Virus record (IMG/VR): IMGVR_UViG_3300021431_000008
Strand: one strand, 5' to 3'
Length of the DNA: 64,000 nt
From: a virus
Lineage: Duplodnaviria > Heunggongvirae > Uroviricota > Caudoviricetes
The number at the start of each line of letters is the position of its first letter. Within the stretch, counting starts at the first letter, position 1. Below are positions 1-64,000 of this stretch, piece by piece. Both the position numbers and the translations under genes were made by a program. Under the pieces are notes generated by a model, which had not been told where the DNA came from, ran no database searches, and saw nothing but the letters and a program-made list of their open reading frames with translations.

Positions 1-12
1 ATTATCCTTTAC

Positions 13-672
13 TTATTTTGTTGGAATTGTGATCACATTACCATTAGCATCAACAAAACCGCCAAGCATGGATGCATCAATAACCCCGGCTTGCGATAGC
101 GCAGTTGCTATATTGGCAGTAGAATTATAGATAGCAGTTCCCTCATTCATCAGTTTCTTAATCTGAGCAACATGAGCGACCTTGTTCTTGAAACGAGCTC
201 TACCGCGCTCAATTTCACTGTCACGAATGTCCTGAAGTCTTCGATCAAACTCAATGTTACTGATGATCTTATCGGCTTCTTCTTTACTAATCGACCGTTT
301 AAACTTTATAAGCTTTTTCGGATGATCACGCAGATACTCTGACATTTGAGCCTGCTTTTTGGTTGCCCGCTTCTCTTTGGCATCTTGCACTTTTTTCTTT
401 ACTGCATTTGCCGCTTTCTTAACCGGACCGTCGTCTGTTTTCTTTTCACGAGGAGGGCCAATGCCATAGCGTTCGCGCCCGGCCGGTGTTAGCGTCCCAT
501 CATAATTCTGGAACCTTCTGACGCCATGCTTTGCGCCTTTGATTTGATAATGTTCAAGAAAATCGCCAGCTTCGTCAAGCGACTTCGTATAAATTACATT
601 GTCAAATCCTTTAACGCCGTGATGGGCCAGATAATTCGTTTCAAATTCAGTCATTGTGTCTGAACCCTCCAC
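13..672 (-). CDS. hypothetical phage protein
   Basis: 219-aa ORF; followed by a hairpin plus T-run downstream on the minus strand; no recognisable motifs. Confidence 0.5.
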   Translation of the reverse strand: MEGSDTMTEFETNYLAHHGVKGFDNVIYTKSLDEAGDFLEHYQIKGAKHGVRRFQNYDGTLTPAGRERYGIGPPREKKTDDGPVKKAANAVKKKVQDAKEKRATKKQAQMSEYLRDHPKKLIKFKRSISKEEADKIISNIEFDRRLQDIRDSEIERGRARFKNKVAHVAQIKKLMNEGTAIYNSTANIATALSQAGVIDASMLGGFVDANGNVITIPTK

Positions 673-685
673 TTATACATTTGAT

Positions 686-726
686 AAAAAAAAAGAGAAA
701 GAGCCCCTGATTGCTCAAGGGCTCCC
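686..726 (-). terminator. rho-independent terminator (GAGCCCCT/AGGGCTC stem + T-run on minus strand)
   Basis: inverted repeat gagcccctgattgctcaagggctc adjacent to an A9 run on plus (T-run on minus), just downstream of the 742..1311 CDS. Confidence 0.6.
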
Positions 727-741
727 TCTCCTACGTGAGCT

Positions 742-1311
742 TTAGTCGGCAGCGCTCCGAACCATGCGGATAAACTTGTGCAGCTCTTCTTTTTCGTATT
801 CGGAACTGGTGGTATCCATCATATGTTCAAGCTTCTCGACTACACGATCGCCAATACTATGTCTGCTGTACCGATGATCCTCGCGATAACGGCCATCCGA
901 ATAATAGTACGGATCCGGACCGCAGTTCGACATATCGTCACCACTACGGTACCAGCCTTGCACACCGTAATCGCCAGAGTAATCATCCATCATACGTCCG
1001 CCATAGGAAATCCGCATGGGCCTGTAACTCCCGTCAGAACGGGGCATGCGCATCGGGCGCCCATAAGACGTAATGTGATACTGACGGTAAGGAGTATCAT
1101 GACCGGAATAACCCCGCTCGGAGTACTCCATGTCTTCTTTCTCCTTTTCCTTCATCTTGCAGTCTTCAATCTCGCACGTTAAAAGATCGCGGAGATTCAT
1201 ACCGTCAAGAGCAGCTTTCGTTTCAGCGGGAGTGAGGTCGGACTTCTTAAACAGCTCTTCCAGGCACTTTTCTACGGTTGCCTTTCCGTGTTTCATGGAT
1301 TCAACTTCCAT
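742..1311 (-). CDS. hypothetical protein, Tyr/Asp/Arg-rich with internal repeat (SYGRPMRMPRSDG / SYRPMRISYGGR)
   Basis: 189-aa ORF on the dominant strand; the antisense plus-strand ORF 778..1182 is rejected. Confidence 0.5.
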   Translation of the reverse strand: MEVESMKHGKATVEKCLEELFKKSDLTPAETKAALDGMNLRDLLTCEIEDCKMKEKEKEDMEYSERGYSGHDTPYRQYHITSYGRPMRMPRSDGSYRPMRISYGGRMMDDYSGDYGVQGWYRSGDDMSNCGPDPYYYSDGRYREDHRYSRHSIGDRVVEKLEHMMDTTSSEYEKEELHKFIRMVRSAAD

Positions 1312-1324
1312 TTTGAATTCCTCC

Positions 1325-1771
1325 TCACTTCGTAATCAGCAGGTTCGCGCCCTGCACCAGAATAGGAATAGTGCTGGTATTACGAACCGAGAGTGTCTGG
1401 CAGCAACCTCTCCAAATGGGAACGCCGGTCTCACGGGACACATTGAAGAATTCTTCAGCAGCCGCGGGAGTCACCGTCATAGTAGTTCCTGCCAGAGTAT
1501 TTCCGTCGAGGGCAAAAGCCACAGAAATGGGTTCTACCGTCTCGCCGGTGGGAACAGCAATATTCGCGCCAAACGCCGCAGTATACCGCACAACACGGTT
1601 CCTAAGGCAGCAGGAGTAGTTCGTATCGCTGACACCCTTCATTAAAAACGCACCGCTATCTTCACGATGCAGAATGAGTCCACGGTAGCACGGCTCCGAA
1701 GCTTCAGTGAAGACAATGGACTCACCGGGATTGACCGTCTGTACGGCCACGCCAGTCCATTCAGCCATCAC
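1325..1771 (-). CDS. hypothetical protein
   Basis: 148-aa ORF, tightly packed with neighbours. Confidence 0.5.
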   Translation of the reverse strand: MMAEWTGVAVQTVNPGESIVFTEASEPCYRGLILHREDSGAFLMKGVSDTNYSCCLRNRVVRYTAAFGANIAVPTGETVEPISVAFALDGNTLAGTTMTVTPAAAEEFFNVSRETGVPIWRGCCQTLSVRNTSTIPILVQGANLLITK

Positions 1772-1780
1772 GGCACCTCC

Positions 1781-2638
1781 TTATGCGGCGCAACCGCAAC
1801 CGCAACCGGAGTTCTGATTGCAGCAGCTCGGATTCTGCACGATCCACGCAGGACGCGGAGTCGGCATTACGTACTGCTCAACCTCATTCGCCAGAGCACG
1901 CTGACCGGCCAGAATCTGAGCGGTCTGATCATTCTGGGAAGCGCGACGATTCGCCTCATTGAGCTGAGAAGTAAGAGCAGCGATCTGCTGGTCCTTACCG
2001 GCAAGCTCGAGAGCGCAAATCTTGTCCATCACCGTCTGAATCCCGCTATTCACGGTGTTCATCAGGTTCTGAGTATTCGTGTTATTGGCCATCATCATAG
2101 AAGTAAGGCCCTCGCTGAGAGCGGTGCGGTCTGCACAGTTCTCGGTCGCAACGGTATACTTCAGATCGGCAAGACCGGCGCGATTCTCGCAGCAGCAGTT
2201 CTGCAGACCCATCGCAAGACTATTCATGCTCTGCAGAGTGGCAGCCTGATTGGCGTTCAGAGTCTGGAGAACATTGGCCTGAGCATTGCAGCGAGAGATC
2301 TCAGCGTTGGCGAAGCCGTTGTTGATGGCACCGGTGATCCCGTTCAGGCTGCCCATGATAGCAGACTGGTCGAAACCACGCTGAACATCAGTGTTCGTAG
2401 TGTTATTCAGCATCCAGGGCATCATACCCATACCGCCGCCACCGAAGCCGAAGCCGTTGCCCCAGCCATTATTGGCGAACAGAAGAAGAATGATCAGCCA
2501 CCAGGCGCCGTTGCCGCCAAAACCGAACCCATCGTTCCCATAGCCGCCACCATAAGGCGCCACGGGCATCGTAAACTGAGTTCCACCATTTTCAGAATAA
2601 GACATATGCTTATTCCCCCTAGAAATAGATTTGTCCAA
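1781..2638 (-). CDS. hypothetical Gly-rich (GFGFGG repeats) plus alpha-helical protein, possible structural protein
   Basis: 285 aa; N-terminal GGGYGNDGFGFGGNG...GFGFGGGGMG low-complexity region, hydrophobic segment, then Q/N/A-rich helical region. Confidence 0.5.
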   Translation of the reverse strand: MDKSISRGNKHMSYSENGGTQFTMPVAPYGGGYGNDGFGFGGNGAWWLIILLLFANNGWGNGFGFGGGGMGMMPWMLNNTTNTDVQRGFDQSAIMGSLNGITGAINNGFANAEISRCNAQANVLQTLNANQAATLQSMNSLAMGLQNCCCENRAGLADLKYTVATENCADRTALSEGLTSMMMANNTNTQNLMNTVNSGIQTVMDKICALELAGKDQQIAALTSQLNEANRRASQNDQTAQILAGQRALANEVEQYVMPTPRPAWIVQNPSCCNQNSGCGCGCAA

Positions 2639-2758
2639 ATCAGATCCCTATGCGCACTTGGGAAATAACCTGAACATTTGGCAAGCCAATAAGGAGACCT
2701 CTCATTTTGAGAAGCCTCCCTCCTATTTCGACGGGTTCGGTTTTGTGGTTAGTAAAAA

Positions 2759-3001
2759 TTATCTGCGACCGCCGGTCCAGCTGTCAGCTACTTTCGCAAG
2801 CTGCTCAAACTGAGCCTGGGTCATTTGCCCTCGCTGCATCATCTGTCGAACCATCTGTTCGGCAGATAAGCCGGTCGGGGCTAATTGTTGGGCCATGCCC
2901 TGAAGCATCTCATTCAGATTGGCGGGCGGTCTCTGAGCGCCCTGAGTCTGCTGATAGGATTTATAAAGCGGATTCGCACTCATTTCTCTTGCCCCCTCCA
3001 T
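2759..3001 (-). CDS. hypothetical protein (Q/M-rich)
   Basis: 80-aa ORF on the dominant strand; a plus-strand 265-aa ORF covering it looks antisense and low-complexity. Confidence 0.4.
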   Translation of the reverse strand: MEGAREMSANPLYKSYQQTQGAQRPPANLNEMLQGMAQQLAPTGLSAEQMVRQMMQRGQMTQAQFEQLAKVADSWTGGRR

Positions 3002-3399
3002 TCTTTCATGAGTTCCTGCAGCGTTTCACTCATATTCGATACGAGATCGTAAAGCTGCTGATGTTCTTGCTTCGTTACAAAGTTTGCTTCGGGGCCAAAC
3101 GGAACTTCATCCATTTCGTACCGAAGCCTCTTAAGCGGATTCTTGATTTCACCTTTACTGTCCGTTTCACGAATCCAGATAATATTGGTTTCCTGTTCCG
3201 GAAAGTAAAAATGCTCATTCGGAGTCCTCGGATAGTCGAGAACTTCATTCATGTTGGCGACATAGTGGACATTACACTGCTGCTGCGGAACCTGAGGCGC
3301 AGGTCCGGGTTGCATAGTCTGTCCGCCGCCAAGATTCGGCATTCCCGCGGTAACGGGAGTAGCCGGACTCAAAGTGCCATTAAAGAAGTTATTAGGCAT
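2980..3399 (-). CDS. hypothetical protein
   Basis: 139 aa; GAGGAG RBS 13 nt upstream of the ATG at 3399. Confidence 0.45.
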   Translation of the reverse strand: MPNNFFNGTLSPATPVTAGMPNLGGGQTMQPGPAPQVPQQQCNVHYVANMNEVLDYPRTPNEHFYFPEQETNIIWIRETDSKGEIKNPLKRLRYEMDEVPFGPEANFVTKQEHQQLYDLVSNMSETLQELMKEWRGQEK

Positions 3400-3402
3400 T
3401 GC

Positions 3403-3786
3403 TCACGGTTCTCCTCTCGTCCAGTAATAGAACGGTATTTCGTTACCCGAATCCCATGTGTCGAAATAATCTCCGTCAACAACGGCAACCACATGCTGAT
3501 CTAATGCCAGCAGAAAACGTCCTCTCGGATAATCGCGGCAAAAATCTTTTACCGTATAACAGAAAGGACAAGTATCAGGTAAACCCCGCCGGACATAACC
3601 CAGGCGATCGAGATAAGCACCCCATGTAGAATTTCCAGACGGCATATCCTTTCGGAGAAAACCTTCGAAAGCGGTTCCTGCATAAACAGAATCCCAATCC
3701 TGATCCGTCAATTTACATATAGCTCTTATCGTGCAATCGCCCACGTAGCGTCCGGCAGGATTGGGATTGTAAGCTACGTAAGCCAT
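3403..3786 (-). CDS. hypothetical protein with conserved Cys/His (possible papain-like peptidase, speculative)
   Basis: 127 aa; VGDCTIRAI ... DQHVVAVVDGDYFDTWD; located next to the lysin gene. Confidence 0.45.
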   Translation of the reverse strand: MAYVAYNPNPAGRYVGDCTIRAICKLTDQDWDSVYAGTAFEGFLRKDMPSGNSTWGAYLDRLGYVRRGLPDTCPFCYTVKDFCRDYPRGRFLLALDQHVVAVVDGDYFDTWDSGNEIPFYYWTRGEP

Positions 3787-3792
3787 TTTGAA

Positions 3793-4623
3793 TTAGAAGT
3801 CAGGCGGAAGAGCCATAAGCTTCTTCCAAGTTTTCGGACCCACGATGCCATCGGCTTTAAGCCCGTTAGCAGCCTGGAATTCTTTAACTTTGCGTTCCAG
3901 ACTTTCCGCAAATACACCGCAGATCAGCACGTTATAGCCGTGACACTTCAAAAGAGCTTGAAGCAAATATGCCTCTGTCCAATTGAGTCCATTCTGGATC
4001 GTTCTAGGAGGCCAGGTTTTTTCGATAGCAATCCCTTCGTCGTCTTCATCCTGAGGAACCGGAGTCGGCTCTGGTGTAGGAGTAGGCGTCGGTACTGGAT
4101 CGTCAGAAGGCGGAGCCCATCCATTAAACTTTGCATACCAGGAACGTGCGTAAGGAAGACGAGCGTTCAGAGCACCCTGCTTATCGGCAGGATTTTCCCA
4201 AATCCAAACAAGCTGATGCATAATTTCATCGATACTGTGACTGGACTTACAAAGGTTGTAAATGCCCGGAAAATCTTCTCGCATTTCGATGAAGATAAAT
4301 TCTTTCTGAGCGTCATGATCGGCAATACTTACGCCACGACTTTTAACATACTCGTAGAACTTTTTCTTTCTACTCCAAAAAGTCCACTGGATGTATCCAA
4401 AGCCGACTTCGTCGTAAATGAAATTCTTTCCGTTATAGGTAATAAGCCCTGCATCAGCGCGTCGAATATACTCTTCATCGCTGACTACACGATTGATGCG
4501 ATCCTCGGCATTGTCGCAACGGAAAGCGCTTTCGCCCTGAATGTTTGCAAGAAGCGAAACGGCGCCTTCGACTGTGAAGCCTTCTTGAATTGCTCTATAA
4601 TAAAGTATTTCTGGAACTGTCAT
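3793..4623 (-). CDS. endolysin / cell-wall hydrolase: lysozyme-like N-domain, PT-rich linker, C-terminal PG_binding_1 domain
   Basis: N-terminal NIQGESAF...GFGYIQW motif (shared with the 29761..30471 product), PVPTPTPTPEPTPVP linker, C-terminal ...FQAANGLKADGIVGPKTWKKL typical of peptidoglycan-binding domain 1. Confidence 0.75.
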   Translation of the reverse strand: MTVPEILYYRAIQEGFTVEGAVSLLANIQGESAFRCDNAEDRINRVVSDEEYIRRADAGLITYNGKNFIYDEVGFGYIQWTFWSRKKKFYEYVKSRGVSIADHDAQKEFIFIEMREDFPGIYNLCKSSHSIDEIMHQLVWIWENPADKQGALNARLPYARSWYAKFNGWAPPSDDPVPTPTPTPEPTPVPQDEDDEGIAIEKTWPPRTIQNGLNWTEAYLLQALLKCHGYNVLICGVFAESLERKVKEFQAANGLKADGIVGPKTWKKLMALPPDF

Positions 4624-4638
4624 AATTCGTGGCCTCCT

Positions 4639-5040
4639 TTAATAACCAAAGCGGGCCACTTCTTTCATGGTCCATTCTAGCTCATCGATTTGAGCTTTAT
4701 AAGCATTTGCAACGGTTCCGCTTGCAGGCGGATCAAAGATCATTCGCGTCTTCAGATAAATGTACTGCTTGACTTCTTCCGGCATCTCTTCGGGATCCAT
4801 AAAATCGGCCCATGTATCAGCATCTGTATGAATCTTAAACGGAGTACTCGGACCGATGCCAAGCTGACAGAGTCTGGAGAACGCGGAATTAATATTGATG
4901 ATCAGATCCGTATCGAAAACCTCGTAGGAGGCCGACGGACCAATCATTTGTCTAATAGTAAGTAGAATCGAATCGTCCATTTTGAATAAGCCTCCTAGTT
5001 TGTGTAAAGTTAACTTTTCAGTTATAGCTTCCACGGACAT
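4639..5040 (-). CDS. hypothetical protein
   Basis: 133-aa ORF. Confidence 0.5.
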   Translation of the reverse strand: MSVEAITEKLTLHKLGGLFKMDDSILLTIRQMIGPSASYEVFDTDLIININSAFSRLCQLGIGPSTPFKIHTDADTWADFMDPEEMPEEVKQYIYLKTRMIFDPPASGTVANAYKAQIDELEWTMKEVARFGY

Positions 5041-5498
5041 GTGTCGTTCGGGGAGCGCGCTGTTAATTCATAAGGTAGAATCAAAGACTCGTCGCCGTAG
5101 TGAATTGCATTATGCGTATCGAGGCGACAGGAAATCACGTATTCCGGATTCATTAGAAACTCAGTCTGATCGAGAATGTCTTTCGTGTCGATCGGATTCA
5201 TGTGATGAATAAAGATGAGCTCATCAGGAGCATATTCATGGCCATCAATACCGAGGTCACAGCCATGGTCACGAACAATAATGTCACGACGAAATCTTCG
5301 CCATTCGTAGGATGTATAAAACTTCTGATTGATGTAGCGTTCCCAGCCGAATGTCTCTTCTCCGACAGCGCCTCCGAGCTTCAAATATCTGAAGCGTTCA
5401 AGGAATGTCGGAATCTGCATTAACTCAGTATACGTACGGATCGAATGGTTCATCTGTAGTCTCCGTTCGATAAGAAGTAAGCGCATCAATAACTTCAC
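5022..5498 (-). CDS. HNH (His-Me finger) endonuclease
   Basis: RRDIIVRDHGCDLG...FIHHMNPI...THNAIHYGD spacing typical of phage HNH endonucleases. Confidence 0.6.
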   Translation of the reverse strand: MKLLMRLLLIERRLQMNHSIRTYTELMQIPTFLERFRYLKLGGAVGEETFGWERYINQKFYTSYEWRRFRRDIIVRDHGCDLGIDGHEYAPDELIFIHHMNPIDTKDILDQTEFLMNPEYVISCRLDTHNAIHYGDESLILPYELTARSPNDTCPWKL

Positions 5499-5778
5499 GA
5501 TAGAACACGGCGCGATCCTTCTCGGATTCGATAGCCGAAGTCTTCGCTCGAAGTAAAGCGTTCTCTTCTTTTAGCTTTTCCATCTCTTCACGTTGTCTAA
5601 CTGATCCGGCTTTTAGAAAATGAACGTATTCGGCAGCAGTTGCGGTCCCGTTGTCGATGCGTTCTTCGACGGCACGAAAACTTTTCGCGATTAATCGGTT
5701 TTCCCACTCTTCGGGAGTCATTGGAGGAGCCGAATCGAGAAACTCATTTTTAGTTTTACTGGACTTTCTGGCAGCCAA
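5425..5778 (-). CDS. hypothetical protein (apparent TTG start)
   Basis: 117 aa; in-frame stop immediately upstream; AAAGGAG 12 nt before the TTG. Confidence 0.4.
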   Translation of the reverse strand: MAARKSSKTKNEFLDSAPPMTPEEWENRLIAKSFRAVEERIDNGTATAAEYVHFLKAGSVRQREEMEKLKEENALLRAKTSAIESEKDRAVFYREVIDALTSYRTETTDEPFDPYVY

Positions 5779-6295
5779 CTATCTGTTCATCTCCTTTCTG
5801 CCATACTTTGCGTAGACTTCTAATGCCTTTAAGGTGGGTATGATGGGGTTTTTATGTGGTTTATAGGAGGTAAACAACATGAAAGGAGAATCCTGATCCA
5901 AGACAGACAGAAAGGAACAAGCAGCCATGAGCAAAACTGCTAACGGAAACATCATACCCACTTTAAAAGCATTAGAATATTAGAAAATCTCTGTAGAGAA
6001 ATTAAGACTAAATATCAAAAATTGCCCCCGGAGCATTTTTGAGGACCGCCGCGATTGTGGTCCCCCTAGAATATAAAATGACCCCCTCCCGGGTGCTTTA
6101 GGCCGTTTTATATTGAATTTATATTACTTTATATCGAAAATAACGTTAGATATACGAAAAAACATGCACTAAACGATGCGAAAGCGGTTAGACGTTGTAA
6201 AAAAACCGATACTAGACAGCAAACATGTAGACTCATGCCCATAAATCCACATAAAAGCTATCTAGTATCGGCTAATACACACGGAAAGCGCGAGA

Positions 6296-6562
6296 TTACT
6301 GCTCAGTTACCTTCACATAGCAGACTTCTTCGCCCGTAACCGGACTAATGTATCGCAAATCCATCTTACAAATCTCATCGCAAGCATCTTCAATTGCTCT
6401 ATCCATCTCAGCCTGGCTCATTTCAGGAGAAGTGACAGCGATCCGAGCGAGATAGGATGCCGAATAGTATCCGCATTCTTTCTCATCATAAGCTGCCCAA
6501 CGATCATACTGTGTGAAGGGATTAAACTTATTGTCCGTCGTCGTAATCATAGTTCTGGCCAA
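6296..6562 (-). CDS. hypothetical protein
   Basis: 88-aa ORF immediately upstream of the RNAP gene. Confidence 0.45.
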   Translation of the reverse strand: MARTMITTTDNKFNPFTQYDRWAAYDEKECGYYSASYLARIAVTSPEMSQAEMDRAIEDACDEICKMDLRYISPVTGEEVCYVKVTEQ

Positions 6563-6565
6563 CTT

Positions 6566-9500
6566 TTAATCGCCTCCCTCATTAATTTCATTAAAATTCT
6601 TGAATTCTTTCTTTAGTATTTCATAAGAAATTCCAAGCTCTTTAGCCACAGTTGATGGAGCCATGCCAGAGTTCAGCATAATTCTCGCTCTCGACTTAGT
6701 CGAAGCCGGAATTGTGGCCTTTTGTCTCGGCAGTGCGCGCTGCTTAAGTTTTTCTTTGTCCGAATACCGAATGACCTGCTTGAATTTCTCACTGGAAATG
6801 GCACCGGCCTGAATAGCATCCCATTCGCGATCACTGAGCACGATCTGAAACCGTTTTTCATGAGTTCCGCCTCGCACAGCGTCTCTCGCATCAGCTAGGG
6901 CCTTCGAAGCGAGCTTCTTTCGCTTATCGAGATTGTCTTTCTCTTTCAACGTCGGATCTGCTGCAATCTTGGCATCCATCACACTGCTGGCAAGCATCTG
7001 TGCCTGACGTTCTTTCGGAGCTTCAAGTGCTGCAAGATCTAATTTCTTCGTTAAAGTTCCGTCCTTACCGACAACATCCGCATAAGTTTTCTTCGCTGTA
7101 GAATTCTCATCCATCGTTCCAGCTGCTCGTGCCTCTTTGCGAGCTTCATTCGCCAATGCTTTCAAACGATTGGCGTGATCTGCATAGATTTCTTCCATGT
7201 AATAACCGGAAGAAAGCTCATGAGCATCCTTAACGGCTGCCATCTTTTCAGTTTCCTGAGTCGCTTTCTTAATTTTTCCGGTATTTCGATATACAGGTTT
7301 ACCGGATTCATACAAAGCCAACTCCTCGGCTGTCATCTTAGCAGGATCTGTAATCTTCTTCCGCTCTGGGTATGTCCGATTTGTATTACGATAGATTACT
7401 TCACCATTCTTATAGCGTTCATACTCATCGGGAGTCAGCTTCGACGAATTCTTCTTTCCACCACTTTCCAGATACTCTTTGTATTCCTCGTCGCTCATCG
7501 GCTTTGTGCCGTATACTTCTTTCCGTGCCGGAATATCGGCGCGACCTTTGGCCTTGGAAATAAGTGTTGCGGCGCCACCTTTTTCTTTTCCCTGATAACG
7601 AAGTCGTAGTTCGGCAATACCATTGTCGATCTCGGACTGTTGCCAATCCAGATTATGCTTTTCGGCGTCGATAACGACCATGGAATGTTTAACGGCACGT
7701 GTAATCTCGTCCTCATTGCAGCCTATAATCTGCATATCGGTAATAAGGTTAGAAACTTTTCCCATTTCAGCGCCCTTATTGAAGCCGTCACCGCGTTTCG
7801 TTCCATCGCCTTTGCCGGTACGCACCGGATCATCAGGCGATCTAGAATACATTTCGGAAGGATCAAAATCCTTAAGGCCATCGAGAGGCGGACGAGTCTG
7901 TAGTTTCTGTCCAACGGTCGGAATAACAAGAACAGTATCGCCGTCATAGTCGGCACCTGATAACTGTTTTGCAACCGTTGAATTAATGCCAATTGCATGT
8001 GCAGGCGAAGTTCCAAGTGTTTCTTTTCCTTCCGGATTATCATTATTTACAATAAGCCGTGGAATCTCGAAGCGTCCGGCATGTGGATGACGAACCAGAA
8101 TTACTTCTTCACCATTCTCATAGGCAGGTGCATAAACCTCATTGTCTTTCAGACTCGGAACCGGTAAAATTGCGAACGATGCTTGTCTGGGTAAAGCCGC
8201 TGCTTTCAAATGCACAGCCGCGGCATCACAGTTATCAGCAAATTCTTCAAGAAACTCTTTCTTTAATGTAGGATTCGTCAAAGAGCGGTACTCTTCAAAC
8301 TCGTCCTTCATTTCCCCGTAACGAATATCCAGCTGCTTTTTAGCCACAACCGGAAGCTGTTTGGAAAGGAACTGCGACGAGAGGTTCTTCTGCCAACGAT
8401 CCCAGTCTTCGTCATCGTTCACGATATTAATCGGTGAAGTGTGACTCTTTCCATTGGCGTCTGTGTACTCCCATTGTCTGAAGGAAGCTCCAAATGGATT
8501 CTGACTATCGATCTCTCCGTACTGATCTTTCTTCATCTTTTTCAGAACGGAGTTATCGCCGTCGCCGATCATCGGTGTACCTTCATGCTTATTGGTATTG
8601 AAAACGATGTCGACTCCTTCCGGCATTTTCTTTGGATCTCCGTAAATCGCCATACCTTTCAGATAATGAGTTCCATCAACACCAATTCGAACCTGTGCAT
8701 AATTGCGATTTCCTAAAGAAAGATCCTCCGTTCCGGGACGAATCTCAATTACACCGTCTTTTTCCTGACCACCGCCAGGTTTGCCAGTATTGTAATTAAT
8801 CGCAACACGACTGGAATCGATACTCGGAATCGGTTTACGAATCTTTGCTTCTTCCCCATAATTTTCAAAGTAGAGGCCATCAGGAGTTGTAATTTGACTT
8901 AAATGCTCTTTTAGATCCTTCGTCGTTGTATTTCCATCGCAAAGTACTTTTAATGAAGTAAACTGCTTAGGATTCGTTACCTGATGAAGATCATAATTCA
9001 AGACATTATAGCCTTCGTCCTTTAAATAAAGGAGCGCGGCATGTAACTGCTGGTCGCTGATGTTCAACTGCCTTCCAACGCCTTCGCCAACATCCAGATA
9101 AGGCTTTGTTTTAAGCATTTCTGCCAGATTACTGGCAATAATTTCAGTCTTATTCTCGCGACGCTTCTTGGTCGGATCCAGATAGTTGCGAACGGTTCCT
9201 TCCGAAACGCCAAGTCTTTTTGCAATTTCCGTATTCGAATGGCCGTCATCACGCCATTTAATCGCCTGTCTCTGGTTCTCGACGTCCCGCTTTTCACGAT
9301 AGCGTCTTCGGATCTCACGATAGTCAGTGGTGCTCATCCCAAAAGCGGCAGCAACCTCTTTTTCGCTCAGACCCTGTTTGTGAAGTTCATCGGCTCTTTG
9401 GAGCCAATTCCGGTGTCGCTGCGGATTCTTACCGGAACCCCACGGATAGCGTCCAGAGTGTCTCGGAGTTCCGTAATGCGCAATAAATTCTTTTCGGTAC

Positions 9501-9688
9501 TGGCCGGTGGTTTCGTCAAAAACGTTCCTTTCTTCATAAATAAGACCGGTTCCATCGAAATATCCAGCGCCGCTCGAATGGATCAGCACAGCTTCGCTAA
9601 GTTCGTCGTAAAGTTCAGGCGACGGAGACGCCAGATACTCATCAATGTATTCCTTAGGCCAATCCTTGAAAATATCCAGCTCATCCAT
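6566..9688 (-). CDS. single-polypeptide two-barrel RNA polymerase (YonO-like), with N- and C-terminal sigma-region-4-like HTH modules
   Basis: aa ~330-375 ...YGDPKKMPEGVDIVFNTNKHEGTPMIGDG resembles the RNAP beta DPBB (EDMPY..GTPVDIVLNPLGVPSRMN). aa ~525-590 ILVRHPHAGRFEIP...SPAHAIGINSTVAKQLSGADYDGDTVLVIP resembles beta' (RQPTLHRLGIQAF...NADFDGDQMAVHVP) with the catalytic DxDGD. HTHs: HSNTEIAKRLGVSEGTVRNYL near the N-terminus and APSTVAKELGISYEILKKEF at the C-terminus. GGGAGG RBS; start codon shares one nt with the stop of the upstream nuclease gene. Confidence 0.65.
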   Translation of the reverse strand: MDELDIFKDWPKEYIDEYLASPSPELYDELSEAVLIHSSGAGYFDGTGLIYEERNVFDETTGQYRKEFIAHYGTPRHSGRYPWGSGKNPQRHRNWLQRADELHKQGLSEKEVAAAFGMSTTDYREIRRRYREKRDVENQRQAIKWRDDGHSNTEIAKRLGVSEGTVRNYLDPTKKRRENKTEIIASNLAEMLKTKPYLDVGEGVGRQLNISDQQLHAALLYLKDEGYNVLNYDLHQVTNPKQFTSLKVLCDGNTTTKDLKEHLSQITTPDGLYFENYGEEAKIRKPIPSIDSSRVAINYNTGKPGGGQEKDGVIEIRPGTEDLSLGNRNYAQVRIGVDGTHYLKGMAIYGDPKKMPEGVDIVFNTNKHEGTPMIGDGDNSVLKKMKKDQYGEIDSQNPFGASFRQWEYTDANGKSHTSPINIVNDDEDWDRWQKNLSSQFLSKQLPVVAKKQLDIRYGEMKDEFEEYRSLTNPTLKKEFLEEFADNCDAAAVHLKAAALPRQASFAILPVPSLKDNEVYAPAYENGEEVILVRHPHAGRFEIPRLIVNNDNPEGKETLGTSPAHAIGINSTVAKQLSGADYDGDTVLVIPTVGQKLQTRPPLDGLKDFDPSEMYSRSPDDPVRTGKGDGTKRGDGFNKGAEMGKVSNLITDMQIIGCNEDEITRAVKHSMVVIDAEKHNLDWQQSEIDNGIAELRLRYQGKEKGGAATLISKAKGRADIPARKEVYGTKPMSDEEYKEYLESGGKKNSSKLTPDEYERYKNGEVIYRNTNRTYPERKKITDPAKMTAEELALYESGKPVYRNTGKIKKATQETEKMAAVKDAHELSSGYYMEEIYADHANRLKALANEARKEARAAGTMDENSTAKKTYADVVGKDGTLTKKLDLAALEAPKERQAQMLASSVMDAKIAADPTLKEKDNLDKRKKLASKALADARDAVRGGTHEKRFQIVLSDREWDAIQAGAISSEKFKQVIRYSDKEKLKQRALPRQKATIPASTKSRARIMLNSGMAPSTVAKELGISYEILKKEFKNFNEINEGGD

Positions 9689-10260
9689 TACCCTTCAACC
9701 TCCCGCATCGACTCCTGAGCCCAGGCGTCTTTTTCTTTGATCGTACAGATAATTTCCTCCATACGGTCTTTATCAGGCATATACTCCTGAATGTCGTCGT
9801 TTTGATAGATCCGAAGATTTACTTTTGTGTTCAGAGGATTCACGCCAAAGGCGCGTTCATACTCCAAAAGAAAAAGAGCAGCATAAATCTCAAGCTGCTC
9901 CATGTGAACCGGGCCTGAGCCCGTCTTTAAGTCATGAATGCGAAGGACACCATGACTGAAGTCGATCGCATCAGTATGCCCGAAACAGGTGTCTGAATAT
10001 TTCAGCGCTACTTCAGGTGTCATGCCGTAACCGATCGCATCGTTGACGTATGCGGTCAGCGTCTGTGTCGAACCTCTAAGCTTGAGACCTTCCTGAATCA
10101 GCTTTGCAGCCAAGTCGTGAAGTCTCGTTCCTCTTGCAGCAGCATTCTGAGAGAGAATATAAGCCCGAAGCTGATCCTGCGTATAGTTCAACCAATAGGG
10201 CTTACTTGGACTTAGAAGCGCGTGTTTTCCTTCCAGTTCGAAATGCCTGTTGAAGTTCAT
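9688..10260 (-). CDS. PD-(D/E)XK family nuclease (RecB/Cas4-like fold)
   Basis: HTDAIDF...LRIHDLKTG (D...D-x-K) and EQLEIYAALF motifs; start moved to MNFNRHF, preceded by GGAGG. Confidence 0.6.
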   Translation of the reverse strand: MNFNRHFELEGKHALLSPSKPYWLNYTQDQLRAYILSQNAAARGTRLHDLAAKLIQEGLKLRGSTQTLTAYVNDAIGYGMTPEVALKYSDTCFGHTDAIDFSHGVLRIHDLKTGSGPVHMEQLEIYAALFLLEYERAFGVNPLNTKVNLRIYQNDDIQEYMPDKDRMEEIICTIKEKDAWAQESMREVEG

Positions 10261-10525
10261 CCAAAACCTCCTGCTTATTTTCAGGATAGATAAATCGGGA
10301 GAAGGACATCTGATCGGCGCGCTGTACATAGTAGTCCTGATTCGGACGATGACTCGCATCAGCCGACTTCTTGCATTCTAGAAGCGCCCAATGCTTCCCG
10401 TACAGTACCGTGAGATCAGGCAAACCCTGTTTCGTTTCGTTCTTGTATATCAGAGCATCAGGAAACAAGCCTCGCAGTTCCTCAATCAGATTTCTTTGAA
10501 ATTCGCTCTCAAGCATCTCTTTCAC
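10202..10525 (-). CDS. VRR-NUC domain nuclease
   Basis: GLPDLTVLYGKHWALLECKK...HRPNQ matches the VRR-NUC signature (GxPDL...iE.K...Q). Confidence 0.65.
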   Translation of the reverse strand: MKEMLESEFQRNLIEELRGLFPDALIYKNETKQGLPDLTVLYGKHWALLECKKSADASHRPNQDYYVQRADQMSFSRFIYPENKQEVLDELQQAFRTGRKTRASKSK

Positions 10526-10585
10526 CTCGCGAAAACCCTGAGAAAGAGTAAAAAATGCAGTATCTACTCTCCTCTATTCTAGGCG

Positions 10586-10602
10586 GTGTAAATTTTACGA
10601 AT
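10586..10602 (-). promoter_or_regulatory. copy of repeated CGTAAAWTTNACA promoter-like box (upstream of the VRR-NUC gene)
   Basis: plus strand gtgtaaattttacgaa; member of the ~35-copy family. Confidence 0.5.
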
Positions 10603-10613
10603 TTTAAGCCTTT

Positions 10614-11864
10614 TCAAGTATTTCGAGAGCGAAAAAACATGCTTTCGTTAAAATTCTTCTTCCTCTTCAAAGCTCTGCCGATCGCAACGTCAATCGGCGC
10701 ATAGGTTTTAAAACTGTAATAATAGAGATCGCGATAGGGAGTATTTCTTCGGTCGATTCGTCCCATGGCCTGCTCGGTCGCCTTATAGGAATAGTTCTGG
10801 GAATAGAACAACATGGCATTCGTCGTGATGCAGTTCCAGCCTTCAGAGCCGCCCATGTAATTCACAAAGTAAACCCAGCGCTCCGAGTCCGGGATCTCTT
10901 CATGCTTTTGCCCATTCCATTCCCGACAGACCGTTCCTTCCGGCCAAGCCGCTTCCCTGAGAATATCCAGCTCGTAATTGAAGTTATAGAAGATGATGAG
11001 CCGAGGCTGCTCTTTGGCAATCTCCAAGGTCATCTCAATTCTCGAGGGATCTGAATTCACTGCTTTCCGAAGCAGGTAGCAAAGCTCGCTGATGTTCTCG
11101 ATCGGTTTGTCCTCATAGACATTCCATCGATCTTTCATCAAAGCCTTGTAGGTCTCACGGTCATAGCTCACCAGACGAATATCCATATGCCGTTCTGTTG
11201 GCTTGACGTAGTCAATGTTCACCAGAATGGAATCGCGCAGGCGCGTCAGAATATAATCGTCCACATAGCGATCGACTTGCGGATACTTGGTGTAGCGACT
11301 ATAGATCACATGCCGCATTTCAAAGTCTCTCTTATTTCGGTAAAACCCGTTTGCGATGAAAATGGACAAATAGTCCATCCAACAGTCACCCGGTGTCGCC
11401 GAGAGAAATATCCAGCCGTTTGATCTGGCGATCTTAATAAACGCCTTCGACCAGGCACCGTAACCGACAACGCGTTGTTCATCAAAGAGAAAGAACGCAT
11501 CTCTCACTTCAACATACTTCCCGATGTTGTTCCACGAGTCCACAACGACCTTTACTTTATCGCCATAAGCCGACTTTGAAATATCCATAGACATCTCAAA
11601 AGGCTCAAGCTCTTCTTCCCATTCTCCCTTATCGCGTTTCTTGGCAGTTGTAATAATGTACAGATCTTTCGGCCAGAGCATTGGAACCAAATCCTTCTTC
11701 AGCCCTCGTTTCTTTCCGTCGATCTGTCCACCGCACACACTGCAGAAATAATAAGCGAGGCCGGTCCGGCTTTTACCGGATCCGACCCCACCGCATAAAA
11801 TATTTCCGTTTTTCAGTTTTGAGAGAGCTTTCAGCTGGCCCTCATCCAGTTCGGGTTGCATCAA
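10614..11864 (-). CDS. SF2 (SNF2/DEAD-like) DNA helicase
   Basis: Walker A GGVGSGKS, motif II FLFDEQ, motif III LSATPG. Confidence 0.7.
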   Translation of the reverse strand: MMQPELDEGQLKALSKLKNGNILCGGVGSGKSRTGLAYYFCSVCGGQIDGKKRGLKKDLVPMLWPKDLYIITTAKKRDKGEWEEELEPFEMSMDISKSAYGDKVKVVVDSWNNIGKYVEVRDAFFLFDEQRVVGYGAWSKAFIKIARSNGWIFLSATPGDCWMDYLSIFIANGFYRNKRDFEMRHVIYSRYTKYPQVDRYVDDYILTRLRDSILVNIDYVKPTERHMDIRLVSYDRETYKALMKDRWNVYEDKPIENISELCYLLRKAVNSDPSRIEMTLEIAKEQPRLIIFYNFNYELDILREAAWPEGTVCREWNGQKHEEIPDSERWVYFVNYMGGSEGWNCITTNAMLFYSQNYSYKATEQAMGRIDRRNTPYRDLYYYSFKTYAPIDVAIGRALKRKKNFNESMFFRSRNT

Positions 11865-11884
11865 AACTCTCCTTTCCCGTCAAA

Positions 11885-12427
11885 TCAGAACGGCTCTTCC
11901 TCCGTACCGGGAGCCGTAACCGGCTGCTGATTCATATAACCATACTTCTCGGCGAAGTAATCGGGAACGACCTCGACCCAGATCTTCTGCGCATACAGCG
12001 GAATATACTTCGTGCCGTTGTTGTGAATCTTCTCCTTACCGAACTCAACCTCAAGGCACATGTTACGAATATCCACGCTGTTGATCACACGAATGTGGTC
12101 AGCGTCCAGAACGGTCGTATTACCGTTCGAGATCATGTAAGCGTCAACCGGCTTCAGGAAGTACGAAACCGTTACCGAAACATAAGGCATCGGAACGTCG
12201 TTCGGTCCCTGAACCTTGGTATACTTTACTTCACAACCGCGATCCTTCAGCTCCTCAGCGATCTCCTCCGTGATAAACAGCAGGAAATTCCGATAGCCGG
12301 GGCTGTTCACGGTACGGCCGGTAACCTTGTCCTTCTTCTCCTCGCCACCGAAGTTGCGGGAACGCACCTCACGGTCGACAATGCCATCGATAATGATGCT
12401 ACGAGACTTTCTTTCAGCGATCTGCAT
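11885..12427 (-). CDS. hypothetical protein (between helicase and replicase; possible DNA-binding role)
   Basis: 180-aa ORF in the replication module. Confidence 0.5.
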   Translation of the reverse strand: MQIAERKSRSIIIDGIVDREVRSRNFGGEEKKDKVTGRTVNSPGYRNFLLFITEEIAEELKDRGCEVKYTKVQGPNDVPMPYVSVTVSYFLKPVDAYMISNGNTTVLDADHIRVINSVDIRNMCLEVEFGKEKIHNNGTKYIPLYAQKIWVEVVPDYFAEKYGYMNQQPVTAPGTEEEPF

Positions 12428-12465
12428 GATTCTGTTTTCCTTTCTTAAAACAAAAATATAGAAAT

Positions 12466-15400
12466 TTATTGTGCAAAAGTCGCGAAATCACCATATTGAT
12501 TGATCGCGGCTATTGCGTCGTTCTTAAGTCCCTCGAAGTAACTCAGATCGATCGAGTCCTCAAGGTGACGTTCTTTGACGGTTTCGGCCTCAAGCCAGCG
12601 ATAATCCTTCGAACCAGCTGCATAACCGAACTTTCCGCCATTCTCCCGAACCAGACGACCTCCGCCATGTCCGGGCTTGATCGGGCAAAACAGACCTGCT
12701 TTCCCGACAAAGTGATAATCGTGACACTTTTTGATCTCTTCACGAATTTCGCACAAGCGAATATAATCCTTGTGAAATTCCTCCGAGACGTACTGATCGA
12801 GCTTTTTGTCTGAAATATCTGTCAGAACCGGATTGAAGCCGTCCGTCAGATTCTTATCATTCTCATCTGTAAGCTCAAACTGCACTTTATGCCACTTCTT
12901 GACAAGTTTGTCCTCTTCCTTCTCCAGAAGCTCCGACGAAGGCAGTTTCTCGTCCATATCCAAATATAAACCGAGACCGACCTTTACCGTCTGTGTCACG
13001 CACAGGTCATAAAAGCCAATCTCGTCATGGCTGAACAGAGTCTTGAATTCATAGGGAGAACTGTCTTCCTTGAACTGGTCGCCGGTTCCCTCCCATTTTC
13101 CTGCCGATTTGCCGTTCTCCGGATCGTTGGTGTACTTACAAATATAAACTGCGTTATTGACGAGACAGATCTTCTCGAACTTATGCTCGATTTCAAAGGT
13201 GTATCCGAACTTCTTGCCATAATCCATGACAAAGTTGTAGATCTTCTCGTCGGGGTTTGCGATCTTGATGGAATCAGTCTTCACATGAATGACCCGATAG
13301 CCCTGATCCTTGACTTTCAGCATCAGATCAATCATGAATAGTGCTCCGCGCTTTGCCACCCAGTTATCGTCGTTCCGAGGATCTCTTAGACGATTCGTAA
13401 AATGAGCCGCTGTAAGGCCGTAAACGCTATTGATTGCGATCTTCAGCGCTTTCGAGAGCTGTTTGGCATCTTCATCAGACGTCAGGTACGGAGCCAGAAT
13501 TCCGTTATAGAGCGAACGGACCCAGTCGTAGTCCTTATGCTTGATATGCAGACGAATATCCAGCAGCATCTTGAAGTTCTCAGTGTAAGGCCCAAAGCCA
13601 TTCTCAGCAATCAAAGACGAAGGATGGTGTGATGCCGAGTCGTAGCACTCGGAATATCCATACATACCCCAGTTAGCAAAGACAAAGCCGCCTTCGCCAG
13701 GGTCATAGCCCTTATACCAGCTCTTACCGGAGATCATCGTGCAACGATAGTAGGTCTTGCCTTCAACAGGAACCTCGTCTTTGGTCTTGTTGTACTTGCC
13801 GGAAATATCCAGCTCATAGAACTCGAACCTCTTCGGGTTACAGGTCGGCAGCATATCGTCTACGACGACCATATAGCGCTCCTTCGGGAAGCCATACGGT
13901 GAGAACTCATAACCCGGGAACAGTTTCGACAGATCAGGCTTAACAAACATCGCCTGCGGGTTTTTCTCGTTTCCAACGATCAGCTTCGTAGTAAGCGTAT
14001 TTGTCGAGTCATTGACGGTTGAACCGGGGCCTCTCAGCGCATTAGCCAACTCCACCAGAATTTCTCTGGCCCGGAAGTCCGACTGATTGGCATAGAACAC
14101 CTGCTCTGTCGCGATAACGTCGTTACAGCAATATTCCGCTACGCGTTTCCAGAGATTCTGCGGCACAGGCTTATCCCATGGCAGGCCTGCTTCATCGTGA
14201 CGAATATCCACGCCCTGCTTCTGTAACTGGATCTCCCACTTCTTAAGCCCCTTCTTATCGGAGCAGAAGTCGAAAATATCCGTGTAGCTGAGATTCTTCG
14301 ACTCATTGATCGTCCAATCATTACGGCCCTTTGGAGCGTTGATGATGTTCTGCGAACGAGTAAAGAGTTCAAAGATCGAATCGCCGCGAATTCTGGCATA
14401 GCAAATATGATTATCGTATCCGAGATTATTAAAACCGATCATGTTGTACGACTGGAACACACGCAGCACTTCATTCGGCTCCGGGTTAATCATCGTAATG
14501 CAATCCTGACCCATCGGTTTATAGACAAGAACGAACAGGTTCGGAAAGACCTCGGTATCGAAGAAGGCAATCTTCTTCTCTCCTTCTTTCGGCTCTACCC
14601 ATTCGGACTCTTCTTCGCTCTTATAAGGGAAACTCTCAGCCTTGTCCAAGCACTGAAGCGAATGATTGTGCGAAGCAGCGGCAAACGCCAGCACCTGAGG
14701 CTTCAGTTCACTCAGGTCATACTTCATCCCGCTCTCATAGGCCTCGTTCAAAACCTTCCCGATATAATCGACGCAACATACTGTCGAAAACGGGGAGATC
14801 TCCTTACGCAAAGCCTTTCTGACAGCAGCAAGCAAGTGCTTCTGATCTTCTATAGTGTACTCATTTACCGTTTTCGGATTCTCCTTTCTCAAAGGTAGAC
14901 CGGAACTAATCGTCGCAATGGGAATATCATTGCAGCGGGTCAGCTTCCTCCTCAAGCTGGCCTTTCCGGTATAGAACTTGATCTCGACGTCGTCTTCATA
15001 GATCGGCAGAACCTTCGAAATGTCACCGGTATAAATATAAGTCAGGTGAATCCCGGCTCCGCTCTTGCTTAGCTCTGCATAGGTAGGAGGCCACTTGGAT
15101 GCAGCCTTCATGTTGAGCTCCAATGACTTCTTTCCTGTCTTCGGATCCTTCTTGTCGAAGTCAACAAAACAGAACTGCTCAGGACATCTAAGATAGTGAA
15201 GCTCTGCCGTATTCAGATCCTTCAGAATCGTCTGGCAATCGTCCCACGGAACAGATGGCCGGTCGCTTCCGTCCTCCTTAATATAAGCATACTGAGCAGG
15301 CCAGTCTGAACCGATCTTATCCAGGATACTTTCTGTGGTGTTGAACTGGAGCCAACTGTCATTACTCTCTTTACTTTTCTTGTCTTTCTTCTCAGATCCG

Positions 15401-16695
15401 GCCGTTTCATCAAACTTTTCGATTCTTAAACCAGTATAAATATTTCTCTTGGGTTCGCCATGATAGTAACCACGCTCTTTGTAAACCAGAAAATAATTCT
15501 TAAGTTCTTCTTTTACGATTCTCTTGGAATAAGGATAAGGCACTTTTGCATCATCACAATACACACGATACTTAAACCAAATATCATCTAACAGTAACGA
15601 CTCCTCGCCTTTAAGCCATTCGTAATTTTCGAACATGAAGTTATAGAAATCGTTCGTCGCCGACATCATGCTAAGCGGAACATAATCGTCATAACAATGA
15701 GGATCTTCATTGTATACATCGAGACAATACGCTGCGATCGCCCCGAGCTCAAATCCTATGTTCTTCTTAAGCTGTATATAACGCCGATTCGGAATCTTGT
15801 TTCCGGTAGGTGAAATATCGATCAGTCGTCTAAGAAGACCGGACTTGGAATCCGTAATTTTCACAGGCGAATTCGTAGCAATGAAGAGCATCGTCTGAAT
15901 GCGCATCTCATACTTACTTTTAAACTTTTCGTTAATCGTCAAGGTTTCGTGCGAAACCAATGCGTTCAGTCGAGTGTTTGTTTCAATTCTACTCAACTGA
16001 CCATCCGGATCGATTGCTACGATCGGATTTGACTTAAACGATTCAAGAGCAAAGTCTGATGATCCGCTTCCCAAGGCTGCTGCTTCAAAATGTCCGCAAT
16101 AACCTTCAAACAAATTTTCTATAATTTCAAGTATTGTACCTTTACCGCATCCAGGGGCACCATAAAATACGAAGAACTTCTGAATCCAACGAGAATCACC
16201 ATTTACGATAGACCCTATAGCCCATTCAATCTTATGGCGTTCTTCAGGAGAATATAATGTTCCGACAAGCTCATTCCAATTGTCAATACTTCCATGTTCG
16301 AGGGCATACGGAACACACTTCGATGAATAATCTTCACGTTTCGGAACAGTATTCATAAACGTCAACGATTCATCGAGAGGGTGATAATTATCGCTTGTCT
16401 GTTTTGTTACATACTTTCGCCACTTATCGATGCTTCCGGAATCACTGTCCCACATATAAGCAACGTCAATATTATCGTAATCGCCTTTACGCTTTTCTTT
16501 ATACTCTTCAAGTTCCGCATCGATCAGGTCAATAACATCATCCCATTGCGTAGACCAGCGTTCATTACGTTCGTCCCAAATAGCATAAAAATCTCCGCCG
16601 CGAATCATAAGATCTTTACTTTGTTTTGTAATGAATTTCGGATAGACCAATGCCGGTTGTCCTGCTTTCTGCGGAATGCGCAAAGCTGGTTTCAT
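12466..16695 (-). CDS. fused replicase: D5N-like/SF3 helicase + AEP primase-like motifs + family-B DNA polymerase (3'-5' exonuclease and polymerase domains)
   Basis: P-loop FVFYGAPGCGKGT (aa ~177-187), Walker B IVAIDPDGQ, motif C FIATNSP. CFVDFDKKD and SGAGIHLTY (AEP DxD / SGxGxH). ExoI AFFDTEVFPNLF, ExoII GFNNLGYDN, ExoIII YCCNDVIATE. PolB motif B KIAINSVYG, motif C IHVKTDSI. Confidence 0.8.
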   Translation of the reverse strand: MKPALRIPQKAGQPALVYPKFITKQSKDLMIRGGDFYAIWDERNERWSTQWDDVIDLIDAELEEYKEKRKGDYDNIDVAYMWDSDSGSIDKWRKYVTKQTSDNYHPLDESLTFMNTVPKREDYSSKCVPYALEHGSIDNWNELVGTLYSPEERHKIEWAIGSIVNGDSRWIQKFFVFYGAPGCGKGTILEIIENLFEGYCGHFEAAALGSGSSDFALESFKSNPIVAIDPDGQLSRIETNTRLNALVSHETLTINEKFKSKYEMRIQTMLFIATNSPVKITDSKSGLLRRLIDISPTGNKIPNRRYIQLKKNIGFELGAIAAYCLDVYNEDPHCYDDYVPLSMMSATNDFYNFMFENYEWLKGEESLLLDDIWFKYRVYCDDAKVPYPYSKRIVKEELKNYFLVYKERGYYHGEPKRNIYTGLRIEKFDETAGSEKKDKKSKESNDSWLQFNTTESILDKIGSDWPAQYAYIKEDGSDRPSVPWDDCQTILKDLNTAELHYLRCPEQFCFVDFDKKDPKTGKKSLELNMKAASKWPPTYAELSKSGAGIHLTYIYTGDISKVLPIYEDDVEIKFYTGKASLRRKLTRCNDIPIATISSGLPLRKENPKTVNEYTIEDQKHLLAAVRKALRKEISPFSTVCCVDYIGKVLNEAYESGMKYDLSELKPQVLAFAAASHNHSLQCLDKAESFPYKSEEESEWVEPKEGEKKIAFFDTEVFPNLFVLVYKPMGQDCITMINPEPNEVLRVFQSYNMIGFNNLGYDNHICYARIRGDSIFELFTRSQNIINAPKGRNDWTINESKNLSYTDIFDFCSDKKGLKKWEIQLQKQGVDIRHDEAGLPWDKPVPQNLWKRVAEYCCNDVIATEQVFYANQSDFRAREILVELANALRGPGSTVNDSTNTLTTKLIVGNEKNPQAMFVKPDLSKLFPGYEFSPYGFPKERYMVVVDDMLPTCNPKRFEFYELDISGKYNKTKDEVPVEGKTYYRCTMISGKSWYKGYDPGEGGFVFANWGMYGYSECYDSASHHPSSLIAENGFGPYTENFKMLLDIRLHIKHKDYDWVRSLYNGILAPYLTSDEDAKQLSKALKIAINSVYGLTAAHFTNRLRDPRNDDNWVAKRGALFMIDLMLKVKDQGYRVIHVKTDSIKIANPDEKIYNFVMDYGKKFGYTFEIEHKFEKICLVNNAVYICKYTNDPENGKSAGKWEGTGDQFKEDSSPYEFKTLFSHDEIGFYDLCVTQTVKVGLGLYLDMDEKLPSSELLEKEEDKLVKKWHKVQFELTDENDKNLTDGFNPVLTDISDKKLDQYVSEEFHKDYIRLCEIREEIKKCHDYHFVGKAGLFCPIKPGHGGGRLVRENGGKFGYAAGSKDYRWLEAETVKERHLEDSIDLSYFEGLKNDAIAAINQYGDFATFAQ

Positions 16696-16744
16696 AAAAT
16701 CCGTAACCTCAAACCTCCTTTCCGGTGAAAAAATTTGCTCATTT

Positions 16745-16980
16745 TCAGTATGTCAATATGTCAAATATGTCAAAAAATTTTCAAGCTTTTATTATAAAAA
16801 TATATTTTTTTCACGCACTAGTTGAAAAAAAAATGACATATTGACATGTTTTGACCCTGTTTTTTTCAATTTTTTGCATTTTTCACCAAAAAATCGTGTG
16901 TTTTTGCGAAAAAACGTGAAAAAATCAACTTTTACAGAAAATTACGGATCGCGTCTATTTTTCACCATTTTTGACATATT
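16745..16980. repeat. iteron-like TTGACAT direct and inverted repeats in an A-tract-rich intergenic region (candidate origin / early promoter cluster)
   Basis: three tandem TGTCAA (rc TTGACA) copies at 16751, 16759 and 16768; opposite-orientation TGACAT copies at 16834, 16842 and 16972 plus ttgacc at 16852; poly-A/T tracts between them; immediately upstream of the replicase start. Confidence 0.55.
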
Positions 16981-17236
16981 AATCGAGTCTGAAATTCTTA
17001 ATTGTGTAATTAATTGCGGCGCTTACGTCGAACGTGACAATTCCGTTTTTGTGCATAATACGCAAAAGCTTTTCATATGTTTCAGGGTTCAGTCGGCACT
17101 CAAACATATAGTTTTTATCAGCACCCTCCATGTCGTCCCACTTATAATTATTATCAATGCTTAAATACATTTCCTTCATTTTCTCCTTTCGAATCACACC
17201 GGATAATGCTCTTCCAGATACGCGTTCATCTGCCAC
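16979..17236 (-). CDS. hypothetical protein
   Basis: 85-aa ORF. Confidence 0.4.
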   Translation of the reverse strand: MADERVSGRALSGVIRKEKMKEMYLSIDNNYKWDDMEGADKNYMFECRLNPETYEKLLRIMHKNGIVTFDVSAAINYTIKNFRLD

Positions 17237-17709
17237 CAGAGGTCTGTTTTCCTTAAATCACGCACAGGTTTTCTCACCGGAAACGCCCCTCCGTAACCGT
17301 TTCTTTCGTACCTTCTGTGAAGAAACACGTCCAGAATTCTGTCAACTTCATTCTCGAAATAGTGATAGTCATCGTAAATATCAAGCCCCAGATTCTGCAG
17401 CATCGTCCAGAACCATTGGCCTGAACGATCACCTACATCTGGGTCGTGCATAATATCATCCTCTGCTCTACGGGCCAGGGCGATGAGCATTTCCAGCACC
17501 GAACAGGGTCTTTCCATACTCATCACCAATCCCGTCTGATTCACAAACTCACGGCGAAGTATAAGCCCGTCCGCAGCCCTATTTCTGTCGTAGTCGAGCT
17601 CCCAAATATAATCTGTGACGAAAAGTTTCCAGAGCAGTTTCTGATAATTTGTCACGAGATAACTATCGCCGATGAGCCCTTCTAACCAACAAAAATAGCT
17701 GTCTTGCAT
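17194..17709 (-). CDS. hypothetical protein
   Basis: 171-aa ORF. Confidence 0.5.
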   Translation of the reverse strand: MQDSYFCWLEGLIGDSYLVTNYQKLLWKLFVTDYIWELDYDRNRAADGLILRREFVNQTGLVMSMERPCSVLEMLIALARRAEDDIMHDPDVGDRSGQWFWTMLQNLGLDIYDDYHYFENEVDRILDVFLHRRYERNGYGGAFPVRKPVRDLRKTDLWWQMNAYLEEHYPV

Positions 17710-17716
17710 AGGCTTA

Positions 17717-18436
17717 TCAGTCCTCTCTTATCGGATCCATCGGTCCGAATTCTTCCTCGTAGAAGCCGTCTTCCACGTGAATTTCATAGTCGGTCACGAG
17801 TCTCGGATTCCTCACGAATGCCGTATTTGGTGCATAGTGCCCGACCCAGTTTTCCCACTCCGTTCCGACAAGAAGTGCCGGAGCGTCGATAATCGCGCCA
17901 TTATCGGTCGACATGATCTTGTCCCCTCTGAAGTAGACGAAGAAGTTTTTCTCATTACTCTCGTCTCTTGAAAAGGTCTCACGGTCGATCTCAAAATATC
18001 CTTCAGGCGCGTCATCCATGCTGTGCACATCGACGAGATCATCAAGGCCTCTCTCTTCCTCTTCCTCATCGCTTTCAGATTCTTCCTCGTCGTCTTCAGC
18101 ATCTTCCGCCGACCCATCATGCGACAAATATCCATCCTCACGGGGCATGACAGGAACGGGCACAGACGGCTTTTCACCGCTCTGATAGGAACTCACAATA
18201 CGGTTATAGTTAACTCTATCCCGTTCCCTCTTCTCAGAATGCCCCTGAGAGGCCGTATTTTCGCTTCTGGTGGCATTTTCACTATTATCGGATGCAGTTT
18301 CATCACCCATAGTAAAAGGCATCTCATCGCAATTTTCGGCCGTTTCCAGGCGCTTTTTAATATCCTTCCGAAGCCACAAAAGTGTCCCTCCGACACCGCA
18401 TCCGGCTCCGAAAAGGAAGGTTAAAATATACTTCAT
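17717..18436 (-). CDS. membrane-anchored protein with poly-acidic tract
   Basis: N-terminal TM segment ILTFLFGAGCGVGGTLLWL; EDAEDDEEESESDEEEEE run. Confidence 0.5.
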   Translation of the reverse strand: MKYILTFLFGAGCGVGGTLLWLRKDIKKRLETAENCDEMPFTMGDETASDNSENATRSENTASQGHSEKRERDRVNYNRIVSSYQSGEKPSVPVPVMPREDGYLSHDGSAEDAEDDEEESESDEEEEERGLDDLVDVHSMDDAPEGYFEIDRETFSRDESNEKNFFVYFRGDKIMSTDNGAIIDAPALLVGTEWENWVGHYAPNTAFVRNPRLVTDYEIHVEDGFYEEEFGPMDPIRED

Positions 18437-18633
18437 TCCTTAATCTCCCTTAAAATCTCGATTGTTCGGTCCAGCTCTTCAAGCAGATGCTCTGGAGACC
18501 CGATATAAAAAAATAATCTGGCACAGCTATCCTTTACCGGACAATTGTGACAATTATCTCCATGAGCATTGTTACAGCTTTCCTGCATGGTTCGAAGCTC
18601 AGTCAGTTCATCGATAATATCTTGACGATTCAC
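18433..18633 (-). CDS. small Cys-rich protein
   Basis: 66 aa; CNNAHGDNCHNCPVKDSC. Confidence 0.4.
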   Translation of the reverse strand: MNRQDIIDELTELRTMQESCNNAHGDNCHNCPVKDSCARLFFYIGSPEHLLEELDRTIEILREIKE

Positions 18634-19635
18634 TCAAATCTTCCCTTCCAGCGGATAGAAGTTGAAGTCGATGCGCAGGCAGGGTTCATACACCTTACAC
18701 TGATGCGCCACGTCCCACTTCTCCTGATAACCACGAAGACGAGTGATCTTGAGCTTTCTCATCTCGGGATCGGGCACTTTACGGGCATTACCGGAGATAC
18801 CGTAGCTGAGAAGCTTGTCCATGCTCTCCCCTTCACCGAGTGCGTTCTCGTTAAAGCCTAGGATACGGAGAATATCCAGCCCGTTGTAGGCCCTCATAAA
18901 GCCAATCTCCAGCTTGTCGTTAATCTCCTTCACTCTGGCGTCCAGGAACTCATCAGTGAACTGCCGCCACATAATATCCGTGTTCTCTTCCGTGAAATTG
19001 CGTGCGAAGATGCTTCCAGGCTGCGCATAGAACACATCAGCCTTCTCCTGACGAACATTCTTTTCACCGGTTTCAGGATCCGTATCGACAACTGTGATCA
19101 TACCTTCCTGAGCGCCCATGAAGATCTTGTTCTCAGCTTCTTCACCAACTGCCTTAGCGACTCTCTCCCGGTATTCCTGCAGAAGCTGATTACCAGCGAG
19201 AATATCAGCGGCAAGCCCACGATTGAGTTTCCTCAGCTCTCCGTGACCGCCAACGATCATACCCATGCCGCCGAGCCACAAAAGCGCCGGAACACCGTAG
19301 ATCTTGACCATTTCGTAGGCTGCATGAGCATAAATCTTCAGAAACTGTCTACCGCGCTCGACTTTGAGCTGCTTTTTCGTCTCGGGGAGAATATCAATAG
19401 GATCAATGTCGTCCGTGATCTGAAGCTTCTCCTCGACCTCCATAGCCTTCTTTTTCGTGTCTTCCACGACAGTTTTTGCTTTTTCAGTCTTCGTGCAGGC
19501 ATAAATCGTACCGGCAAGTACAGAAAGAGCTCCCGAAACCAGCATAATCTCGGGTCTTGCGGCGTTAACTTTCATTCCGAAGCCCTGAAAAGCACCCTTC
19601 CAGGTCTCACCTTTAAAGAAATTCGTGAAATTCAT
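18634..19635 (-). CDS. paralog A of a 3-member two-TM protein family (unknown function)
   Basis: 333 aa; two hydrophobic segments; central ...AKAVGEE... region shared with the 21736 and 22727 products; GGAGG RBS. Confidence 0.55.
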   Translation of the reverse strand: MNFTNFFKGETWKGAFQGFGMKVNAARPEIMLVSGALSVLAGTIYACTKTEKAKTVVEDTKKKAMEVEEKLQITDDIDPIDILPETKKQLKVERGRQFLKIYAHAAYEMVKIYGVPALLWLGGMGMIVGGHGELRKLNRGLAADILAGNQLLQEYRERVAKAVGEEAENKIFMGAQEGMITVVDTDPETGEKNVRQEKADVFYAQPGSIFARNFTEENTDIMWRQFTDEFLDARVKEINDKLEIGFMRAYNGLDILRILGFNENALGEGESMDKLLSYGISGNARKVPDPEMRKLKITRLRGYQEKWDVAHQCKVYEPCLRIDFNFYPLEGKI

Positions 19636-19660
19636 GAGTTTTCCTCCATAAATATAATTT

Positions 19661-19852
19661 TTATAGTTGATCCTTTTCTTCGATGCATTTATCGATTAAG
19701 TAGCGCACCGCTTTAATTTGCTCATCAGACATTGTAATAAGTGCTTCGCAAAAATCCCCTAGCGCGTTGAATTGATCATCTGAAAGAGAGAAGATTGCTT
19801 CACCGACTGTAATTTCTCCGCGCAAATCTGATAACTTTATGATTTCTCCCAT
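19661..19852 (-). CDS. hypothetical small protein
   Basis: 63-aa ORF. Confidence 0.4.
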   Translation of the reverse strand: MGEIIKLSDLRGEITVGEAIFSLSDDQFNALGDFCEALITMSDEQIKAVRYLIDKCIEEKDQL

Positions 19853-19861
19853 TGTAGTTGA

Positions 19862-20482
19862 TTAACGTAGTACCTGCACCGGCGGGAAGTCGATAACCCA
19901 TCTGCCGTCAGTTCTCATCATCGGATGGGCATCTCCCAGCGTATACCAGCCGCTTCCCTGCAGCGTCCAGTTGCCTTCCTGGCCCGAAATTCCAGCATAA
20001 GTGTAGAAATCGGCCAGACGAACCTTTCCGTAACGGGCTACATCTCTCGCCATTCGGTCCAGAACGAGGTAAGCATCATCCTTAGTATCGAACGAAACAT
20101 CATTCAGGCCGACTCTCTGCTGATACATCACACCCTGAGGCTGCGCATAGCCGGGATTTGAGACCTGATTATACTGGTACGGGTCTCTCTGACCGGGTTG
20201 ATAGCCATAATTGGGCACATAACGGCCTCCCTGTTGCCCTCCAACGACGGTATTTCCGCCGAAAAGCGCCATTTGCAGCGCCCCGGTGACCATATTAAAG
20301 AGCGTATTCTTGAGCGAAGGGCCCAAAATTGAGTAAGCAAGGTAGTTTCCGATGCTGTCAAGCTTATCAGAGAAGAGAAAGTCGACAATTTTCTTCTTTG
20401 CGCTCTTCTTTTCGAGCTTGGCGCCACCTTTGATGACTTTTTCCTTCTTCTCTTCAGGCGTATAATTCGTATTTTCAGGCAT
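19862..20482 (-). CDS. hypothetical protein (Gly/Gln/Tyr-rich central region)
   Basis: 206-aa ORF. Confidence 0.5.
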   Translation of the reverse strand: MPENTNYTPEEKKEKVIKGGAKLEKKSAKKKIVDFLFSDKLDSIGNYLAYSILGPSLKNTLFNMVTGALQMALFGGNTVVGGQQGGRYVPNYGYQPGQRDPYQYNQVSNPGYAQPQGVMYQQRVGLNDVSFDTKDDAYLVLDRMARDVARYGKVRLADFYTYAGISGQEGNWTLQGSGWYTLGDAHPMMRTDGRWVIDFPPVQVLR

Positions 20483-20930
20483 TTTCCATGTCCTTTCCGT
20501 CTGTTTTTTCTAAGAATTCATAGCTGTCCATAACAGTATTGTAGTTTTTGATTACTCTCTGTAAAAAAGGAGAGACGTTGTTGGCTTCTGAGCCGTCCAG
20601 ATACTTGTAAAACGGCAAATACGGCTGTCCGAAACCCTCATCGAAGACCGTGACATAGTTAAAATCGTCCCATTTCGAGAGATCTTTCGGAAATCCTACG
20701 TCCAGCGAAATATCAGGCCCGATCGAAGACCAGATGAATACTCCTGCATCAGCTGCAATGTGATGACCACCGGGCTTCAGATTGTACTTTGAAATATCAT
20801 CCTCGGTGATTCCGTCTTTTAGGCGATACCGGTTAATTTTAAGAAGCTTTGTTTCGTTTTGCTTTTTACCGAATATCTTGTTCTTTTCCTTATCCATTGA
20901 ATGCTCCTTCCTGCTTATTCCTTCAGGCAA
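20475..20930 (-). CDS. hypothetical protein
   Basis: 151-aa ORF. Confidence 0.5.
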   Translation of the reverse strand: MPEGISRKEHSMDKEKNKIFGKKQNETKLLKINRYRLKDGITEDDISKYNLKPGGHHIAADAGVFIWSSIGPDISLDVGFPKDLSKWDDFNYVTVFDEGFGQPYLPFYKYLDGSEANNVSPFLQRVIKNYNTVMDSYEFLEKTDGKDMENA

Positions 20931-20994
20931 AACTCAAAGCAGCTGTAATAGCTGCTCTGAGCTTAACCCCCTTCTGTCTTATTTTTCTTGGATC

Positions 20995-21444
20995 TTACTC
21001 CTCTGCGGGATCATTCTCCGAGCTTTCGGGAATATCCTGTTCCTCGGCGCTCGTGTCCTCTCCGGACTGGCTATCGCAGGTAGAAGCCCCGCCGCGAAGC
21101 ATCATCTTCACTGCCGCGCCACCGAGCACAGTCAGACCGATCGCAGCAGGAACAGCGGCCTTCCGGAGCTTCTCACCGAACTTGCCCTTTTCCTTGGGCT
21201 GTTCAGGTTCAGCTGCCTTCTTGGCCTGCTTTTCCGCCTTTTTCTCGGCCTTCTGCACGCGCTTGGCATAGCAGGAGTCGACGAACTTCTCAACGGGATT
21301 CTTCTTGACCTCTACGACAACCTTGGTCTCCGGAACTTCCGGGACATCAGGCGTCTCAGGAGCAGGGTTCTCAGTCTCCTTAACCTGCTCTTCGAGCTTC
21401 TTGATCTCGTTTTCGTTAATCTTACTCATGTTTTTTACCTCCAA
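20995..21444 (-). CDS. Lys/Glu-rich protein with C-proximal hydrophobic segment
   Basis: 149 aa; KAEKKAEKQAKKAAEPEQPKEKGK; AVPAAIGLTVLGGAAV; promoter-like box 50 nt upstream. Confidence 0.5.
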   Translation of the reverse strand: MEVKNMSKINENEIKKLEEQVKETENPAPETPDVPEVPETKVVVEVKKNPVEKFVDSCYAKRVQKAEKKAEKQAKKAAEPEQPKEKGKFGEKLRKAAVPAAIGLTVLGGAAVKMMLRGGASTCDSQSGEDTSAEEQDIPESSENDPAEE

Positions 21445-21490
21445 AAATAAAGATTTTTTTGTTTATTTGAGGGTTTTCCTCATTAAAGGA

Positions 21491-21507
21491 CTTGCAGAAT
21501 TTACGAA
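21491..21507 (-). promoter_or_regulatory. copy of repeated promoter-like box
   Basis: plus strand cttgcagaatttacgaa; on minus TTCGTAAATTCTGCAAG then TTTAAT 18 nt downstream. Confidence 0.5.
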
Positions 21508-21735
21508 TTTACTTGTGTTTTCTGCTGTCCTTTTCCATCCAGTCGTCTTCTTCGGAGGCAACGTAACCTGCATGACGGCCATGACAGTTACGCCAAACAG
21601 TGTTCCAAGCCCGATTCCGCCCATGAAATATAGAAGTTCCATTCAATCGCACCTTTTCTTCGTGAAAGAAAGCAGAGGCGCTGTAACACGCCTCCACTTT
21701 TCCCCACTTTCATGTTATTTTACTTATCTTTTTGT

Positions 21736-22713
21736 TTATACGTCGTTTCTTTCGATCAGCTCACTTGACGGCGCGAGAAGCTCCGAGTAGTCGATATAGC
21801 ACACGACAGGGAAGCCTGAATCCGGATCCACATAGTTCTTATACTCGAGGATCTGATTCTGTTTTACCGGGTCTCCCCCGCCGTAATATCTGAATTCGAG
21901 CAGATCACCGATTCTCGCCTCATTCTTTCCCGTAATTTCCCCGATGCACTTGAGGAAGACTTCCACATCCATCGAGGAATAAATATCACTTGCTGCATCT
22001 TCATCGCCGCTACCCCAAGGCAAGTCGCTTGACACATAGAAGGCATCCCCGATTCGCTTTCGGATGGCATCTTTCCGCCGATCCTTGAGTCGCTCATTGA
22101 ACTCAGCGATTCCGTTCGTGACATCGAGAATGCTCGCCCTGAATTTCTGTCCGGTTACCTGATCGATAAAGAGCGTCTTTCCATTAGCCGGTTCTGACAA
22201 GACCTCTTTCAAGATCTCATCTTTCGGATACTCCTCTTCTCTCAGCTCATCTTTCATCTCGACAAACTTCTTCTCACCGACTTCAGCCTTGAGTTTTTCG
22301 ATGAGTTTCTGCTGCTTGTCGTCTTTGTCCGTCATGAACTGAGTCAGAAGTGCCATTTCGGTCAGTCTTGAGAGATTCAGTCCGTTCGCTCCGATCGCAA
22401 GTCCGGTTGATCCTACACCGAGCAAAGCCGCCATCCAGCAATACTGAAGATAGATGATAAATTTGTCTTTGACAGGCAGCTTCCTCAGATCTTCCAGCGG
22501 TGTGTCCGAATCGAGGTCAGCATTTAGAAGGCTCTCTTCATACTCGATCTTCTTTTCGGCTTTCTTCCCCTGCTTCCAGAAAATATAAACAGCCGTCCAG
22601 CCCATGACAACGGATCCTGCTGTCATGAGAGTCGGCGCATTCTTCTTACCGGAAGCTAATAGACCTGCCGCCAGACCTTTAATCTTATTCCACGAAATAT
22701 CAAGTTTGCTCAT
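21736..22713 (-). CDS. paralog B of the two-TM protein family
   Basis: start trimmed to MSKLDISW with AAGGAG RBS; NAPTLMTAGS and KLKAEVGEKKFVEMKDEL shared with paralog C. Confidence 0.55.
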   Translation of the reverse strand: MSKLDISWNKIKGLAAGLLASGKKNAPTLMTAGSVVMGWTAVYIFWKQGKKAEKKIEYEESLLNADLDSDTPLEDLRKLPVKDKFIIYLQYCWMAALLGVGSTGLAIGANGLNLSRLTEMALLTQFMTDKDDKQQKLIEKLKAEVGEKKFVEMKDELREEEYPKDEILKEVLSEPANGKTLFIDQVTGQKFRASILDVTNGIAEFNERLKDRRKDAIRKRIGDAFYVSSDLPWGSGDEDAASDIYSSMDVEVFLKCIGEITGKNEARIGDLLEFRYYGGGDPVKQNQILEYKNYVDPDSGFPVVCYIDYSELLAPSSELIERNDV

Positions 22714-22726
22714 GTAACCCATCTCC

Positions 22727-23584
22727 TTACTTGCCGTACATATTCTCTTCGGGTTCTGTATCAATACAAATCGCCTTCATACCGAACGCCCCGACATTGA
22801 CATATCCGATATGCGCCTTGAACGGACGATCCTTGGTCCAGCAATATCGGTACCACAACGGACACGACTCATATCCGAGCATGTTTCTGAACGTATTCCA
22901 GTCCAGAAATTCTACTCGACTAGCTTCTGCAATGGCATCTTTGACTCGGCCTTCCGGAACATCCCACATGTCACCGGTCCAGGGCACATAAAATCTGGTT
23001 AGTCCTTCATCGGGCTCCACGCCATCTTTGGTGATCACCTTGGCTTTCTCAGCTTTGATCTCACCTTTCTGGAGCTTCTCGGCGAACATCTCTTTCTCAA
23101 CACTCTCCTTCAGCTCCTGAAACTTCTCCTCACCAACCATTTCCTTGGCTTTTTCGCCGAGCTTCTGAAGCTTATCGGCATTGGTGGCAAGCAGAGTACC
23201 CATCATGGCAATTGTCCGACCGTTCAGATAGTTTGACAGAACAGCGAAGCCTGCAGATCCGATCCCGCTCAGAAGAGCAAACCGATAAATATAAACGAGT
23301 CGGAGCATATGACTGAGCTTCACGTGTCCCTTCTCTTCCTTGGCTTCTTCAGCACTCATGGCGCCACTTGCCACGTCCGTTTCGATCTCGTCAACGGAAT
23401 CTTCATATAGTCTCTCGGCATCCGCAGCATTCTTAGCAGCCCGATGCATGAAATATACAGTCGCCACAACTCCGAGAATCGATCCGAAGGTCGCGAGAGT
23501 CGGAGCGTTTGTATCCAGTAACTTTTTGATTTCTCCGAAAAACTTATTCGGCTTGATTGTCTTCACGACATTGTTTTCTTTCAT
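22727..23584 (-). CDS. paralog C of the two-TM protein family
   Basis: start trimmed to MKENNVV with GGAGG RBS; NAPTLATFGS, KLGEKAKEMVGEEKFQELKE. Confidence 0.55.
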   Translation of the reverse strand: MKENNVVKTIKPNKFFGEIKKLLDTNAPTLATFGSILGVVATVYFMHRAAKNAADAERLYEDSVDEIETDVASGAMSAEEAKEEKGHVKLSHMLRLVYIYRFALLSGIGSAGFAVLSNYLNGRTIAMMGTLLATNADKLQKLGEKAKEMVGEEKFQELKESVEKEMFAEKLQKGEIKAEKAKVITKDGVEPDEGLTRFYVPWTGDMWDVPEGRVKDAIAEASRVEFLDWNTFRNMLGYESCPLWYRYCWTKDRPFKAHIGYVNVGAFGMKAICIDTEPEENMYGK

Positions 23585-23606
23585 ATAGTCATTACCTCCT
23601 CGAAAG

Positions 23607-24035
23607 TTAAACTTCCCAATATACCTCATACGGACGAGCTTCTGCCGGAATAGAAATGAGCCAGACTTTTTCTCCGAATCGGTCATAGAGTTCTGTACCA
23701 GGACCCAGCTCATCGAACGTAAAGCACGGATATGGGTACTCTTCGCTCGGACTCCATCCAAAAGTTTCTCCGGCGTCATCAAACATAAGTCCCCACATTG
23801 ATTCGAGATCTCCAATGTTTCCGCATTCACCATTGTCTCCGTCCGTTCCGTTCACCCGTGCCACAAAATCTTTACATTGATCTTTGACATCTTCGATGCT
23901 CGATCGAAAATATCTTCCGTTCCAGGCAAAACAGCAGAGATCATTGCCCCGTCCCGTATACTCGACTGACGGTCGGTTCACGAATCTCCCAAATGGCTGT
24001 CCGGCTTTCTGGACAACGTATTGCGACTGAATCAT
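23607..24035 (-). CDS. hypothetical protein
   Basis: 142-aa ORF; ATGA overlap with the upstream small gene. Confidence 0.5.
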   Translation of the reverse strand: MIQSQYVVQKAGQPFGRFVNRPSVEYTGRGNDLCCFAWNGRYFRSSIEDVKDQCKDFVARVNGTDGDNGECGNIGDLESMWGLMFDDAGETFGWSPSEEYPYPCFTFDELGPGTELYDRFGEKVWLISIPAEARPYEVYWEV

Positions 24036-24174
24036 ACAGCATCACCTTTCTTTGTATTTCCATAGAGAGCTCCAAGAAAGTCAGAAGCCGCATGCAAATA
24101 GCCAATAGCAAACCCTGAAACACCAACCACTGCAAGACCGAAGATACCGCCTAAAGCAATCACACAATTTTTCA
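24031..24174 (-). CDS. small membrane protein (47 aa; not in the >=60-aa ORF track)
   Basis: translated by hand as MKNCVIALGGIFGLAVVGVSGFAIGYLHAA...; GAGGAGGAG RBS. Confidence 0.4.
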
Positions 24175-24354
24175 TAGTAATTACATCTCCTCCTCAAGAA
24201 GCTCAGCAGGTTTGCTGTTATTCTGATTCTTGATCTTGTCCCGCTCAAAGAGTCCGTAACAACAAATCGCTCCAGCCATAAACCACACACCGCTCATCAC
24301 CATTCCGACAATTCCTCCAATAACTCCGCCAACGACAAAAGCACCATTCTTCAT
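24175..24354 (-). CDS. small membrane protein (59 aa; not in the ORF track)
   Basis: MKNGAFVVGGVIGGIVGMVMSGVWFMAGAICCYGLF...; AAAGGAGAA RBS; terminator and promoter box upstream. Confidence 0.45.
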
Positions 24355-24413
24355 TTCGCGATTCTCCTTTCAAAAAATATAGGAGAGGTGCTCATCTTCC
24401 TCTCCTTTATAGT

Positions 24414-24431
24414 CCCTGTAAATTTTACGAC
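24414..24431 (-). promoter_or_regulatory. copy of repeated promoter-like box followed by TATAAA
   Basis: minus strand CGTAAAATTTACAGGGAC-TATAAA; here the hairpin lies between the box and the RBS. Confidence 0.5.
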
Positions 24432-24677
24432 TTATACAGGCGGCATACCATTCTTGGCCCGCTCTTCATTAATCGCTTTTATCTGGTTCAGAATATCATT
24501 TCCGCTTGCAAAGACACCCTTATTGGCTCCCCGCATCTGAAAGGCTTGCCATTGCTTTAGCTCTTCAGCTGCTTCCTTAAGAAGATGTGCCGTTGTTTGC
24601 CCAAGTTCCCAATCGTTTCGATTAACAGAATGTACATCTGCTATCGCTAGCATTTCATTTATTAGATTTTCTCGCAT
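24432..24677 (-). CDS. hypothetical protein
   Basis: 81-aa ORF. Confidence 0.4.
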   Translation of the reverse strand: MRENLINEMLAIADVHSVNRNDWELGQTTAHLLKEAAEELKQWQAFQMRGANKGVFASGNDILNQIKAINEERAKNGMPPV

Positions 24678-24910
24678 AATATCGATTCTCCATTTCTATA
24701 CTGAGCCTGTGTATTCGGCTCCAGTTGGAATATAATTTCATGGTTTTTGCATCGTTGCTCCGTTTGGCAAAGGAATCGCAGTACTTATACCAGCGCCTCA
24801 ACGAGATCTTGTCCAATATCCATATCAGTAATCTCACGTATTAACCTCCTTTCTTATAGAAAAAGCTAAGAGGATCTGTAAAAATACAAATCCTCTTAGC
24901 GGAATACTGC

Positions 24911-25171
24911 TTACCGCACGTAGAGGTCAACAAAGCCTCCAATGATATCGCCAAGCGTCCAGTCATCGTCAGGAATATAATCCAGAACGATATTGTCGTC
25001 CTCCATAATGAACATTGCGGCACCACCGCGCACGGCTACGAGACTATACGTCTCATCAATCCGCACTTCGATGGCAGCAGCTTTGTCATCATTTTGGCCG
25101 AGCAGTTCCTCGATCTGTTCACATGCCTTGATCACGGCTTCCGCCTTGGCTCTAATTTCATCAAAATTCAT
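24911..25171 (-). CDS. hypothetical acidic protein
   Basis: 86 aa; GAGAGGAGAAA RBS; promoter box at 25221..25238. Confidence 0.5.
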   Translation of the reverse strand: MNFDEIRAKAEAVIKACEQIEELLGQNDDKAAAIEVRIDETYSLVAVRGGAAMFIMEDDNIVLDYIPDDDWTLGDIIGGFVDLYVR

Positions 25172-25242
25172 TTCGTTTCTCCTCTCAAATATAATGTAAG
25201 CATCTCTGCTCTATTAGAGGAGTTGTTAATTTTACGACAATC

Positions 25243-25518
25243 TTAGTCCATCCAGTCGAAATTGTTGTCCTTCTTCCAAGAGTTGTAAGATTGTCCCGTC
25301 TCCACTTGAGGTCGATCTTCCGCGGGCTTTTCGGCAGCTTTGGGAGTCTCAACAGGCTTCTTCGGCTCTTCCTTTTTATCGTCCTTAGGTCCGATAACCT
25401 CGCCCACTTCCTTCATAAAATGTTTCATGCTCATTCCGAGAGAAGTAGCGATCTGTTTGTTGCTCTTGCCGATTCTCCGCTGCTCGTAAATATACTTCAT
25501 AAGGTCCTTGTTGTTCAT
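25243..25518 (-). CDS. small HTH DNA-binding protein (sigma-70 region 4 / LuxR-like HTH) with Lys/Pro-rich tail
   Basis: RIGKSNKQIATSLGMSMKHF. Confidence 0.55.
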   Translation of the reverse strand: MNNKDLMKYIYEQRRIGKSNKQIATSLGMSMKHFMKEVGEVIGPKDDKKEEPKKPVETPKAAEKPAEDRPQVETGQSYNSWKKDNNFDWMD

Positions 25519-25523
25519 TACTT

Positions 25524-25778
25524 TTACTCCTTTTCAGCGTTCATTGTTGCTTTGATATTCCGACTCGATGTTCCTGAATTTACAGTACACGTTGGACCGG
25601 TCTGCGGATTACAACAAATGCCATCTCCGCTTGTCCACGTGATCGTAGGTCTATTATTTCCGATTGGACACATCATATTTGTCATTCGGCATACTCCACA
25701 GGGTAAACGATTCCAGCAGAAAGAATTATCACACCCGCTTAAGCCTCCAGTTCCATTTGAAGGATAATCCATTTTCAT
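25524..25778 (-). CDS. small Cys-rich protein (11 Cys in 84 aa)
   Basis: CDNSFCWNRLPCGVCRMTNMMCPIGNN...GICCNPQTGPTC. Confidence 0.45.
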   Translation of the reverse strand: MKMDYPSNGTGGLSGCDNSFCWNRLPCGVCRMTNMMCPIGNNRPTITWTSGDGICCNPQTGPTCTVNSGTSSRNIKATMNAEKE

Positions 25779-26225
25779 TCACCTCCCCAAAATATCCATG
25801 AAATTCGCGCACATGTCTGAATAGGTGACCCGCCCATTAGATCCGGCAATATACTGACAGATCTCTTCGGCTTTATCCCGGCTCTTTCCGTAGGCCATGA
25901 GCGCTTTCTTAACAGTCTTTCTCCGGTGCTTGACCTTTGAAAGCGGTTCTCCAGGTAATTTAAGCAACTTCCGTAACGCGCTCACATCCTTTACTTCAAT
26001 GGTACACTTAAAGCCGTCTTCGGTAATGAAAACATCTTTGGGTTTTCCAAGCGGTTCGGAAGCATTGTGTTCCCAGTTCAGTTCAGGATCAAACTCATTA
26101 AGATTCAGTCCATCATAAAGTGTCACGCCTGGCAGAGGCTGCGCAATAATATTCGGCTCAAACGGTGGAGTACTCATCATTCCTGAAAATATCAGTCGCT
26201 TTTCGAGATTGCTTTCTTCGCCCAT
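25779..26225 (-). CDS. hypothetical protein
   Basis: 148-aa ORF. Confidence 0.5.
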   Translation of the reverse strand: MGEESNLEKRLIFSGMMSTPPFEPNIIAQPLPGVTLYDGLNLNEFDPELNWEHNASEPLGKPKDVFITEDGFKCTIEVKDVSALRKLLKLPGEPLSKVKHRRKTVKKALMAYGKSRDKAEEICQYIAGSNGRVTYSDMCANFMDILGR

Positions 26226-26261
26226 TAACTTTCTCCTCTTCTTAAAAAGATGGAGGCACTG

Positions 26262-26525
26262 TCAGCTGCCTCCGAACTCTTCGCGAAGATCTGCCCATGC
26301 TTCCGATTCCGTAAAAGATTCGATCGGATAACGGTACAGAACCTCGCCGGTTCGAATGTTATAGCTTTCGTGCCTCCCGTTTCTCGTTCGGACTGAAAAA
26401 TCGTCCAAATTGAAACCTGCTAAGGGATCTCGGCGCTTAAATTGCTTTTGTTTTTGCTGTTTTTCAGCAATACCATTCAGTAGCCACGCGCCACCATCCC
26501 AGATTCTGGTTTTCATATTGGCCAT
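26262..26525 (-). CDS. hypothetical protein
   Basis: 87-aa ORF. Confidence 0.45.
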   Translation of the reverse strand: MANMKTRIWDGGAWLLNGIAEKQQKQKQFKRRDPLAGFNLDDFSVRTRNGRHESYNIRTGEVLYRYPIESFTESEAWADLREEFGGS

Positions 26526-26568
26526 AGTATTTCACTCCTTCCTATTAAAGGAGATGCAAGAGTTACGA

Positions 26569-27129
26569 TTACTGAAATTCCTTCCACAACATACTCGGCT
26601 GGATTCCGTTATTCTTCTGGTACTTACCGTGTGTATAGTGTACCGGAACGCCAACTTCACCCATACTATCGGTATCGGCAAGTGTATGATAATAGATCTG
26701 TCCGACTTCTACGCCTGGATAAATAATGACGGGCTGCACACAGGAGATTTCCAGTGTCCAATACCCGTCAAATCCGTTATCGCCAAAACCGGCCGTTGCG
26801 TGAATGAATATCCCGAGACGCCCAATGCTTGAACGCCCTTCCAACATGGGAACAAAACCATCCGTGAAAGTCCGCTCCTGTGTTCTTGCCAAATATAGCT
26901 TTCCTGGGATCAGGAGCTTTCCGGCGTTCGGAGAGATTCGTTCGATGGTATACGGCTCCTCTTTCTTCATGTCGAGAATACTGTGGTTATAAGTTAGTAG
27001 CTCATCGGCCAGATGAAGATTATAACTATTCGGATTCAGAAACTTTTTGTCGAACGGATCGATGACGATAGTTCCCTTCTCCACTTCTTCCAGAATCCGA
27101 TTCCCGCTTAGAATGCCGTAATCATTCAC
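26569..27129 (-). CDS. dcd: dCTP deaminase (Dcd/dUTPase-fold)
   Basis: GRSSIGRLGIFIHATAGFGDNGFDGYWTLEISC aligns with Dcd [33 protein letters not shown]; GTG start with GAGGAGG RBS chosen over the in-frame TTG. Confidence 0.75.
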   Translation of the reverse strand: MNDYGILSGNRILEEVEKGTIVIDPFDKKFLNPNSYNLHLADELLTYNHSILDMKKEEPYTIERISPNAGKLLIPGKLYLARTQERTFTDGFVPMLEGRSSIGRLGIFIHATAGFGDNGFDGYWTLEISCVQPVIIYPGVEVGQIYYHTLADTDSMGEVGVPVHYTHGKYQKNNGIQPSMLWKEFQ

Positions 27130-27448
27130 CTTTCCTGACCTCCTCAACGATCTTTTCTTTCCATTTGGGGCTTTTGTTCATACTCTCGACTAATTGTTTT
27201 GCCGCAAGCTGACAAATATATTCCCGGTTTTCGCTTAGCACATTTCGCACTTCATCCTTGACCCAGTCCTGAAAGCCACGATCCGGATCTCCATGTTTTG
27301 TGTATCCGGATCCCCAGCCCTTATTAAAAATACCATCGATCACAGACTGCTTGAGTTCGTTATTAATGTGATCCACACAGCTTTTTTCGACAATATCTTT
27401 GACACGCTGATCATCAAAGTCGAATGCGATCTGAACTACATGCTGCAT
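27122..27448 (-). CDS. hypothetical protein
   Basis: 108-aa ORF. Confidence 0.45.
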   Translation of the reverse strand: MQHVVQIAFDFDDQRVKDIVEKSCVDHINNELKQSVIDGIFNKGWGSGYTKHGDPDRGFQDWVKDEVRNVLSENREYICQLAAKQLVESMNKSPKWKEKIVEEVRKGE

Positions 27449-27462
27449 AAGTATTGTCTCCT

Positions 27463-27855
27463 TTAAACTTCAATTCCGTAAAGCTGATACATGACCCAGG
27501 CTCCGATTTGTCTAGAACCGGCTTTTTTCGTTTGTGAATTGGCAATCGTCATAATTCGGTCAGCAAGTGCATCTCGTTCTTCATCACCGATATCCGCGTT
27601 TTCGATGAATTTATCGTAGAGATCACTATATTCACAAACATGATCGCACTGCTCAAGGAAAATGTGAAAGACACTTCGATAAGCGAGAAAATCATACATA
27701 CGCCAATAGCTCTTTTTCAGTTGGTTTCTCAGTGTCATTCGTGAAATCCCAAGAGCATCTGCGAATTCTTCACAACTTAGGCCAAATGCGGTTCTAAGTG
27801 GATTAAAATACTTTCGCATGCGTTCCATTTCTTCCCGTTCAATAAACGTTTCCAA
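27463..27855 (-). CDS. HTH (XRE-like) DNA-binding protein
   Basis: LSCEEFADALGISRMTLRNQLKK. Confidence 0.55.
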   Translation of the reverse strand: METFIEREEMERMRKYFNPLRTAFGLSCEEFADALGISRMTLRNQLKKSYWRMYDFLAYRSVFHIFLEQCDHVCEYSDLYDKFIENADIGDEERDALADRIMTIANSQTKKAGSRQIGAWVMYQLYGIEV

Positions 27856-28044
27856 TTAATTCAGCTCCTTATCGAGATCAGAATTATCAAGCCAGGTTTT
27901 AAATGTCTTAAAACACTTGTTGCAGAGGTTGATTGGTGCTCCGGAATATCCGTAACGAACAATCTGTACGGCATTCGTGTAGGCTTGCGAGACTGTACCA
28001 CAGCGATAGCACTTATCTTGAGTTACAAGACTGGAATTAAACAT
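27856..28044 (-). CDS. small Zn-ribbon protein
   Basis: CYRCG...CNKC; start trimmed to reduce overlap with the upstream gene. Confidence 0.35.
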   Translation of the reverse strand: MFNSSLVTQDKCYRCGTVSQAYTNAVQIVRYGYSGAPINLCNKCFKTFKTWLDNSDLDKELN

Positions 28045-28897
28045 CTTTTTCCTGCTCTTTCTTCGGAATATACTTCTTGAACCGGTTTTCATCCCCGACT
28101 CCGAAGTCCTCAAAGCTCATATCGTACTCTTTCATACGCTCAAGAATGGCATTAGCAAGAGTTTCTTCGTCTTTCGGATCGACATAGTTAAAGAACCGGA
28201 TAGCAGACTTCACGTGAGCAGCATCCGGCATTGGAAACTTTCGCTCTTCCGGAAAGGCATACTTCCGCTTCTTAAGTTCTTCTTCACTGAGTTCGTCGCT
28301 GTGGGCGATCACCAGCGTATCAGGACCATTCGCCCAGTCGATTCCCTTCCACACGACTTCCGTATCCGGATGCTCAAAGGCCATCTGCATCTTGAGAACC
28401 GTGAAAATATCATGCAGCACACTCTCGACAACGAGTCTGGTCTTGGCATTCAGGATCATGTGGTCGCGATGAGCCTGATACCAGTTAAACATTTCAAGCA
28501 GATTATTGTTCTTCCAGCTGAAAGTCCACCAATCGGCGATCATTTCATAAACGTACTCCAGCGGCATTTCCAGAACCTTTCCGAAGGATCCGACGTTGGG
28601 ATCGTCTTCAAGCAGAACCCAGTGCTGCCAGTGGTGCGGGTTCTCGTGAATATGATGGAGCCACGCCCGGTTAAACTCATCCACTACTTCAAACGTCCGA
28701 TTCTTTCCGTAGAAGTAGGCGTCATAAGCGTCATACTCTTCCTTGGTCCACTTACTGGCATCATGTTGCTCTGCGTTCAGAATTGCTTCAGCCAGCTTCT
28801 CTCCGTCAAGTGTCGTGAGATTATCCTGCATCCACTTAAGACCAAGCTTTAGATTTTCAATGTGATCATGAATATACTTGTCGTACTCAATGCTCAT
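28037..28897 (-). CDS. hypothetical His/Trp-rich protein
   Basis: 286 aa; WLHHIHENPHHWQHWV motif; no family recognised. Confidence 0.5.
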   Translation of the reverse strand: MSIEYDKYIHDHIENLKLGLKWMQDNLTTLDGEKLAEAILNAEQHDASKWTKEEYDAYDAYFYGKNRTFEVVDEFNRAWLHHIHENPHHWQHWVLLEDDPNVGSFGKVLEMPLEYVYEMIADWWTFSWKNNNLLEMFNWYQAHRDHMILNAKTRLVVESVLHDIFTVLKMQMAFEHPDTEVVWKGIDWANGPDTLVIAHSDELSEEELKKRKYAFPEERKFPMPDAAHVKSAIRFFNYVDPKDEETLANAILERMKEYDMSFEDFGVGDENRFKKYIPKKEQEKDV

Positions 28898-28910
28898 AAT
28901 TCTTCTCCTT

Positions 28911-29105
28911 TTAAGAAAGTTTAAAGACGACCATTCCGAGGGTAACCAGCAAGAGTGTCAGTCCGACAAACAGAAAAGCTCCGGAATAGACAAAGTAGTT
29001 ATTCGTGATCTCATCGGTGCCGCCTTTCTTACGGACACTATAGGCATGATTAAACGCGATTCCGAGAAAGAGACAGGCGATTGCGCAGATAAACAAAACT
29101 TTCAT
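28911..29105 (-). CDS. small two-TM membrane protein (holin-like topology, speculative)
   Basis: 64 aa; two hydrophobic helices separated by a RKKGG loop. Confidence 0.45.
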   Translation of the reverse strand: MKVLFICAIACLFLGIAFNHAYSVRKKGGTDEITNNYFVYSGAFLFVGLTLLLVTLGMVVFKLS

Positions 29106-29659
29106 TCATTTTCTCCTTCCGCATGAATTTCATAGGGATTCTCAACGGCGGGAATATCAATTGACTGCGTAAACTTAGATGCCTGATAGAACGGATCCAG
29201 AATACCTACAGCGTTTGGATCAATGAAAATTTGAGAGCCCTCGATCCGCTCTTTAATCTGATCGATCACGTTCTGCGGAATATCAATCTGGAACTTCTGC
29301 ATGAGTTCGTTGAGCTCGGCAAACTGCTCATAGATCTCCGAATAGCGGCCTTCGATGCTCCTCCAGCAATCCAGAAGTTTCTTGTGCTGCTCGCCAAGGC
29401 TCTTTACATGGTCATTCATTGCCCGATAAACATTGAGTTCTTTTTCAAGTAGATCTTTCTGGGAGTTAAATACTTTATGCAGACTTTCAAACTTCGCATC
29501 GATATTTTTCATGGTGCGCTCATAACAGTCGCACATTTCCTTATAGACCGGAAGCACTTCACCGAAGTACTCTTCGATCTTCCGGCACACAACGATCCCG
29601 ACCGCGATGATTGTAAACTCAATAATGATAAGTCCAGCCAAAAGAATCCAGTTGCTCAT
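29102..29659 (-). CDS. N-terminally membrane-anchored coiled-coil protein
   Basis: 185 aa; TM WILLAGLIIIEFTIIAVGIVV. Confidence 0.5.
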   Translation of the reverse strand: MSNWILLAGLIIIEFTIIAVGIVVCRKIEEYFGEVLPVYKEMCDCYERTMKNIDAKFESLHKVFNSQKDLLEKELNVYRAMNDHVKSLGEQHKKLLDCWRSIEGRYSEIYEQFAELNELMQKFQIDIPQNVIDQIKERIEGSQIFIDPNAVGILDPFYQASKFTQSIDIPAVENPYEIHAEGENE

Positions 29660-29840
29660 TTAAATCTCCTTTCATTGTTCCTGTAACTTTGTCACCGTTT
29701 ACGTATACGGTTTCGCCTGAGCGAATATCTTCATTGTCAAATGTTTCCCTGTAGGTTTTTTCAAACCACCCTAAGAGGATACCAATACTCCCTGCGAGGA
29801 TGAGTTCGCCAATACATTGCAAAACTTGTACAACAGTCAT
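29619..29840 (-). CDS. small membrane protein (start trimmed to MTVVQVL, GAGGAGAAG RBS)
   Basis: 74 aa; overlaps the 3' end of the upstream gene by ~80 nt, so uncertain. Confidence 0.35.
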   Translation of the reverse strand: MTVVQVLQCIGELILAGSIGILLGWFEKTYRETFDNEDIRSGETVYVNGDKVTGTMKGDLNEQLDSFGWTYHY

Positions 29841-30471
29841 CGTATTTCTTCTCCTCGTGGTATTTATCATAGAGGTCTTTAGCGATACGCCCCATGTAAT
29901 GCCAGCCGTCTTCAGATCCGTCATAAAAAATTCCTATGAGTTGACCGGCTTTCTTTGCATCTGTACAACTCAAGAGATCTTCCCATAGATCCTCGTTTTG
30001 CTGAAGAGACCAGAATATAAACTCGCATTGCATTCTAGCGTCGCCAATCGTGCTTCCATACTCCATTGCAAAATCGTAAAGAGTATGCAAATATCCGGTC
30101 GAATACCATTGGCCTAACCCAAAGCCTCCGCATGACCGGATTGCCTCAACAAAAAAATCTCTGCTGGATCCATCGGAAAGACCTGCATTCGTCTTTTCTC
30201 CGACATATCCGCAGAGATCAAAATTGTCTCGGGCTTGTAAAGTTGCCCAGCCGGTTACACTGTCACTCCGGTATTGGCTTTCTCTCCAGAAATAAGCCAG
30301 TACACCTGCTGTAATATAATCGTTTGGGCTGTGTTTGCTTAGCTCCTCCCATAGCCAGGCTTCATCTTCCTCACTTTTTCTTTCCGTATACTTTGGCTCT
30401 TCCGCATAAGCTTGGATCGGAATCACGAAAAGTATTGAAAATATCATCAGGAAGATTAAAAGACGTTTCAT
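29761..30471 (-). CDS. secreted lysozyme-like protein (same N-domain family as the endolysin at 3793..4623)
   Basis: signal peptide MKRLLIFLMIFSILFVIPIQAYA; FWRESQY...GGFGLGQW motif parallels GESAF...GFGYIQW. Confidence 0.55.
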   Translation of the reverse strand: MKRLLIFLMIFSILFVIPIQAYAEEPKYTERKSEEDEAWLWEELSKHSPNDYITAGVLAYFWRESQYRSDSVTGWATLQARDNFDLCGYVGEKTNAGLSDGSSRDFFVEAIRSCGGFGLGQWYSTGYLHTLYDFAMEYGSTIGDARMQCEFIFWSLQQNEDLWEDLLSCTDAKKAGQLIGIFYDGSEDGWHYMGRIAKDLYDKYHEEKKYDDCCTSFAMYWRTHPRREYWYPLRVV

Positions 30472-30489
30472 AGGAGTTCCCTTCTTTGT

Positions 30490-30720
30490 TTATAGTTTTT
30501 CGTCGTTTGTAATACCCGCCAATGCAGGCTCGTTGTACCACAGCACAAAATCTCTGGCACAGTCTTCGCAAAGATCTGCATAGCGCATTTCGTGTACATC
30601 TGGATTCACCCAGTCGATCCGGACAATGGGAACATCATGAAGACGCGTTTGTGAACTTTTCCCTCGTTCCGCGATCTGCGCATATAGTTTCCCGCATCGA
30701 TCACATTTCCAGGCTTGCAT
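30490..30720 (-). CDS. small Zn-finger protein
   Basis: CDRCG ... CEDC. Confidence 0.45.
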   Translation of the reverse strand: MQAWKCDRCGKLYAQIAERGKSSQTRLHDVPIVRIDWVNPDVHEMRYADLCEDCARDFVLWYNEPALAGITNDEKL

Positions 30721-31166
30721 TAAAGTCCCAACCTTTCTGCTTTCATTTTAGCGTACCAATCCTGTGCGATTTTTAATGCATGATCTTCATTTTTGGCCAT
30801 AATAAGTCCTTCAAAAACTTTAGATCCCCAAGATATCGGTGTAAAACATTTATACTCGTTTTCAAAACTGTTCAGTTCGTAGCGATTTATCCAAGCTCTC
30901 CATTCAATTCCATTTTTCTCTATATAGCTACGAACAGTCCATACGGGCCTTAGATTTTGAAGTTCATTGGTCTCCGGACTTTCTGGATCACCGTCGATGA
31001 ATTCTTCAATTTGAGCTTCATCGCCACGCCTTGTGTAATACTTCGCCAGAACTTTCGCTCGTTCATAGTCGGATGTGAGAGCGCAAATGCCGTAATCGGA
31101 ATATTCACCGCTCGTTATTGCATAAAGGATCTTTCTCTCATTTCCGTTGTTTTCTGAGCTCATCAA
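30720..31166 (-). CDS. hypothetical protein
   Basis: 148-aa ORF. Confidence 0.5.
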   Translation of the reverse strand: MMSSENNGNERKILYAITSGEYSDYGICALTSDYERAKVLAKYYTRRGDEAQIEEFIDGDPESPETNELQNLRPVWTVRSYIEKNGIEWRAWINRYELNSFENEYKCFTPISWGSKVFEGLIMAKNEDHALKIAQDWYAKMKAERLGL

Positions 31167-31443
31167 TAGCTTCCTCCATCGTTAAAAATATCGTGTGCCC
31201 AAAGTCGTATTCGGTTACTTCCATTCCAGCCGGATAATCGTGAAAATGTGCGTGCTCATGGCCGTTGAAAGATAATAGTGTATAAAGGCATTGTCCCTCC
31301 GATCCGAATACAGAAATCTCTTTCACAATGTATGCCCGAATCTCGCCTTTATATACAAAGAATACTTTTTCTTTCGGTGCAACGACAAAGTTAAACGTTA
31401 CCACATTCCCTGCACCTGACCTCTGCGAATATCTTCGTCCCAA
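31138..31443 (-). CDS. hypothetical protein
   Basis: 101-aa ORF. Confidence 0.45.
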   Translation of the reverse strand: MGRRYSQRSGAGNVVTFNFVVAPKEKVFFVYKGEIRAYIVKEISVFGSEGQCLYTLLSFNGHEHAHFHDYPAGMEVTEYDFGHTIFLTMEEAIDELRKQRK

Positions 31444-31714
31444 TCAGCTTTTTTCTTCTTTCGGCTCGCTTTCCCTTTCAGAATCAGGATCGCAGTTTTT
31501 TGTCGCTCGTTCTCTTCTTTCAGTTTCTGATACTCGTCATAGAGAAAGCTGATGTACTCCGCTGTACGATGAACGCCTTTTATACTTGCATCCATGACTT
31601 TTTTCTCAAATATCTGTGCATGTCCGGATTCTGCTAAAGGATAGGCAAGACTTTTTTCCGTGACGCTAAGGGTCTGTAATGTTCGTCCGAAGTCTATTTC
31701 AATGTCCACAAATA

Positions 31715-32263
31715 TCACTTCTCTCCTTCCCAGCACTGAATGAAGTTATAGATTGCTTCGACAGTATTCGTAAAATCATGATTCGGAATAGTCATCCGAT
31801 AAATTATATCTTCGTCCAAACTATCTGGCCCGAAAGATAAATCGTCCTGCAATTCTCGTTTTGAAATATCTTCATCGGAATCACCTCGCTGTTTCATGCG
31901 TTCAATTCTGACTTTCCATGGAGCATAAATACGGATCGGCACAATAAGTTTATTTCTTTCATAGTGTTCAGACAGATACTTCACCCCATACGGATCAATG
32001 ACGTAAATATCATGGGTATCAACAATGTCATCCGTTACTCCGTAGCGATAACCATTGTACTCGGTATAGGCGCACATCGGCCCAAGAGCGTCGAACTCTT
32101 CATTCGTAACAAAAACATGACCTCTCTCACCGTCGTAGCGAGGAGGCCTGGTCGTATAGGATTCTACAGCTTTGTATCCGTATGTTGTCTGTAATTCGTT
32201 GGCGATAGATGTCTTTCCGCTTCCGGATGGACCGACGATAAGATAAATATTTTTAAGGCTCAT
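31715..32263 (-). CDS. guanylate-kinase-like nucleotide kinase (phage dNMP kinase candidate)
   Basis: P-loop GPSGSGKTS and TTRPPRYDGERGHVFVTNEEF (GMK signature TTR..R.gE.dG.dY.FV). Confidence 0.65.
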   Translation of the reverse strand: MSLKNIYLIVGPSGSGKTSIANELQTTYGYKAVESYTTRPPRYDGERGHVFVTNEEFDALGPMCAYTEYNGYRYGVTDDIVDTHDIYVIDPYGVKYLSEHYERNKLIVPIRIYAPWKVRIERMKQRGDSDEDISKRELQDDLSFGPDSLDEDIIYRMTIPNHDFTNTVEAIYNFIQCWEGEK

Positions 32264-32555
32264 GATTTAATTTGTCCTTCCATTCTTCGATTGTTTTTGT
32301 TCGCTGCTTTGCAAGGCCCGGGCTAAGCTGTCGGTTCAATTGTTCGCCGATCGCATCAGCTTTTCTTAAGAAAGCATTAGCTCCTAATACATAGAAATCC
32401 TTATGATAGCCATCGACTTCTATTGCAATCCCCATTGGAAGAACTAGAAATCCGTAAACTTGTTCTTCTTTTATTTCACAGTTTTCATCTAAAATATAAA
32501 CTTTACTTAAGAAATCGCACGGAAGATCAACCTCATATCGAAGCGGATTACTCAT
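32253..32555 (-). CDS. hypothetical protein
   Basis: 100-aa ORF. Confidence 0.45.
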   Translation of the reverse strand: MSNPLRYEVDLPCDFLSKVYILDENCEIKEEQVYGFLVLPMGIAIEVDGYHKDFYVLGANAFLRKADAIGEQLNRQLSPGLAKQRTKTIEEWKDKLNHEP

Positions 32556-32723
32556 ATAAGTGTCGTTCCTTTCTAAAAATTGTTTGTATTTTGGTCTGAT
32601 TTTTCTTTTCAGTAATTATCATTCATACAGCAGTCATATTCGTAAAAGATGTCGAGAAGCTTGTCCAGCTCTTCAGAAATTCCTTATCATCAAGCGTCAG
32701 AAGATATAGTGTTTGCATGATTA

Positions 32724-33158
32724 TTAGTCCTCCTCAATCTTTATCGGCCAAAGCGGTTCGCAATAATACGGAATATCAGTAGGCATAGCGATGGATGTGA
32801 AAACTTCTTTGCAGTAAGGGCATCTTGCCGGATTTACGTCACGATGAAGATAATCATACATAACAGGTTTATCATCCGGCTCGTCTACTCTGCGAAGCTT
32901 TACTGTTTCTCGTCTTTCATCAATTCCGATTGTTTCGCCCCATAAAACTTGATGACAGTGGCTACACACAGGAAGAAAGTCAATAACTGCCATATTTAAT
33001 CTCCTTTTATAAAATCTCAAACGCTTCATGAAACTCTGCATCGTAAAAAGTCCAATAAACGGTCTGCGCTTCGTCATAGACTTTGTAATAGTGAGTTCCG
33101 AACTGATCCCATTTCTCTTCAAATATAAATGTCTGTCCGTGGTTAACTGGTTTTTCAT
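32724..33158 (-). CDS. hypothetical Zn-binding protein
   Basis: CSHCH ... CPYC. Confidence 0.45.
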   Translation of the reverse strand: MKNQLTTDRHLYLKRNGISSELTITKSMTKRRPFIGLFTMQSFMKRLRFYKRRLNMAVIDFLPVCSHCHQVLWGETIGIDERRETVKLRRVDEPDDKPVMYDYLHRDVNPARCPYCKEVFTSIAMPTDIPYYCEPLWPIKIEED

Positions 33159-33197
33159 TCCACGTGCTAATTTCGGCTTTCATGGTACAGAATCTAT

Positions 33198-33626
33198 TCA
33201 TACTGTTTCCTCTTTAAACGGTTCTACAATGTCAAAACGTTCCTCAAATTCTTTAGGCGTATACTTTATAACTCCACAGTCAACTCCGGGAGTCCGCACT
33301 TTATAGCCTTTGAGTTTATGGCGTTTCGGAGTGACGATCGGTTCGTAGGCTAACATTAGCGGGTTTTCAAGATAATTCCGTTTGCATTTACCCAAAATTT
33401 GACCATGCTCATTGAATAACTTCGTCTGACTCCAGTCAATCATATCGAAAATATTGTAAAGAGTTCCGTGCTCGTTTCTGAAAATGGACTCAAAATCAAG
33501 AATTATACCACGATTATTTACGTGAATATCTGTAACCAAATACTCTTTTCCATCGCATGCTGTGAATTTATCTCCGAGACCTATTCCGAGCCTTTCTCTC
33601 CAATACTGTGTCCTAAAGTCGCTCAT
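33198..33626 (-). CDS. hypothetical protein
   Basis: 142-aa ORF. Confidence 0.5.
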   Translation of the reverse strand: MSDFRTQYWRERLGIGLGDKFTACDGKEYLVTDIHVNNRGIILDFESIFRNEHGTLYNIFDMIDWSQTKLFNEHGQILGKCKRNYLENPLMLAYEPIVTPKRHKLKGYKVRTPGVDCGVIKYTPKEFEERFDIVEPFKEETV

Positions 33627-33637
33627 TCAACTCTCCT

Positions 33638-34093
33638 TTACCAATTATTATTCAAGCAGCATCCGTATTCCTGAAATACGTCGAGAAGCTTATCTAGAAC
33701 CTCACAATAGGTGGCATACTCATCATCCGTTAATTCCTTCAGAGTTTTTGCACAATCATATTTTGATGTCTTCAATCTATAACTATGATTATCGGCAGAA
33801 ACACAATTTCGTTGTTTATTGCCTCTCAAGAAACAGCATCTGCGAATGAGGCTACTCAGGTTCATGAGATCTTTATAGCTCATAAAAGGAAAGTGATTGT
33901 ATTCCCACGCAACACCCTTTTTCATAAGTCCACCGTGTTTTTCAGCGACTTCCTTTGGGCACATTGATCGGCGAGATTGCTTTTCTTCGGGAAGCATAGC
34001 CCTAAGCTCACGAACTTCAGCTTCCAGATCTTGAATTCTCTGCTGTAATTCTACTTTCTCATCCATTTCATCTAGTCTCCTTTCTAGTATCAA
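33638..34093 (-). CDS. hypothetical coiled-coil protein
   Basis: 151-aa ORF. Confidence 0.5.
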   Translation of the reverse strand: MILERRLDEMDEKVELQQRIQDLEAEVRELRAMLPEEKQSRRSMCPKEVAEKHGGLMKKGVAWEYNHFPFMSYKDLMNLSSLIRRCCFLRGNKQRNCVSADNHSYRLKTSKYDCAKTLKELTDDEYATYCEVLDKLLDVFQEYGCCLNNNW

Positions 34094-34100
34094 AATATCA

Positions 34101-34177
34101 TGGTGGACCGTCTGGGACTTGAACCCAGGACCTGAGGTTTATGAGACCACTGCTCTGACCGACTGAGCTAACGGTCC
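34101..34177 (-). tRNA. tRNA-Met (CAT)
   Basis: minus strand GGACCGTTAGCTCAGTCGGTCAGAGCAGTGGTCTCATAAACCTCAGGTCCTGGGTTCAAGTCCCAGACGGTCCACCA; acceptor, D-arm and T-arm pair; anticodon loop CTCATAA; encoded CCA. Confidence 0.8.
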
Positions 34178-34437
34178 ATTTCCATTAGTGGGTGACAAAG
34201 TGCATTGATATAAGCTGTATGCGCTTCTTTTTCGAGCTCTTTGGCTTCCTCCCATTTTTGTTTGTAGATAGATACTTCATAGGCTTGTTCGTATCCCTCG
34301 TTTTCAAGGCATTCTAAGTAACCTTCTAATGCATACCAGCTAATAATATCGTAATCAATCTTTTTGCCATCCCTGAATTTACAGACACATACATTGTCGG
34401 AGTAAGCCTCTTCGATAGTGTATTGTAATTTACTCAT
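34168..34437 (-). CDS. hypothetical protein
   Basis: 89-aa ORF. Confidence 0.45.
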   Translation of the reverse strand: MSKLQYTIEEAYSDNVCVCKFRDGKKIDYDIISWYALEGYLECLENEGYEQAYEVSIYKQKWEEAKELEKEAHTAYINALCHPLMEMDR

Positions 34438-34467
34438 TTTGTTGTCTCCTTTCTAAATCTACGAAAA

Positions 34468-34543
34468 TGGCTGAGACGGCAGGATTTGAACCTGCGAATA
34501 ACGGAGTCAAAGTCCGCTGTGTTACCCACTTCACCACGCCTCA
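34468..34543 (-). tRNA. tRNA-Gln (TTG)
   Basis: minus strand TGAGGCGTGGTGAAGTGGGTAACACAGCGGACTTTGACTCCGTTATTCGCAGGTTCAAATCCTGCCGTCTCAGCCA; anticodon loop CTTTGAC. Confidence 0.75.
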
Positions 34544-34562
34544 AAATATAAGAAAAAAGCAG

Positions 34563-34594
34563 AAGAACTGCAATGAGTCCTTCTGCAATGGAAG
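34563..34594 (-). terminator. rho-independent terminator (GCAGAAG/CTTCTGC stem + T6 on minus)
   Basis: aaaaaagcagaagaactgcaatgagtccttctgc downstream of the 34595..34897 CDS. Confidence 0.6.
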
Positions 34595-34897
34595 TCAGAC
34601 CAAACCGAATCTAAAGTGATCTTTACTCTTTAAGAAATCGTAGAACATAATGTGTTCGGTAGTTTGCTTGTAGTTTGCAAGCTTCGTCAGATCCTTGTAC
34701 TCTCGCCCGACTTCGTAAGAGCCGTCGACCACAATCACTTCCGTAGTATTCAACTGCCGCAGCATTCGATTTGCTGTCTCGCGAATATTCTGGATAGTGA
34801 TCCAGTCGCCTCTCAGATGCCAGGGATTTCCCTGAAGCTGATGAAGCTTATCAAAACCATAGAAATATACCCGATTTTCTTTATTATTTTCATACAT
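34595..34897 (-). CDS. hypothetical protein
   Basis: 100 aa; promoter-like box at 34956..34977 upstream. Confidence 0.5.
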   Translation of the reverse strand: MYENNKENRVYFYGFDKLHQLQGNPWHLRGDWITIQNIRETANRMLRQLNTTEVIVVDGSYEVGREYKDLTKLANYKQTTEHIMFYDFLKSKDHFRFGLV

Positions 34898-34955
34898 TTT
34901 CTTTTCCTCCTATAAAAATTAGTTAGTTTTTTATGTCTGTCTCCTCATAATAGGA

Positions 34956-34977
34956 ATTGTAAAATATACGAAAAAAG
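34956..34977 (-). promoter_or_regulatory. copy of repeated promoter-like box + hairpin
   Basis: attgtaaaatatacgaaaaaag followed by the agagcgaggt...acctcgctct hairpin. Confidence 0.5.
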
Positions 34978-35122
34978 AGCGAGGTAGAGCCTCTCTGGAC
35001 TCTTTGACCTCGCTCTTAAACGACCAGAAAACCTTGAAAAGCTGGTCCATAGCTTCATCCTCGCCTTAATAGCCCCGATCCTTCGCTATGTTTTTCGGCT
35101 TCTTCATTAGAAGCTCCGGTCC

Positions 35123-35207
35123 TGGTACCGCTGAAGGGACTTGAACCCTCATGACTCTCGTCGGCAGATTTTAAGTCTGCTGTGTCTACCTATTCCACCA
35201 CAGCGGC
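35123..35207 (-). tRNA. tRNA-Leu (TAA), type II with long variable arm
   Basis: minus strand GCCGCTGTGGTGGAATAGGTAGACACAGCAGACTTAAAATCTGCCGACGAGAGTCATGAGGGTTCAAGTCCCTTCAGCGGTACCA. Confidence 0.75.
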
Positions 35208-35258
35208 AAATATAAAAGCAAGGAGCCTGTCGATGTTGACAAGCTCCTTTCTGTCTGC

Positions 35259-35528
35259 TTATGCTTTTTTAAGGATTTCTCTTCGATACGAGTCTCCTAG
35301 TTCATAGATCTTGTGACCAACATCGGCGTGCCCCGTCGTGAATAATTCATTCGTAAGATTATTCCAGAATGCGTCTTCGTCAATGTTTCCTTTCGTTTTG
35401 ATGAGTACATATCCCAAATCGATGGCTACCAATGGCGTATTAACGCACTTCCAAAAGATCTTATGGTACTTATTATGACTACGTTTATCCCGACGCATCG
35501 CCATTAGTGTTCTCTCAAAAAGTCTCAT
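35259..35528 (-). CDS. hypothetical protein
   Basis: 89-aa ORF. Confidence 0.45.
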   Translation of the reverse strand: MRLFERTLMAMRRDKRSHNKYHKIFWKCVNTPLVAIDLGYVLIKTKGNIDEDAFWNNLTNELFTTGHADVGHKIYELGDSYRREILKKA

Positions 35529-35583
35529 AAATATCCTCCTTAAATTTTGTAAGCATATAGCTCCATTTAAAGAGTTGTAATAA

Positions 35584-35865
35584 TTACGATGCCTCTACCT
35601 CTTTTGTAGCATTAATGATTGCATTTATTTCGTATTTCATGGCTTCTACAATTCTTCGTCTGCAATCGGGACAAAGATCTTGAACTGGTAGACTTTCGCC
35701 AAGGATCGCCATATCATTGTGTACCCAACCTTTTGGTAAATCTTCAAACATTTCGTCTTTGCAACGATAACCTCCGTTTAGAAATGTATTTTCATTTATC
35801 GCTTTGCTGAAAATAGTTGTTTTACATACCGAACAAGTTGTGAGACGTCCTACTATCTGAGACAT
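35584..35865 (-). CDS. Zn-ribbon protein
   Basis: CSVCK ... CPDCRRR. Confidence 0.45.
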   Translation of the reverse strand: MSQIVGRLTTCSVCKTTIFSKAINENTFLNGGYRCKDEMFEDLPKGWVHNDMAILGESLPVQDLCPDCRRRIVEAMKYEINAIINATKEVEAS

Positions 35866-36053
35866 GCTCCGGCCTCTCCTTCTGAATCAAACTCGATCTT
35901 GGCTTTAATGACGTTCGCTTCGTACTCTCCAGGACCGTAACCACGCGTTTCCTTCGTGACAAAGATATTTACGTCCTCCTGCGTGAGATTGTTATAGTGC
36001 TCAGCGATGATCTGACAAATATCACTTTCATTTAGTTCGACAGTAATTTTCAT
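35853..36053 (-). CDS. hypothetical small protein
   Basis: 66-aa ORF. Confidence 0.4.
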   Translation of the reverse strand: MKITVELNESDICQIIAEHYNNLTQEDVNIFVTKETRGYGPGEYEANVIKAKIEFDSEGEAGACLR

Positions 36054-36577
36054 TCGAGGCTTACTCCTTCAGGAAGCGTTACTACGGCATTATCAAGTTC
36101 AGTTAAAGCTGAGAGAGATTGATTGATTTTTTCGAGTTTACTTTCTGCATGGTTGAGATCGAACTTCAGCTTCCAAATATCATGCTGCAGATTTTCCTGA
36201 TCGGATAACAGGGCTGCTCGTTCTGTTTGGTTTTTCGCCACGTTCTGAATAAAGTCGTGCAGCGGTGTCGGATCATCGAGCAGAAACCATGCCGTAAAAC
36301 CGCCCCAGCAGCGTCCCCATGCCTTAAGCCCTTTTGCAATTTGCATCTTCATAGCTTTCTGGACTTTCTCATCTGCTTCGGTGTAAATATCCGAAGAATC
36401 ATAGCAGTTATACGGCTTGAGTGTGAGTCGCTTCAGTTCATCGCTTCCGGGCTGAATCACATAAATATAATGCTGATTGGAATAGGCGATCGGCAGCTTT
36501 TCGATATGAGCTTTCAGATCTCCGCCGATAGTAAAACGATAAATGAAGTGATACTTGCTCAGGTATTTATAGTTCAT
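36050..36577 (-). CDS. hypothetical protein
   Basis: 175-aa ORF. Confidence 0.5.
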   Translation of the reverse strand: MNYKYLSKYHFIYRFTIGGDLKAHIEKLPIAYSNQHYIYVIQPGSDELKRLTLKPYNCYDSSDIYTEADEKVQKAMKMQIAKGLKAWGRCWGGFTAWFLLDDPTPLHDFIQNVAKNQTERAALLSDQENLQHDIWKLKFDLNHAESKLEKINQSLSALTELDNAVVTLPEGVSLE

Positions 36578-36784
36578 TTAATACATCCTCCCAGCCATAG
36601 CATTTGATACCTGATTTGATACATCATTGACAACTCCGACCCGCTCGAGAATATAACCATCCTGAAGCATACTTTCGACAGATTCCGGAATCTCAATGTC
36701 GACGACGGCCTGTTCGGAATTATCGATAACGGAAAGCTTTGAATAGTCGTACTTATACTTGCGCATGACAAAACGAATCATCAT
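36578..36784 (-). CDS. hypothetical small protein
   Basis: 68-aa ORF. Confidence 0.4.
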   Translation of the reverse strand: MMIRFVMRKYKYDYSKLSVIDNSEQAVVDIEIPESVESMLQDGYILERVGVVNDVSNQVSNAMAGRMY

Positions 36785-37293
36785 AGTAGCTTATCCCTTT
36801 CTCTTTTCCATAGAATTTCTTCGATTCTGGATTCCAGTGTATCAGTAAAGATCCCTACTTTAAAAACATGGCTCGGCGCAAATGAGAGGAGATAGTCAAT
36901 ATCTTCGTCGAAATGCTCTTTGGCTCGTTCATAAGCTCGATAGTTTTTAGATATTTGATCCCTCATAAAGCGATCGTGCAGTCTCTTAATCCACTCGTAT
37001 TTCAGTTCTTTTGCTGGGCAGACAATATAAGGACCGGAAACAGCAAGTCTTCGCATCTCCGGAGCGTGATCATGCATCCATTCGATAACTTCCACGTGCG
37101 TTGAGCAAAGAACGATATAACCTTGTTTAGCAAGATCAAGAGCTACACGACCGTACTGCTCGATCCAATAATGACTGCAATCTGGCGGTCCGAAAAACTT
37201 AAAATTACTGCTCTCCAGATCGATAATATTATCTTTTCCGGCGATTGTTGTTTTTCCAACTCCCGGATATCCGCAAATGATAACTCCGTTCAT
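36781..37293 (-). CDS. P-loop NTPase / nucleotide kinase-like protein
   Basis: N-terminal Walker A ICGYPGVGKTT; size (170 aa) fits NMP/dNMP kinase or polynucleotide kinase. Confidence 0.55.
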   Translation of the reverse strand: MNGVIICGYPGVGKTTIAGKDNIIDLESSNFKFFGPPDCSHYWIEQYGRVALDLAKQGYIVLCSTHVEVIEWMHDHAPEMRRLAVSGPYIVCPAKELKYEWIKRLHDRFMRDQISKNYRAYERAKEHFDEDIDYLLSFAPSHVFKVGIFTDTLESRIEEILWKRERDKLL

Positions 37294-37359
37294 ACTCGCA
37301 CCTCACTACATTACTACCAGAAATCCGATAGTGTATTCCATTCGATGCGGTTCATACAT

Positions 37360-38169
37360 TCAGGTCTCCTCCAATGTAATGATTTCAGAGTACGGCAATG
37401 TCTTAATCCAACTACAGAACTCTCTCCACTCATCGAGCTTGTGATCCTTACGCTTTGGATAGATTCCGGCCAGAACCTCATAATTCAGCATGACTGTTCG
37501 ACGCTGATTATAAGAACTCGGAAGAAGCTGAATCATTTGCCACCAATACTTTTTATCTTTAGTTTCGAGAAACATTTCTCGCGCACGATTTAACATCGAA
37601 ATTGTAAGATCGAGCAAATTTGAGGGTGAAAAACGAGCAAGTTCTTCTTCGAGGTCATTGCTTCCAAAACCGACTGCAATTGTCGGAATTTCCATAGGAC
37701 TTCCGTCAGGAAGCAATTGTTCATCTGAAAAATCTTGTCGTGTAAATTTCTTTGCATGAATCTTATGCATGGTAGAACAGCTATTTGCGACTGTTCCAAC
37801 CTTATAGGTATCAAATTCTTTCCACCAGTAAAGCGGAGCCGTAATATCAACCGTAACAACAATCATCCGGCGATACTTGGAATCTACCGAACCAGCTTTA
37901 GCGAGATTCATCATGAGTTTATGATCGTTAGGGCCCAGTTGAAAATATTCCGTTTCATAATTCGTGTTTAATCGATCCCAATCAAACCATTCTGGGTAAT
38001 CGTAATCGCCGTCGTCTTTATCATATGTAATGCCATTAATATCATGTCCGACTTCCGTGAATGTAGAAAAAAATACACTATCGCTTTTCTCCCAACTATT
38101 CATCGGATTTCTCATTCCACGAATAGCTGCCTCCCAGCCAAGAACTTCAGTATTTTCAAGTTTAATCAT
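37360..38169 (-). CDS. ThyX-fold (flavin-dependent thymidylate synthase family) homologue with non-canonical active-site motifs
   Basis: APLYWWKEFDTYKVGTVANSCSTMH aligns with ThyX [24 protein letters not shown], but RHR becomes TYK and S..S.RY becomes S.STMH. RRTVMLNYEVLAGIYPKR resembles ThyX FWTVNARSLMNFLNLR. Start trimmed to MIKLENTEV with GGAGGA RBS. Confidence 0.5.
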   Translation of the reverse strand: MIKLENTEVLGWEAAIRGMRNPMNSWEKSDSVFFSTFTEVGHDINGITYDKDDGDYDYPEWFDWDRLNTNYETEYFQLGPNDHKLMMNLAKAGSVDSKYRRMIVVTVDITAPLYWWKEFDTYKVGTVANSCSTMHKIHAKKFTRQDFSDEQLLPDGSPMEIPTIAVGFGSNDLEEELARFSPSNLLDLTISMLNRAREMFLETKDKKYWWQMIQLLPSSYNQRRTVMLNYEVLAGIYPKRKDHKLDEWREFCSWIKTLPYSEIITLEET

Positions 38170-38577
38170 TAGTCTTCCTCCAGAATCTTTTCGCAAATCA
38201 GACAGACCATTCTCCCTTCCGGAATGATTCGTCCGCAACAGACACAGTATTCCATTATTCACGTCCTCCTTTATATTCGAGAATAAATACAGTATCGAGA
38301 ACTGAACCGTTTTTTCTATAAACGTGAATCATTTCGGCTTGATCATTTGTAGTTTTTTCCAAGCAGCCTAAGTAACATTCCGTTGGAATTCGCTGCGAAT
38401 ATGTTTCGTTAAGATATTCCATCGCTCGTTCAATAGCTCTTGCACGTGTCCGAGTAATAAAGATACAGTTAATAAAATCACCGTCATCAGTAACAACCAC
38501 GTAGTCTTTAATAAGATACCCTCCTTAAAAAAAAATAAAAAGGGCCATCAGATCGCTCCAATGGCCCAAAATATCAT

Positions 38578-38904
38578 TTACTCTTCAGGACGTTCCTTCG
38601 CAAGCATGAGCTCTCCAGTGTCTTCCAGCAGTTGATCAATTTTGTTATCAAGATCGTCAAGTTTATTCTGAATATTACGAAGACGCTGCTCATTAAGTAC
38701 GTCGCGATTCGGTCCGTACGGTCCATACATTCCATAATAACTATTATACGGAGTTCGAGGCGGTGCATAGCAAGCTCTATTTGTTACGTTGTTTTCATCG
38801 AGCTTGCGTTTGATTTTTCGTATAAAGCCTAAAAACTGATTGAGAATATAAATAATCAAAGCGGCCGCTAGAACGCCGATAAATACATAAAGCGCAGTCA
38901 TCAT
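38578..38904 (-). CDS. N-terminally membrane-anchored protein
   Basis: 108 aa; TM MMTALYVFIGVLAAALIIYIL. Confidence 0.45.
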   Translation of the reverse strand: MMTALYVFIGVLAAALIIYILNQFLGFIRKIKRKLDENNVTNRACYAPPRTPYNSYYGMYGPYGPNRDVLNEQRLRNIQNKLDDLDNKIDQLLEDTGELMLAKERPEE

Positions 38905-39101
38905 TTACTAGTTTCCTCCTTAATCTTAATCCCTGGATACGGAAAGTCTTTCTGAATCTTTTCTTCGTTTAAATAGCCACACCCTTCAAGCCAGGCCAGC
39001 ATACTATTTAATGATATTGTTGCGTTAGTTTTATTGCACCAGTCTCGAAAGGCGTTCTCCATTTCCAATCTTGTCGAATAGAATATCATTTCTGTTCCCA
39101 T
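38901..39101 (-). CDS. hypothetical small protein
   Basis: 66-aa ORF. Confidence 0.4.
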   Translation of the reverse strand: MGTEMIFYSTRLEMENAFRDWCNKTNATISLNSMLAWLEGCGYLNEEKIQKDFPYPGIKIKEETSK

Positions 39102-39230
39102 TCACTAAATCCCTGCTTAGGATCATTGAGCCGACACTTAGAGCAATGAGGCCCGAGCATGGGTTCGTATAAATAACAGCAGGTAGCACAATCTTTTCGT
39201 CCCGGAGGAAGTTCTCGCGAAATATCTTCT

Positions 39231-40301
39231 TTATTCACCGGTTCCATTCACGCCTCCGGTCAAATCGATCATATAGCTCGCATCGTTCCCGAGAACTGTA
39301 GAAGGCAGGACACCATTCCATTGCTTGATCCAGTAGTACTGAATAATATCACCGGCCAGCGATTCAGAAATGCGCTTGTTCATTTCAGCTTCCTTTTCGC
39401 CGGCATAGAGAGCAGCTTCAGCTTGAACCTTCACAACTTCAAGATCAGCATTCGCGGCAATGATCGCTTTCTCAGCCTCCGCATTTGCAGCAATGACAGC
39501 ACGTTTAGCGGCGGCTTCTTCCTCCATGGTCTTCTGGGCCTGCTGAGTTTCAGCTGTAAGCTTATTCTGTGCGGCGACCTGCTTGGCTTCAACGGCATTG
39601 GTAAACGCATCTGTAAAGTCAATATCCTCAATAGCAATGGATACGATCGTAATGCCATAGTTCTTCATGTCAGTTGACGTAGCTTCAGCAATCGAATCGC
39701 TGAGATTATCTCGTTTCGCAATCAGGTTCTCGGCCGAATACTGACTGAAAACAGCTTTCAGATTCTCCTGGATGCGCGGGAACATAATGTTTTCATAGTA
39801 ATTCGTACCCACAGTTCGATATAGAACCTGAGCTGTCTCCTGATCGATGCAATAGTTTACGGACAGAAGAACATCGACCTGCTGAATATCACTGGAGAAT
39901 GCGCTCGTCTGGATCTGGACTTTCTGTGTCCGATTGTCCATTTTGATGACGTTCTGCCACGGCGCGATAAAGCTGATGCCCGAAGGAATGGTCCTGTTCT
40001 CAACCTTTCCGAAAGTCGTGAGAATACCTGTATACCCGGTCGGAACAACGGCAAGACAGCTTGCGATAAGAATTGCAACAGCGAGAGCAATACCGATAAA
40101 CGCGGGAAACTTAAGTTTCGAAGGTTTCTGAGGTTCCGGTTTCTCCCAAACCGAATTCGGATAACGTGTAGCCGCGATCTGTCTTGCGTTCTCCCAGTCT
40201 TCGTGCTTCTCCTTAAAGTTCTCTTCTCGGGTCTTATTGATCGCAAAGCAAACCCCAAAACCTGCGATCAGAAGAATAACAGCCAAAATCATACCAAACA
40301 T
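39231..40301 (-). CDS. SPFH/band-7 (prohibitin/HflKC-like) membrane protein
   Basis: two N-terminal TM segments; GYTGILTTFGKVENRTIPSGISFIAPWQNVIKMDNRTQ band-7 core; Ala/Glu-rich coiled coil. Confidence 0.7.
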   Translation of the reverse strand: MFGMILAVILLIAGFGVCFAINKTREENFKEKHEDWENARQIAATRYPNSVWEKPEPQKPSKLKFPAFIGIALAVAILIASCLAVVPTGYTGILTTFGKVENRTIPSGISFIAPWQNVIKMDNRTQKVQIQTSAFSSDIQQVDVLLSVNYCIDQETAQVLYRTVGTNYYENIMFPRIQENLKAVFSQYSAENLIAKRDNLSDSIAEATSTDMKNYGITIVSIAIEDIDFTDAFTNAVEAKQVAAQNKLTAETQQAQKTMEEEAAAKRAVIAANAEAEKAIIAANADLEVVKVQAEAALYAGEKEAEMNKRISESLAGDIIQYYWIKQWNGVLPSTVLGNDASYMIDLTGGVNGTGE

Positions 40302-40332
40302 AGATCAAAATTCTCCTTTCATGTTGTTCATA

Positions 40333-40884
40333 TTAGTGATTGGAAATATAAATTTTCAGAATCTCAATGGCAAGATCGTCTGCAAAACCTCTTCTATGAA
40401 GTGCCTCATAGCGGGCAAAAAGTTCCTCAGCCCATTTGTCGACGTTCTCCAGCATGCTCTCCCGCTCGAAATTCTCATAGGCCTTGGCGAGCTTTTCCTG
40501 TTCTTCAGCGTCGAGAACCTTTTTCTTATCCTTCGTTTCGTCCTGAATGGCTTCGACTTTGCTCTGATACATGGCTTTGGCGAGTGTGTAATCATTCTCC
40601 ATCTGCTTTTTCTCCTTCGTATCCTGAATTTCTTGTTTAGTAATTAAAGAATTTACAATCGACATATTTGCTATTTCTTTGTAATATAGAGCTCGAACAA
40701 TACGTTCTATCATTCTTGCATATTCGATACCGCAAAGAAAGCAAGCATTTGGCGAAAGTAAATAACGTCTACCTGTATCGGTTCGTTCTATAACCCAACA
40801 ATTACATTCCAGGTCAAACGTACAAGTTAGCAATCCGATTTCTCCAGCAAGTCTCATACATTCGGCGTGCGTATCTTTTAACAC
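40333..40884 (-). CDS. hypothetical protein
   Basis: 183-aa ORF. Confidence 0.5.
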   Translation of the reverse strand: MLKDTHAECMRLAGEIGLLTCTFDLECNCWVIERTDTGRRYLLSPNACFLCGIEYARMIERIVRALYYKEIANMSIVNSLITKQEIQDTKEKKQMENDYTLAKAMYQSKVEAIQDETKDKKKVLDAEEQEKLAKAYENFERESMLENVDKWAEELFARYEALHRRGFADDLAIEILKIYISNH

Positions 40885-40926
40885 TCTTTGTGTGAACTCC
40901 TGAATTTGATCCTTATCGAAAATTTC

Positions 40927-41214
40927 TCACACCTCCAATACTGCGTAATTCGTCGTTCCTGCTTTTCTAAATGCCGGTAAATATCCTTTGGTATAGGCAT
41001 AGTAACGTTCGAGAATCAGGGCGTAATTCGTAAAAGCGGGACCGTAAATGTTTCGTCCGAGTTCAATTCCGGAGACGACCGTTTTCGTTACTCCCATGAT
41101 ATCGGCGACTTCTCTTTGACTTAAGCCAAGAAGTTCTCTCATTTCACGAAGACGTTCCGGTGTCCAGCTCGATTGAAACAAGATCTTACGTGTTGTTTCA
41201 TCAATCTTGTTCAT
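40927..41214 (-). CDS. XRE-family HTH transcriptional regulator
   Basis: LRELLGLSQREVADIMGVTKTVVSGIELGR. Confidence 0.6.
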   Translation of the reverse strand: MNKIDETTRKILFQSSWTPERLREMRELLGLSQREVADIMGVTKTVVSGIELGRNIYGPAFTNYALILERYYAYTKGYLPAFRKAGTTNYAVLEV

Positions 41215-41501
41215 CGCGCCGTTCCTCTCTTTTCGATTACCCAGTTATCGTCTTTAAAAATAATATCGCTAAAGACTCTCTCACGCTGTCCGATTGTGTG
41301 ATAAAGGTACTTGCCCTTGATGAAATATCCACCTTCCGGCATTTCCTTGATTTCGATCACTTCCAGCCGATCGGGAATGGTATCATTCGGTCTCTTACGA
41401 TAAAACGTATCGCCGATCTCAACCGGACACTTCGGCTTCATGTTGTCAAACTCAACTTGCTGTTCAACGTAATCGAAATCGTCAGGATAATAAGCGATCA
41501 T
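41211..41501 (-). CDS. hypothetical protein
   Basis: 96-aa ORF. Confidence 0.45.
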   Translation of the reverse strand: MIAYYPDDFDYVEQQVEFDNMKPKCPVEIGDTFYRKRPNDTIPDRLEVIEIKEMPEGGYFIKGKYLYHTIGQRERVFSDIIFKDDNWVIEKRGTAR

Positions 41502-41938
41502 GGAATATCAATTTCTCCTTCCCAGTAACAGATCTCGCCGTTATTAAGTTTCGGATCCAGCAGGTGAAATCTGTCAGGATAATTTTCGGGATGTCCGATA
41601 ATACCATTTGCGGCGTGCTTTGGATTGAAAGTGTGCTTACAGTCAGCCCCAGGAACTCGTCTTCGAAAGCACATGGCTCGATCAGAACAGGTATCAAGTC
41701 CGTCGCAGAGGTAGGCGATCTTTATGCTTTCTCCCACTTCAGTGGAACTTCCGTCCCTTCTCGCATGCTCTCTTCCAGACAGTCGTCGCACACCGGAATC
41801 TCCTTCCCGTCCGCCCAGTTCTTGCACGTCTGACAATACTTCACGAACCGGACTTCCTTGTTCTCGCTGTCTCCGATCATGTGTCAACCTCCTCAGTTTT
41901 TTCGGGTTCGTCTGTTCCTTCAGGGCCCTTCGCTGCAC
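41498..41938 (-). CDS. hypothetical protein
   Basis: 146-aa ORF. Confidence 0.45.
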   Translation of the reverse strand: MQRRALKEQTNPKKLRRLTHDRRQREQGSPVREVLSDVQELGGREGDSGVRRLSGREHARRDGSSTEVGESIKIAYLCDGLDTCSDRAMCFRRRVPGADCKHTFNPKHAANGIIGHPENYPDRFHLLDPKLNNGEICYWEGEIDIP

Positions 41939-42330
41939 GAGAAATATAACGCACGCCGTTCACAATAAAGCTGTCACAGGTAAAGCCTTTCTTCATGAGC
42001 TTGGCGAGTTTATCTGTGCTGATGCCCCACTTTTCGCACATAACCTTAGCACGAACATAGCCCTGCCGCTCCATGGCACCGTCGAAATCGGATTTAATAG
42101 AATTCATCGAAACAAGATTGAACATTTATTTTTACTCCTTTTTTAAATATAATTATTACTGAATACTGACGATTTGATCGATACTCACGTATACAGAAAA
42201 CATTTCTCCCTCTCCATCGAACAGATAAGTTTCAAGCCAGCGTTTCCCAACCAAACGTAAGCCATCGATACGACTGAAAATATCCTTAACGCTGTTTCCG
42301 TCAATAAGGTAGATGCCACCGTCAATCGTT

Positions 42331-42930
42331 TTAATGCTGTACGTGTTCATTAAATTTCTCCTTTAATCTCTGTGAAGGTAAATAGACACTGAGCTCACAA
42401 CCGGTGCATCCGATATGCTGAGAAGAAGTTCCATCAATAGGCCTCAGACTTCCTTTGCACAGAGGGCACTTATGCTTAGAAGCCCTAACTCGCATATCCA
42501 TATTAAGACCCTGACGCTCAAAGGTCTTCCACTGTTCGGCGATGGCTTTGGCGTTTTTGGAAGCATAAGGAATGAACCGATTTTCATAGGTTGTTTTAAT
42601 AATGTCACACTCTTCAGGGATCAGACCCTCAATGAGCGCGAAAGAAACGTCATTTCCTTCGCGAATGCTACCGGACAACAGAGATTCATAGTCTCTGGCT
42701 GCACTAGCAAAAATCGCAATCGCCAGATCTTCATAGTTTTTCTGCGTCACATGAGGAGCTCCGAGTTCTTTTGCTCTTGCCCAGAGTTCATCGCTTTCCT
42801 CTTCCATTTTGCGGATTTCAGCGAGATCGTCTGCTGTTAACCCAGCACGGACTTTCTTTTCCATCGCTTCATCGGCCAGACGAATACTCTCAACAATCAG
42901 GCCTTCGATCAGATCAGTTTCTACATCCAT
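42331..42930 (-). CDS. hypothetical protein with C-terminal Zn-ribbon
   Basis: CPLCKG...CTGC. Confidence 0.5.
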   Translation of the reverse strand: MDVETDLIEGLIVESIRLADEAMEKKVRAGLTADDLAEIRKMEEESDELWARAKELGAPHVTQKNYEDLAIAIFASAARDYESLLSGSIREGNDVSFALIEGLIPEECDIIKTTYENRFIPYASKNAKAIAEQWKTFERQGLNMDMRVRASKHKCPLCKGSLRPIDGTSSQHIGCTGCELSVYLPSQRLKEKFNEHVQH

Positions 42931-43212
42931 TATCTAAACTATCCCTCCTAATTCATACCTGAAACGTGTCAAAGTAACTGTTCTTCTCAATACCGAAAAG
43001 CACAAGAAGCTGACGAAACCGTCCATACCAAGTATAACGCTTCCACACCTTCCATTTTCGGTACCGTTTCTTCCATTTTGAAATCACCACAGCCACCTCC
43101 TTGCTCGATTGAAAATGCTCCATTGATTGATCGGGAGACACCGGCTTTCGATAAACCAGTGATCAATCATCTTCTTATAGCCTTCAACAGTTAGATTCTT
43201 ACAGTCCTTCAA

Positions 43213-43434
43213 TCAGTCAATCTCCTTTCCCTGAAGCGCCGCGATAAACTTCTCATCCCCGACGTTCTGCGCAATCTTGAAACAATCCGTGCAAAGATAG
43301 GAGTTATGCCACTTGCGGAGAGTCCGGTTAATTGCTCCGCAGGCTACACAGAAAACAAGAGCGCCTTTCCGTTTGGATTGGCGCTCCTTTACAAGCTCTT
43401 CGATTTTCGGCGAAGTTACAGCGTTTTCATCCAT
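43213..43434 (-). CDS. small Zn-ribbon protein
   Basis: CVACG...CTDC. Confidence 0.4.
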   Translation of the reverse strand: MDENAVTSPKIEELVKERQSKRKGALVFCVACGAINRTLRKWHNSYLCTDCFKIAQNVGDEKFIAALQGKEID

Positions 43435-43913
43435 TACAGTTCCCCCTTCGCGATCTTGGAAATATAACTCATGATAGTCTTGCGGCCGGAATCAAAGTCC
43501 ATTTCGTCGGCGATCAGTCTGAGATAGCTGATGGCATAGGTTTTCGTCGCTTCAGAAATATCATTCTTGCGGGCCGAGACGATCGAAAGGATCTCCTTAC
43601 CGGCTGCACAGCGCTGGGAATCGAAGTCCGCATTCAAAGCTCCGTCGTAGATCGCCTGAATGCTAGTCTCAACCGCATCACTCGGGCAATATAAGATAGG
43701 CGTAGCGGGCCTCGGTGCTTCCGGTTTCACATAGCTTCTCCCGGTATACGGTTCTGTCAGAACTGTATAGGGAATATTGAGTTTTCGGCACAGCATAGCC
43801 AGACCGATCATACTAAGGCCGCCAACAATGGTTCCGGAATTAGATCTCAACATGTCCATCATCCAGTCGCCGATCTTCTGATAGTTGATGCTCTTGAAAT
43901 TGAATTTACTCAT
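43434..43913 (-). CDS. hypothetical protein
   Basis: 159-aa ORF. Confidence 0.5.
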   Translation of the reverse strand: MSKFNFKSINYQKIGDWMMDMLRSNSGTIVGGLSMIGLAMLCRKLNIPYTVLTEPYTGRSYVKPEAPRPATPILYCPSDAVETSIQAIYDGALNADFDSQRCAAGKEILSIVSARKNDISEATKTYAISYLRLIADEMDFDSGRKTIMSYISKIAKGEL

Positions 43914-43928
43914 GTTTTTCCTCCTTAT

Positions 43929-44234
43929 TTAATGCGTATTGTGATATCGGAGTGCCCAAGAATGGCCCAATAAGATATCATGTAAATTTATCGGTTCGAT
44001 TGGTTTTGGCTGAGCAAAGTTTATTACCCAATCATGCTCTCCTAGTCTTTCAATTCTAAAAGAATCGCTTTCGGTCCATCCAATCGAATCGTTTTCTTGC
44101 TCATTTTCATTTACTATGCCGCAAATATCGTATAGAACTGAAAGACTTACTCTTTTAACCGTTTTTATACAAGAACTAAGATAATTCAAAACCATTTCGG
44201 CTTCATAACGTTCGGAAAATATAATGTTACTCAT
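43929..44234 (-). CDS. hypothetical protein
   Basis: 101-aa ORF. Confidence 0.45.
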   Translation of the reverse strand: MSNIIFSERYEAEMVLNYLSSCIKTVKRVSLSVLYDICGIVNENEQENDSIGWTESDSFRIERLGEHDWVINFAQPKPIEPINLHDILLGHSWALRYHNTH

Positions 44235-44651
44235 TCATCCCTCCGGCGGATAGATGCCTTCATTCCACACAAGATGACTTACGATCGGCATGGTGAAGTC
44301 GACCTGACTGAAATCCGTACAGTCGCGATACTGTTCCGGATCTTCCAGGACAAACATTTCGCCAGGCAGAAGCTTGATGTGCTTCGCGAATTCGTTCACG
44401 AGATTCCAGTTGTCTTCGTAAAGTTTCCATTCTTCCTTCTTCCGCTCATTTTCCTGAATTTTGTCGAGGCAGCGTTCGAGCCCTTCGTGAATATACTTCT
44501 GATCTTTTCGATCACGAACGGCACCAGCGATAGCACAACCTCCGAGAATCCCTCCAAACAAAAGAGCAGCCGTAAGTTCCGGATGCTCCTCTGCGAAGGT
44601 CAGAATATTCTTACTCATGTTCTTAAGTTTTTCTTTAATACTCATGCTCAT
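44235..44651 (-). CDS. hypothetical protein with hydrophobic segment
   Basis: 138-aa ORF. Confidence 0.5.
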   Translation of the reverse strand: MSMSIKEKLKNMSKNILTFAEEHPELTAALLFGGILGGCAIAGAVRDRKDQKYIHEGLERCLDKIQENERKKEEWKLYEDNWNLVNEFAKHIKLLPGEMFVLEDPEQYRDCTDFSQVDFTMPIVSHLVWNEGIYPPEG

Positions 44652-44659
44652 TTCTCCTT

Positions 44660-45067
44660 TCAGTTATCTCCGTAAGTCATAATAATATTTACCGGAATAT
44701 CAGGATTCGCGAAGTTTTCGATCATCTTTTCTCCGAAATCGCCAAGGTATGGAAGAAAAGTGTCAAGGACCATAACGCATCCTTCATCGCCACAAACTTT
44801 CCAATGTTCTTGAATATCATAATGACTACCCCAGTCAGGAATCGGAAGATCGGGAACAGATTGGGCAACACTAACGTTTCGCTGATTTAAGGAGTGGATC
44901 CAATAAGCCCATGTACCAATAGCAACACTACCTCCTATGACGCTCATGATAATTGCTGCCTTGTTATCCTTACAGAATTTTTTGATCTTTTCAAACATGT
45001 TCATTTCTCCTTTCATTTTGAACAAAAAAATGAGAGAAGCCGTATTGTAGCTTCTCTCTTCCCTCAT
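44660..45067 (-). CDS. hypothetical membrane protein
   Basis: 135 aa; TM AAIIMSVIGGSVAIGTWAYWI. Confidence 0.5.
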   Translation of the reverse strand: MREERSYNTASLIFLFKMKGEMNMFEKIKKFCKDNKAAIIMSVIGGSVAIGTWAYWIHSLNQRNVSVAQSVPDLPIPDWGSHYDIQEHWKVCGDEGCVMVLDTFLPYLGDFGEKMIENFANPDIPVNIIMTYGDN

Positions 45068-45084
45068 TATAAAGGCTGCAAATT

Positions 45085-45300
45085 TTACGAATACATTTTC
45101 GAATTATAGTACTCTCGAACGGCGTGTCTCTCGTCTTCGAACTGGTGCAGGCGTTCATCGATCCATGCGTCCATTTCCTCCAGAGACTGGTACTCGCCTT
45201 TCTCCAGATACTCATAGACCTGCTCCTCGAACTTCTGCCGCATCATCGTCAGAATAAGATTACGCTTGTTTTTAGTCCATTCGCGTTCTTCTTCGTTCAT
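45085..45300 (-). CDS. hypothetical small protein
   Basis: 71 aa; promoter-like box 45074..45092 lies just downstream of the stop and serves the next gene. Confidence 0.45.
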   Translation of the reverse strand: MNEEEREWTKNKRNLILTMMRQKFEEQVYEYLEKGEYQSLEEMDAWIDERLHQFEDERHAVREYYNSKMYS

Positions 45301-45432
45301 ACTTTCACATCCTTTCTATTATAAGATTTGTAGAATTTTCGATTCGAACTTTGTGTATTCCTCCTATTGCATTTCTGAAAGGATTATGTTAGCGTTTAAA
45401 GCGATCTTTTAGAATGTAGGAGGTATTCTAAG

Positions 45433-45669
45433 ATGGCTAAAAATGACGTTTGGATTCGCTCTGAAGATCGTGGAGATCAGGTCTATGTGGAATGGGGCAA
45501 TGAAAATGGTCTCATTGGAACGGAAATGGTCAGTCGCGAAGAATACTATGCGACCCCTGAGAGTAAATCTAGCTCTTACAATTCTTATGACGACGAGCCG
45601 GATTGTGTCGCTGGCTGTGGCGGAGATTGGCCGAACTGCAAATATACATGTCCGCTGTATGACGACTAA
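45433..45669 (+). CDS. small plus-strand protein with C-terminal Cys cluster
   Basis: GGAGG RBS 8 nt before the ATG; CVAGCGGDWPNCKYTCPLYDD; rare plus-strand gene, convergent with 45666..46013. Confidence 0.5.
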   Translation: MAKNDVWIRSEDRGDQVYVEWGNENGLIGTEMVSREEYYATPESKSSSYNSYDDEPDCVAGCGGDWPNCKYTCPLYDD

Positions 45670-46013
45670 CTTTCTTCCCACTCCTCTTTCCTAAGTGGCT
45701 TCATGCGAAGCGCCCACATAACCTGACGAACCGTGTAGGTAGGATACAGTCCGTTCTCGTCTGGCGCATTGGCATGATCAACAAAGTACATTTCGAATCC
45801 TTTATTTAAGTAAATATCACCGGCAAGCCAGGGCTCGATGGAACTCCACCACCGGGCCTTGGACTTTTTATTATACTTTTCCTGAATAATTGCCAGACCG
45901 ACAGATCCGTCCTTACTCTGAAAAAGCGTACATTGGTTATACTTTGGATGGTCACAAATATAAACTTTTCCCGCTCCGACCCAGTTTTCCGGCTTTTCGT
46001 AATAGTATTTCAT
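45666..46013 (-). CDS. hypothetical protein
   Basis: 115-aa ORF. Confidence 0.5.
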   Translation of the reverse strand: MKYYYEKPENWVGAGKVYICDHPKYNQCTLFQSKDGSVGLAIIQEKYNKKSKARWWSSIEPWLAGDIYLNKGFEMYFVDHANAPDENGLYPTYTVRQVMWALRMKPLRKEEWEES

Positions 46014-46076
46014 AGATCACTTACATTTTGAATGAAAAAAAAGAGAAGGACTCTGTAAGAATCCCTCTCCGATTGG

Positions 46077-46418
46077 TCAAATATCCTTATCGTCTGTGAT
46101 CATGAAGATCACTTTGTCGGACGACGCGAAGTTCCCTGCATCAAGCAGTCCCTGGATGAAGGTCGGCGCCGATTTCATGCTTGCCTCCCCGTTCAGGTAG
46201 GTCTTCCCGAACTGGCGATAGTGCTGGTAGCACTTGCCCTCCGGAATGTCGAACTTAAAAAGTTCGGTCGTATTCCGTTTGACATGCCACAGCCAACATC
46301 CGCCAGCTCCAAGAAGAACTGCCGACATGGCAGTAAAGCCGATCTCGTATGCATAGTCCTTCACGAACTGTTTGAAATTAAACTTCTGTTTCTTTTCCTT
46401 CATTGTTATTTCCTCCAT
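46077..46418 (-). CDS. hypothetical membrane protein
   Basis: 113 aa; TM IGFTAMSAVLLGAGGCWLW. Confidence 0.5.
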   Translation of the reverse strand: MEEITMKEKKQKFNFKQFVKDYAYEIGFTAMSAVLLGAGGCWLWHVKRNTTELFKFDIPEGKCYQHYRQFGKTYLNGEASMKSAPTFIQGLLDAGNFASSDKVIFMITDDKDI

Positions 46419-46515
46419 AATTAATTAGATAAGGTCTCAAACCTCTCATTTATAACGTTGCAGGTTTTACGAAAAAAGCTAAGACACTGTAATATCAGCG
46501 CTTAGCTTTAGCTGC

Positions 46516-46764
46516 TTACGTTTCAGCAGGATTCGTTGACTTTATGGTAATGTATTTGGATACTAATGTTGCACTTCGGCATGCAGCTTTATATGTAATC
46601 ACACCGACCATGAACTTGGCGAACGATGGCATGTTTGACTTCATGCACAAGACGCCAACTACGATCTCAGTGATCATTCGAGCCGTATGACCATAAACTT
46701 GACTTGCATCCCAAGTTGCTTTTTCCATTTCCATAAATTTAACCTCCAAATATAATGTAAGCAT
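46516..46764 (-). CDS. hypothetical protein
   Basis: 82 aa, flanked by the cassette motif. Confidence 0.4.
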   Translation of the reverse strand: MLTLYLEVKFMEMEKATWDASQVYGHTARMITEIVVGVLCMKSNMPSFAKFMVGVITYKAACRSATLVSKYITIKSTNPAET

Positions 46765-46819
46765 ATAGCTTCATTTATGAAGCTGTAATTTTTACGAAAA
46801 AAAGAGAGCCGCTGTTAAG

Positions 46820-47182
46820 CTAGCTCTCCTCTCCTAAGTAATATAAATAACCTGGATCGATGTCTATTACGTAAGAAGCGCGAGTTTCTTTCATATATTC
46901 TTCGAAGCGTATACATAAATCAAACACTAGTCCTTTATCATTACTGGCAAAAAACACAAGATCATGACTTATAGGTGTTTCTTCGTATCCTAGTTTATGC
47001 TCATTGTCCAAATGCTCATCAATGATGCTAAAAACATGCCATACGTCAAGCAAACCAATGCGGTCAAGCTCGGTGTTTAATGCGTTAACAATTCGAACTA
47101 ATGTTTCAAATTTTGCTATGATATATGCGTCAAAAAATTGAAAATAACATACGACTTCATTTTCGTAATCCATTAGTTTCAC
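46820..47182 (-). CDS. hypothetical protein
   Basis: 120 aa, flanked by the cassette motif. Confidence 0.5.
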   Translation of the reverse strand: MKLMDYENEVVCYFQFFDAYIIAKFETLVRIVNALNTELDRIGLLDVWHVFSIIDEHLDNEHKLGYEETPISHDLVFFASNDKGLVFDLCIRFEEYMKETRASYVIDIDPGYLYYLGEES

Positions 47183-47234
47183 CTCCTATCTTTGGAGCTG
47201 TAGAAAATACGAAAAAAGAAGAGCCGCTGTTAAG

Positions 47235-47498
47235 CTAACTCTTCTTGTAGAAGTTTTCTAATAGATTATTTATAGTTTTTTCTGTGCTGTATAGCGCACC
47301 TATTTCAGGTTTCACCACCATGGTATAACCAACGGTATTGTACAGTTCTACATTTTTAGGGTCTTGCCCGTATTCGGTAAGGCCCTGAAGCAATTCGACA
47401 TACGCGTCACCTACCGCAACGTGAAACTTTGAAATGATTCCTGCTAATTCTTTACTACGTTTCATGTTATCTACAAATAATTCATTCATAGTTTTCAC
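47235..47498 (-). CDS. hypothetical protein
   Basis: 87-aa ORF. Confidence 0.45.
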   Translation of the reverse strand: MKTMNELFVDNMKRSKELAGIISKFHVAVGDAYVELLQGLTEYGQDPKNVELYNTVGYTMVVKPEIGALYSTEKTINNLLENFYKKS

Positions 47499-47553
47499 CT
47501 CCTCTATTTATGAAATTGTAGAATCTACGAAAAAAGTAAAGCCACTGCGGGCC

Positions 47554-47847
47554 TTACTTTTTAGTGTTTACCATTTCTGTCGCTATAAGATCGATCTTGA
47601 ACAGCTTATGAATATCAAGACTATCAATCATGATAGGTAATGTTCCTCCACTGTCTTTGAATAGAATCACTTCGAAATATCCTCCGGAATATGGATCGCA
47701 GTCATAAACCGCGTAAGCTTTTCCTTTGAATATTCTGGCGATTCTTTCCGCTTTATGAGCAGTTGCCAACATATACTTACCAGTGAAATAACCTTTATAC
47801 AAAAATAGCTCTTGATCGCTTTTTGCTCTCCAAATTTGCATAAACAT
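47554..47847 (-). CDS. hypothetical protein
   Basis: 97-aa ORF. Confidence 0.45.
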   Translation of the reverse strand: MFMQIWRAKSDQELFLYKGYFTGKYMLATAHKAERIARIFKGKAYAVYDCDPYSGGYFEVILFKDSGGTLPIMIDSLDIHKLFKIDLIATEMVNTKK

Positions 47848-47900
47848 CGCTCCTTTCTATCTAATAGGTTGCAGGTTTTACGAAAAAAAATAAAAAGTTG

Positions 47901-47973
47901 TGAGAGTTACCCCGCTTCGAACAGGGGTCTCCGAAATATAAATTCCGGCGCTCTACCATTGAGCTATTATGGA
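47901..47973 (-). other. tRNA-like element / degenerate tRNA (intact D- and T-arms, non-pairing acceptor stem, 8-nt anticodon loop)
   Basis: minus strand TCCATAATAGCTCAATGGTAGAGCGCCGGAATTTATATTTCGGAGACCCCTGTTCGAAGCGGGGTAACTCTCA. D-stem GCTC/GAGC, T-arm CCCTG-TTCGAAG-CGGGG, but the 5' TCCATAA cannot pair with the 3' TAACTCT. Confidence 0.35.
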
Positions 47974-48070
47974 TCGTTGGGGCCCTTTCATCCCCGGGCT
48001 CGCATAACCGTCCCATTCGCCTTCCTCTCACTATAGGAGGTGTAGAATTTGCGAAAAAGGAAAGCCGGTG

Positions 48071-48271
48071 TCAGCTTTCCAATACCGGCTCTTCCTCGAT
48101 TATATAATATTCTTCAGGTATATATTCAGGATAATCATCTAATTCGTCGGCTAAGATTCCATTATGTTCCTTTACATAGTTTAAAGCCCCTTGCTCAGAC
48201 TTAAATACTCCAGCAAGTTCCTCGTGACCATTTGCAAGCAGGATCTCGCGCCATAAAATGTATACCTTCAT
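48071..48271 (-). CDS. hypothetical small acidic protein
   Basis: 66-aa ORF. Confidence 0.45.
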   Translation of the reverse strand: MKVYILWREILLANGHEELAGVFKSEQGALNYVKEHNGILADELDDYPEYIPEEYYIIEEEPVLES

Positions 48272-48296
48272 ATTAATATCACCTCCTATTATAAAG

Positions 48297-48318
48297 CCTG
48301 TAAAATTTGCGAAAAAAG
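48297..48318 (-). promoter_or_regulatory. archetypal copy of the promoter-like box
   Basis: minus strand hairpin GAGAGAGC..GCTCTCT, TTTTTT, CGCAAATTTTACAGGCTT, TATAAT, AGGAGGTGA, 7 nt, ATG. Confidence 0.55.
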
Positions 48319-48328
48319 AGAGCCGTTG

Positions 48329-48613
48329 TTAGCTCTCTCTGTCCATATCTTCGAATAATGCACGATACTCTTTCTTTATCGCATTGATTGATTTGTTTAT
48401 TGCATTAACATCTCTAAGTGCCTCGATTCGTAACTGAGTAGGATCGACGTTATTCAGAACAACTTTACCATTTTCAACATGGCAAACTTCTGGATTTTCC
48501 GCCTTCCAAATAGTTTCAAAAATGAGTTGATCACGCTTTTGATCTAATGCTTTCATAACACTATCTCTTACTTCCGCTTTGTAAAGTTCGTATTGCATCG
48601 ACATTATAGTCAC
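48329..48613 (-). CDS. hypothetical protein
   Basis: 94-aa ORF. Confidence 0.45.
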   Translation of the reverse strand: MTIMSMQYELYKAEVRDSVMKALDQKRDQLIFETIWKAENPEVCHVENGKVVLNNVDPTQLRIEALRDVNAINKSINAIKKEYRALFEDMDRES

Positions 48614-48657
48614 CTCCTATCATAAAGCCTGTAGAATTTGCGAAAAAAGAGCCGCTG

Positions 48658-48933
48658 TTAAGCTAGCTCTTTTTCTAGTATTCCGTAACTTCCAATAAAA
48701 GTTAAAAGTCGATTAGAATCCATACTACTTTCTTGCGTAATGCGTTCGATCCATAGATCTTCAAATATTGGTCCTTCACAGCGCTTTGCATTTGGCCACG
48801 TTTTTTCTATGTATTCTTCAGCATCCAATTTGCTTTTAAATACACTAAAAATCTGCGACATTACTAAATTGCCGTCATCAATTCCAGTATTTTTTTCTCC
48901 ATAGAAGTCTCCATATACCACATATACTTTCAT
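48658..48933 (-). CDS. hypothetical protein
   Basis: 91-aa ORF. Confidence 0.45.
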   Translation of the reverse strand: MKVYVVYGDFYGEKNTGIDDGNLVMSQIFSVFKSKLDAEEYIEKTWPNAKRCEGPIFEDLWIERITQESSMDSNRLLTFIGSYGILEKELA

Positions 48934-48963
48934 ACGGTTTTCATCTCCTTTCCTATTTTATGA

Positions 48964-48986
48964 ATTGTAGAATTTGCGAAAAAAGA
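48964..48986 (-). promoter_or_regulatory. copy of the promoter-like box + hairpin
   Basis: ttgtagaatttgcgaaaaaagagagccgttgtagctctctc. Confidence 0.5.
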
Positions 48987-49003
48987 GAGCCGTTGTAGCT
49001 CTC

Positions 49004-49384
49004 TCACATGTGAATCCAAGGTTGCGCATCCAAAACATCCACCTGGGTTTCATAAATAGAATATACCGGAAGAACCTTTAGCCACGTGTCGCCATATTCA
49101 TCAGCTTTAAACGCATACCACGAAAGAGTATCCCGTTCGAGCCAATAGCTGAACATTTCGCTATCGAAAATATCAACCTTCTCATCTCGTTTGGGCATCA
49201 ATCCGTGAATATGGTTCATCAGCTCAATACTGAAAGCGATCTTGCCTGATTCTGTTTCCATCTTTTCCTGATTTATTTTATCTCTATAAGACGCCATGTC
49301 GCATCCCTCCTCATTTATGAAGCTGCAAAATATACGAAAAAGTAAAGCCGTTGTCGACTCTACTTTTACTGACTTACATATCAA
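49004..49384 (-). CDS. hypothetical protein
   Basis: 126-aa ORF. Confidence 0.5.
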   Translation of the reverse strand: MICKSVKVESTTALLFRIFCSFINEEGCDMASYRDKINQEKMETESGKIAFSIELMNHIHGLMPKRDEKVDIFDSEMFSYWLERDTLSWYAFKADEYGDTWLKVLPVYSIYETQVDVLDAQPWIHM

Positions 49385-49691
49385 AGTGATAAAATTTCGC
49401 GATATATTCCATCGTATTCAGCGGCTCTTCCATATCATCTGTCATCGCGTCGTACTGTTCAAACCAGTAGCCGGCTCGTGATATCCAGGCGCTCCACCGG
49501 AGTCTAAAGAACTTGAGCAACGTCGGCTTATTCACCGATTTATTGATCAGGTTAAAGTAGAACTTTTCGATGAGGCGCGACAAATACCAGAGTTTATACA
49601 AGGCCCAGTACTTTGGCGTGATTTTTACAAGCTTAAACCAAGCCCGCAGATACTCTTTTGCATCTTCTCTATCCACTAGTTTTACCTCCAA
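49374..49691 (-). CDS. hypothetical protein
   Basis: 105-aa ORF; promoter box 49723..49741 upstream, back-to-back with the integrase start. Confidence 0.45.
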   Translation of the reverse strand: MEVKLVDREDAKEYLRAWFKLVKITPKYWALYKLWYLSRLIEKFYFNLINKSVNKPTLLKFFRLRWSAWISRAGYWFEQYDAMTDDMEEPLNTMEYIAKFYHFDM

Positions 49692-49776
49692 ATATAATGT
49701 AAGCTTATAGCTCCATTTATGAAGTTGTAATTCTTACGAAAGCATGTTATACTTCCATTTTGAAGGAGGAATGCCG

Positions 49777-50823
49777 ATGAAATTACCCAGGGCAAAGAAA
49801 CTACCATCTGGAAATTGGCGGATTCAAATCGCAGTTGACGGCAAACGGTACAGTATTACCGATCCCGATCCGAAAGTCGTCAAGCAAAAAGCAAAGGAAC
49901 TTTATGCAGGCCTTCAGTTCGAAAAGCGCATACCTCTCACCGTCGGCAAAGCTTTCGATCAATATATCGAGGCAAAAGACAGCGTTCTCTCTCCTGCTAC
50001 CATTCGAGGTTATAAAAAAATCCGAAAAAACTATCTTCAGTTCCTCATGAAAGAAAATATCACGGATCTCACGCAGGAGCAGGTGCAGAAAGCCATCAAT
50101 GCCGACTTTAAACGTGGCGCAAGCAGCAAATCAGTAAGGAATGCTCACGGGCTTCTCAGTGCAGTCTTAAAAGAATATCGTCCAAACTTCGTCCTGAGAA
50201 CAACACTTCCTCAGAAAGAGCCTCATGAAATCTCTATCCTTACCGAAGATGAGCTCAAGAAACTCTATGCGGCAGCCGAAGGAACCAAGTATTACCTTCC
50301 TATTGTTTTGGCATCCTGGCTCGGTCTTCGTATGAGTGAAATTCGTGGACTTAAGTTTTCGGATATCATCGACGAACGGATTCACATTCAGCGAGCCATT
50401 GTCGAAGGAGAAGATGGACCTGCTGAAAAACTTACGAAGTCCTTAGCTGGTGACCGCTGGATTAAATGCCCGAATGAGATTAAGACCCTTATTGATCAGC
50501 AGCCACGCGATTCCGAATACGTAGTTCCTCTCACTCAGGCTGCGATCTACAAGGGCTTTATCCGTCTCTGTGAAAAGGCAAATATAACACAATGCCGCTT
50601 TCACGATCTCAGGCATTTCGCAGCATCTGAAGCCCACTCTCTTGGTGTTCCTGATAAATATGCTATGAAGCGTATGGGACACAAAACCGATAATATGCTG
50701 AAGACGGTTTATCAGCACACGATGATCGAAAAAGAGGATTCGTTCTCAGATTTAATCGACTCTCACATGGAGTCGCTCTTTTTAGGCGCTAAAACTGCAC
50801 ACGAAACTGCACACGCCGAGTAA
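49777..50823 (+). CDS. int: tyrosine site-specific recombinase / phage integrase
   Basis: C-terminal catalytic box CRFHDLRHFAASEAHSLGV...MGHKTDNMLKTVYQHT (R..HxxR..Y); start set at MKLPRAKK, 7 nt after GGAGG. Confidence 0.85.
   Translation: MKLPRAKKLPSGNWRIQIAVDGKRYSITDPDPKVVKQKAKELYAGLQFEKRIPLTVGKAFDQYIEAKDSVLSPATIRGYKKIRKNYLQFLMKENITDLTQEQVQKAINADFKRGASSKSVRNAHGLLSAVLKEYRPNFVLRTTLPQKEPHEISILTEDELKKLYAAAEGTKYYLPIVLASWLGLRMSEIRGLKFSDIIDERIHIQRAIVEGEDGPAEKLTKSLAGDRWIKCPNEIKTLIDQQPRDSEYVVPLTQAAIYKGFIRLCEKANITQCRFHDLRHFAASEAHSLGVPDKYAMKRMGHKTDNMLKTVYQHTMIEKEDSFSDLIDSHMESLFLGAKTAHETAHAE
50790..50816 (+). repeat. tandem arm-type repeat AAACTGCACACG x2 (candidate integrase arm sites, P arm)
   Basis: aaactgcacacgaaactgcacacg overlapping the last codons of int. 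Confidence 0.45.
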
Positions 50824-50863
50824 ACTTTCCTGATTTCATGCGTATTTGAAGGCCTTTTCTATA

Positions 50864-50890
50864 GGGGTTCAACTCCCCCCATCTCCACCA
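50864..50890 (+). mobile_element. attP-like core: 3' fragment of a tRNA gene (T-arm + acceptor + CCA) immediately downstream of int
   Basis: ggggttcaactccccccatctccacca = T-stem GGGG, loop TTCAACT, CCCC, acceptor 3' strand CATCTCC, A, CCA; no matching 5' half nearby. Confidence 0.6.
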
Positions 50891-50896
50891 ATTTCC

Positions 50897-50929
50897 AAAG
50901 CCCTGAGCCACAACGGTTCGGGGCTTTTT
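50897..50929 (+). terminator. rho-independent terminator of int
   Basis: aaagccc...gggcttttt (AAGCCC/GGGCTT stem + T5). Confidence 0.5.
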
Positions 50930-50987
50930 CTTTGATTTCAAGCGGTTTGCAGTCACTTAAGTATGCGAAATATCTTTCATGTCGGAA

Positions 50988-51036
50988 ACCGAAATTGCAC
51001 ACAAAACAGCTAAAACTGCACACGAAATTGCACATG
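50988..51036 (+). repeat. arm-type repeats (GAAATTGCACAC, AAAACTGCACACG, AAATTGCACATG; P' arm candidate)
   Basis: three more copies of A(C/T)TGCACA(C/T)G within 50 bp on the far side of the tRNA-fragment core. Confidence 0.45.
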
Positions 51037-51082
51037 AAAAAAATGAAAGTAGCTGTAAGAACTACTTCCATTTTGATTAATT

Positions 51083-51277
51083 TCAGACCTTCTTGAAGGG
51101 ACCCACGAACTGGAGTCCAATGTAGCAAGCCAGGAACGCCAGAATAACTTTGTGGCTCGCAATCCAGTCAAGGATGTTCAGGTTTCCAGACACGATGTCT
51201 GAACCGAAATTCACCAGACCGTACGCGACACACAGCGCCAGTGGCACCATCAGCATTGCATAAATAACTCTTTTCAT
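51083..51277 (-). CDS. small two-TM membrane protein
   Basis: 64 aa; VIYAMLMVPLALCVAYGLV and ILAFLACYIGLQFV. Confidence 0.45.
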   Translation of the reverse strand: MKRVIYAMLMVPLALCVAYGLVNFGSDIVSGNLNILDWIASHKVILAFLACYIGLQFVGPFKKV

Positions 51278-51542
51278 ATTAAATCCTCCTTTTATAATTA
51301 GGTCTTTCTATTATAAAAGGTGCGATTTTTACGAAAAAAGAGGGGGCTGTGTTGTTATTTCAGCCCCAAGGATCGTCACTTATTTACCATCATGAGCACG
51401 AGGCCCAGCACTACAACACCTATTGGTCCAAATTGTGTGAATGCCAGGATAGCTCCTGCACCTATGAGTAGTAATTTCATGGATCCTTCGTTATTCATCA
51501 ACATTCCTCCTCTTTTTATTATTGCATTACTGCATTATAGAG

Positions 51543-51565
51543 TCTGCATATTTTACGAAAAAAGG
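51543..51565 (-). promoter_or_regulatory. copy of the promoter-like box + GGAAAGCC..CTTTCC hairpin
   Basis: tctgcatattttacgaaaaaaggaaagccgttgtagactttcc; on minus TATAAT lies 18 nt after CGTAAAAT. Confidence 0.5.
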
Positions 51566-51594
51566 AAAGCCGTTGTAGACTTTCCTTTTGAGAC

Positions 51595-51960
51595 TTACTT
51601 TCTTCGCCTCTCTTTCCGCAAAAGCCCCATATCGTTAAGAGCTTCTCCTTTGGACTCGCCGTCGATCATGCGACTACCGAGTTCCAAGATTTCATTGTTT
51701 GTCAAAGGATGCTTCAACATGAACTCTTCGCCAGTCACGTCATCCTCGGATAAACAACGATCATTCTGATTGGCTCCAGCCAGCATGCTAAGGCCCTTAA
51801 AGGCCAAGCTGCCGACCATGGATACCATCGGAAGTACCATTGCCGGATTCTTGGATACGAACTCAGCGAACGAATTCAGTCCCGAAGTTACCTTCGCTTT
51901 CGTCCTCTGAAACCAGCTTCCTTCAGCTTTCGTTGTTTCGACCGTTTTGTTTTCGTCCAT
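51595..51960 (-). CDS. hypothetical protein
   Basis: 121 aa; hydrophobic core AMVLPMVSMVGSLAF. Confidence 0.45.
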   Translation of the reverse strand: MDENKTVETTKAEGSWFQRTKAKVTSGLNSFAEFVSKNPAMVLPMVSMVGSLAFKGLSMLAGANQNDRCLSEDDVTGEEFMLKHPLTNNEILELGSRMIDGESKGEALNDMGLLRKERRRK

Positions 51961-52063
51961 AAGTTTTTCCTCCTTTTAAATTTAAACTTCTGCATTATAG
52001 AACCTGTAAAAAATGCGATAAAAATAGGAACCGCTGCAAGCGCAACAGCCCTATTTTAGTAAA

Positions 52064-52315
52064 TTAGCCTTTCATTTTTCTGATACTACGATAGATACTT
52101 TCCGTTCCGATCGCCAGTGACATAAACACGATGATTCCAGCAACAACCGTATGCCAGGGAACGCTATAAAATGCATGCGTATACTCGAGATAAGTTACGC
52201 CTTCGAACTTCATATCGAAGATCGTAGCTATCCCAAGCTCCGTAAGACACATTACTGCGTCCATGATCATCAGGATCGCCAGAATTCCAAGTCTCATCCA
52301 TGCCGATTTCTTCAT
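52064..52315 (-). CDS. small membrane protein
   Basis: 83 aa, three hydrophobic helices. Confidence 0.45.
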   Translation of the reverse strand: MKKSAWMRLGILAILMIMDAVMCLTELGIATIFDMKFEGVTYLEYTHAFYSVPWHTVVAGIIVFMSLAIGTESIYRSIRKMKG

Positions 52316-52646
52316 AACTTTAAGCTCCTTATAATATAGTATTCAGAAAGACTTACTTTCCTATCTTATAAGCTGCCAAAATTACGAAAAAAGGAAAGCC
52401 GTTGTAGGCTTTCCTTCCATGGCATAGATTACTTAAGATTGGATCGTTTTGTATAATACTTATCAACAGCCCACTTAACTACCGTTCTAATAATCGTAGC
52501 AAGTCCTACAAACTCTAAAACAGTTTCCGTGCTGTCCTTCATATTTTTCATAACTTTCCTCCTATTATGTAATATTCTGCATTATAGGGCATGCAAAAAA
52601 TACGAAAAAAAGGAAAGCCGTTGTAGACTTTCCTTTAGAACTTATC

Positions 52647-52844
52647 TTACTTAACAGGAAACATCTTAGTTAATTTGTGCATCGATATCCCGAGAATAGC
52701 GGAAACTTCTGATGGCGAATAACCCTCGCTAAGCAATTCGCATGCTTTTCTTTTGCGCTTCATTGCATAATACGCTTCGATAATACCTCCAGTCACAGCT
52801 CCGCATACAACAAAAGCCGTCGAATACACAAAAAATTTCTTCAT
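52647..52844 (-). CDS. small membrane protein
   Basis: 65 aa; FFVYSTAFVVCGAVTGGII. Confidence 0.4.
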   Translation of the reverse strand: MKKFFVYSTAFVVCGAVTGGIIEAYYAMKRKRKACELLSEGYSPSEVSAILGISMHKLTKMFPVK

Positions 52845-52891
52845 ATTATATATCCTCCAAATATAATGTAAGCTTACGCTCCACTATAAAA

Positions 52892-52913
52892 GCTGTAACA
52901 TTTACGAAAAAAG
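52892..52913 (-). promoter_or_regulatory. copy of the promoter-like box + hairpin
   Basis: agctgtaacatttacgaaaaaaggaaagccgttgtagactttcc. Confidence 0.5.
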
Positions 52914-52974
52914 GAAAGCCGTTGTAGACTTTCCTTATAGATTTAGATACCTACGTAATTCTATTCTTTAGTTT

Positions 52975-53331
52975 TTAATGAATATCGAGATCTCTTTCTA
53001 AACGCTCACATTCTTTAGATATTTCATCATATTTAATACGTACTATTCGTTGAATTTCATCTTCGCTTAAGAAATCTTTCAATGTCAACACTCGCATATG
53101 ATTAAGGTTTTCTTTATCACGAATAATAAACTCATAATCGTTTGCAAATGCTACTTTCAAAATATCTTCAAACGAAAACGAATTTCGCTGAAGTTTCGTA
53201 TTAAAATAGTGCGAAGAGCAACCTAAATATGGCGCTATAGTTGCTGGTGTTCTTTCTCGTTGTTCATTAAACCATTTTACTAAAAATGATTTTTTTCGAT
53301 TAATCCAAGTATCTTTTTTCATATGTTTCAC
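52975..53331 (-). CDS. hypothetical protein
   Basis: 118-aa ORF. Confidence 0.45.
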   Translation of the reverse strand: MKHMKKDTWINRKKSFLVKWFNEQRERTPATIAPYLGCSSHYFNTKLQRNSFSFEDILKVAFANDYEFIIRDKENLNHMRVLTLKDFLSEDEIQRIVRIKYDEISKECERLERDLDIH

Positions 53332-53344
53332 CTCCTATTTTACA

Positions 53345-53366
53345 AGTTGCCAAAATTACGAAAAAA
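53345..53366 (-). promoter_or_regulatory. copy of the promoter-like box + hairpin
   Basis: agttgccaaaattacgaaaaaaggaaagccgttgtagactttcc. Confidence 0.5.
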
Positions 53367-53407
53367 GGAAAGCCGTTGTAGACTTTCCTTCCATTTTGAT
53401 TCCTAAA

Positions 53408-53806
53408 TTACTTCTTCAGGATCAGATCACGACAACGCTCACTGAATTTGTTAAACTGCGGGCTCTTCTGAAGCCATGGATCTAGCACATAGCTAACGCC
53501 AAGACTTCCGAATCCGGCTACAAAATAAGCTCCAATCTGCCCCCAGGTCGACCAAATCTTCTTCTTTTCGACTCGCGTCCGCTCTCTCTCAACTTCAAGC
53601 TTCTGCTCCTCAATGTCGCATTTCGCATTGTTGTTGAGGCGAGTGCTTTCTGCGTTCGCTTCGTTCAGTTTGATCTCCTCCAGGGACTTGATCTCGCTCA
53701 TGACTTTGCCTCGGTTCGGATCGTCATATTTCATGCGCCCGAGCTCCTCGTAGGCCTCGTGAATTCTAGTTTCCCGCAATTCATCGATTGTGTTCAGTCC
53801 GTCCAT
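53408..53806 (-). CDS. hypothetical coiled-coil protein with C-proximal TM
   Basis: 132-aa ORF. Confidence 0.45.
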   Translation of the reverse strand: MDGLNTIDELRETRIHEAYEELGRMKYDDPNRGKVMSEIKSLEEIKLNEANAESTRLNNNAKCDIEEQKLEVERERTRVEKKKIWSTWGQIGAYFVAGFGSLGVSYVLDPWLQKSPQFNKFSERCRDLILKK

Positions 53807-53842
53807 AAATCTACCTCCATAAAATAATTTTGGATCGTTCCA

Positions 53843-54091
53843 CTATACAGCCTGTGATTTTTGCGAAAGATCATTTTCAACTTTAAAAACAAGCTGTGTC
53901 TTATCTTTTATTTCATCCAGTTCAAGATCTAAAACAAAACGAATTCGATCTCTTTCGCCATCTTCCGTTTGCTCAAGGACAACAGTTCCATCAATATTCT
54001 TTTTCAGACCGAATCTTCCAATAATGAAACCGATAGCTAGGCATACAATGGCGATACAAACCAGAATGACATACTCTTTCACGTTGTTCAC
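53843..54091 (-). CDS. N-terminally membrane-anchored small protein
   Basis: 82-aa ORF. Confidence 0.45.
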   Translation of the reverse strand: MNNVKEYVILVCIAIVCLAIGFIIGRFGLKKNIDGTVVLEQTEDGERDRIRFVLDLELDEIKDKTQLVFKVENDLSQKSQAV

Positions 54092-54153
54092 CTCCTCTCA
54101 CAAAAAAAGAGAAGACCATGTAATGAGTCTCCTCTCATGTTGAAGGAAAGAGA

Positions 54154-54351
54154 TTAGTTTTTCATTTCTCCAAGAATTTCAACGAACATTTTCGACATAC
54201 TTCCGACTGCTACGGCGATTTCCGTGATCACCACAACCGGCTGGCTGAGAAACCATCCAAAGGACGGCACTTCTCGACCAATCAGGTTCCAGGCGATCAG
54301 CAGACTGATCACCAGTACAAAGTTAACAATGTGCGTATAAATATTTTTCAT
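54154..54351 (-). CDS. small membrane protein
   Basis: 65-aa ORF. Confidence 0.4.
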   Translation of the reverse strand: MKNIYTHIVNFVLVISLLIAWNLIGREVPSFGWFLSQPVVVITEIAVAVGSMSKMFVEILGEMKN

Positions 54352-54490
54352 TATAAATTCCTCCTATAATAAAGTTATTGTTCTCTTCCTCTTCATTATA
54401 GGCGCTGCAAATCTTACGAAACTTCCATTTTGATGAAAAAAAATAGAAGCTGCGAAAGATCCGGGAAGCTGTCAACTTCCCAAATCTTGA

Positions 54491-54844
54491 TTAAACACTA
54501 ACACCGTCAATAAGTGCTTTCTGGAGTTTCCCCAGTTCCACCATGACGTGACTCGTTCTCTGCAGAATCTGCTTCGGATCCCGATCGAACCTAATTTCAT
54601 AAGCCAATTCCATTATTCTTGTTTTATAGTGTTCAATCGTGTCTAAGTTCCTAAAACCATCATCAATTACTTTCTTTAATTTGACAATTTTTTCAGAATC
54701 TATCTCTAATCCACTTTCGAATCGATCTATATCAACAGCTAGTATCTCAGCTTTATCGGCTAGTTCTTTCTTAGTCCATCTCAGAGCAATTCTTCTAAAA
54801 CGATACACTTCAAACGATCGCATTTCTGTGACCCCCTTTGACAC
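54491..54844 (-). CDS. HTH (XRE-like) DNA-binding protein
   Basis: WTKKELADKAEILAVDIDRFESG. Confidence 0.5.
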   Translation of the reverse strand: MSKGVTEMRSFEVYRFRRIALRWTKKELADKAEILAVDIDRFESGLEIDSEKIVKLKKVIDDGFRNLDTIEHYKTRIMELAYEIRFDRDPKQILQRTSHVMVELGKLQKALIDGVSV

Positions 54845-54943
54845 TTTGAAGTGTTGGTTTGCTCATTATATGGACTGTGATTTTTTCGATAAAAATAAAA
54901 GAGACCCTGTAAAAGAGTCTCTTTTAGATCGCTTTAGCTTTCA

Positions 54944-55186
54944 TCAGGCTGCGATTCTATGCAGTTCGTTCAGCTCTGTAGTGTAATAGAACCACGCCAG
55001 ATCAGCTTTCTTGTAGTAGCGCTCGAAGTTCTCGGATACGGTCCAGAACAAGTCGCTCTCAAATATAAGTTTGACATGCTCCAGGCCGAGATAGAACTCA
55101 GCAACGCTCTTGTAAAGCTGATAATGGACATAGTGCCATCCCATCGCAAGTTTTGTAAAGAATTTACGCATAATAATAGCCTCCAA
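54944..55186 (-). CDS. hypothetical small protein
   Basis: 80-aa ORF. Confidence 0.4.
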   Translation of the reverse strand: MEAIIMRKFFTKLAMGWHYVHYQLYKSVAEFYLGLEHVKLIFESDLFWTVSENFERYYKKADLAWFYYTTELNELHRIAA

Positions 55187-55236
55187 TTATAATGTAAGCC
55201 GTATAAGCTCCATTATAATAGGTGTAATTTTTACGT

Positions 55237-55539
55237 TTACCTCCTCCTGCTGAGTAGCCAAAAGAACTGTCGATACGCATAACGAAGCGAAACGGGCAGT
55301 ATTATCCCCTCAACCGTAACATACTGCAAAATATCACAGCCTGTTAATCTGGCGCAATCTTCAACCATTGTCATATAGGTCTTCAGATCGCCACGCCGGA
55401 TCCCATCTTTCGAAGTCGTGTCGCCATCTCCGCTCCAGCCATCTGCGTTTTCATACATTTCCTTCCATTTTGAATACTGCAAAGCGAAATGCTTGAGCTC
55501 ATAAAAGCGATGCTTACTCAGTTCGTATTCAGTTTTCAT
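55237..55539 (-). CDS. hypothetical protein
   Basis: 100-aa ORF. Confidence 0.4.
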   Translation of the reverse strand: MKTEYELSKHRFYELKHFALQYSKWKEMYENADGWSGDGDTTSKDGIRRGDLKTYMTMVEDCARLTGCDILQYVTVEGIILPVSLRYAYRQFFWLLSRRR

Positions 55540-55828
55540 AGTCGTTTGTCCGCCCCGTTGGAAGACCTAAAATATAGCGAAGTTTCTCGTTGGATATGTT
55601 GGCAACTCTAAGGCAGGTGCATATAACCTCGAACGGTGCTTTCTTAAAGTATTCAGGTTTTCGCCGGTACCTCCATAAGCTTGACGGATCGCATCCTGCT
55701 ACAAGCGCCAATTCTTCCACAGTTTTACGACTGGATCTCAGATACTCATGGACAACTGAATCGAACTTGTCCATCCGTTTTCTGATTCTTTCAAGTTCTC
55801 GCTCTTCCTCTGAAAAAGTTACTTTCAT
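55529..55828 (-). CDS. hypothetical protein
   Basis: 99-aa ORF. Confidence 0.4.
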   Translation of the reverse strand: MKVTFSEEERELERIRKRMDKFDSVVHEYLRSSRKTVEELALVAGCDPSSLWRYRRKPEYFKKAPFEVICTCLRVANISNEKLRYILGLPTGRTNDYEN

Positions 55829-56052
55829 AACGGCAATCTCCTATTAAAATGTAAAAGATTACCGGCCGGTGAGGACACCATATCACCGAATGGTTACAAT
55901 GTCAAACGAACCATGTCGATATTTGTTGCTAGAATGAAAGAATTATTTTAGCACTGAAATCGACAGCCTCCAAACTTTTATTGCATATATGAAATAATAT
56001 TGTGCAGAATAAAAAAAGAGAAGCTGCGGATCTTGCAGCCTCTCTTCTCTTT

Positions 56053-56585
56053 TTACAGCTTTTCTACTGTAATGCTAACACGGATCTTTTGCCCGACGAA
56101 CATTGTATTCACGAACGAAATGATGCCAAGATCAATACTATCCGAAATATAACTTGTCGAGAACGTTTCAAGGTTAGGCATAGTCGGAGGAATGCATTTG
56201 CAGAGATTTACCGTTTGTTCATTCTGTTCCTCACTAGTTTCATCCACTTCGATCTCCTCATCAATGTCTCCTCGCTTCCAGGCAGCGACGGCTTCTTTAA
56301 ATAAATAGGTCTCTCTTTGCTTCGTGTGAATGTGATTTGGCTGACAGTGCTTAAGTTTCTCAAGAAGCCCTGACCGCTCAAAATGCTTACGCAAAGTCTG
56401 ATGGTTTTTTCCAAACATATGCTTTGAGATTGCATAGATGCTGACGTTATACTTTTGTGCAATGTTATCAACCCATTCTACTTGAAGATCATCCGGCATC
56501 TTTAAAAAATCTTCATATGTGTAGAAAGAATTCATATTCCAGCTTACAATAGGTCCGTGATGCTTTGCGATCTGTTTCTGACTCA
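56053..56585 (-). CDS. putative DNA-binding protein
   Basis: start trimmed to MSQKQIAKHH with GGAGG RBS; NVSIYAISKHMFGKNHQTLRKHF HTH-like segment. Confidence 0.45.
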
Positions 56586-56695
56586 TTTTATCTACCTCCA
56601 ATCTACAACTTTTGCTTTTGCATCCGTTACGTTTATGTGCTGCCGAACGCTTGAGAATTGCTCGTTCCCGATTTGTTGACTCAAAACAAAATGCT

Positions 56696-57073
56696 TCATT
56701 CGTCATCTGTCTTCTCCTCTTCCATTTTGAATCCTAGAAACTCAGCTAAGCCAAAGGAGCCATCTGCACAACAATGAGTGCATGTTGGATGCATATATCC
56801 GGCGCCCATAATATTCTTCATGAGAGATGGATCTCCAAGTTCGAAGGCAATGAGAATCGATTGGGCAGCTCCAGGTCCAGTTCGTTCAGCTTCAAAAGAC
56901 TCTCCACAAAGTTTGCATTTATAAGTAGCAATAAATTCTTTCATAAACTCAGTACCTCCATCTTCTCGCATAAGTAGAATCATAGGAATTCTTAAGCCAA
57001 ATACCTTCACGATTGAGTTCTGCCCAAAGATATTCCGAAGAACAGGGACGAGTCTTTCCGTCGTAGTAATCAT
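56696..57073 (-). CDS. Zn-ribbon protein
   Basis: CKLCGESF...CTHCC. Confidence 0.45.
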   Translation of the reverse strand: MITTTERLVPVLRNIFGQNSIVKVFGLRIPMILLMREDGGTEFMKEFIATYKCKLCGESFEAERTGPGAAQSILIAFELGDPSLMKNIMGAGYMHPTCTHCCADGSFGLAEFLGFKMEEEKTDDE

Positions 57074-57605
57074 TCACGACAGCGGATGCCAGCTTATAAT
57101 AACGATCGATAACCTGATTCTTTTCATTAAATCCGACCCACTGATTCGGTTGCGTGATGACTTCAGACAAAGTATTTGCAAAGCCGTTTCGTTGATCGAT
57201 CACTCGGTTAATTACGCATTCCAGATAGGTTTTCAGATCGCCGTCGGAATATCCATAATTTTCAACGAAGCTGTCGATGCCTGCGAGAAGCTTTGCCATT
57301 AGAATTGTTTCAGCTTCTCTTTTCTCAGCCTCAGCCTGCATTTCGGCAAGTTTGGCTGCTTCTTCAGCGCGTAGCTGGGCTTCCTGCTGAGCCAAAAGTT
57401 CCTGCTGATACTGTTCTTCTCTGAGTCGTTCGGCTGCGGCAATTCGAGACTGAATACCCATATTGGCAAGGCTGATAATCAGAGCAACAACGGCTAAACA
57501 GATGAGCCAACGATAGACGATCGGAAACCATGGAAACTTTTTCTCTAAACTGTGAGTTCTTTCAGCTTGTTCATGGAGGACGGTCTGCAGAGAATTTTTC
57601 ATCAT
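56949..57605 (-). CDS. membrane-anchored SleB/CwlJ-like cell-wall hydrolase
   Basis: N-terminal TM IVYRWLICLAVVALIISLANM; coiled coil; C-terminal ...YLECVINRVIDQRNGFANTLSEVITQPNQWVGF matching the SleB domain (VvLNRV...FPnTi.gVi.QpgQF). Confidence 0.6.
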   Translation of the reverse strand: MMKNSLQTVLHEQAERTHSLEKKFPWFPIVYRWLICLAVVALIISLANMGIQSRIAAAERLREEQYQQELLAQQEAQLRAEEAAKLAEMQAEAEKREAETILMAKLLAGIDSFVENYGYSDGDLKTYLECVINRVIDQRNGFANTLSEVITQPNQWVGFNEKNQVIDRYYKLASAVVNDYYDGKTRPCSSEYLWAELNREGIWLKNSYDSTYARRWRY

Positions 57606-58318
57606 TTCTTCTCCTTTTCTAATTGATTTAAGATTCGCATAACATTATGAATGCTTTCTTTTTTCTTGCGGTTTCGCTGTTGTCTATACCGAAGACGCTG
57701 CTTGGGTGTATTCTGCGGCATTGTTTTCAGATTCTCTTCACCGAGTCTATAAAAGTGATCATGACTCGCAATGTACTGAAGCGCTTTACCGACACTCCAC
57801 GTTGCCTTGAAATCTTCCTGACGGTGAAATGATCCTCTCATTAAAACCTTTGCCGGCAGTTCCGGATTAAATGCCTTGTAACCACGATGATTCATATGAA
57901 AAAGAACCCAATCCTGATACTGCTCTCGCCAGATAAGTTTCCAGAATCCGACTTTTGTTTTTACACAAAGAGCGTTGTCTTCCACGTCATAGTAGACATC
58001 ATAGTCGGTTGTCTTTCGATACTTATAGACAATGCCTCGAACACTCCTACAGAATTTACATTCGCAATATCCCTTTTCGACGGCTTCATCTTCCGGGATT
58101 TTTCTGCGATACTTTGGCTGAATTCGTTCTGCGTAGGGACAATACTTTTCGTGGAACACTCCCCTTTCATTTGTACTGATAATTACATTGTTCAATTTGC
58201 GTGCACCTTCCTTCCATTTTGAATTAAAAAAAAGAAGAGAAGCCGTTCCATTTAAAACGACTTCCCTCGCTGCGGGAGAACTATAGTTCTTAAAGGGTCG
58301 GGATATAGATGTCCCCAC
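57602..58318 (-). CDS. hypothetical protein
   Basis: 238 aa; CECKFCRS. Confidence 0.5.
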   Translation of the reverse strand: MGTSISRPFKNYSSPAAREVVLNGTASLLFFNSKWKEGARKLNNVIISTNERGVFHEKYCPYAERIQPKYRRKIPEDEAVEKGYCECKFCRSVRGIVYKYRKTTDYDVYYDVEDNALCVKTKVGFWKLIWREQYQDWVLFHMNHRGYKAFNPELPAKVLMRGSFHRQEDFKATWSVGKALQYIASHDHFYRLGEENLKTMPQNTPKQRLRYRQQRNRKKKESIHNVMRILNQLEKEKK

Positions 58319-58440
58319 CCAGAGAATTCTGAGTATGGGCCTGATTCATGCCATAGGCCATCAACGACAGAACTCTCTGAATCTTTCTCATCATGTTTTC
58401 TTCGCTCCTTTCTTTTCATATAATTCTTCTCACTATAGAG

Positions 58441-58458
58441 TTTGCAGAATTTACGAAT
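58441..58458 (-). promoter_or_regulatory. copy of the promoter-like box upstream of the 57602..58318 gene
   Basis: tttgcagaatttacgaat. Confidence 0.45.
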
Positions 58459-58511
58459 CGAAAAAGCGAAAAAAAATAGCCCCTGTAGATTTTACAGAGG
58501 CTATTTCATCA

Positions 58512-58808
58512 TTAAAGACCTAGCAATATTTTCGCTGCTGCCAGCTCATCTTCCAGTGCTGCGACTTTTTCCGTTAACTCGGCTCGTGACAATGGCTGTG
58601 TCGGCAGTTCTCCTTCGTCCGGAACTGGTATTACTGGATAATCATCCTCCGGGTCGGGCTCTGGTTCTACTGGAACAACTTCTATTGGAACCTCATGATA
58701 GTTTTCAATTGCATCTTTAGGCCCTAAAATAAGTGCTGTATAGAAGGCCGTCTCATCGCTATTGGCGAAAACGTAGCCTTCTGAAGGATGTAAAATTTCG
58801 AAAGCCAT
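58512..58808 (-). CDS. hypothetical acidic protein
   Basis: 98-aa ORF. Confidence 0.4.
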   Translation of the reverse strand: MAFEILHPSEGYVFANSDETAFYTALILGPKDAIENYHEVPIEVVPVEPEPDPEDDYPVIPVPDEGELPTQPLSRAELTEKVAALEDELAAAKILLGL

Positions 58809-58820
58809 TATTTCGCCTCC

Positions 58821-61800
58821 TTATGCCGAAGCTAATGTGTAATTCTTAGCCGTTGCCTTTGCGACCAGATCTTCATCCAATAAAGCAAACGTAACTGGAT
58901 TCAGAGTTAATGTTACTGGAGATTCAGATGCCGACTGATCAATTGCACATTCGATAATGCTCTTGAGCGAAACGTAATCCCATGGCGGAACACTGATTTT
59001 ACAGTCATTTGTAGTAAAATCAATGCCTTTGTCAGTTTTGAAAACGCATCTGGTCAAAGCTGTACATCCAGCAAAATCGTTAGACTTAAAAGCTCCATCC
59101 GCATAAAATTCGATCAAACTTTCAAGAGCCGAAGAATCTTTAAACAGATTACCGTAGTTGCGATAATCGAGAAGCCACTTTCCGGACCTACTCATGTCGA
59201 TTTCTGTAAAATAAGCATTGGAGAATCCACGTGAGGAATACGTATACATGGCTATAAAAGTCGTATCGCAATTCAATGAACCAACAAGACCGTAAGCAAA
59301 TCTAGTATCTAATTTAGTCAATTTTGTCCACCAGAATAAATTATCGACAACTTTACCATACGTTATAACGAACGATTCGTTGAAATTATGGGCATCGCGT
59401 CCACGATAACATGAATAAAAGGATGCTAAACCAATAATTTCAGTAAGCGATGTGCAGTTTTTTAAAAATTTTACGGGTCCCTGTGCCGACTGTACTCCGC
59501 CGTTATCATGCATATAAGGAACAAGATACGTAATATCAAGTCGCGTAAGTCCGCTCATTGATTCGAACGTACCTTTCTGATCATCTGATGAATTATGACC
59601 AGCGGTAGCTACTACAAATCCTTGTTCGTTATTGGCTAAAATAACTTCAGTCCCATAACGATACATGCTTGCTGCATCAAGATTTATGATCTCGTCTTCG
59701 CTTCCATTCGCTACATAATAACGTTTAACGGTAACACTTGTAATGGCACTACGTTCGATCGAGAATTTATCAGCCCAACTAAAAGGTAGAGGATTCGGAA
59801 AACCAGAAGTGCATATGATAGATGTATCAACCGTAAGAGTAACGTTTTTAAATAAAAACTGAAATGCGTATCCAAGCCAATCGACAAATTTTGCCATGTG
59901 AATGGATCCCGAAATGTAAGCGTCGTGTTGATAGCTACCATCTTTTGCAATCCCGTAAGACATTCTCAGTTTTCTTGTAACTTCATAAGCATCCGAAAGA
60001 TTGTCAATGTTCATATTGACATTAACGAGTCGAATACGTTGATCTTCCCGCATGCCAATCAGAATATCAGCAAGCTTATCATTTACTACCCCCGCGTTCT
60101 CAACACGGAGAGAACTAATAGTGCTATAGTCACCGTCATAAACAAACTCGGTAATGCTTGGATGATTAATGATGGTCAAAGATGCGACTGCCGGTAGATG
60201 AACTTTTTTCAGGATACCACCTTTTGGTAAATTAACGCCTGTTACTTGCGTTCCTGAAAGATAAATCTCCTCCAAGCCAAAGCAGTTACTTACATCAATT
60301 GTACCTGTCAGATTCACGCAGTTACGAAGATCAACAACTTTTAGTTTTTTGCAAGCTGAAAGATCCAAAGATTTAAGTGCGGTATTCTGTTTCACGGCAT
60401 CGCCAAGCTTCAGATATTGCAGATTAGTAGCGGCGCCGAGGGACATGTCGCTTACGTTTAGATCGATCATATCGCCCATATCGCGAACGTTCTCACAGCC
60501 ATAAATATAGCATTCGGTATCCGACATGCTTGTCAACGTACATTCCATCGTAGTCGGGACTCCGGCTTTCGCTTTGTGTTGAACCTGCTGTGAACCGTAT
60601 TTTGCTATAAGATACGTGTCATGAGCAGGCGTCAAAACCATATTCGCAACGGCATTAGCACGAAAATATACACGATTTGCTGCTGTTGTGATGGCTGCGA
60701 CCTCGTATTTGTTATCCATATATTGGAAACGATTATAGAGCCACCATTTACGTTGCTCTTCTTTCGAACCGAGGAGCATGCCAAGATATTCGTTTGTACT
60801 TTGCTCGCCTTCTGCCGGATTCGTTAATGGCTCAATGTATTTGTAATAAGCATCTTCATTGAAAATTGCTTCGGGCCACTTTGACTGATGCGCTTCAAAA
60901 CGATTTTCGGTCACCGCATATGACAGACCAGAGACACGAAGATCATTATAAACATTAGCCAGATCATCAGCAAAACAAGTGCGAAGATTTATCCAAAGAA
61001 CTGATTGCTGACCGTTATAAACATCAACGCCATCAACTTGATCTGTATCCTCTAGATATGGACCAAATGCTAACTTACCCTCGTTATTGATACCTATTGC
61101 AGTATCCATATCGTAAGGAAGAATCAGCCACTTACGATCTCCGAAGAATGTTGGGAACGCGTTTTTCGCACGAGAATCCATCAGCAGAAATAATTCAGTG
61201 AAAATATAATAAAATTCAAGTGCTTCTACATTAGCCCATTCCGACAATTCAGCTTTAAATTTCGCTAAACGATATTCGGCAGTATCAGTTGTGTAAGATT
61301 GCCCATCATACTCGACAGTTCTGCCAAGGGACGCGCCATCAGCTTGCGTTGTATCAGTAGACGCGACCCAAGCCACAAATGCCTGCAGATTCGTAATAAC
61401 AGTATTACCGTCAGGATAGCGTCCTTCAAAACTATCTTCCCATTTTGAAAAATCAGAACTTTGAAATAGAGCGATGGCATCCGTATTATTCTTAATCTCC
61501 CAGGATTCATCGCCGCTTTCAAATCCATAGACTTCCTCAGTGCCTTTATCATTGTTGAAATTATATTTTCCAACGAATTCGGTAGTTGTGCCGTCGTTAA
61601 AGAAAATAACCATCGGGAACCCGTCGATGCCTTGACGAATCATGGCGTTAGTTTTCTGTGGTTCCGTTTTATACGATGAAAAATCGTTATATAATTTTAC
61701 AAGTTCAACGTTGTTTGCGCCTTCGGAGGAAGCCACATCAGCTTTAAATGTAAATGTACTTGTGCCGATCGATTGCGACGTCATCTGATAGACGCTGCTC

Positions 61801-63806
61801 GTTTCGCCGTTTATAAAAGTAAATCCACTACGGAATTTGCATTTAAAGTTCTTTCGGGCATATCCGGCCGATGAAGTACCCTGAACATCGATCTGTACAT
61901 TTTCTGCGACAAAGCTCGGATGCGCACCAGTAGGATCTTCGAATTCAATTGTAACTGTTTTCTTATCACCTTTATATGTCGGAAGTGCCGTGCCAGTAAT
62001 AACCATGTAAGGAAGATCGCTGGGAAGTTTACTGATAACGATCTCACCATAATCGTCGTAAACGTTGTTGCGATTATAACGATCCAACATTGCATCAACA
62101 TCTTGTGTATCCGCAATCCAGTTATCGAGTATCTGATACCTGGTTAAATCATTATCGTAGATGCGAATCGTATAAATATCAACAGTTGCGTTGTTTGAAC
62201 CGATAGAAATGCCCACTGGTTGATTCTGAACGAAACTGTCAATCTCAGAATACTGAATACAGGCACTTGCAATGCCGTTAATATAGCAAAAGATTAATCT
62301 ATTATTTGTTTCTTTATTAATGACAAATGAAATCCGAACATGCTCATCTTCTTTAAATTGAGTACGTATTGTCTCCAATTGCGAAGAAAGAGTTGCTGTT
62401 TGTGGCGTGACTGCGAAACCAACGCCATCGCTCAGACAGGATATAATTGCGACCTCAGGGTCGATGGTGTCTCTGGTTGTAAATTCAAGTTCGATCGTTT
62501 TACCAGATTTTTTAAAATCTTCGGCAAAAACGTTATACGGAATCGTAACACGGGCATTACCACGAACGCGAAGACAGGTATTGCCATCTTCGTCAAGCTG
62601 CCAGCCATCCGTATCGAACATAAAGCCACTCAAGACTGCATTGTAAACATCATACGACCATTCATCAGGCACGGTTTCACTATTGCTTCGCCCACTAGCG
62701 GTCAAATATAATGCTAAGTTTTCCGTTTCAGCATGCGCGTCAATGTCGCTTTCTTTAACAGTGAGAACGATGGTTTTAACAGCATCACCGCTTGTTAGCT
62801 TTAAAGTCACATTTCCGGCAGTCGTTGCCTTATATGACCAATAATGCTGCGATCGATCAACCCCGCTTAATGTATTAACGACTTTATCGTTTACTATAAG
62901 TTCAACGTCGGCCGTTTCGCTATCGGAGTTATATACAACGAATGGAATAACGCACGTCGCAAACTGTTGAACTTCCGAATCATTCCAAGAACTTGCGATA
63001 TAAGTCCCAGAAGCACTGTAGTCAGCACATATAAAATCATAGAATAAACGATTGGATTCAATTAGCTGCTCGTCAATGGAAACCGTAAAATAAACTTCAA
63101 AAGTATGCGTCCCGTTTTCAAGTTTACCGATATAATAATTACCCTGTCGACCGCTTGTCGAGATCATTTCCGTTGCGATTTCGGTACCGTCAAGGACAAA
63201 GTGCATAAGCTTATTACCGTATCCGGTCGCAACATACTGATACATGATCCCGTTTGTAAAAATCTGCGTTCCATCGAAAGAAGATGACAGAATATACGAC
63301 AGATAGTTAACGGTAAAATTAATCGTACGCATGTTGCCGTACACATCGGAAACAGTAAGCTTTACATTATTCGTACCGATTGTCAGAAAACTGCCGATAT
63401 TAACGCTGACATCTCCCTGAGAAACGGTACGAATTAACTTCTGAACATTATTGATGCGAATGGTAAGACTGCCGTCGCCAGTCGGAAAATCATCTTCGAT
63501 CGAACTCCAATTAACGGACAGAGTGCATTGCGGTTGAGATACAGTCGCGGCAAGCCAGCCTGTTGTATTCGTGACAGTAAGAACCGCGTTATTACCGCCT
63601 CCGCCGCCTCCCCCTCCGCCGCCTTCAAGATAGATACCGTTCTCTGAGCGGACTCCTCGAAAGGTTGGATACACATATTTTGTGTCGGGATCTTGTTCAA
63701 GGCCGAGGTCGTCGCTATTGACTTCGATACCGTCAGGGATATTATCTAAATCAGTGAAGCTATATTTTTCAAGTTTTCCGTTAATCGTAAAACCACCGAC
63801 ACTCAT
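58821..63806 (-). CDS. giant tail-fibre / receptor-binding-like protein (poly-Gly tract, Ig-like repeats, leucine-rich repeats)
   Basis: 1661 aa after start correction to MSVGGFT (GGAGG 8 nt upstream; ATGA overlap with the upstream gene's stop); G11 run; LRR segment LKLGDAVKQNTALKSLDLSACKKLKVVDLRNCVNLTGTIDVSNCFGLEEIYLSG. Confidence 0.65.
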   Translation of the reverse strand: MSVGGFTINGKLEKYSFTDLDNIPDGIEVNSDDLGLEQDPDTKYVYPTFRGVRSENGIYLEGGGGGGGGGGNNAVLTVTNTTGWLAATVSQPQCTLSVNWSSIEDDFPTGDGSLTIRINNVQKLIRTVSQGDVSVNIGSFLTIGTNNVKLTVSDVYGNMRTINFTVNYLSYILSSSFDGTQIFTNGIMYQYVATGYGNKLMHFVLDGTEIATEMISTSGRQGNYYIGKLENGTHTFEVYFTVSIDEQLIESNRLFYDFICADYSASGTYIASSWNDSEVQQFATCVIPFVVYNSDSETADVELIVNDKVVNTLSGVDRSQHYWSYKATTAGNVTLKLTSGDAVKTIVLTVKESDIDAHAETENLALYLTASGRSNSETVPDEWSYDVYNAVLSGFMFDTDGWQLDEDGNTCLRVRGNARVTIPYNVFAEDFKKSGKTIELEFTTRDTIDPEVAIISCLSDGVGFAVTPQTATLSSQLETIRTQFKEDEHVRISFVINKETNNRLIFCYINGIASACIQYSEIDSFVQNQPVGISIGSNNATVDIYTIRIYDNDLTRYQILDNWIADTQDVDAMLDRYNRNNVYDDYGEIVISKLPSDLPYMVITGTALPTYKGDKKTVTIEFEDPTGAHPSFVAENVQIDVQGTSSAGYARKNFKCKFRSGFTFINGETSSVYQMTSQSIGTSTFTFKADVASSEGANNVELVKLYNDFSSYKTEPQKTNAMIRQGIDGFPMVIFFNDGTTTEFVGKYNFNNDKGTEEVYGFESGDESWEIKNNTDAIALFQSSDFSKWEDSFEGRYPDGNTVITNLQAFVAWVASTDTTQADGASLGRTVEYDGQSYTTDTAEYRLAKFKAELSEWANVEALEFYYIFTELFLLMDSRAKNAFPTFFGDRKWLILPYDMDTAIGINNEGKLAFGPYLEDTDQVDGVDVYNGQQSVLWINLRTCFADDLANVYNDLRVSGLSYAVTENRFEAHQSKWPEAIFNEDAYYKYIEPLTNPAEGEQSTNEYLGMLLGSKEEQRKWWLYNRFQYMDNKYEVAAITTAANRVYFRANAVANMVLTPAHDTYLIAKYGSQQVQHKAKAGVPTTMECTLTSMSDTECYIYGCENVRDMGDMIDLNVSDMSLGAATNLQYLKLGDAVKQNTALKSLDLSACKKLKVVDLRNCVNLTGTIDVSNCFGLEEIYLSGTQVTGVNLPKGGILKKVHLPAVASLTIINHPSITEFVYDGDYSTISSLRVENAGVVNDKLADILIGMREDQRIRLVNVNMNIDNLSDAYEVTRKLRMSYGIAKDGSYQHDAYISGSIHMAKFVDWLGYAFQFLFKNVTLTVDTSIICTSGFPNPLPFSWADKFSIERSAITSVTVKRYYVANGSEDEIINLDAASMYRYGTEVILANNEQGFVVATAGHNSSDDQKGTFESMSGLTRLDITYLVPYMHDNGGVQSAQGPVKFLKNCTSLTEIIGLASFYSCYRGRDAHNFNESFVITYGKVVDNLFWWTKLTKLDTRFAYGLVGSLNCDTTFIAMYTYSSRGFSNAYFTEIDMSRSGKWLLDYRNYGNLFKDSSALESLIEFYADGAFKSNDFAGCTALTRCVFKTDKGIDFTTNDCKISVPPWDYVSLKSIIECAIDQSASESPVTLTLNPVTFALLDEDLVAKATAKNYTLASA

Positions 63807-64000
63807 GCTGCAGCCTCCCATCCATAAACGCCGGGTTCCCAAACATTACCGTCGCCGAAGGTATTAATCCAATGCTGACCATTGTGACTTACCTTAGCAT
63901 TAGCGGCATAAGCGTCTTGAGCACCGGTAGGCTGTCTCCATTCAGGCCACTCTTCACCAGGCTCATCGACTCGAGTCCAGATCGCCGGAACAAGATGAGG
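63803..64000 (-). CDS. partial CDS (N-terminus beyond the window): C-terminal CBM5/12-like carbohydrate-binding module, probable tail fibre/adhesin
   Basis: hand translation of the rc gives ...EWRQPTGAQDAYAANAKVSHNGQHWINTFGDGNVWEPGVYGWEAAA*, matching CBM5/12 (AY..G..V.YNG..Y.a.wW..g..P). Confidence 0.5.
   Translation of the reverse strand, partial: PHLVPAIWTRVDEPGEEWPEWRQPTGAQDAYAANAKVSHNGQHWINTFGDGNVWEPGVYGWEAAA

Follow-up and report, generated by a model that had tools for sequence, protein, structure and literature searches.

A distant relative of the protein described here is YonO of the Bacillus prophage SPbeta, whose late genes it has been proven to transcribe as a DNA-dependent RNA polymerase. 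YonO consists of a single two-barrel chain of 839 amino acids, and its gene lies upstream of the late operon in the same orientation. Other phage enzymes of this kind, all with solved structures, are gp66 from crAss-like phi14:2 (2166 residues in the solved chain), gp96 of P23-45, which is a virion enzyme fused to the tape measure protein, and the non-virion single-chain two-barrel polymerases P23-45 gp64 and P74-26 gp62. QDE-1 of Neurospora and plant RDR2 belong to silencing pathways and use RNA or single-stranded DNA as substrates. Across the superfamily, barrel B carries two basic residues and one acidic residue (R738, K743 and D709 in QDE-1), and an R-x-P motif lies about 45 residues before the aspartate loop (R962/P964 in QDE-1, R446/P448 in Rpb1; PMC2919709). 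The member encoded by phage 1706 was listed with the YonO-like two-barrel polymerases in 2010 (PMC2919709). The family-wide combination of HTH modules and polymerase was already reported by Koert et al. (bioRxiv 10.1101/842583), together with an HHpred probability of 95.7% to cellular RdRPs of the QDE-1/RDR2 type.

The window, i.e. the whole 64,000-nucleotide stretch of Caudoviricetes DNA that was analysed, carries a gene for a real single-chain RNA-polymerase-like enzyme, kin of the eukaryotic RNA-silencing polymerases. The ORF starts with ATG, about 10 nt downstream of a GGGAGG ribosome-binding site, and the stop codon of the upstream Cas4-like gene overlaps this start (TAATG). Its translation contains every motif quoted in an earlier note on this DNA, namely KMPEGVDIVFNTN (aa 354-366), GTPMIGDG (aa 370-377), RHPHAGRFEIP (aa 533-543) and ADYDGDTVLVIP (aa 579-590). 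No near-identical DNA was found among sequenced phages. The protein matches PHROG 4291, named "RNA-dependent RNA polymerase" (E=4.8e-302), its aa 65-1030 pairing with positions 8-906 of the 909 in the profile. The gene belongs to a large phage family that is already catalogued and whose biochemical role is putative. The family is present in 250 sequenced phages, in 249 of which the record covers at least 80% of the query, and comprises at least 751 protein clusters at 50% identity. Contrary to what had been supposed, it is not rare, while its description as poorly characterised holds, since our literature search found biochemical or genetic evidence for no family member. Nor is it new that polymerase motifs occur together with HTH domains at both ends: this holds throughout the family and was described in 2010 and 2021.

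Examples of PHROG 4291 include ORF75 of Lactococcus phage 1706, gp81 of P162, gp92 of Gordonia phage Tanis, gp94 of Arthrobacter phage Mudcat, gp55 of Streptomyces phage Scap1, gp106 of Rhodococcus phage ReqiPepy6, and homologues in Faecalibacterium phages. These proteins fall into the same length class as the window protein, share its architecture, starting with the HYG..RSGRYPWGSG peptide and ending with the C-terminal HTH, and have identical invariant catalytic residues. The genes also have common neighbours (a VRR-Nuc-type endonuclease, a Cas4 exonuclease and a small PHROG 4303 ORF) and no further large gene separates them from the genome end or the late genes. The window protein differs in an extra N-terminal extension of about 70 residues, found otherwise only in close metagenomic relatives, and its genome is larger than those of the cultured homologues (relatives are on 83-97 kb contigs).

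The overall fold of the AlphaFold model agrees with that of solved two-barrel polymerases. The best structural matches were QDE-1 and RDR2, followed by other two-barrel RNA polymerases, while gp66 was reached by Foldseek with an E-value of only 0.79. Together with the alignments, the model bears out the idea of a two-barrel polymerase in a single polypeptide, to which HTH modules are fused and whose DxDGD metal loop is conserved. QDE-1 and RDR2 share a DbDGD-type catalytic loop with the window protein, at 10-14% identity, but the latter has HTH modules and is encoded in the replication block of a dsDNA phage. By sequence, PDB searches with the whole protein, the close-family profile and each barrel segment alone returned HTH or chance matches only. 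The sole Pfam family that touches the polymerase core is PF05183, in a match centred on DYDGD; the window core scores 14.0 bits (E=0.02), below the 23.8-bit gathering threshold, the best family member (1706 ORF75) reaches 22.1 bits (E=7.1e-5), and eight of ten members match at E<=10. Sequence similarity to phi14:2 gp66, P23-45 gp96 and gp64, and P74-26 gp62 was undetectable, and the accessory domains of gp66 and gp96 are unlike those of the window protein.

Conservation of the active site was followed in a family-wide alignment of 10 sequences, in which the window protein is 31-45% identical to the six aligned homologues from cultured phages. Invariant residues are R334, K344, G345, V359-D360, F363-N364-T365-N366-K367, R533, P535, D580, D582, G583 and D584. 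The D580-Y-D582-G583-D584 loop did not change in 51 close and 10 distant sequences, and neither R533-x-P535 nor the R334/K344 pair varies among relatives from Lactococcus through Streptomyces phages. The catalytic aspartates had been numbered D579/D581/D583, which is off by one. R334 and K344 stand on either side of the turn of a beta-hairpin in the predicted first barrel (model strands 295-300, 313-316, 330-337, 341-349 and 361-368), where D311 and D322 are invariant candidates for the acidic residue. KMPEGVDIVFNTN, from the proposed beta-like signature, follows this hairpin within the same predicted barrel, directly after the conserved basic pair, but the resemblance is not significant by sequence alone: the barrel sequence matched no RNAP beta chain at E<=10. 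GTPMIGDG is not conserved in the 10-sequence alignment. Two invariant helices that follow the second barrel in the model may be a bridge-helix-like element.

The protein had been called YonO-type, which does not apply in the strict sense. YonO belongs over its full length to phrog_8308 (E=0), whereas the window protein is a full-length member of phrog_4291, has its nearest solved folds in QDE-1 and RDR2, and matches phrog_8308 only at aa 511-650 (about 140 residues, E=6.9e-7). The link is visible only through this profile and a weak BLASTP match (80 residues, E=0.012); comparing the family with the single YonO sequence by hhalign gave nothing (probability 0.2%). The two enzymes nevertheless have the same barrel order and similar R-x-P...DxDGD spacing: R533-H-P535 aligns with R492-S-P494 of YonO, and DYDGD with DNDGD in the YonO motif pair RSP...DNDGD. 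The position of the window gene is likewise analogous to that of yonO. A PHROG scan of YonO gave no match to an HTH family. The window protein is only a distant cousin of YonO.

The HTH modules are of unequal clarity. At least three such segments had been proposed; the second is solid (HTH_23, 49.5 bits, 3.1e-13; Sigma70_r4_2, 35.5 bits against a cutoff of 25.7, 7.8e-9, aa 137-170; PDB match to the RhlR HTH), the first (about aa 100-132) falls just below threshold, with model helices at 91-104, 109-115 and 120-147, and the C-terminal one is weak in the window protein (HTH_7, E=0.035). The latter is supported by the model and by homologues, in which it exceeds Pfam thresholds (Sigma70_r4, 27.6 bits in phage 1706; HTH_23, 25.2 bits in Tanis). 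The term sigma-like proved too specific. HTH_23, HTH_7, GerE and transposase HTHs score equal to or above Sigma70_r4_2 on the second segment, the generic HTH_23 being best and LuxR and resolvase HTHs also matching, and Sigma70_r2 is absent both from the listed matches of the window protein and from the 25 families most often matched by the 10 members. Pfam scans gave no match for aa 180-250 or for the HYGTPRHSGRYPWGSGKNPQR peptide. In the latter, Y72, G73, R76, S78-P82 and G84-G86 are invariant and pLDDT is below 50; homologues from cultured phages begin just before it, and the first residue covered by tblastn and phmmer matches is about aa 67.

Table 1. Features of the polymerase locus (positions in the window)
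Feature	Residues	Position	Strand	Remarks
Box copy TTCGTAAAATTTACACCGCCTAGAAT		10576..10602	minus	Upstream of the endonuclease-Cas4-polymerase operon; same place in relative L001
Small endonuclease		10202..10525	minus	First gene of the operon; phrog_93 (homologues annotated VRR-Nuc)
Cas4 / PD-(D/E)XK exonuclease		9688..10359	minus	Stop overlaps the polymerase start codon
Polymerase gene	1040 aa	6566..9688	minus	Full-length PHROG 4291 member
N-terminal extension	1-70	9479..9688	minus	Alignment; seen only in one gut-metagenome subclade
HYGTPRHSGRYPWGSGKNPQR peptide	71-91	9416..9478	minus	Family-invariant; predicted disordered
First HTH	92-132	9293..9415	minus	Sub-threshold: HTH_23 22.2 bits (cutoff 24.6), E=1.2e-4
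Second HTH	133-171	9176..9292	minus	LuxR / sigma-region-4 / resolvase type
Winged-helix-like unit	180-250	8939..9151	minus	Model only: DSSP order H-E-H-H-E-E
First barrel (beta-like DPBB-B)	~295-425	8414..8806	minus	Model strands, invariant residues; putative barrel assignment
Second barrel (beta-prime-like DPBB-A)	~500-592	7913..8191	minus	With R533-H-P535 and D580-Y-D582-G-D584
DYDGD catalytic loop	580-584	7937..7951	minus	Sequence, alignments
Two invariant helices	638-678	7655..7777	minus	MG..SNLI.DM, AV.HSM..ID.EKH; model, alignment
C-terminal HTH	995-1030	6599..6706	minus	Model helices 995-1006, 1011-1018, 1022-1028
88-aa ORF, PHROG 4303		6296..6562	minus	Directly after the polymerase gene in 7/7 relatives examined
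Terminator of the polymerase operon		6199..6271	minus	15-bp-stem hairpin and T7 run; kept in L001

The gene lies at the end of the replication block, in which the earlier note had placed it, and in every relative examined it is found in or at the end of this block. Its context of an upstream Cas4-type exonuclease, a downstream PHROG 4303 ORF and the position of last large gene is conserved across relatives. The 88-aa PHROG 4303 protein is a candidate accessory factor or cofactor of the polymerase.

About 35 repeated promoter-like boxes had been noticed in the window. They are real, but our count is 28, where 2.2 would be expected, and every match lies on the coding strand. The boxes precede early and middle genes, each behind a terminator, and lack sigma-70 geometry. 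They do contain a good TATAAT, and reading by the host RNA polymerase helped by another factor would fit too. The copy TTCGTAAAATTTACACCGCCTAGAAT apparently drives the polymerase's own operon; because one box precedes this operon, the enzyme cannot be the sole reader of the boxes unless it is delivered in the virion. The box of the window was not found in distant relatives, while the recognition helix of the second HTH (SEG/S-T/S-V-R) is nearly constant across phages of 34-57% GC, which together disfavour this HTH as the reader of a clade-specific box. Two other candidate recognition sites were rejected. Read as GYAAA-N-TTTRC, an 11-bp dyad suited to a dimeric or tandem HTH, the box core occurs in perfect form only four times in the window, and distant relatives have no perfect copy. 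A short strand-polar ATATT motif (KATATTY, 144:19, z=14) is absent from P162, 1706, Scap1 and Mudcat, all of which carry the polymerase.

Based on the fold, active-site conservation, domain architecture, family membership and synteny, we consider the chances about even that the protein is an active two-barrel polymerase of the QDE-1/YonO branch which makes phage RNA from DNA without a host sigma factor; its catalytic activity, DNA template, role in transcription and promoter class are what we infer from these observations. The two double-psi beta-barrels would form one active site, to which the second contributes R533-x-P535 and the Mg-binding D580/D582/D584 loop, and the first the basic pair R334/K344. 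Host-sigma-independent, DNA-dependent RNA synthesis for the phage is the most likely job of such an enzyme. The two N-terminal HTHs, the winged-helix-like unit and the C-terminal HTH may place it on specific phage DNA sites, possibly with the 88-aa downstream product as a cofactor. One candidate set of targets is formed by the 28 non-sigma-70 boxes before early and middle genes, which would need virion delivery of the enzyme; the other is a single, YonO-like late promoter in the spacer of 0.5 kb (5778-6296) that follows immediately downstream. Virion delivery is possible, as the original record of phage 1706 labels the homologue ORF75 a "structural protein". The fuller version, a virion-packaged, sigma-free two-barrel RNAP whose fused HTHs find the 28 strand-specific boxes as promoters, we regard as doubtful. 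Against transcription speaks the fact that the templates of the nearest solved relatives are RNA or single-stranded DNA, and that these enzymes read no promoters.

Alternatively, the protein might be a replicative primase or replication initiator. It would then synthesise short primers of RNA on origin DNA or on single strands, bind the origin through its HTH and winged-helix modules, and have as partners the helicase-polymerase, ssDNA-binding protein, helicase and nucleases encoded nearby. This seems unlikely to us, though it has more in its favour than the readings that follow. The gene is always part of the replication block or placed at its end, and here it is translationally coupled to the Cas4-like exonuclease; yet in 1706 and P162 lysis genes separate it from the nucleases. 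No recognisable primase catalytic domain was found among the ORFs scanned. The "primase" matches on the 1409-aa replication protein concern its P4/D5 helicase part, and a search for a primase domain in this protein gave only an SF3 helicase fold: the fold of residues 1-470 is that of the D5/NrS-1/SaPI5 SF3 helicase, with matches to helicase-only constructs. Host DnaG, however, could prime. KATATTY lies on the strand that, provided forks and transcription run in the same direction, would serve as lagging-strand template, but the motif, missing from the four polymerase carriers named above, is not tied to the enzyme. Primase activity is not known for any two-barrel enzyme. QDE-1, on the other hand, has been crystallised copying DNA templates (PDB 7Y7T, 7Y7S).

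It is improbable that the database name is literally correct and the protein is a true RNA-dependent RNA polymerase, serving regulation or counter-defence by making antisense or double-stranded RNA from transcripts of the phage or host. Eukaryotic cellular RdRPs indeed provide both the nearest folds and the one Pfam family that touches the core, and the DYDGD/DFDGD loop, with its aromatic second residue, is an RdRP-style motif. However, the name was assigned by homology transfer, several HTH modules of the dsDNA type favour a DNA-bound enzyme, the phage relative of the same branch, YonO, is DNA-dependent, and RNA-mediated control of such a kind is not known in bacteria (Ruprich-Robert and Thuriaux, PMC2919709). 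Still less credible, and in our opinion very improbable, is a mainly DNA-binding regulator or structural protein with a catalytically dead polymerase core. Most GenBank records name only an HTH protein ("HTH DNA-binding domain protein"), and that of phage 1706 a structural protein, but the active-site residues are invariant at 31-45% identity in phages of different bacterial phyla. Because they are retained over such deep divergence, a working enzyme rather than a relic is expected.

No new class is defined by the window, which contributes a further divergent member of the family and a genome with an unusually clear set of candidate target sites. If the virion-packaged transcriptase that finds the boxes through its HTHs is the right reading, no two-barrel polymerase before it would have been shown to recognise promoters by built-in HTHs, and the same would hold for a family found in hundreds of actinobacterial and Firmicutes phages. 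Many of the 250 sequenced phages have culturable hosts. Showing how a two-barrel core operates with fused HTHs in place of sigma would bear on the evolution of promoter recognition in the superfamily, and also on the origin of the eukaryotic RdRPs.

The ORF and every peptide quoted in the earlier note were found in the translation of the polymerase gene, whose start codon (ATG) overlaps the stop of the gene upstream. Since ADYDGDTVLVIP maps to aa 579-590, the aspartates of the DYDGD loop are D580, D582 and D584, each one residue higher than previously numbered. An AlphaFold2 model, built with 51 homologues as input (mean pLDDT 78, pTM 0.61), was compared with the PDB using Foldseek. The best match was the silencing polymerase QDE-1 of Neurospora (E=1.2e-7, probability 1.0, ~690 columns), followed by RDR2 of maize and Arabidopsis (probability 1.0); bacterial beta-prime chains (E ~0.1-1) and gp66 of phi14:2, a crAss-like phage (E=0.79), were also reached. 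By secondary-structure order, the model contains two beta-rich units, at about aa 295-425 and 500-592, and the DYDGD loop immediately precedes the final strand of the latter. The original reading, a two-barrel, single-chain polymerase fused to helix-turn-helix (HTH) modules, was right on both fold and fusion.

Ruprich-Robert and Thuriaux listed eight residues invariant across two-barrel RNA polymerases, in QDE-1 numbering D709, R738, K743, R962, P964, D1007, D1009 and D1011 (PMC2919709). When the polymerase was aligned with its homologues in phages of Lactococcus, Gordonia, Streptomyces, Arthrobacter and Rhodococcus, which are 31-45% identical to it, R533, P535, D580, D582, G583 and D584 proved invariant. 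The same is true of R334 and K344-G345, which the model places on either side of a hairpin turn of the first barrel. Judged from this model, R334 and K344 would lie at the position expected for the two-barrel basic pair, and D311 and D322, both invariant, are candidates for the acidic residue. Directly after K344 comes the stretch that had been compared with a bacterial beta signature; its VD..FNTNK portion is invariant, but GTPMIGDG is unconserved and the resemblance is not significant by sequence alone.

The designation "YonO-type" needs to be narrowed. YonO, encoded by yonO of SPbeta, defines phrog_8308 (E=0, full length), whereas the match of the polymerase to this profile is limited to aa 511-650 (E=6.9e-7). 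BLASTP aligned VRHPH...DYDGD of the polymerase to LRSPH...DNDGD of YonO over 80 residues (E=0.012), and hhalign gave no match between the polymerase family and the single YonO sequence. Of 10 family members, 8 matched the eukaryotic RdRP model PF05183, with the best score for ORF75 of Lactococcus phage 1706 (E=7.1e-5, 22.1 bits, below the 23.8 cutoff); PF05183 is also the sole Pfam match of the polymerase core (E=0.02), falling exactly at the DYDGD loop. Because the phrog_8308 match is partial, hhalign found nothing and PF05183 is reached, we place the family within the QDE-1/YonO branch as a sister of the YonO family, outside that family itself. Like the polymerase gene, yonO of SPbeta lies just upstream of late genes and is co-oriented with them, and YonO transcribes that late operon.

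Within the polymerase, Pfam annotates only HTH domains, around aa 133-171, and phrog_4291 ("RNA-dependent RNA polymerase" in PHROGs) covers the whole protein (E=4.8e-302, aa 65-1030 versus profile positions 8-906 of 909). Homologues were detected by tblastn in 250 sequenced phages, with at least 80% of the query covered in 249 of them. Their hosts include Arthrobacter (95), Gordonia (55), Streptomyces (54) and Lactococcus (13); phages of Curtobacterium, Microbacterium, Rhodococcus and Faecalibacterium and human-gut contigs are further sources. These phage records carry the labels "HTH DNA-binding domain protein" or "RNA-dependent RNA polymerase". A word-index search of metagenomes returned at least 8000 matches, and when 1.84 billion representatives were searched exhaustively, 751 clusters at 50% identity (E<=1e-30) emerged, nearly all of 880-1020 residues and aligned to polymerase residues ~67-1027. 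Given these counts and the uniform lengths and coverage, the family is common and its architecture fixed, and the rarity claimed earlier does not hold.

Nor is the HTH-polymerase architecture novel. A 2010 listing of five YonO-like two-barrel families included the phage 1706 protein and termed its role "an enigma" (PMC2919709). According to Koert et al., the family is a signature gene shared by an actinophage supercluster with Lactococcus and Faecalibacterium phages; they reported HTH domains at both termini, the DxDGD loop and an HHpred match to PF05183 of 95.7% (bioRxiv 10.1101/842583). Our literature search found no biochemical or genetic study of the family. The polymerase adds a new, divergent member to a family already known but biochemically uncharacterised.

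The HTH modules are present family-wide; among the segments proposed, aa 133-171 can be assigned firmly to a tri-helical HTH. The unit at aa ~100-132 scores slightly under threshold, and the C-terminal one is weak here but exceeds thresholds in homologues (phage 1706, Sigma70_r4, 27.6 bits; Gordonia phage Tanis, HTH_23, 25.2 bits). A winged-helix-like unit is predicted by the model at aa 180-250. As to the "sigma-like" character, aa 133-171 passes the Sigma70_r4_2 threshold, but it scores equally or better against HTH_23, resolvase, LuxR and transposase HTHs, and no sigma region 2 was detected among the matches listed for the polymerase or among the 25 Pfam families that 10 family members matched most often. 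The best-conserved stretch of the protein is HYGTPRHSGRYPWGSGKNPQR, predicted to be disordered and without a Pfam match, in which Y72, G73, R76, S78-P82 and G84-G86 do not vary across phages ranging from those of Lactococcus to those of Streptomyces. It resembles a peptide to which a putative partner would dock, such as a capsid/portal protein, a clamp or the host polymerase.

Features of the polymerase and of the surrounding window
Feature	Position	Strand	Remarks
Polymerase ORF	6566-9688	minus	1040 codons; Shine-Dalgarno sequence
HYGTPRHSGRYPWGSGKNPQR	aa 71-91 (9416-9478)		polymerase
KMPEGVDIVFNTN	aa 354-366		polymerase
GTPMIGDG	aa 370-377		polymerase
RHPHAGRFEIP	aa 533-543		polymerase
ADYDGDTVLVIP	aa 579-590		polymerase
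88-aa ORF	6296-6562	minus	phrog_4303
GC-rich block	6023-6095		CACCCGGGAGGGGGTC...GGGGGACCACAATCGCGGCGGTCC...CCGGGGGC
27-nt inverted repeat	5950-5976, 5819-5845		brackets start of late gene string
Replication protein, 1409 aa	12466-16695	minus	helicase-DNA polymerase fusion
tRNA genes, clear	34104-34177, 34471-34543, 35126-35207	minus	Rfam 58-70 bits
tRNA-like match, marginal	47909-47967		31 bits
Tyrosine integrase gene	49744-50823	plus	

The minus-strand genes run in the order helicase-DNA polymerase fusion, ssDNA-binding/annealing protein, helicase, small endonuclease, Cas4-type exonuclease, polymerase, 88-aa ORF, strong terminator, GC-rich cos-like block, HNH endonuclease, connector and lysozyme. 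In a 69%-identical metagenomic relative (84-kb contig), terminase and portal genes follow further downstream; in actinophages no large gene lies between the polymerase gene and the right end of the genome. The GC-rich block past the operon terminator, conserved in that relative and followed by the inverted repeat, is likely a cos or pac region. In 7 of 7 relatives (Lactococcus, Gordonia, Streptomyces, Arthrobacter and Rhodococcus phages and a gut contig), the phrog_4303 ORF comes next after the polymerase gene, a few bases away at most, and its product is a candidate polymerase cofactor. This protein, for which no solved relative was found, carries the conserved motif T.DN...P.T....W...D....GY......AR. 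Among the middle genes lie the tRNA genes and the tRNA-like match. The integrase gene stands on the opposite strand amid the box-rich early region, which points to a temperate lifestyle or to an inserted element.

The polymerase could be the phage primase, since no recognisable primase catalytic domain was found in the ORFs scanned. The 1409-aa protein joins a D5/P4-type SF3 helicase at its N-terminus to a DNA polymerase (weak family-B matches at aa 1075-1179), and its "primase" matches fall on the P4/D5 helicase part. The model of residues 1-470 (pLDDT 74) matches helicase-only constructs, namely SaPI5 primase-helicase, NrS-1 305-718 and vaccinia D5 323-785. As the protein lacks an AEP or Toprim primase domain, the 'DNA primase/polymerase' label of its homologues probably derives from the helicase part. 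However, priming by host DnaG would explain this just as simply.

The repeated promoter-like boxes proposed as the target of the polymerase are real: 28 copies of TTTCGTAAAWTYTRCAG were found with at most 3 mismatches, all on the coding strand (2.2 expected); a stricter pattern gave 24 copies there versus 1 on the opposite strand. They are confined to 10.6-58.5 kb (e.g. 45076-54421), usually directly behind a hairpin and T-run and 23-117 nt ahead of a ribosome-binding site. The search pattern itself imposed TCGYA and TRCA; outside these, conservation of the T-run on the flank and of the AA that follows TCGT is about equal to that of a TATAAT-like element 4-5 nt downstream. No sigma-70 -35 hexamer occurs at 16-18 nt, and a consensus scan found no sigma-70-like site at box 10600. 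In the box-rich 10 kb, sigma-70-like sites numbered 23 versus 24.6 expected, and terminators 19 versus 7.3. A shared ~30-nt leader, GGAGCTATAWGCTTACAWWATATTTGGAGG, follows boxes 35589, 46797, 49739 and 52907. One box lies upstream of the endonuclease-Cas4-polymerase operon and is conserved in this position in the metagenomic relative, and the late genes have no box upstream within the window. If the boxes are read by the polymerase, the enzyme has to be available ahead of the expression of its own gene, unless another enzyme uses the boxes as well.

A short strand-polar motif was also observed. The coding strand carries 144 copies of KATATTY and the opposite one 19 (61+-6 in synonymous-codon shuffles, z=14), in all reading frames and about once per 450 bp. 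In 19 kb of Tanis, ATATT outnumbers AATAT 65 to 0 (YATATTYK 37:0, z=21), and in Rhodococcus phage ReqiPepy6 8 to 0; the motif is absent from P162, 1706, Scap1 and Mudcat. It might mark priming sites, signal polarity or reflect avoidance of AATAT. Lactococcus phage P162 has a 65-nt intergenic element, unrelated to the box, upstream of two genes (33-97 and 8672-8736 of L002, 97% identity), the sole long repeat in the 23 kb examined.

A lead on delivery comes from the annotation of homologues. In the GenBank record of phage 1706 as deposited (EU081845), both orf71 and ORF75 (L009 3083-6172), the latter 38% identical to the polymerase over its whole length, are labelled "structural protein". The RefSeq copy keeps this label for orf62 and orf71 and renames ORF75 'RNA-dependent RNA polymerase'. 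All three genes are located outside the morphogenesis module, and the ReqiPepy6 record gives the same label to gp106 (L007 2510-5224). This pattern suggests that the polymerase homologue was detected in virions, and the polymerase itself may likewise be packaged in the virion.

Follow-up and report, generated by a model that had tools for sequence, protein, structure and literature searches.

The window, a stretch of 64,000 nucleotides from the IMG/VR Caudoviricetes record IMGVR_UViG_3300021431_000008, carries at positions 12466..16695 on the minus strand a single uninterrupted open reading frame of 1409 aa followed by its stop codon, which starts with ATG and contains no internal stops. Searched against the PHROGs profiles, the whole protein matched phrog_4210 ('DNA polymerase') with 1533 bits. 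Based on this match, on the intact reading frame and on full-length homology to GP55 of Lactococcus phage 1706, the gene very probably (about 0.88) encodes a GP55-type phage replicase that unites four enzymes, a helicase, a primase, a proofreading exonuclease and a family-B polymerase (PolB), in one polypeptide. A reading made earlier from the sequence only, which had named no strand for the gene, described the same 1409-aa protein as a union of helicase, primase and PolB, and this agrees with the single reading frame, the GP55 homology and the presence of such proteins in hundreds of genomes.

Downstream of the replicase gene, and likewise on the minus strand, are located genes for an ssDNA-binding or single-strand-annealing protein of 180 aa (11885..12427; phrog_4787, E 1.3e-23), whose equivalent in a related contig carries PF24083 (Phage_ssDNA_bind), for a second helicase of 416 aa (10614..11864; phrog_62 'DNA helicase', E 8.8e-52), syntenic with the 'putative helicase' gp67 of phage 1706, and for an exonuclease of 223 aa (9688..10359; phrog_3953, E 2.1e-62), syntenic with 1706 gp69. 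The order replicase, ssDNA-binding protein, helicase, exonuclease and large RNA-polymerase-like protein is common to the window, phage 1706 and the related 96-kb contig, the window genes downstream of the replicase being ordered as 1706 gp66, gp67, gp69 and gp75. Among the larger ORFs of the 64-kb window, which is part of a genome of probably 85-100 kb, no further DNA polymerase or primase was found.

The gene belongs to a known family, and its fusion design has already been described. The novelty that the sequence-only reading had implied for the fusion is therefore not upheld: the SF3-AEP-PolB architecture of GP55 was described by Kazlauskas et al. (NAR 2016, PMC4889955), and its helicase, primase, exonuclease and polymerase activities were demonstrated by Zhang et al. 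(NAR 2025, PMC12205980). In a BLASTP comparison the window protein aligned collinearly with GP55 from aa 9 to 1403, with 733 bits and 35% identity over about 1400 columns. Both proteins present, in one ORF, an SF3 helicase, a PriS-like archaeo-eukaryotic primase (AEP), an alpha-helical domain (aHD), and an exonuclease with PolB, and both have the same neighbouring genes; the window protein differs from GP55 in being 92 aa longer, in the low identity, and in two insertions in the polymerase domain, and its phage lineage is distinct from that of phage 1706. Seven sites at which mutation abolishes an activity of GP55 have been reported (K189, D509, Y655, F667, D712, E714 and D949; PMC12205980), and in the pairwise alignment all seven residues are identical in the window protein, where they correspond to K185 in the helicase, D514 in the primase, Y659 and F671 in the aHD (both essential for priming in GP55), D713 and E715 in the exonuclease, and D1019 in the polymerase. 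From GP55 we infer that the window protein has the same four activities, and also that it may make RNA rather than DNA primers, share the nucleotide preference of GP55 and form dimers. Conservation was assessed in 119 full-length relatives (cluster representatives), which share 35-51% identity with the window protein. In each of the four active sites the catalytic residues are kept in 98-100% of these relatives, and therefore selection acts on every module.

The N-terminal region (aa 1-139; 16279..16695, minus strand) occupies a D5_N-like position upstream of the ATPase core. Pfam D5_N gave no match in the replicase; the family profile, from position 45 onwards (approximately 130 residues before Walker A), aligned with residues 387-770 of the primase-helicase chain 7OLA (E 1.2e-6), and W47, D59 and Y130 are kept in at least 97% of the 119 relatives. 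The SF3 helicase domain of the D5/P4 type follows at aa 140-440 (15376..16278, minus strand), a span that is also covered by the primase C-terminal PHROGs. It displays Walker A (GAPGCGKGT, 179-187, with K185), the Walker B region (PIVAIDPD, 224-231, with D231), motif C (LFIATN, 270-275, with N275) and an arginine finger (RR, 289-290). Pfam detected PF19263 (DUF5906) at aa 177-290 above its threshold (E 1.1e-11; 45.9 bits versus a cut-off of 27.6), NCBIfam detected the P4-type primase C-terminal domain TIGR01613 below its curated cut-off (E 3.8e-11; 42.4 bits versus 108.7), and the NrS-1 helicase domain (6K9C) matched the region with E 0.003. The D5_N, AEP and PolB families named in the sequence-only reading went undetected by Pfam, which reported DUF5906 alone, in favour of the helicase.

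Since a second helicase is encoded two genes away, the role of main fork helicase need not fall to the SF3 domain. This domain could serve mainly in dimerisation, DNA binding and local strand displacement, while the helicase at 10614-11864 unwinds the fork, an alternative that we consider unlikely but that keeps a real share of the probability. It would fit the properties of GP55, whose helicase domain mediates formation of a dimer rather than a hexamer, whose unwinding requires millimolar UTP or dTTP and is nearly lost without the polymerase domain, and in which the helicase domain measurably affects above all strand displacement and exonuclease activity (PMC12205980); it would also fit the conserved position of the second helicase (phrog_62), whose gene the window, phage 1706 and the related contig all place two genes downstream. 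Against it, conservation within the family reaches 99-100% for Walker A, motif C and the arginine finger (G184, K185, N275 and R290 in all of the 119 relatives), so that NTP hydrolysis is under selection, the GP55 substitution K189A abolishes unwinding (PMC12205980), and SF3 helicases fused to primases are normally replicative helicases (PMC4889955).

The catalytic domain of the PriS-like AEP primase is placed at aa 445-604 (14884..15363, minus strand), with motif I FVDFDKKD at 510-517 (D512/D514) and motif II SGAGIHLTY at 545-553 (S545-G546-x-G-x-H550). The third acidic residue would be E571, which is 100% conserved, or D558 (94%). The adjoining aHD (aa 614-695; 14611..14856, minus strand) is composed of four helices in the predicted model (model residues 174-185, 194-211, 218-229 and 235-244, corresponding to protein aa 618-688), and its Y659 and F671 are conserved in 113 and 112 of the 119 relatives, respectively. 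In GP55 this domain is the primase accessory domain that replaces PriL or the HBD (PMC12205980).

Sequence profiles gave little for the AEP segment: PF09250 and PF01896 were absent from the Pfam results at E<=1 and AEP families were absent from those of NCBIfam, no AEP was found among PDB sequences with the family profile, and the sole profile support was a weak match to phrog_3022 'DNA primase' (E 6.6e-4). These results would speak for a degenerate, non-catalytic linker, priming being left to a host primase, to protein priming or to a primer-independent PolB as in piPolB. This is very improbable, given that the confident AF2 model of the segment showed the AEP fold and matched only AEP primase-polymerases in the fold comparison, that the DxD and SGxGxH motifs, E571 and R582/R583 are 100% conserved in the 119 divergent relatives, and that in GP55 D509A (D514 here) and two point mutants in the aHD (Y655 and F667) abolish primer synthesis, while the polymerase domain alone does not prime (PMC12205980). 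The failure of the curated AEP profiles reflects divergence, and the assignment of a primase is supported by the predicted fold, the motifs and the homology to GP55. Thus the profile searches, on which the sequence-only reading had let this segment stand or fall, failed with the curated models, whereas the segment is supported by the comparison of folds and by its homology to a primase domain validated by experiment.

The C-terminal half of the protein begins with the 3'-5' proofreading exonuclease subdomain of PolB (aa 705-890; 14026..14583, minus strand), recognised by Exo I FFDTEVF at 711-717 (D713/E715), Exo II FNNLGYDNH at 755-763 (N756/Y760/D761) and Exo III YCCND at 855-859 (Y855/D859). 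The palm, fingers and thumb of the polymerase (aa 891-1409; 12469..14025, minus strand) contain motif A YDSASHHPS at 1018-1026 (D1019, S1022, P1025), motif B KIAINSVYG at 1085-1093 (K1085/N1089/Y1092/G1093) and motif C HVKTDS at 1137-1142 (T1140-D1141-S1142). Motif C reads KTDS instead of the canonical DTDS, the first Asp being replaced by a Lys (K1139) that is present in 117 of the 119 relatives. Neither PF00136 nor PF03104 matched at E<=1 in Pfam, and the PolB profiles of NCBIfam likewise gave no significant match; the region was matched by phrog_1252 (E 5e-42), the family profile matched Pol II (E 4.5e-6), and the predicted structure of aa 700-1409 showed the PolB fold when compared with known folds. 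All three enzymatic modules are thus supported by independent evidence, as is the unusual order helicase, primase, PolB that the sequence-only reading had pointed out, each motif it named being found where it had been placed.

The local peculiarities of the window replicase are limited to its polymerase domain, where two folded insertions specific to the lineage are present. The first (aa 936-995; 13711..13890, minus strand) is a small subdomain just before motif A, predicted to be beta-rich (strands with pLDDT of about 90), and is variable even among close relatives; the interval Y929..G1002 comprises 74 aa here, whereas the median in the family is 23 and GP55 has 18. The second (aa 1241-1330; 12706..12975, minus strand) is a C-terminal, thumb-side subdomain predicted to be helical (helices at model residues 556-623), and the interval D1230..G1331 is 102 aa long, compared with a median of 32 in the family and with 20 in GP55. 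Neither is present in GP55 or in the majority of family members, and the insertions could change the properties of the enzyme. They might equip this clade with a property that GP55 lacks, for instance a built-in clamp or tunnel by which processivity or strand displacement is increased, or a surface onto which the ssDNA-binding protein or the second helicase docks, a suggestion that we regard as improbable; if true, the window protein would be a four-in-one replicase variant that is functionally distinct. In function, such a clamp or tunnel would resemble the TPR insertions of phi29 polymerase.

Full-length homologues, with a match covering at least 80% of the window replicase, were found in about 252 records of sequenced phages, mostly labelled "DNA primase/polymerase", and more than 8000 metagenomic proteins matched it as well. 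The nearest sequences are on metagenomic contigs of approximately 85-100 kb, the closest metagenomic relative being 92% identical and likewise 1409 aa long, and the nearest phage isolate is Faecalibacterium phage FP_oengus with 48% identity. The AEP+aHD module was found almost exclusively at approximately aa 440-720 of proteins of 1240-1520 aa (374 clusters, E<=1e-3). That the long ORF arose artificially, through a frameshift, mis-assembly or read-through by which two or three genes were fused, is effectively refuted, in spite of some database relatives of 370-1070 aa and of Bifidobacterium phage BitterVaud1, where the region is annotated as three hypothetical proteins: the ORF is uninterrupted, in the 252 independent phage genomes at least 80% of the query is matched at a single place, 117 of the 150 listed representatives (50%-identity clusters) carrying the AEP+aHD module have at least 1200 aa, the shorter relatives align as plain truncations of the same collinear protein, and GP55 was purified as one protein of 1317 aa (PMC12205980). 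The frameshift or assembly error for which the sequence-only reading had allowed was accordingly not encountered, the single-gene structure being conserved in hundreds of genomes.

Among other systems compared, the 'DNA primase/polymerase' proteins of actinobacteriophages (Arthrobacter, Gordonia, Streptomyces, Curtobacterium) and the 'helicase/polymerase' of FP_oengus are homologous to the window protein over its full length, show 40-48% identity at 93-100% coverage and share its invariant motifs; these homologues, known from similarity annotation only, come from phages with other hosts and with genomes of 54-60 kb. In the NrS-1 primase-polymerase (N300, PDB 6A9W) and the pRN1 ORF904 primpol, with 11-14% identity, the AEP comes first and the helicase after, opposite to the order found here; they have an HBD instead of an aHD, use one active site for both priming and polymerisation, and lack a PolB. 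For the D5/P4 type, to which poxvirus D5 belongs and which is represented by the 797-aa 'DNA primase' chain 7OLA, the alignment with 7OLA includes the D5-like N-region, the SF3 ATPase and the C-terminal helical region, and the AEP motifs align weakly, which is not significant alone; in D5 and 7OLA the primase is N-terminal, and no polymerase is present in this type, whereas the primase of the window protein lies C-terminal to the helicase. Another case of a helicase followed by an AEP is N4 dns, and Pas55 of Actinoplanes phage phiAsp2 is a fusion of an SF3 helicase, a DnaG primase and a PolA (PMC4889955). Pas55 therefore also unites the three functions in a single polypeptide, but with a DnaG-type primase and a family-A polymerase, and judged by its description it is analogous rather than homologous.

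Under the preferred reading of a GP55-type replicase, the N-terminal D5/P4-like SF3 helicase would unwind or displace the non-template strand, the NrS-1/pRN1-like AEP together with the adjoining four-helix aHD would make short RNA primers de novo on the single-stranded template, the C-terminal family-B polymerase would extend these primers with dNTPs, and the DEDD 3'-5' exonuclease would proofread. By analogy with GP55, the enzyme is probably a dimer whose subunits associate through the helicase domain, and its primase and polymerase can probably cooperate in trans. In this way a single gene, through one or two molecules of its product, would provide the phage genome with priming, elongation, proofreading and strand displacement, presumably assisted by the ssDNA-binding protein, the second helicase and the exonuclease encoded nearby.

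With its two additional subdomains, the window protein is a divergent member, from a gut phage, of a replicase family that was characterised biochemically only in 2025. With helicase, primase, proofreading and polymerase in one polypeptide, the GP55-type family constitutes a minimal replisome and is a candidate tool for primer-free isothermal DNA amplification; for this family, the bare 'DNA polymerase' label used by PHROGs and in the phage 1706 record is corrected. The window protein brings no new principle, and its practical value is comparative, as it reveals the residues that stay invariant in about 120 divergent clusters and the places at which insertions are tolerated by the scaffold.

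Upstream of the replicase gene, the AT-rich intergenic region 16696..16978 contains clustered TGACATAT repeats, four of the five copies in the window being located there, in tandem and inverted arrangement. It is a putative regulatory region of the replicase gene, which may act as a promoter/operator or possibly as an origin.

The replicase gene occupies 12466-16695 on the minus strand and, as translated from the window, consists of one ORF of 1409 codons with an ATG start and zero internal stops. The sequence-only reading had described its product as a helicase-primase-polymerase fusion of uncommon order, and all the motifs it quoted were read from the translation at the residue numbers it gave. 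These are the helicase motifs (Walker A GAPGCGKGT, aa 179-187; the Walker B region, 224-231; motif C LFIATN, 270-275; arginine finger RR, 289-290), the primase motifs (FVDFDKKD, 510-517; SGAGIHLTY, 545-553), the exonuclease motifs (Exo I FFDTEVF, 711-717; Exo II, 755-763; Exo III YCCND, 855-859), and the polymerase motifs (motif A YDSASHHPS, 1018-1026; motif B KIAINSVYG, 1085-1093; motif C HVKTDS, 1137-1142). A tblastn search of 50,697 phage records found matches to the replicase in 360 of them, 252 of which cover at least 80% of it at one place, and a large protein collection contains more than 8000 relatives, the nearest being 92% identical and likewise 1409 aa long. The uninterrupted ORF, the high-coverage records and the relative of equal length exclude a frameshift or an assembly artefact. 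The single gene is further borne out by the shorter database relatives (370-1070 aa), which were rejected as natural split or helicase-less variants because their alignments show nothing but a missing N- or C-terminal part; most likely they represent contig ends or interrupted genes. Three relatives (P0140, P0193 and P0230) end after the exonuclease subdomain at a common point, near window aa 918-925, and share the tail ...LVYT[DN]LATG.Q[ST]VGR, which is unrelated to the window sequence. This hints at an intron, intein or homing-endonuclease insertion that splits the family-B polymerase (PolB) part in some phages.

The protein is collinear from aa 9 to 1403 (35% identity, 733 bits) with GP55, the four-in-one replicase of Lactococcus phage 1706 (Zhang et al. 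2025, PMC12205980). According to that study, GP55 displays DNA polymerase activity (abolished by D949A), 3'-5' exonuclease activity (abolished by D712A/E714A), UTP/dTTP-dependent helicase activity (abolished by K189A), and RNA primase activity (abolished by D509A and by mutants Y655 and F667 of the aHD, a helical accessory domain next to the primase). It fully replicates ssM13 de novo with NTPs plus dNTPs, forms a dimer via its helicase domain with primase and polymerase cooperating in trans, and has more than 1000 homologues, chiefly in human-associated phages. All seven residues mutated in GP55 are identical in the window protein (K185, D514, Y659, F671, D713, E715 and D1019). Every testable feature of GP55-family membership was found, and motif and fold place the modules in the SF3 helicase, archaeo-eukaryotic primase (AEP) and PolB superfamilies. 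The fusion read from sequence is confirmed and its interpretation supported: the window protein is a new, divergent member of the known GP55-type replicase family and, by analogy, would work like GP55. Its module order is indeed unusual, since primase and helicase are permuted compared with the D5, P4, NrS-1 and pRN1 primase-helicases and a separate PolB is added; yet the arrangement is a documented one, and novelty cannot be claimed for a fusion first noted by Kazlauskas et al. (2016, PMC4889955) in a family that has recently been characterised (PMC12205980).

Pfam matches the whole protein only in its helicase module, to DUF5906, a family of unknown function, at aa 177-290 (E 1.1e-11, over threshold), which is consistent with a D5-like ATPase core; the NCBIfam P4-family primase C-terminal domain matches aa 160-382 (E 3.8e-11, under its curated cut-off), and the C-terminal, helicase parts of several PHROG 'DNA primase' families match aa 118-445. 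Among PDB sequences, the helicase domain of the NrS-1 polymerase (6K9C) was the best single-sequence match (E 0.003), and a profile built from 17 diverse family members matched residues 387-770 of 7OLA, a 797-aa primase-helicase chain (E 1.2e-6). This last alignment starts approximately 130 residues before Walker A and thereby partly supports the 'D5N-like' region proposed from sequence, for which Pfam D5_N itself gave no match. Based on GP55, the SF3 domain would drive strand displacement and also mediate dimerisation, the AEP+aHD unit would prime exposed single strands with short RNAs, and the PolB domain, in that subunit or its partner, would extend and proofread them. The adjoining ssDNA-binding protein, second helicase and exonuclease would probably supply the rest of the replisome. 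With that second helicase encoded nearby, the SF3 domain could instead be an accessory helicase and the fork be opened by the separately encoded enzyme, a division of labour that we consider unlikely.

The primase segment is the one for which the sequence-only reading had foreseen that profile searches might fail. Searched with the whole replicase, neither Pfam nor NCBIfam yielded an AEP model (NCBIfam matches were sub-threshold only), and no AEP was found among PDB sequences by the single-sequence or family-profile searches that did retrieve helicase and PolB relatives. In this segment only phrog_3022 'DNA primase' matched, and weakly (aa 484-558, E 6.6e-4); the AEP motifs of 7OLA align with those of the replicase in a non-significant alignment, a hint at most. 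A structure predicted for aa 445-700 with 65 aligned homologues as input (mean pLDDT 89) displays a beta-rich domain followed by a short disordered linker and four helices, and in a Foldseek comparison its first ten places were taken only by NrS-1 N300 and pRN1 ORF904 (E 4e-5 to 1e-3), the next match having an E of 0.18. The predicted fold thus makes the AEP assignment sound. Since fold comparison and GP55 homology were both positive, the failure of the curated profiles, by which the sequence-only reading had proposed to check this segment, was not taken as a refutation. Initiation that is piPolB-like or protein-primed was rejected as the main mechanism, as the AEP site is invariant and D509A abolishes priming in GP55.

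When the AEP+aHD segment alone was searched against 1.84 billion cluster representatives, 374 clusters matched at E<=1e-3, of which 203 reached E<=1e-30. In nearly all of the best 150 of the 374 clusters, the protein is 1240-1520 aa long and has the segment at roughly residues 440-720, so that the module is essentially confined to the fused architecture. Conservation was measured in an alignment of 119 full-length sequences whose identity to the window protein is 35-51%. At each of the four active sites the catalytic residues reach 98-100%: G184, K185, N275, R289 and R290 in the helicase; D512, D514, H550, E571, R582 and R583 in the primase; D713, E715, Y760, D761, Y855 and D859 in the exonuclease; and D1019, K1085, N1089, Y1092, G1093 and D1141 in the polymerase. 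Either E571 or D558 is the candidate third metal ligand of the AEP site. In the aHD, Y659 is kept in 113 and F671 in 112 of the 119. This conservation indicates purifying selection on all modules and speaks against the primase or the helicase being vestigial.

The polymerase module matches phrog_1252 'DNA polymerase' (aa 676-1189, E 5e-42) and, by family profile against PDB sequences, E. coli Pol II (E 4.5e-6); an AF2 model of aa 700-1409 has a pLDDT of 86.4. The domain is divergent, with approximately 15% identity to any solved PolB and a motif C reading K-T-D-S. The proposed PolB profile check failed, whole-protein Pfam giving no PolB model and NCBIfam only sub-threshold matches; divergence accounts for the failure of both the AEP and the PolB curated Pfam models. 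The window protein is 92 aa longer than GP55: Y929-G1002 spans 74 aa compared with 18 in GP55 (family median 23), and D1230-G1331 spans 102 compared with 20 (family median 32). Both lineage-specific segments are predicted to be folded, the first as a beta-rich unit ahead of motif A and the second, on the thumb side, as a helical one; the first varies even between close relatives. A new function, if there is one, could only reside here. The 103 Enterococcus phage matches have the PolB part alone in common with the replicase (22-24% identity, ~31-33% coverage) and were rejected as members of the fused family. In about 100 Enterococcus siphophages the PolB stands alone and matches aa 707-1168 only; it is possibly an unfused relative of the polymerase module. 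A literature search for a PolB phylogeny placing the GP55-type clade returned nothing usable.

The replicase is followed by genes for an ssDNA-binding/annealing protein (11885-12427), the second helicase (10614-11864), an exonuclease (9688-10359) and a 1040-aa RNA-polymerase-like protein (6566-9688, minus strand; phrog_4291 'RNA-dependent RNA polymerase', 1006 bits). This order matches that of gp55...gp66, gp67, gp69...gp75 in phage 1706, and is also found on a related 96-kb metagenomic contig. The 1040-aa protein is the homologue of gp75 and presumably a two-barrel RNA polymerase of YonO/QDE-1-like type. Its N-terminal part (aa ~90-195) gives numerous weak matches to HTH and sigma-70 region-4-like domains, suggestive of a built-in promoter-recognition domain. 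No second polymerase or primase was found among the larger ORFs of the window.

Upstream of the replicase, the AT-rich intergenic region 16696-16978 (especially 16745-16980) contains 4/5 of the window's TGACATAT sites. Two of these (three with one mismatch) form tandem 9-bp TTGACATAT-like units approximately 50-80 nt before the start codon, and inverted copies are present at 16834-16847 and 16968-16980. Such a region could be an operator/promoter array or an origin. Between the replicase and the next gene upstream is a small ORF of 66 aa (16979-17179, minus strand), which has a plausible ribosome-binding site and no PHROG match; the 107-aa plus-strand ORF overlapping it (16841-17164) is probably spurious. 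Further upstream of the module are three minus-strand paralogues of the unknown family phrog_2152 (18634-19635, 21736-22764 and 22727-23833), annotated as DUF6353 in the related contig.

The whole 64-kb window has a negative GC skew, with nearly all long ORFs on the minus strand, and seems to come from a large tailed-phage genome, many of whose genes are unknown. Besides an endolysin, it encodes a tyrosine integrase on the opposite strand to nearly all other genes (49744-50823, plus strand; phrog_1, E 2.9e-56), which suggests a temperate lifestyle; Faecalibacterium phage FP_oengus has an integrase too. Three phage tRNA genes, tRNA-Met(CAT), tRNA-Gln(TTG) and tRNA-Leu(TAA), lie within ~1.1 kb (34101-35207, minus strand). 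Nucleotide metabolism is represented by a dCTP deaminase-like protein (26569-27147, minus strand; phrog_1663) and a guanylate kinase-like protein (31715-32263, minus strand; phrog_1815). An HNH endonuclease of mobile-element type is located at 5022-5498 (minus strand; phrog_4321), and a very large ORF of 1673 aa (58821-63842, minus strand) matches only the uncharacterised phrog_14959 (384 bits) and phrog_24896.

Follow-up and report, generated by a model that had tools for sequence, protein, structure and literature searches.

Organization of the Locus

The stretch of DNA analyzed here (the window) is a 64-kb segment of the genome of a gut phage, and nearly all of its genes lie on the minus strand. 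Within it, a non-coding spacer of 283 bp (16696-16978) separates the gene for a large replicase from a small upstream gene that ends at 16979. Counted from the ATG codon at 16695, the replicase gene occupies positions 12466-16695 of the minus strand and encodes 1409 amino acids; its conserved N-terminus, together with the spacing of the Shine-Dalgarno sequence, suggests that translation starts at an ACG codon at 16704-16702. On the 3' side of the replicase gene are found genes for a single-strand annealing protein, a helicase, an exonuclease, and a YonO-like RNA polymerase. The features of the locus that bear on the function of the spacer are as follows.

12466-16704, minus strand: replicase gene (1409 aa from the ATG at 16695)
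15421-15603, minus strand: predicted winged helix of the replicase (residues ~365-425, right after the ATPase)
16750-16756, 16758-16764, and 16767-16773, minus strand: proximal iteron set, three tandem copies of TTGACAT with start-to-start distances of 9 and 8 nt
16774-16832, minus strand: AT-rich centre between the inverted iteron sets, a candidate DNA-unwinding element
16833-16857, plus strand: distal inverted iteron set, with ATGACAT (16833-16839), TTGACAT (16841-16847), and a degenerate TTGACCC (16851-16857)
16858-16970, no strand: left arm of phased A/T tracts, with T5-6/A5-6 dyads such as TTTTTTCGCAAAAA
16971-16977, plus strand: outlying seventh copy of the word (TTGACAT), adjoining the stop codon with which the small gene upstream ends
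16725-16732 (plus), 16807-16814 (minus), 16879-16886 (minus), 16916-16923 (plus), and 16958-16965 (minus): copies of a second word, GTGAAAAA

Searches for familiar elements gave little. No DnaA box with up to two mismatches was found between 15782 and 17049, the spacer included, and Rfam covariance models scored at best 14-17 bits against the spacer (gathering thresholds of 48-60), with no family recognized. An earlier note on this DNA had proposed an origin and/or a cluster of early promoters at this site, with GC/AT skew as one means of checking; the skew proved to be monotonic across the window and neither supports nor opposes an origin, because the genes of the window are co-oriented.

Repeated Words in the Spacer

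The three tandem minus-strand copies of TTGACAT noticed earlier are present at 16750-16773, some 55-78 nt upstream of the replicase ATG, and the further copies in inverse orientation, including a degenerate TTGACC (16851-16856), were likewise recovered at 16833-16857 and 16971-16977. The accompanying statement that long A/T tracts separate the two groups holds in part: the tract at 16774-16833 does separate the inverted groups, but the tract that was quoted (16860-16897) is farther out, with the inner plus-strand copies on one side of it and the copy at 16971 on the other. Viewed on the gene strand, the inner copy of the distal set abuts a T-run.

Over the whole 64-kb window, TTGACAT occurs 13 times exactly, close to the expected 11. 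Five of these exact copies fall within 230 bp of the spacer (three minus, two plus), where they are accompanied by one copy with a single mismatch. Dinucleotide-preserving shuffles of the spacer (n = 5000) held a mean of 0.12 copies and a maximum of three; five were never reached. To allow for the post-hoc choice of word, a word-agnostic statistic was also taken, namely the count of the most-repeated 7-mer with at least two G/C, and its observed value was reached in 11 of 5000 shuffles. The cluster of TTGACAT repeats is real and well above what local base composition predicts. A detector of short-word clusters in both orientations returned exactly one site in the 64-kb window, and this was the module of the spacer. 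Two arms of the cluster (16750-16763 and 16834-16847) form a perfect 14-nt inverted repeat, and the 70 nt that lie between them have a GC content of 0.17.

The second word, GTGAAAAA, had been overlooked; five of its six copies in the window lie in the spacer. Words similar to it are also present in the modules of two related loci, L002 and L115.

The AT-rich Centre and the Left Arm

In minus-strand order, the centre consists of a T9 run (16833-16825), the first T of which is shared with the inner distal word, followed by CAACTAGTGCGTG, an A7 run (16811-16805), and a TATAAT hexamer (16796-16791). The centre lies inside the lowest-GC 120 nt of the window, 16764-16883 (GC 0.21). The sole promoter-like pair in the spacer, a weak one, is also in the centre, with GTGCGT (16818-16813) standing 16 nt from the TATAAT (16818-16791 overall).

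The left arm carries a 28-nt imperfect palindrome (16865-16892 and 16901-16928) that is made of GTGAAAAA words. The A/T tracts of the spacer are phased at ~10 bp, with the observed power reached in 38 of 5000 shuffles, and the left arm is probably bent or architectural DNA.

The Same Module in Related Phages

The spacer was compared with those of 80 IMG/VR loci that encode the replicase. About 19 of them carry a spacer of 100-560 bp (GC 0.17-0.36) upstream of the replicase gene with the same architecture as that of the window; in ~60 there is no spacer, and the upstream gene, of family phrog_4678, abuts the replicase gene. Read on the gene strand, the module opens with a word of 7-9 nt in two adjacent copies (spacing, 8-10 nt), the inner of which abuts a run of T6-10. 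The next ~45-70 nt are AT-rich and often include ..CGTGA, an A-run, and a TATA(T)A(A) element; the word then recurs in inverted form one to three times, and the Shine-Dalgarno sequence comes after a further 25-45 nt. The T-run, the ..CGTGA, and the A-run of the centre are kept in L071, L001, L002, L004, and L007, and in nearly all modules the TATA(T)A(A)G element of the centre has one orientation relative to the genes.

The words themselves differ from phage to phage, as the following list records.

TATGTCA (shorter form, ATGTCA): the window and L002
TATGACAC: L004
AAGTCA: L071
TTAGTCAA: L001
TTTGTCAA: L044
GTGTCA: L013
GTGGCA: L014 and L007
GTGGGA: L072
ATGGGACAC: L003, with 6-9 copies depending on the sub-word counted
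TGGGGAA: L076, with 13 copies

Further words in modules adjacent to the replicase gene are TTTCCCAC and GGGACAC. Outside its module, each word is scarcely found in its own 9-kb locus, and in all, more than 20 related modules were counted in which the layout is alike and the words are different. In a four-way alignment with the closest relatives, the backbone is conserved and L071 has a T-to-A change in both arms. The correspondence between arms was measured across 17 modules by taking the 10 nt that abut the T-run and scoring their best reverse-complement match in right arms: the match to the phage's own arm averaged 7.82 of 10 positions and that to the arms of other phages 6.68 ± 0.98 (permutation p ~5e-5). 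Because the within-phage match is better than the between-phage match, the left and right arms evolve in concert, as would be expected of sites that are read by one protein.

The words of these relatives also bear on the claim that the repeats are stacked early promoters of the host sigma-A type, each TTGACAT serving as a -35 element. TTGACA does equal the -35 consensus, and an ordinary promoter of this kind is present elsewhere in the window (TTGACA, 17 nt, TATGGT; 55904-55876, minus strand). Nevertheless, both a consensus scan and direct reading found none of the words with a -10 hexamer 16-18 nt downstream, the best scan matches in the spacer (9 of 12 positions) use other hexamers, half the copies face away from any gene start, a sigma-A matrix scan of 14 modules revealed no orientation bias, and unrelated words stand at the same positions in relatives. 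Since the words differ between phages, the identity of TTGACAT with the -35 hexamer is a coincidence of this phage's word, and the claim, which was not borne out, can scarcely be credited.

A Module Distant from the Replicase Gene

In Faecalibacterium phage FP_oengus, which is cultivable and whose replicase homolog is annotated as "helicase/polymerase", no spacer was found upstream of the replicase gene. A module is present instead ~10 kb downstream of that gene and 10 kb upstream of terL, where it occupies 26900-27090 in the interval from gp52 to an unannotated 124-aa ORF. It comprises, in order, four TGGCCAAAA words, CAC-T6, an AT-rich stretch with TATATATAG, and inverted TTTTGGCCAC. Among 90 loci retrieved via the RNA polymerase, ~12 have their module at this second site; the words found there add TGTCAAA, TTGCCAG, and GGCCCAC, among others, to the list. 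The flanking genes differ between the two positions and the proteins encoded upstream are unrelated; in both positions the module precedes genes for DNA metabolism or RNA polymerase. Its distance of ~10 kb from the replicase gene in FP_oengus and its relatives indicates that the module is a free-standing, portable element.

In all variants of the Oengus clade that were sampled (downstream ORF 62-100% identical), the words are kept and the spacers between them drift; TGGCCA(A/C) is retained at the DNA level in every one. Among the relatives without a spacer, an origin-like module could be placed for this clade alone. When the repeat-cluster detector was applied to the related genome MT835485 and to Lactococcus phage P1046, no module was found: its matches were a CI/Cro-type switch composed of 16-nt palindromes, unlike the module, in MT835485 and a 120-bp tandem duplication. 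As these matches were other elements, the module is attested no more widely than the Oengus-like group.

The Replicase and the Candidate Reader of the Words

The replicase is a match to phrog_4210 ("DNA polymerase"; E = 0). Homologs are encoded by ~250 actinobacterial and lactococcal phages, those of many Arthrobacter, Gordonia, Streptomyces, and Lactococcus phages being annotated as "DNA primase/polymerase", and more than 1000 were found in metagenomes. Its domain order is an N-terminal domain, an SF3/D5-like helicase with a DUF5906/D5-type P-loop region at residues 177-290, a winged helix, a possible AEP-like segment with a very weak primase-like signal, and a family-A DNA polymerase region at residues ~676-1189. 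Searches of residues 1-140 and 331-490 against Pfam returned no family. The SF3 helicase and the winged helix that follows its ATPase are present by prediction. An AlphaFold (AF2) model of residues 1-490, built from a 45-sequence alignment (mean pLDDT 75.7), places a helix at 369-383, a recognition helix at 391-398, and a beta-hairpin wing at 402-423. With Foldseek, the model matched PriRep5 of SaPI5 (7ola) with an E-value of 2e-8 over 412 aligned columns (target TM 0.54); other matches were PriRep1 with double-stranded DNA (7pds), NrS-1, the PrimPol of African swine fever virus (ASFV), and poxvirus D5/E5, with 6lrb and 8iqi among the entries.

The N-terminal domain of the replicase had been put forward as the part to be tested for binding to the repeats. 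This is probably wrong in detail, as the winged helix fits better than residues 1-100. Among close relatives, most segments of the replicase are more than 90% identical; the fast-evolving ones are residues 1-100 and ~351-450, with identities of 47-68% in the winged-helix segment, the most variable of the protein. The pair L013 and L014, which share a module backbone and differ in their words (GTGTCA versus GTGGCA), have replicases that are 98% identical in residues 1-100 and 52% identical in residues 401-450; they are also strongly divergent in residues 1101-1150 (50%). In the clade of the window, the first residues of the recognition helix follow the word, with SKR accompanying TGNCA and PMR accompanying AGTCA. 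Ten Oengus-clade replicases, which represent classes of 84-100% identity and six of which come from contigs whose module keeps TGGCCA, have one and the same predicted recognition helix and wing (SRRAFREELMNYF ... NGERVRSYYSGF), and their neighboring helices vary; here replicases were paired with modules through the ORF downstream of the module. Both the L013/L014 contrast and the constancy within the Oengus clade agree with covariation of word and winged helix. The window and L002 share the word ATGTCA and differ in the predicted wing.

A partial Mantel test of word similarity against winged-helix identity, controlled for the rest of the replicase, gave r = 0.30 (p = 0.0016) with 19 loci and r = 0.16 (p = 0.09) when the close trio L076-78 and L073 were left out. 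In the same test, neither residues 1-100 of the replicase nor the neighboring 171-aa protein (phrog_4678) gave any signal with the words. Because this formal test of covariation is weak, the modeled winged helix (residues ~365-425) is taken here as the best candidate for the reader of the words.

A Proposed Replication Origin

With the conserved architecture, the phage-specific word, and an adjacent D5/SaPI-Rep-type SF3 helicase with a winged helix, the notion of an origin placed beside its initiator or replicase gains support. The spacer at 16696-16978 is probably a phage replication origin of the SaPI/P4 type, where we infer both the binding and the replication. Its iterons would be short and phage-specific (ATGTCAA/TTGACAT), with seven copies in two opposed sets around an AT-rich centre of ~60 bp. 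The winged helix after the SF3 ATPase of the adjacent replicase would bind these iterons; binding on two sides, combined with bending by the phased A/T tracts of the left arm, would melt the TATA-rich centre, and two helicase rings would then load in opposite directions, the helicase of this phage being fused to its DNA polymerase. Since the replicase gene comes just after the module, occupied iterons may also hold down expression of the replicase, and these sites may likewise control the transcription of its operon.

The origins of the SaPIs provide the closest description. They hold 6-12 penta- or hexanucleotide iterons next to rep, with an AT-rich region in the middle and at least two iterons in opposite directions on each side; a self-loading helicase recognizes the iterons through a winged helix of its C-terminal domain, and two of its hexamers probably load, one on either side (PMC9371898). 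Leaving aside position and word length, every sequence-level feature of this description is found here. The word is present in 6-13 copies, in opposed sets around an AT-rich region (in the window, three minus-strand copies at 16750-16773 and two to three plus-strand copies at 16833-16857 flank 16774-16832), and the iterons are specific to the element within an architecture that is conserved across related modules. The module stands next to the putative initiator gene, on its upstream side, in the window and ~19 relatives, and ~10 kb from it in FP_oengus and Oengus-type contigs, whereas the SaPI origin is immediately downstream. The predicted fold of the adjacent replicase matches PriRep5 (7ola) and PriRep1 with double-stranded DNA (7pds), although the sequence identity to PriRep is only ~14%. 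The two systems differ also in that the words here are of 7-9 nt and those of SaPIs of 5-6 nt, that the helicase and winged helix here form the N-terminal third of a 1409-aa protein which continues into a family-A polymerase, and that the carrier is a tailed phage of 60-95 kb and not a satellite.

Satellite phage P4 replicates from two separated cis regions, ori and crr, in which octamer iterons (TGTTCACC), both direct and inverted, are bound by a domain of the alpha protein that is C-terminal to its SF3 helicase; alpha carries a primase and not a polymerase. Words in both orientations and a multifunctional replication protein with a candidate binding domain after the SF3 helicase are shared with the present case, but the cluster detector found no second repeat cluster in this window. 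At the origins of papillomavirus E1 and SV40 large T, inverted words and an AT-rich tract direct the assembly of two opposed SF3 helicase hexamers. Inverted short words adjoin an AT-rich tract here too; with E1 and large T, the words are central with the AT tract to one side, and the origin-binding domain is N-terminal to the helicase and of a different fold. Plasmid iteron origins (RepA/pi/TrfA) have direct repeats of 17-22 bp spaced by ~22 bp (two helical turns), usually with DnaA boxes, and their initiators are often autoregulated through the same sites. These resemble the module in having repeated words next to an AT-rich putative unwinding element; the 7-9-nt words, their spacing of 8-10 nt, the inverted sets, and the lack of a DnaA box do not fit an origin of this type.

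Alternative Readings of the Module

The main rival reading makes the module a regulated promoter, which we regard as unlikely while giving it some weight. In this case, the DNA-metabolism operon would have a middle promoter whose -10 is the central TATAAT-like element, and a phage repressor or activator, possibly the replicase itself in autoregulation, would use the words as operators and act by looping or as a roadblock. With the window, L071, and L004, a weak -35-like element, a spacing of 16-17 nt, and TATAAT are indeed found at a fixed distance from the T-run, such that transcription would begin just ahead of the proximal words, and the distal words would immediately precede the -35. The constant gene orientation of TATA(T)A(A)G in nearly all modules, and the DNA-metabolism or RNA-polymerase genes that come after the module in both of its positions, are as a promoter would have them. 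A sigma-A matrix scan of 14 modules, however, detected no forward bias (the forward strand was ahead in 7 of them; mean difference, -0.9 bits), and ~60 of the 80 relatives express their replicase with no spacer at all. Moreover, the 9-13 words over 300 bp in L003, L044, L076, and L142 would be unusual for operators, and the module is accompanied by no small DNA-binding gene; the neighboring 171-aa phrog_4678 protein shows no covariation with the words. The true CI/Cro-type switch of MT835485 is quite unlike the module.

Two further readings involve the phage's own YonO-like single-chain RNA polymerase. This 1040-aa protein (6566-9688) matches phrog_4291 (E 5e-302) and has Sigma70_r4_2 and HTH_23 matches at residues 136-170; on at least four contigs the polymerase and a module are paired. 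The first reading, to which only a low probability is attached, retains the origin and makes it a dual element: the winged helix would license the site through the iterons and the TATA(T)A-G centre would be the start site of the polymerase, whose conserved HTH could read the conserved core. RNA from the centre would then serve as primer for the helicase-polymerase fusion, in which no clear primase is seen, in what would be a T7- or mitochondria-like priming logic made from unrelated parts. The second, which is improbable, holds that the module is simply a priming site or promoter for this polymerase, so that RNA begun there would express the downstream genes or prime DNA synthesis. The very weak AEP signal of the replicase would be in keeping with such a need, as would the identity of this phage's word with the -35 hexamer, which in bacteria is the target of region 4. 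The recognition helix of the polymerase HTH, however, is near-invariant (SEGTVRN/TEGTVRN) across the window (ATGTCA), L071 (AAGTCA), and L007 (GTGGCA); it therefore cannot read the variable words, and the HTH was ruled out as their reader. The words are present in both orientations, and neither they nor the conserved core recur elsewhere in the 64 kb, which is unexpected for a polymerase serving many genes. The core and centre motifs were specifically sought in the remainder of the window, and as the core does not recur, it is not a general promoter motif.

Very improbable, finally, is a packaging (pac) site, at which boxes bound by the terminase small subunit would lie to either side of a stretch of bent DNA where cleavage takes place. 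Repeated boxes on both sides and phased A-tracts do resemble the pacL/pacC/pacR layout of phage SPP1, but the module adjoins replication genes and not terminase genes, lying 10 kb upstream of terL in FP_oengus, and the words and the replicase winged helix stay or change together wherever this could be checked.

Implications for Phage Replication

If the module were merely a promoter with operators, the finding would be an ordinary one. As for the origin that we favor, a limited literature search found none described for the phages of this replicase family, which is widespread in metagenomes, FP_oengus, and actinobacterial and lactococcal phages. Should the module be that origin, initiator, helicase, and polymerase would be joined in one polypeptide that acts on a SaPI-like origin, and the matched variants of word and winged helix would constitute a natural series for following the drift of initiator specificity. 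For Clostridia-type hosts, module and replicase gene together make a candidate minimal replicon, and an origin of this form would provide a simple sequence signature with which to locate the origins of many uncultured gut and rumen phages.

Repeated words and dyads of the module

The 283-bp non-coding spacer upstream of the replicase gene (16696-16978), which holds the iteron module proposed as a candidate replication origin, contains a second repeated word, GTGAAAAA, five of whose six copies in the window lie within it:

16725-16732, plus strand, copy of GTGAAAAA
16807-16814, minus strand, copy of GTGAAAAA
16879-16886, minus strand, copy of GTGAAAAA
16916-16923, plus strand, copy of GTGAAAAA
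16958-16965, minus strand, copy of GTGAAAAA

Two of these copies are included in a 28-nt imperfect palindrome (16865-16892 / 16901-16928), and words similar to GTGAAAAA were also found in the left arms of the modules of two related phage loci, L002 and L115. In the Oengus clade (Faecalibacterium phage FP_oengus and its relatives), the left arm of most modules sampled carries a conserved dyad, TAACG-N6-CGTTA, the centre of which is variable (tagata, attatt, taaata or aagctg). In L252, L308, L310, L312, L282 and L316 this dyad precedes the module centre by approximately 150-200 nt; in FP_oengus (NC_047916) it falls at approximately 26955-26985. It has the look of a site that a second DNA-binding protein would occupy as a dimer.

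Immediately beside the module of the window, and flanked on its other side by the conserved gene for the 171-aa protein phrog_4678, is a small gene:

16979-17236, minus strand, small gene listed as 85 aa with a GTG start

An alternative ATG start with its own Shine-Dalgarno sequence near 17183 would shorten the product to approximately 67 aa. A family search with this gene returned no match, and it is missing from L071, L001 and L002, the closest relatives, in which the stop of phrog_4678 is followed directly by the module.

Transcription signals and RNA polymerase

An ordinary-looking unit of host type was observed at 55870-56045 on the minus strand, where a hairpin terminator (ggctgcaagatccgcagc and then a T-run) is followed by a promoter (TTGACA and TATGGT, 17 nt apart) that precedes the gene whose start is at 55827; this unit illustrates how a real sigma-A promoter with TTGACA appears in the genome of the window. 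In the related gut phage L083 (MT835485), the 20 kb to each side of the replicase gene yielded no iteron module; its divergent CI/Cro-like switch (6680-6860), upstream of a gene for an XRE-type HTH protein, has operators that are 16-nt palindromes, GTTGCATACATGCAAC and variants thereof.

Two further features of the window are:

6566-9688, minus strand, YonO-like two-barrel RNA polymerase, 1040 aa (phrog_4291, E 5e-302)
34101-35207, minus strand, three clustered tRNA genes (Met-CAT, Gln-TTG and Leu-TAA)

The tRNA cluster sits amid small ORFs of the early region. The RNA polymerase, a homologue of which is gp55 of FP_oengus, has a sigma-70 region-4-like HTH at residues 136-170; a further HTH-like motif directly precedes this one and a third occupies the C-terminus, and all three are kept in eight diverse homologues. 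Its gene lies no more than a few hundred bases from one end of the contig in many IMG/VR contigs (loci L095-L174). In this phage group, that position could reflect either the terminus of the genome or a boundary, from assembly or from a prophage, that keeps recurring.

Replicase domains and probable start codon

Matches of the replicase to Prim-Pol/AEP-type primases (residues ~501-554) were very weak and sub-threshold (E 0.06-0.09). The features concerned here are:

15034-15195, minus strand, possible AEP-like segment (sub-threshold), after the predicted winged helix and before the polymerase domain
16714-16718, minus strand, Shine-Dalgarno GGAGG of the replicase

Translation of the replicase probably begins at ACG, a non-canonical codon (16702-16704, minus strand). 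The N-terminus of the relatives reads M-(L)-D-F, with ATG, GTG or TTG as the start codon, and ACG-GAY-TTY occupies the aligned start position in the window and in L071, L001, L002 and L007. The Shine-Dalgarno is spaced 9 nt from the ACG, whereas its distance to the annotated ATG (16695) is 18 nt; in L071 and L001, the first canonical start after the Shine-Dalgarno is a downstream in-frame ATG. Through this putative ACG start, translation of the replicase may be held very low.
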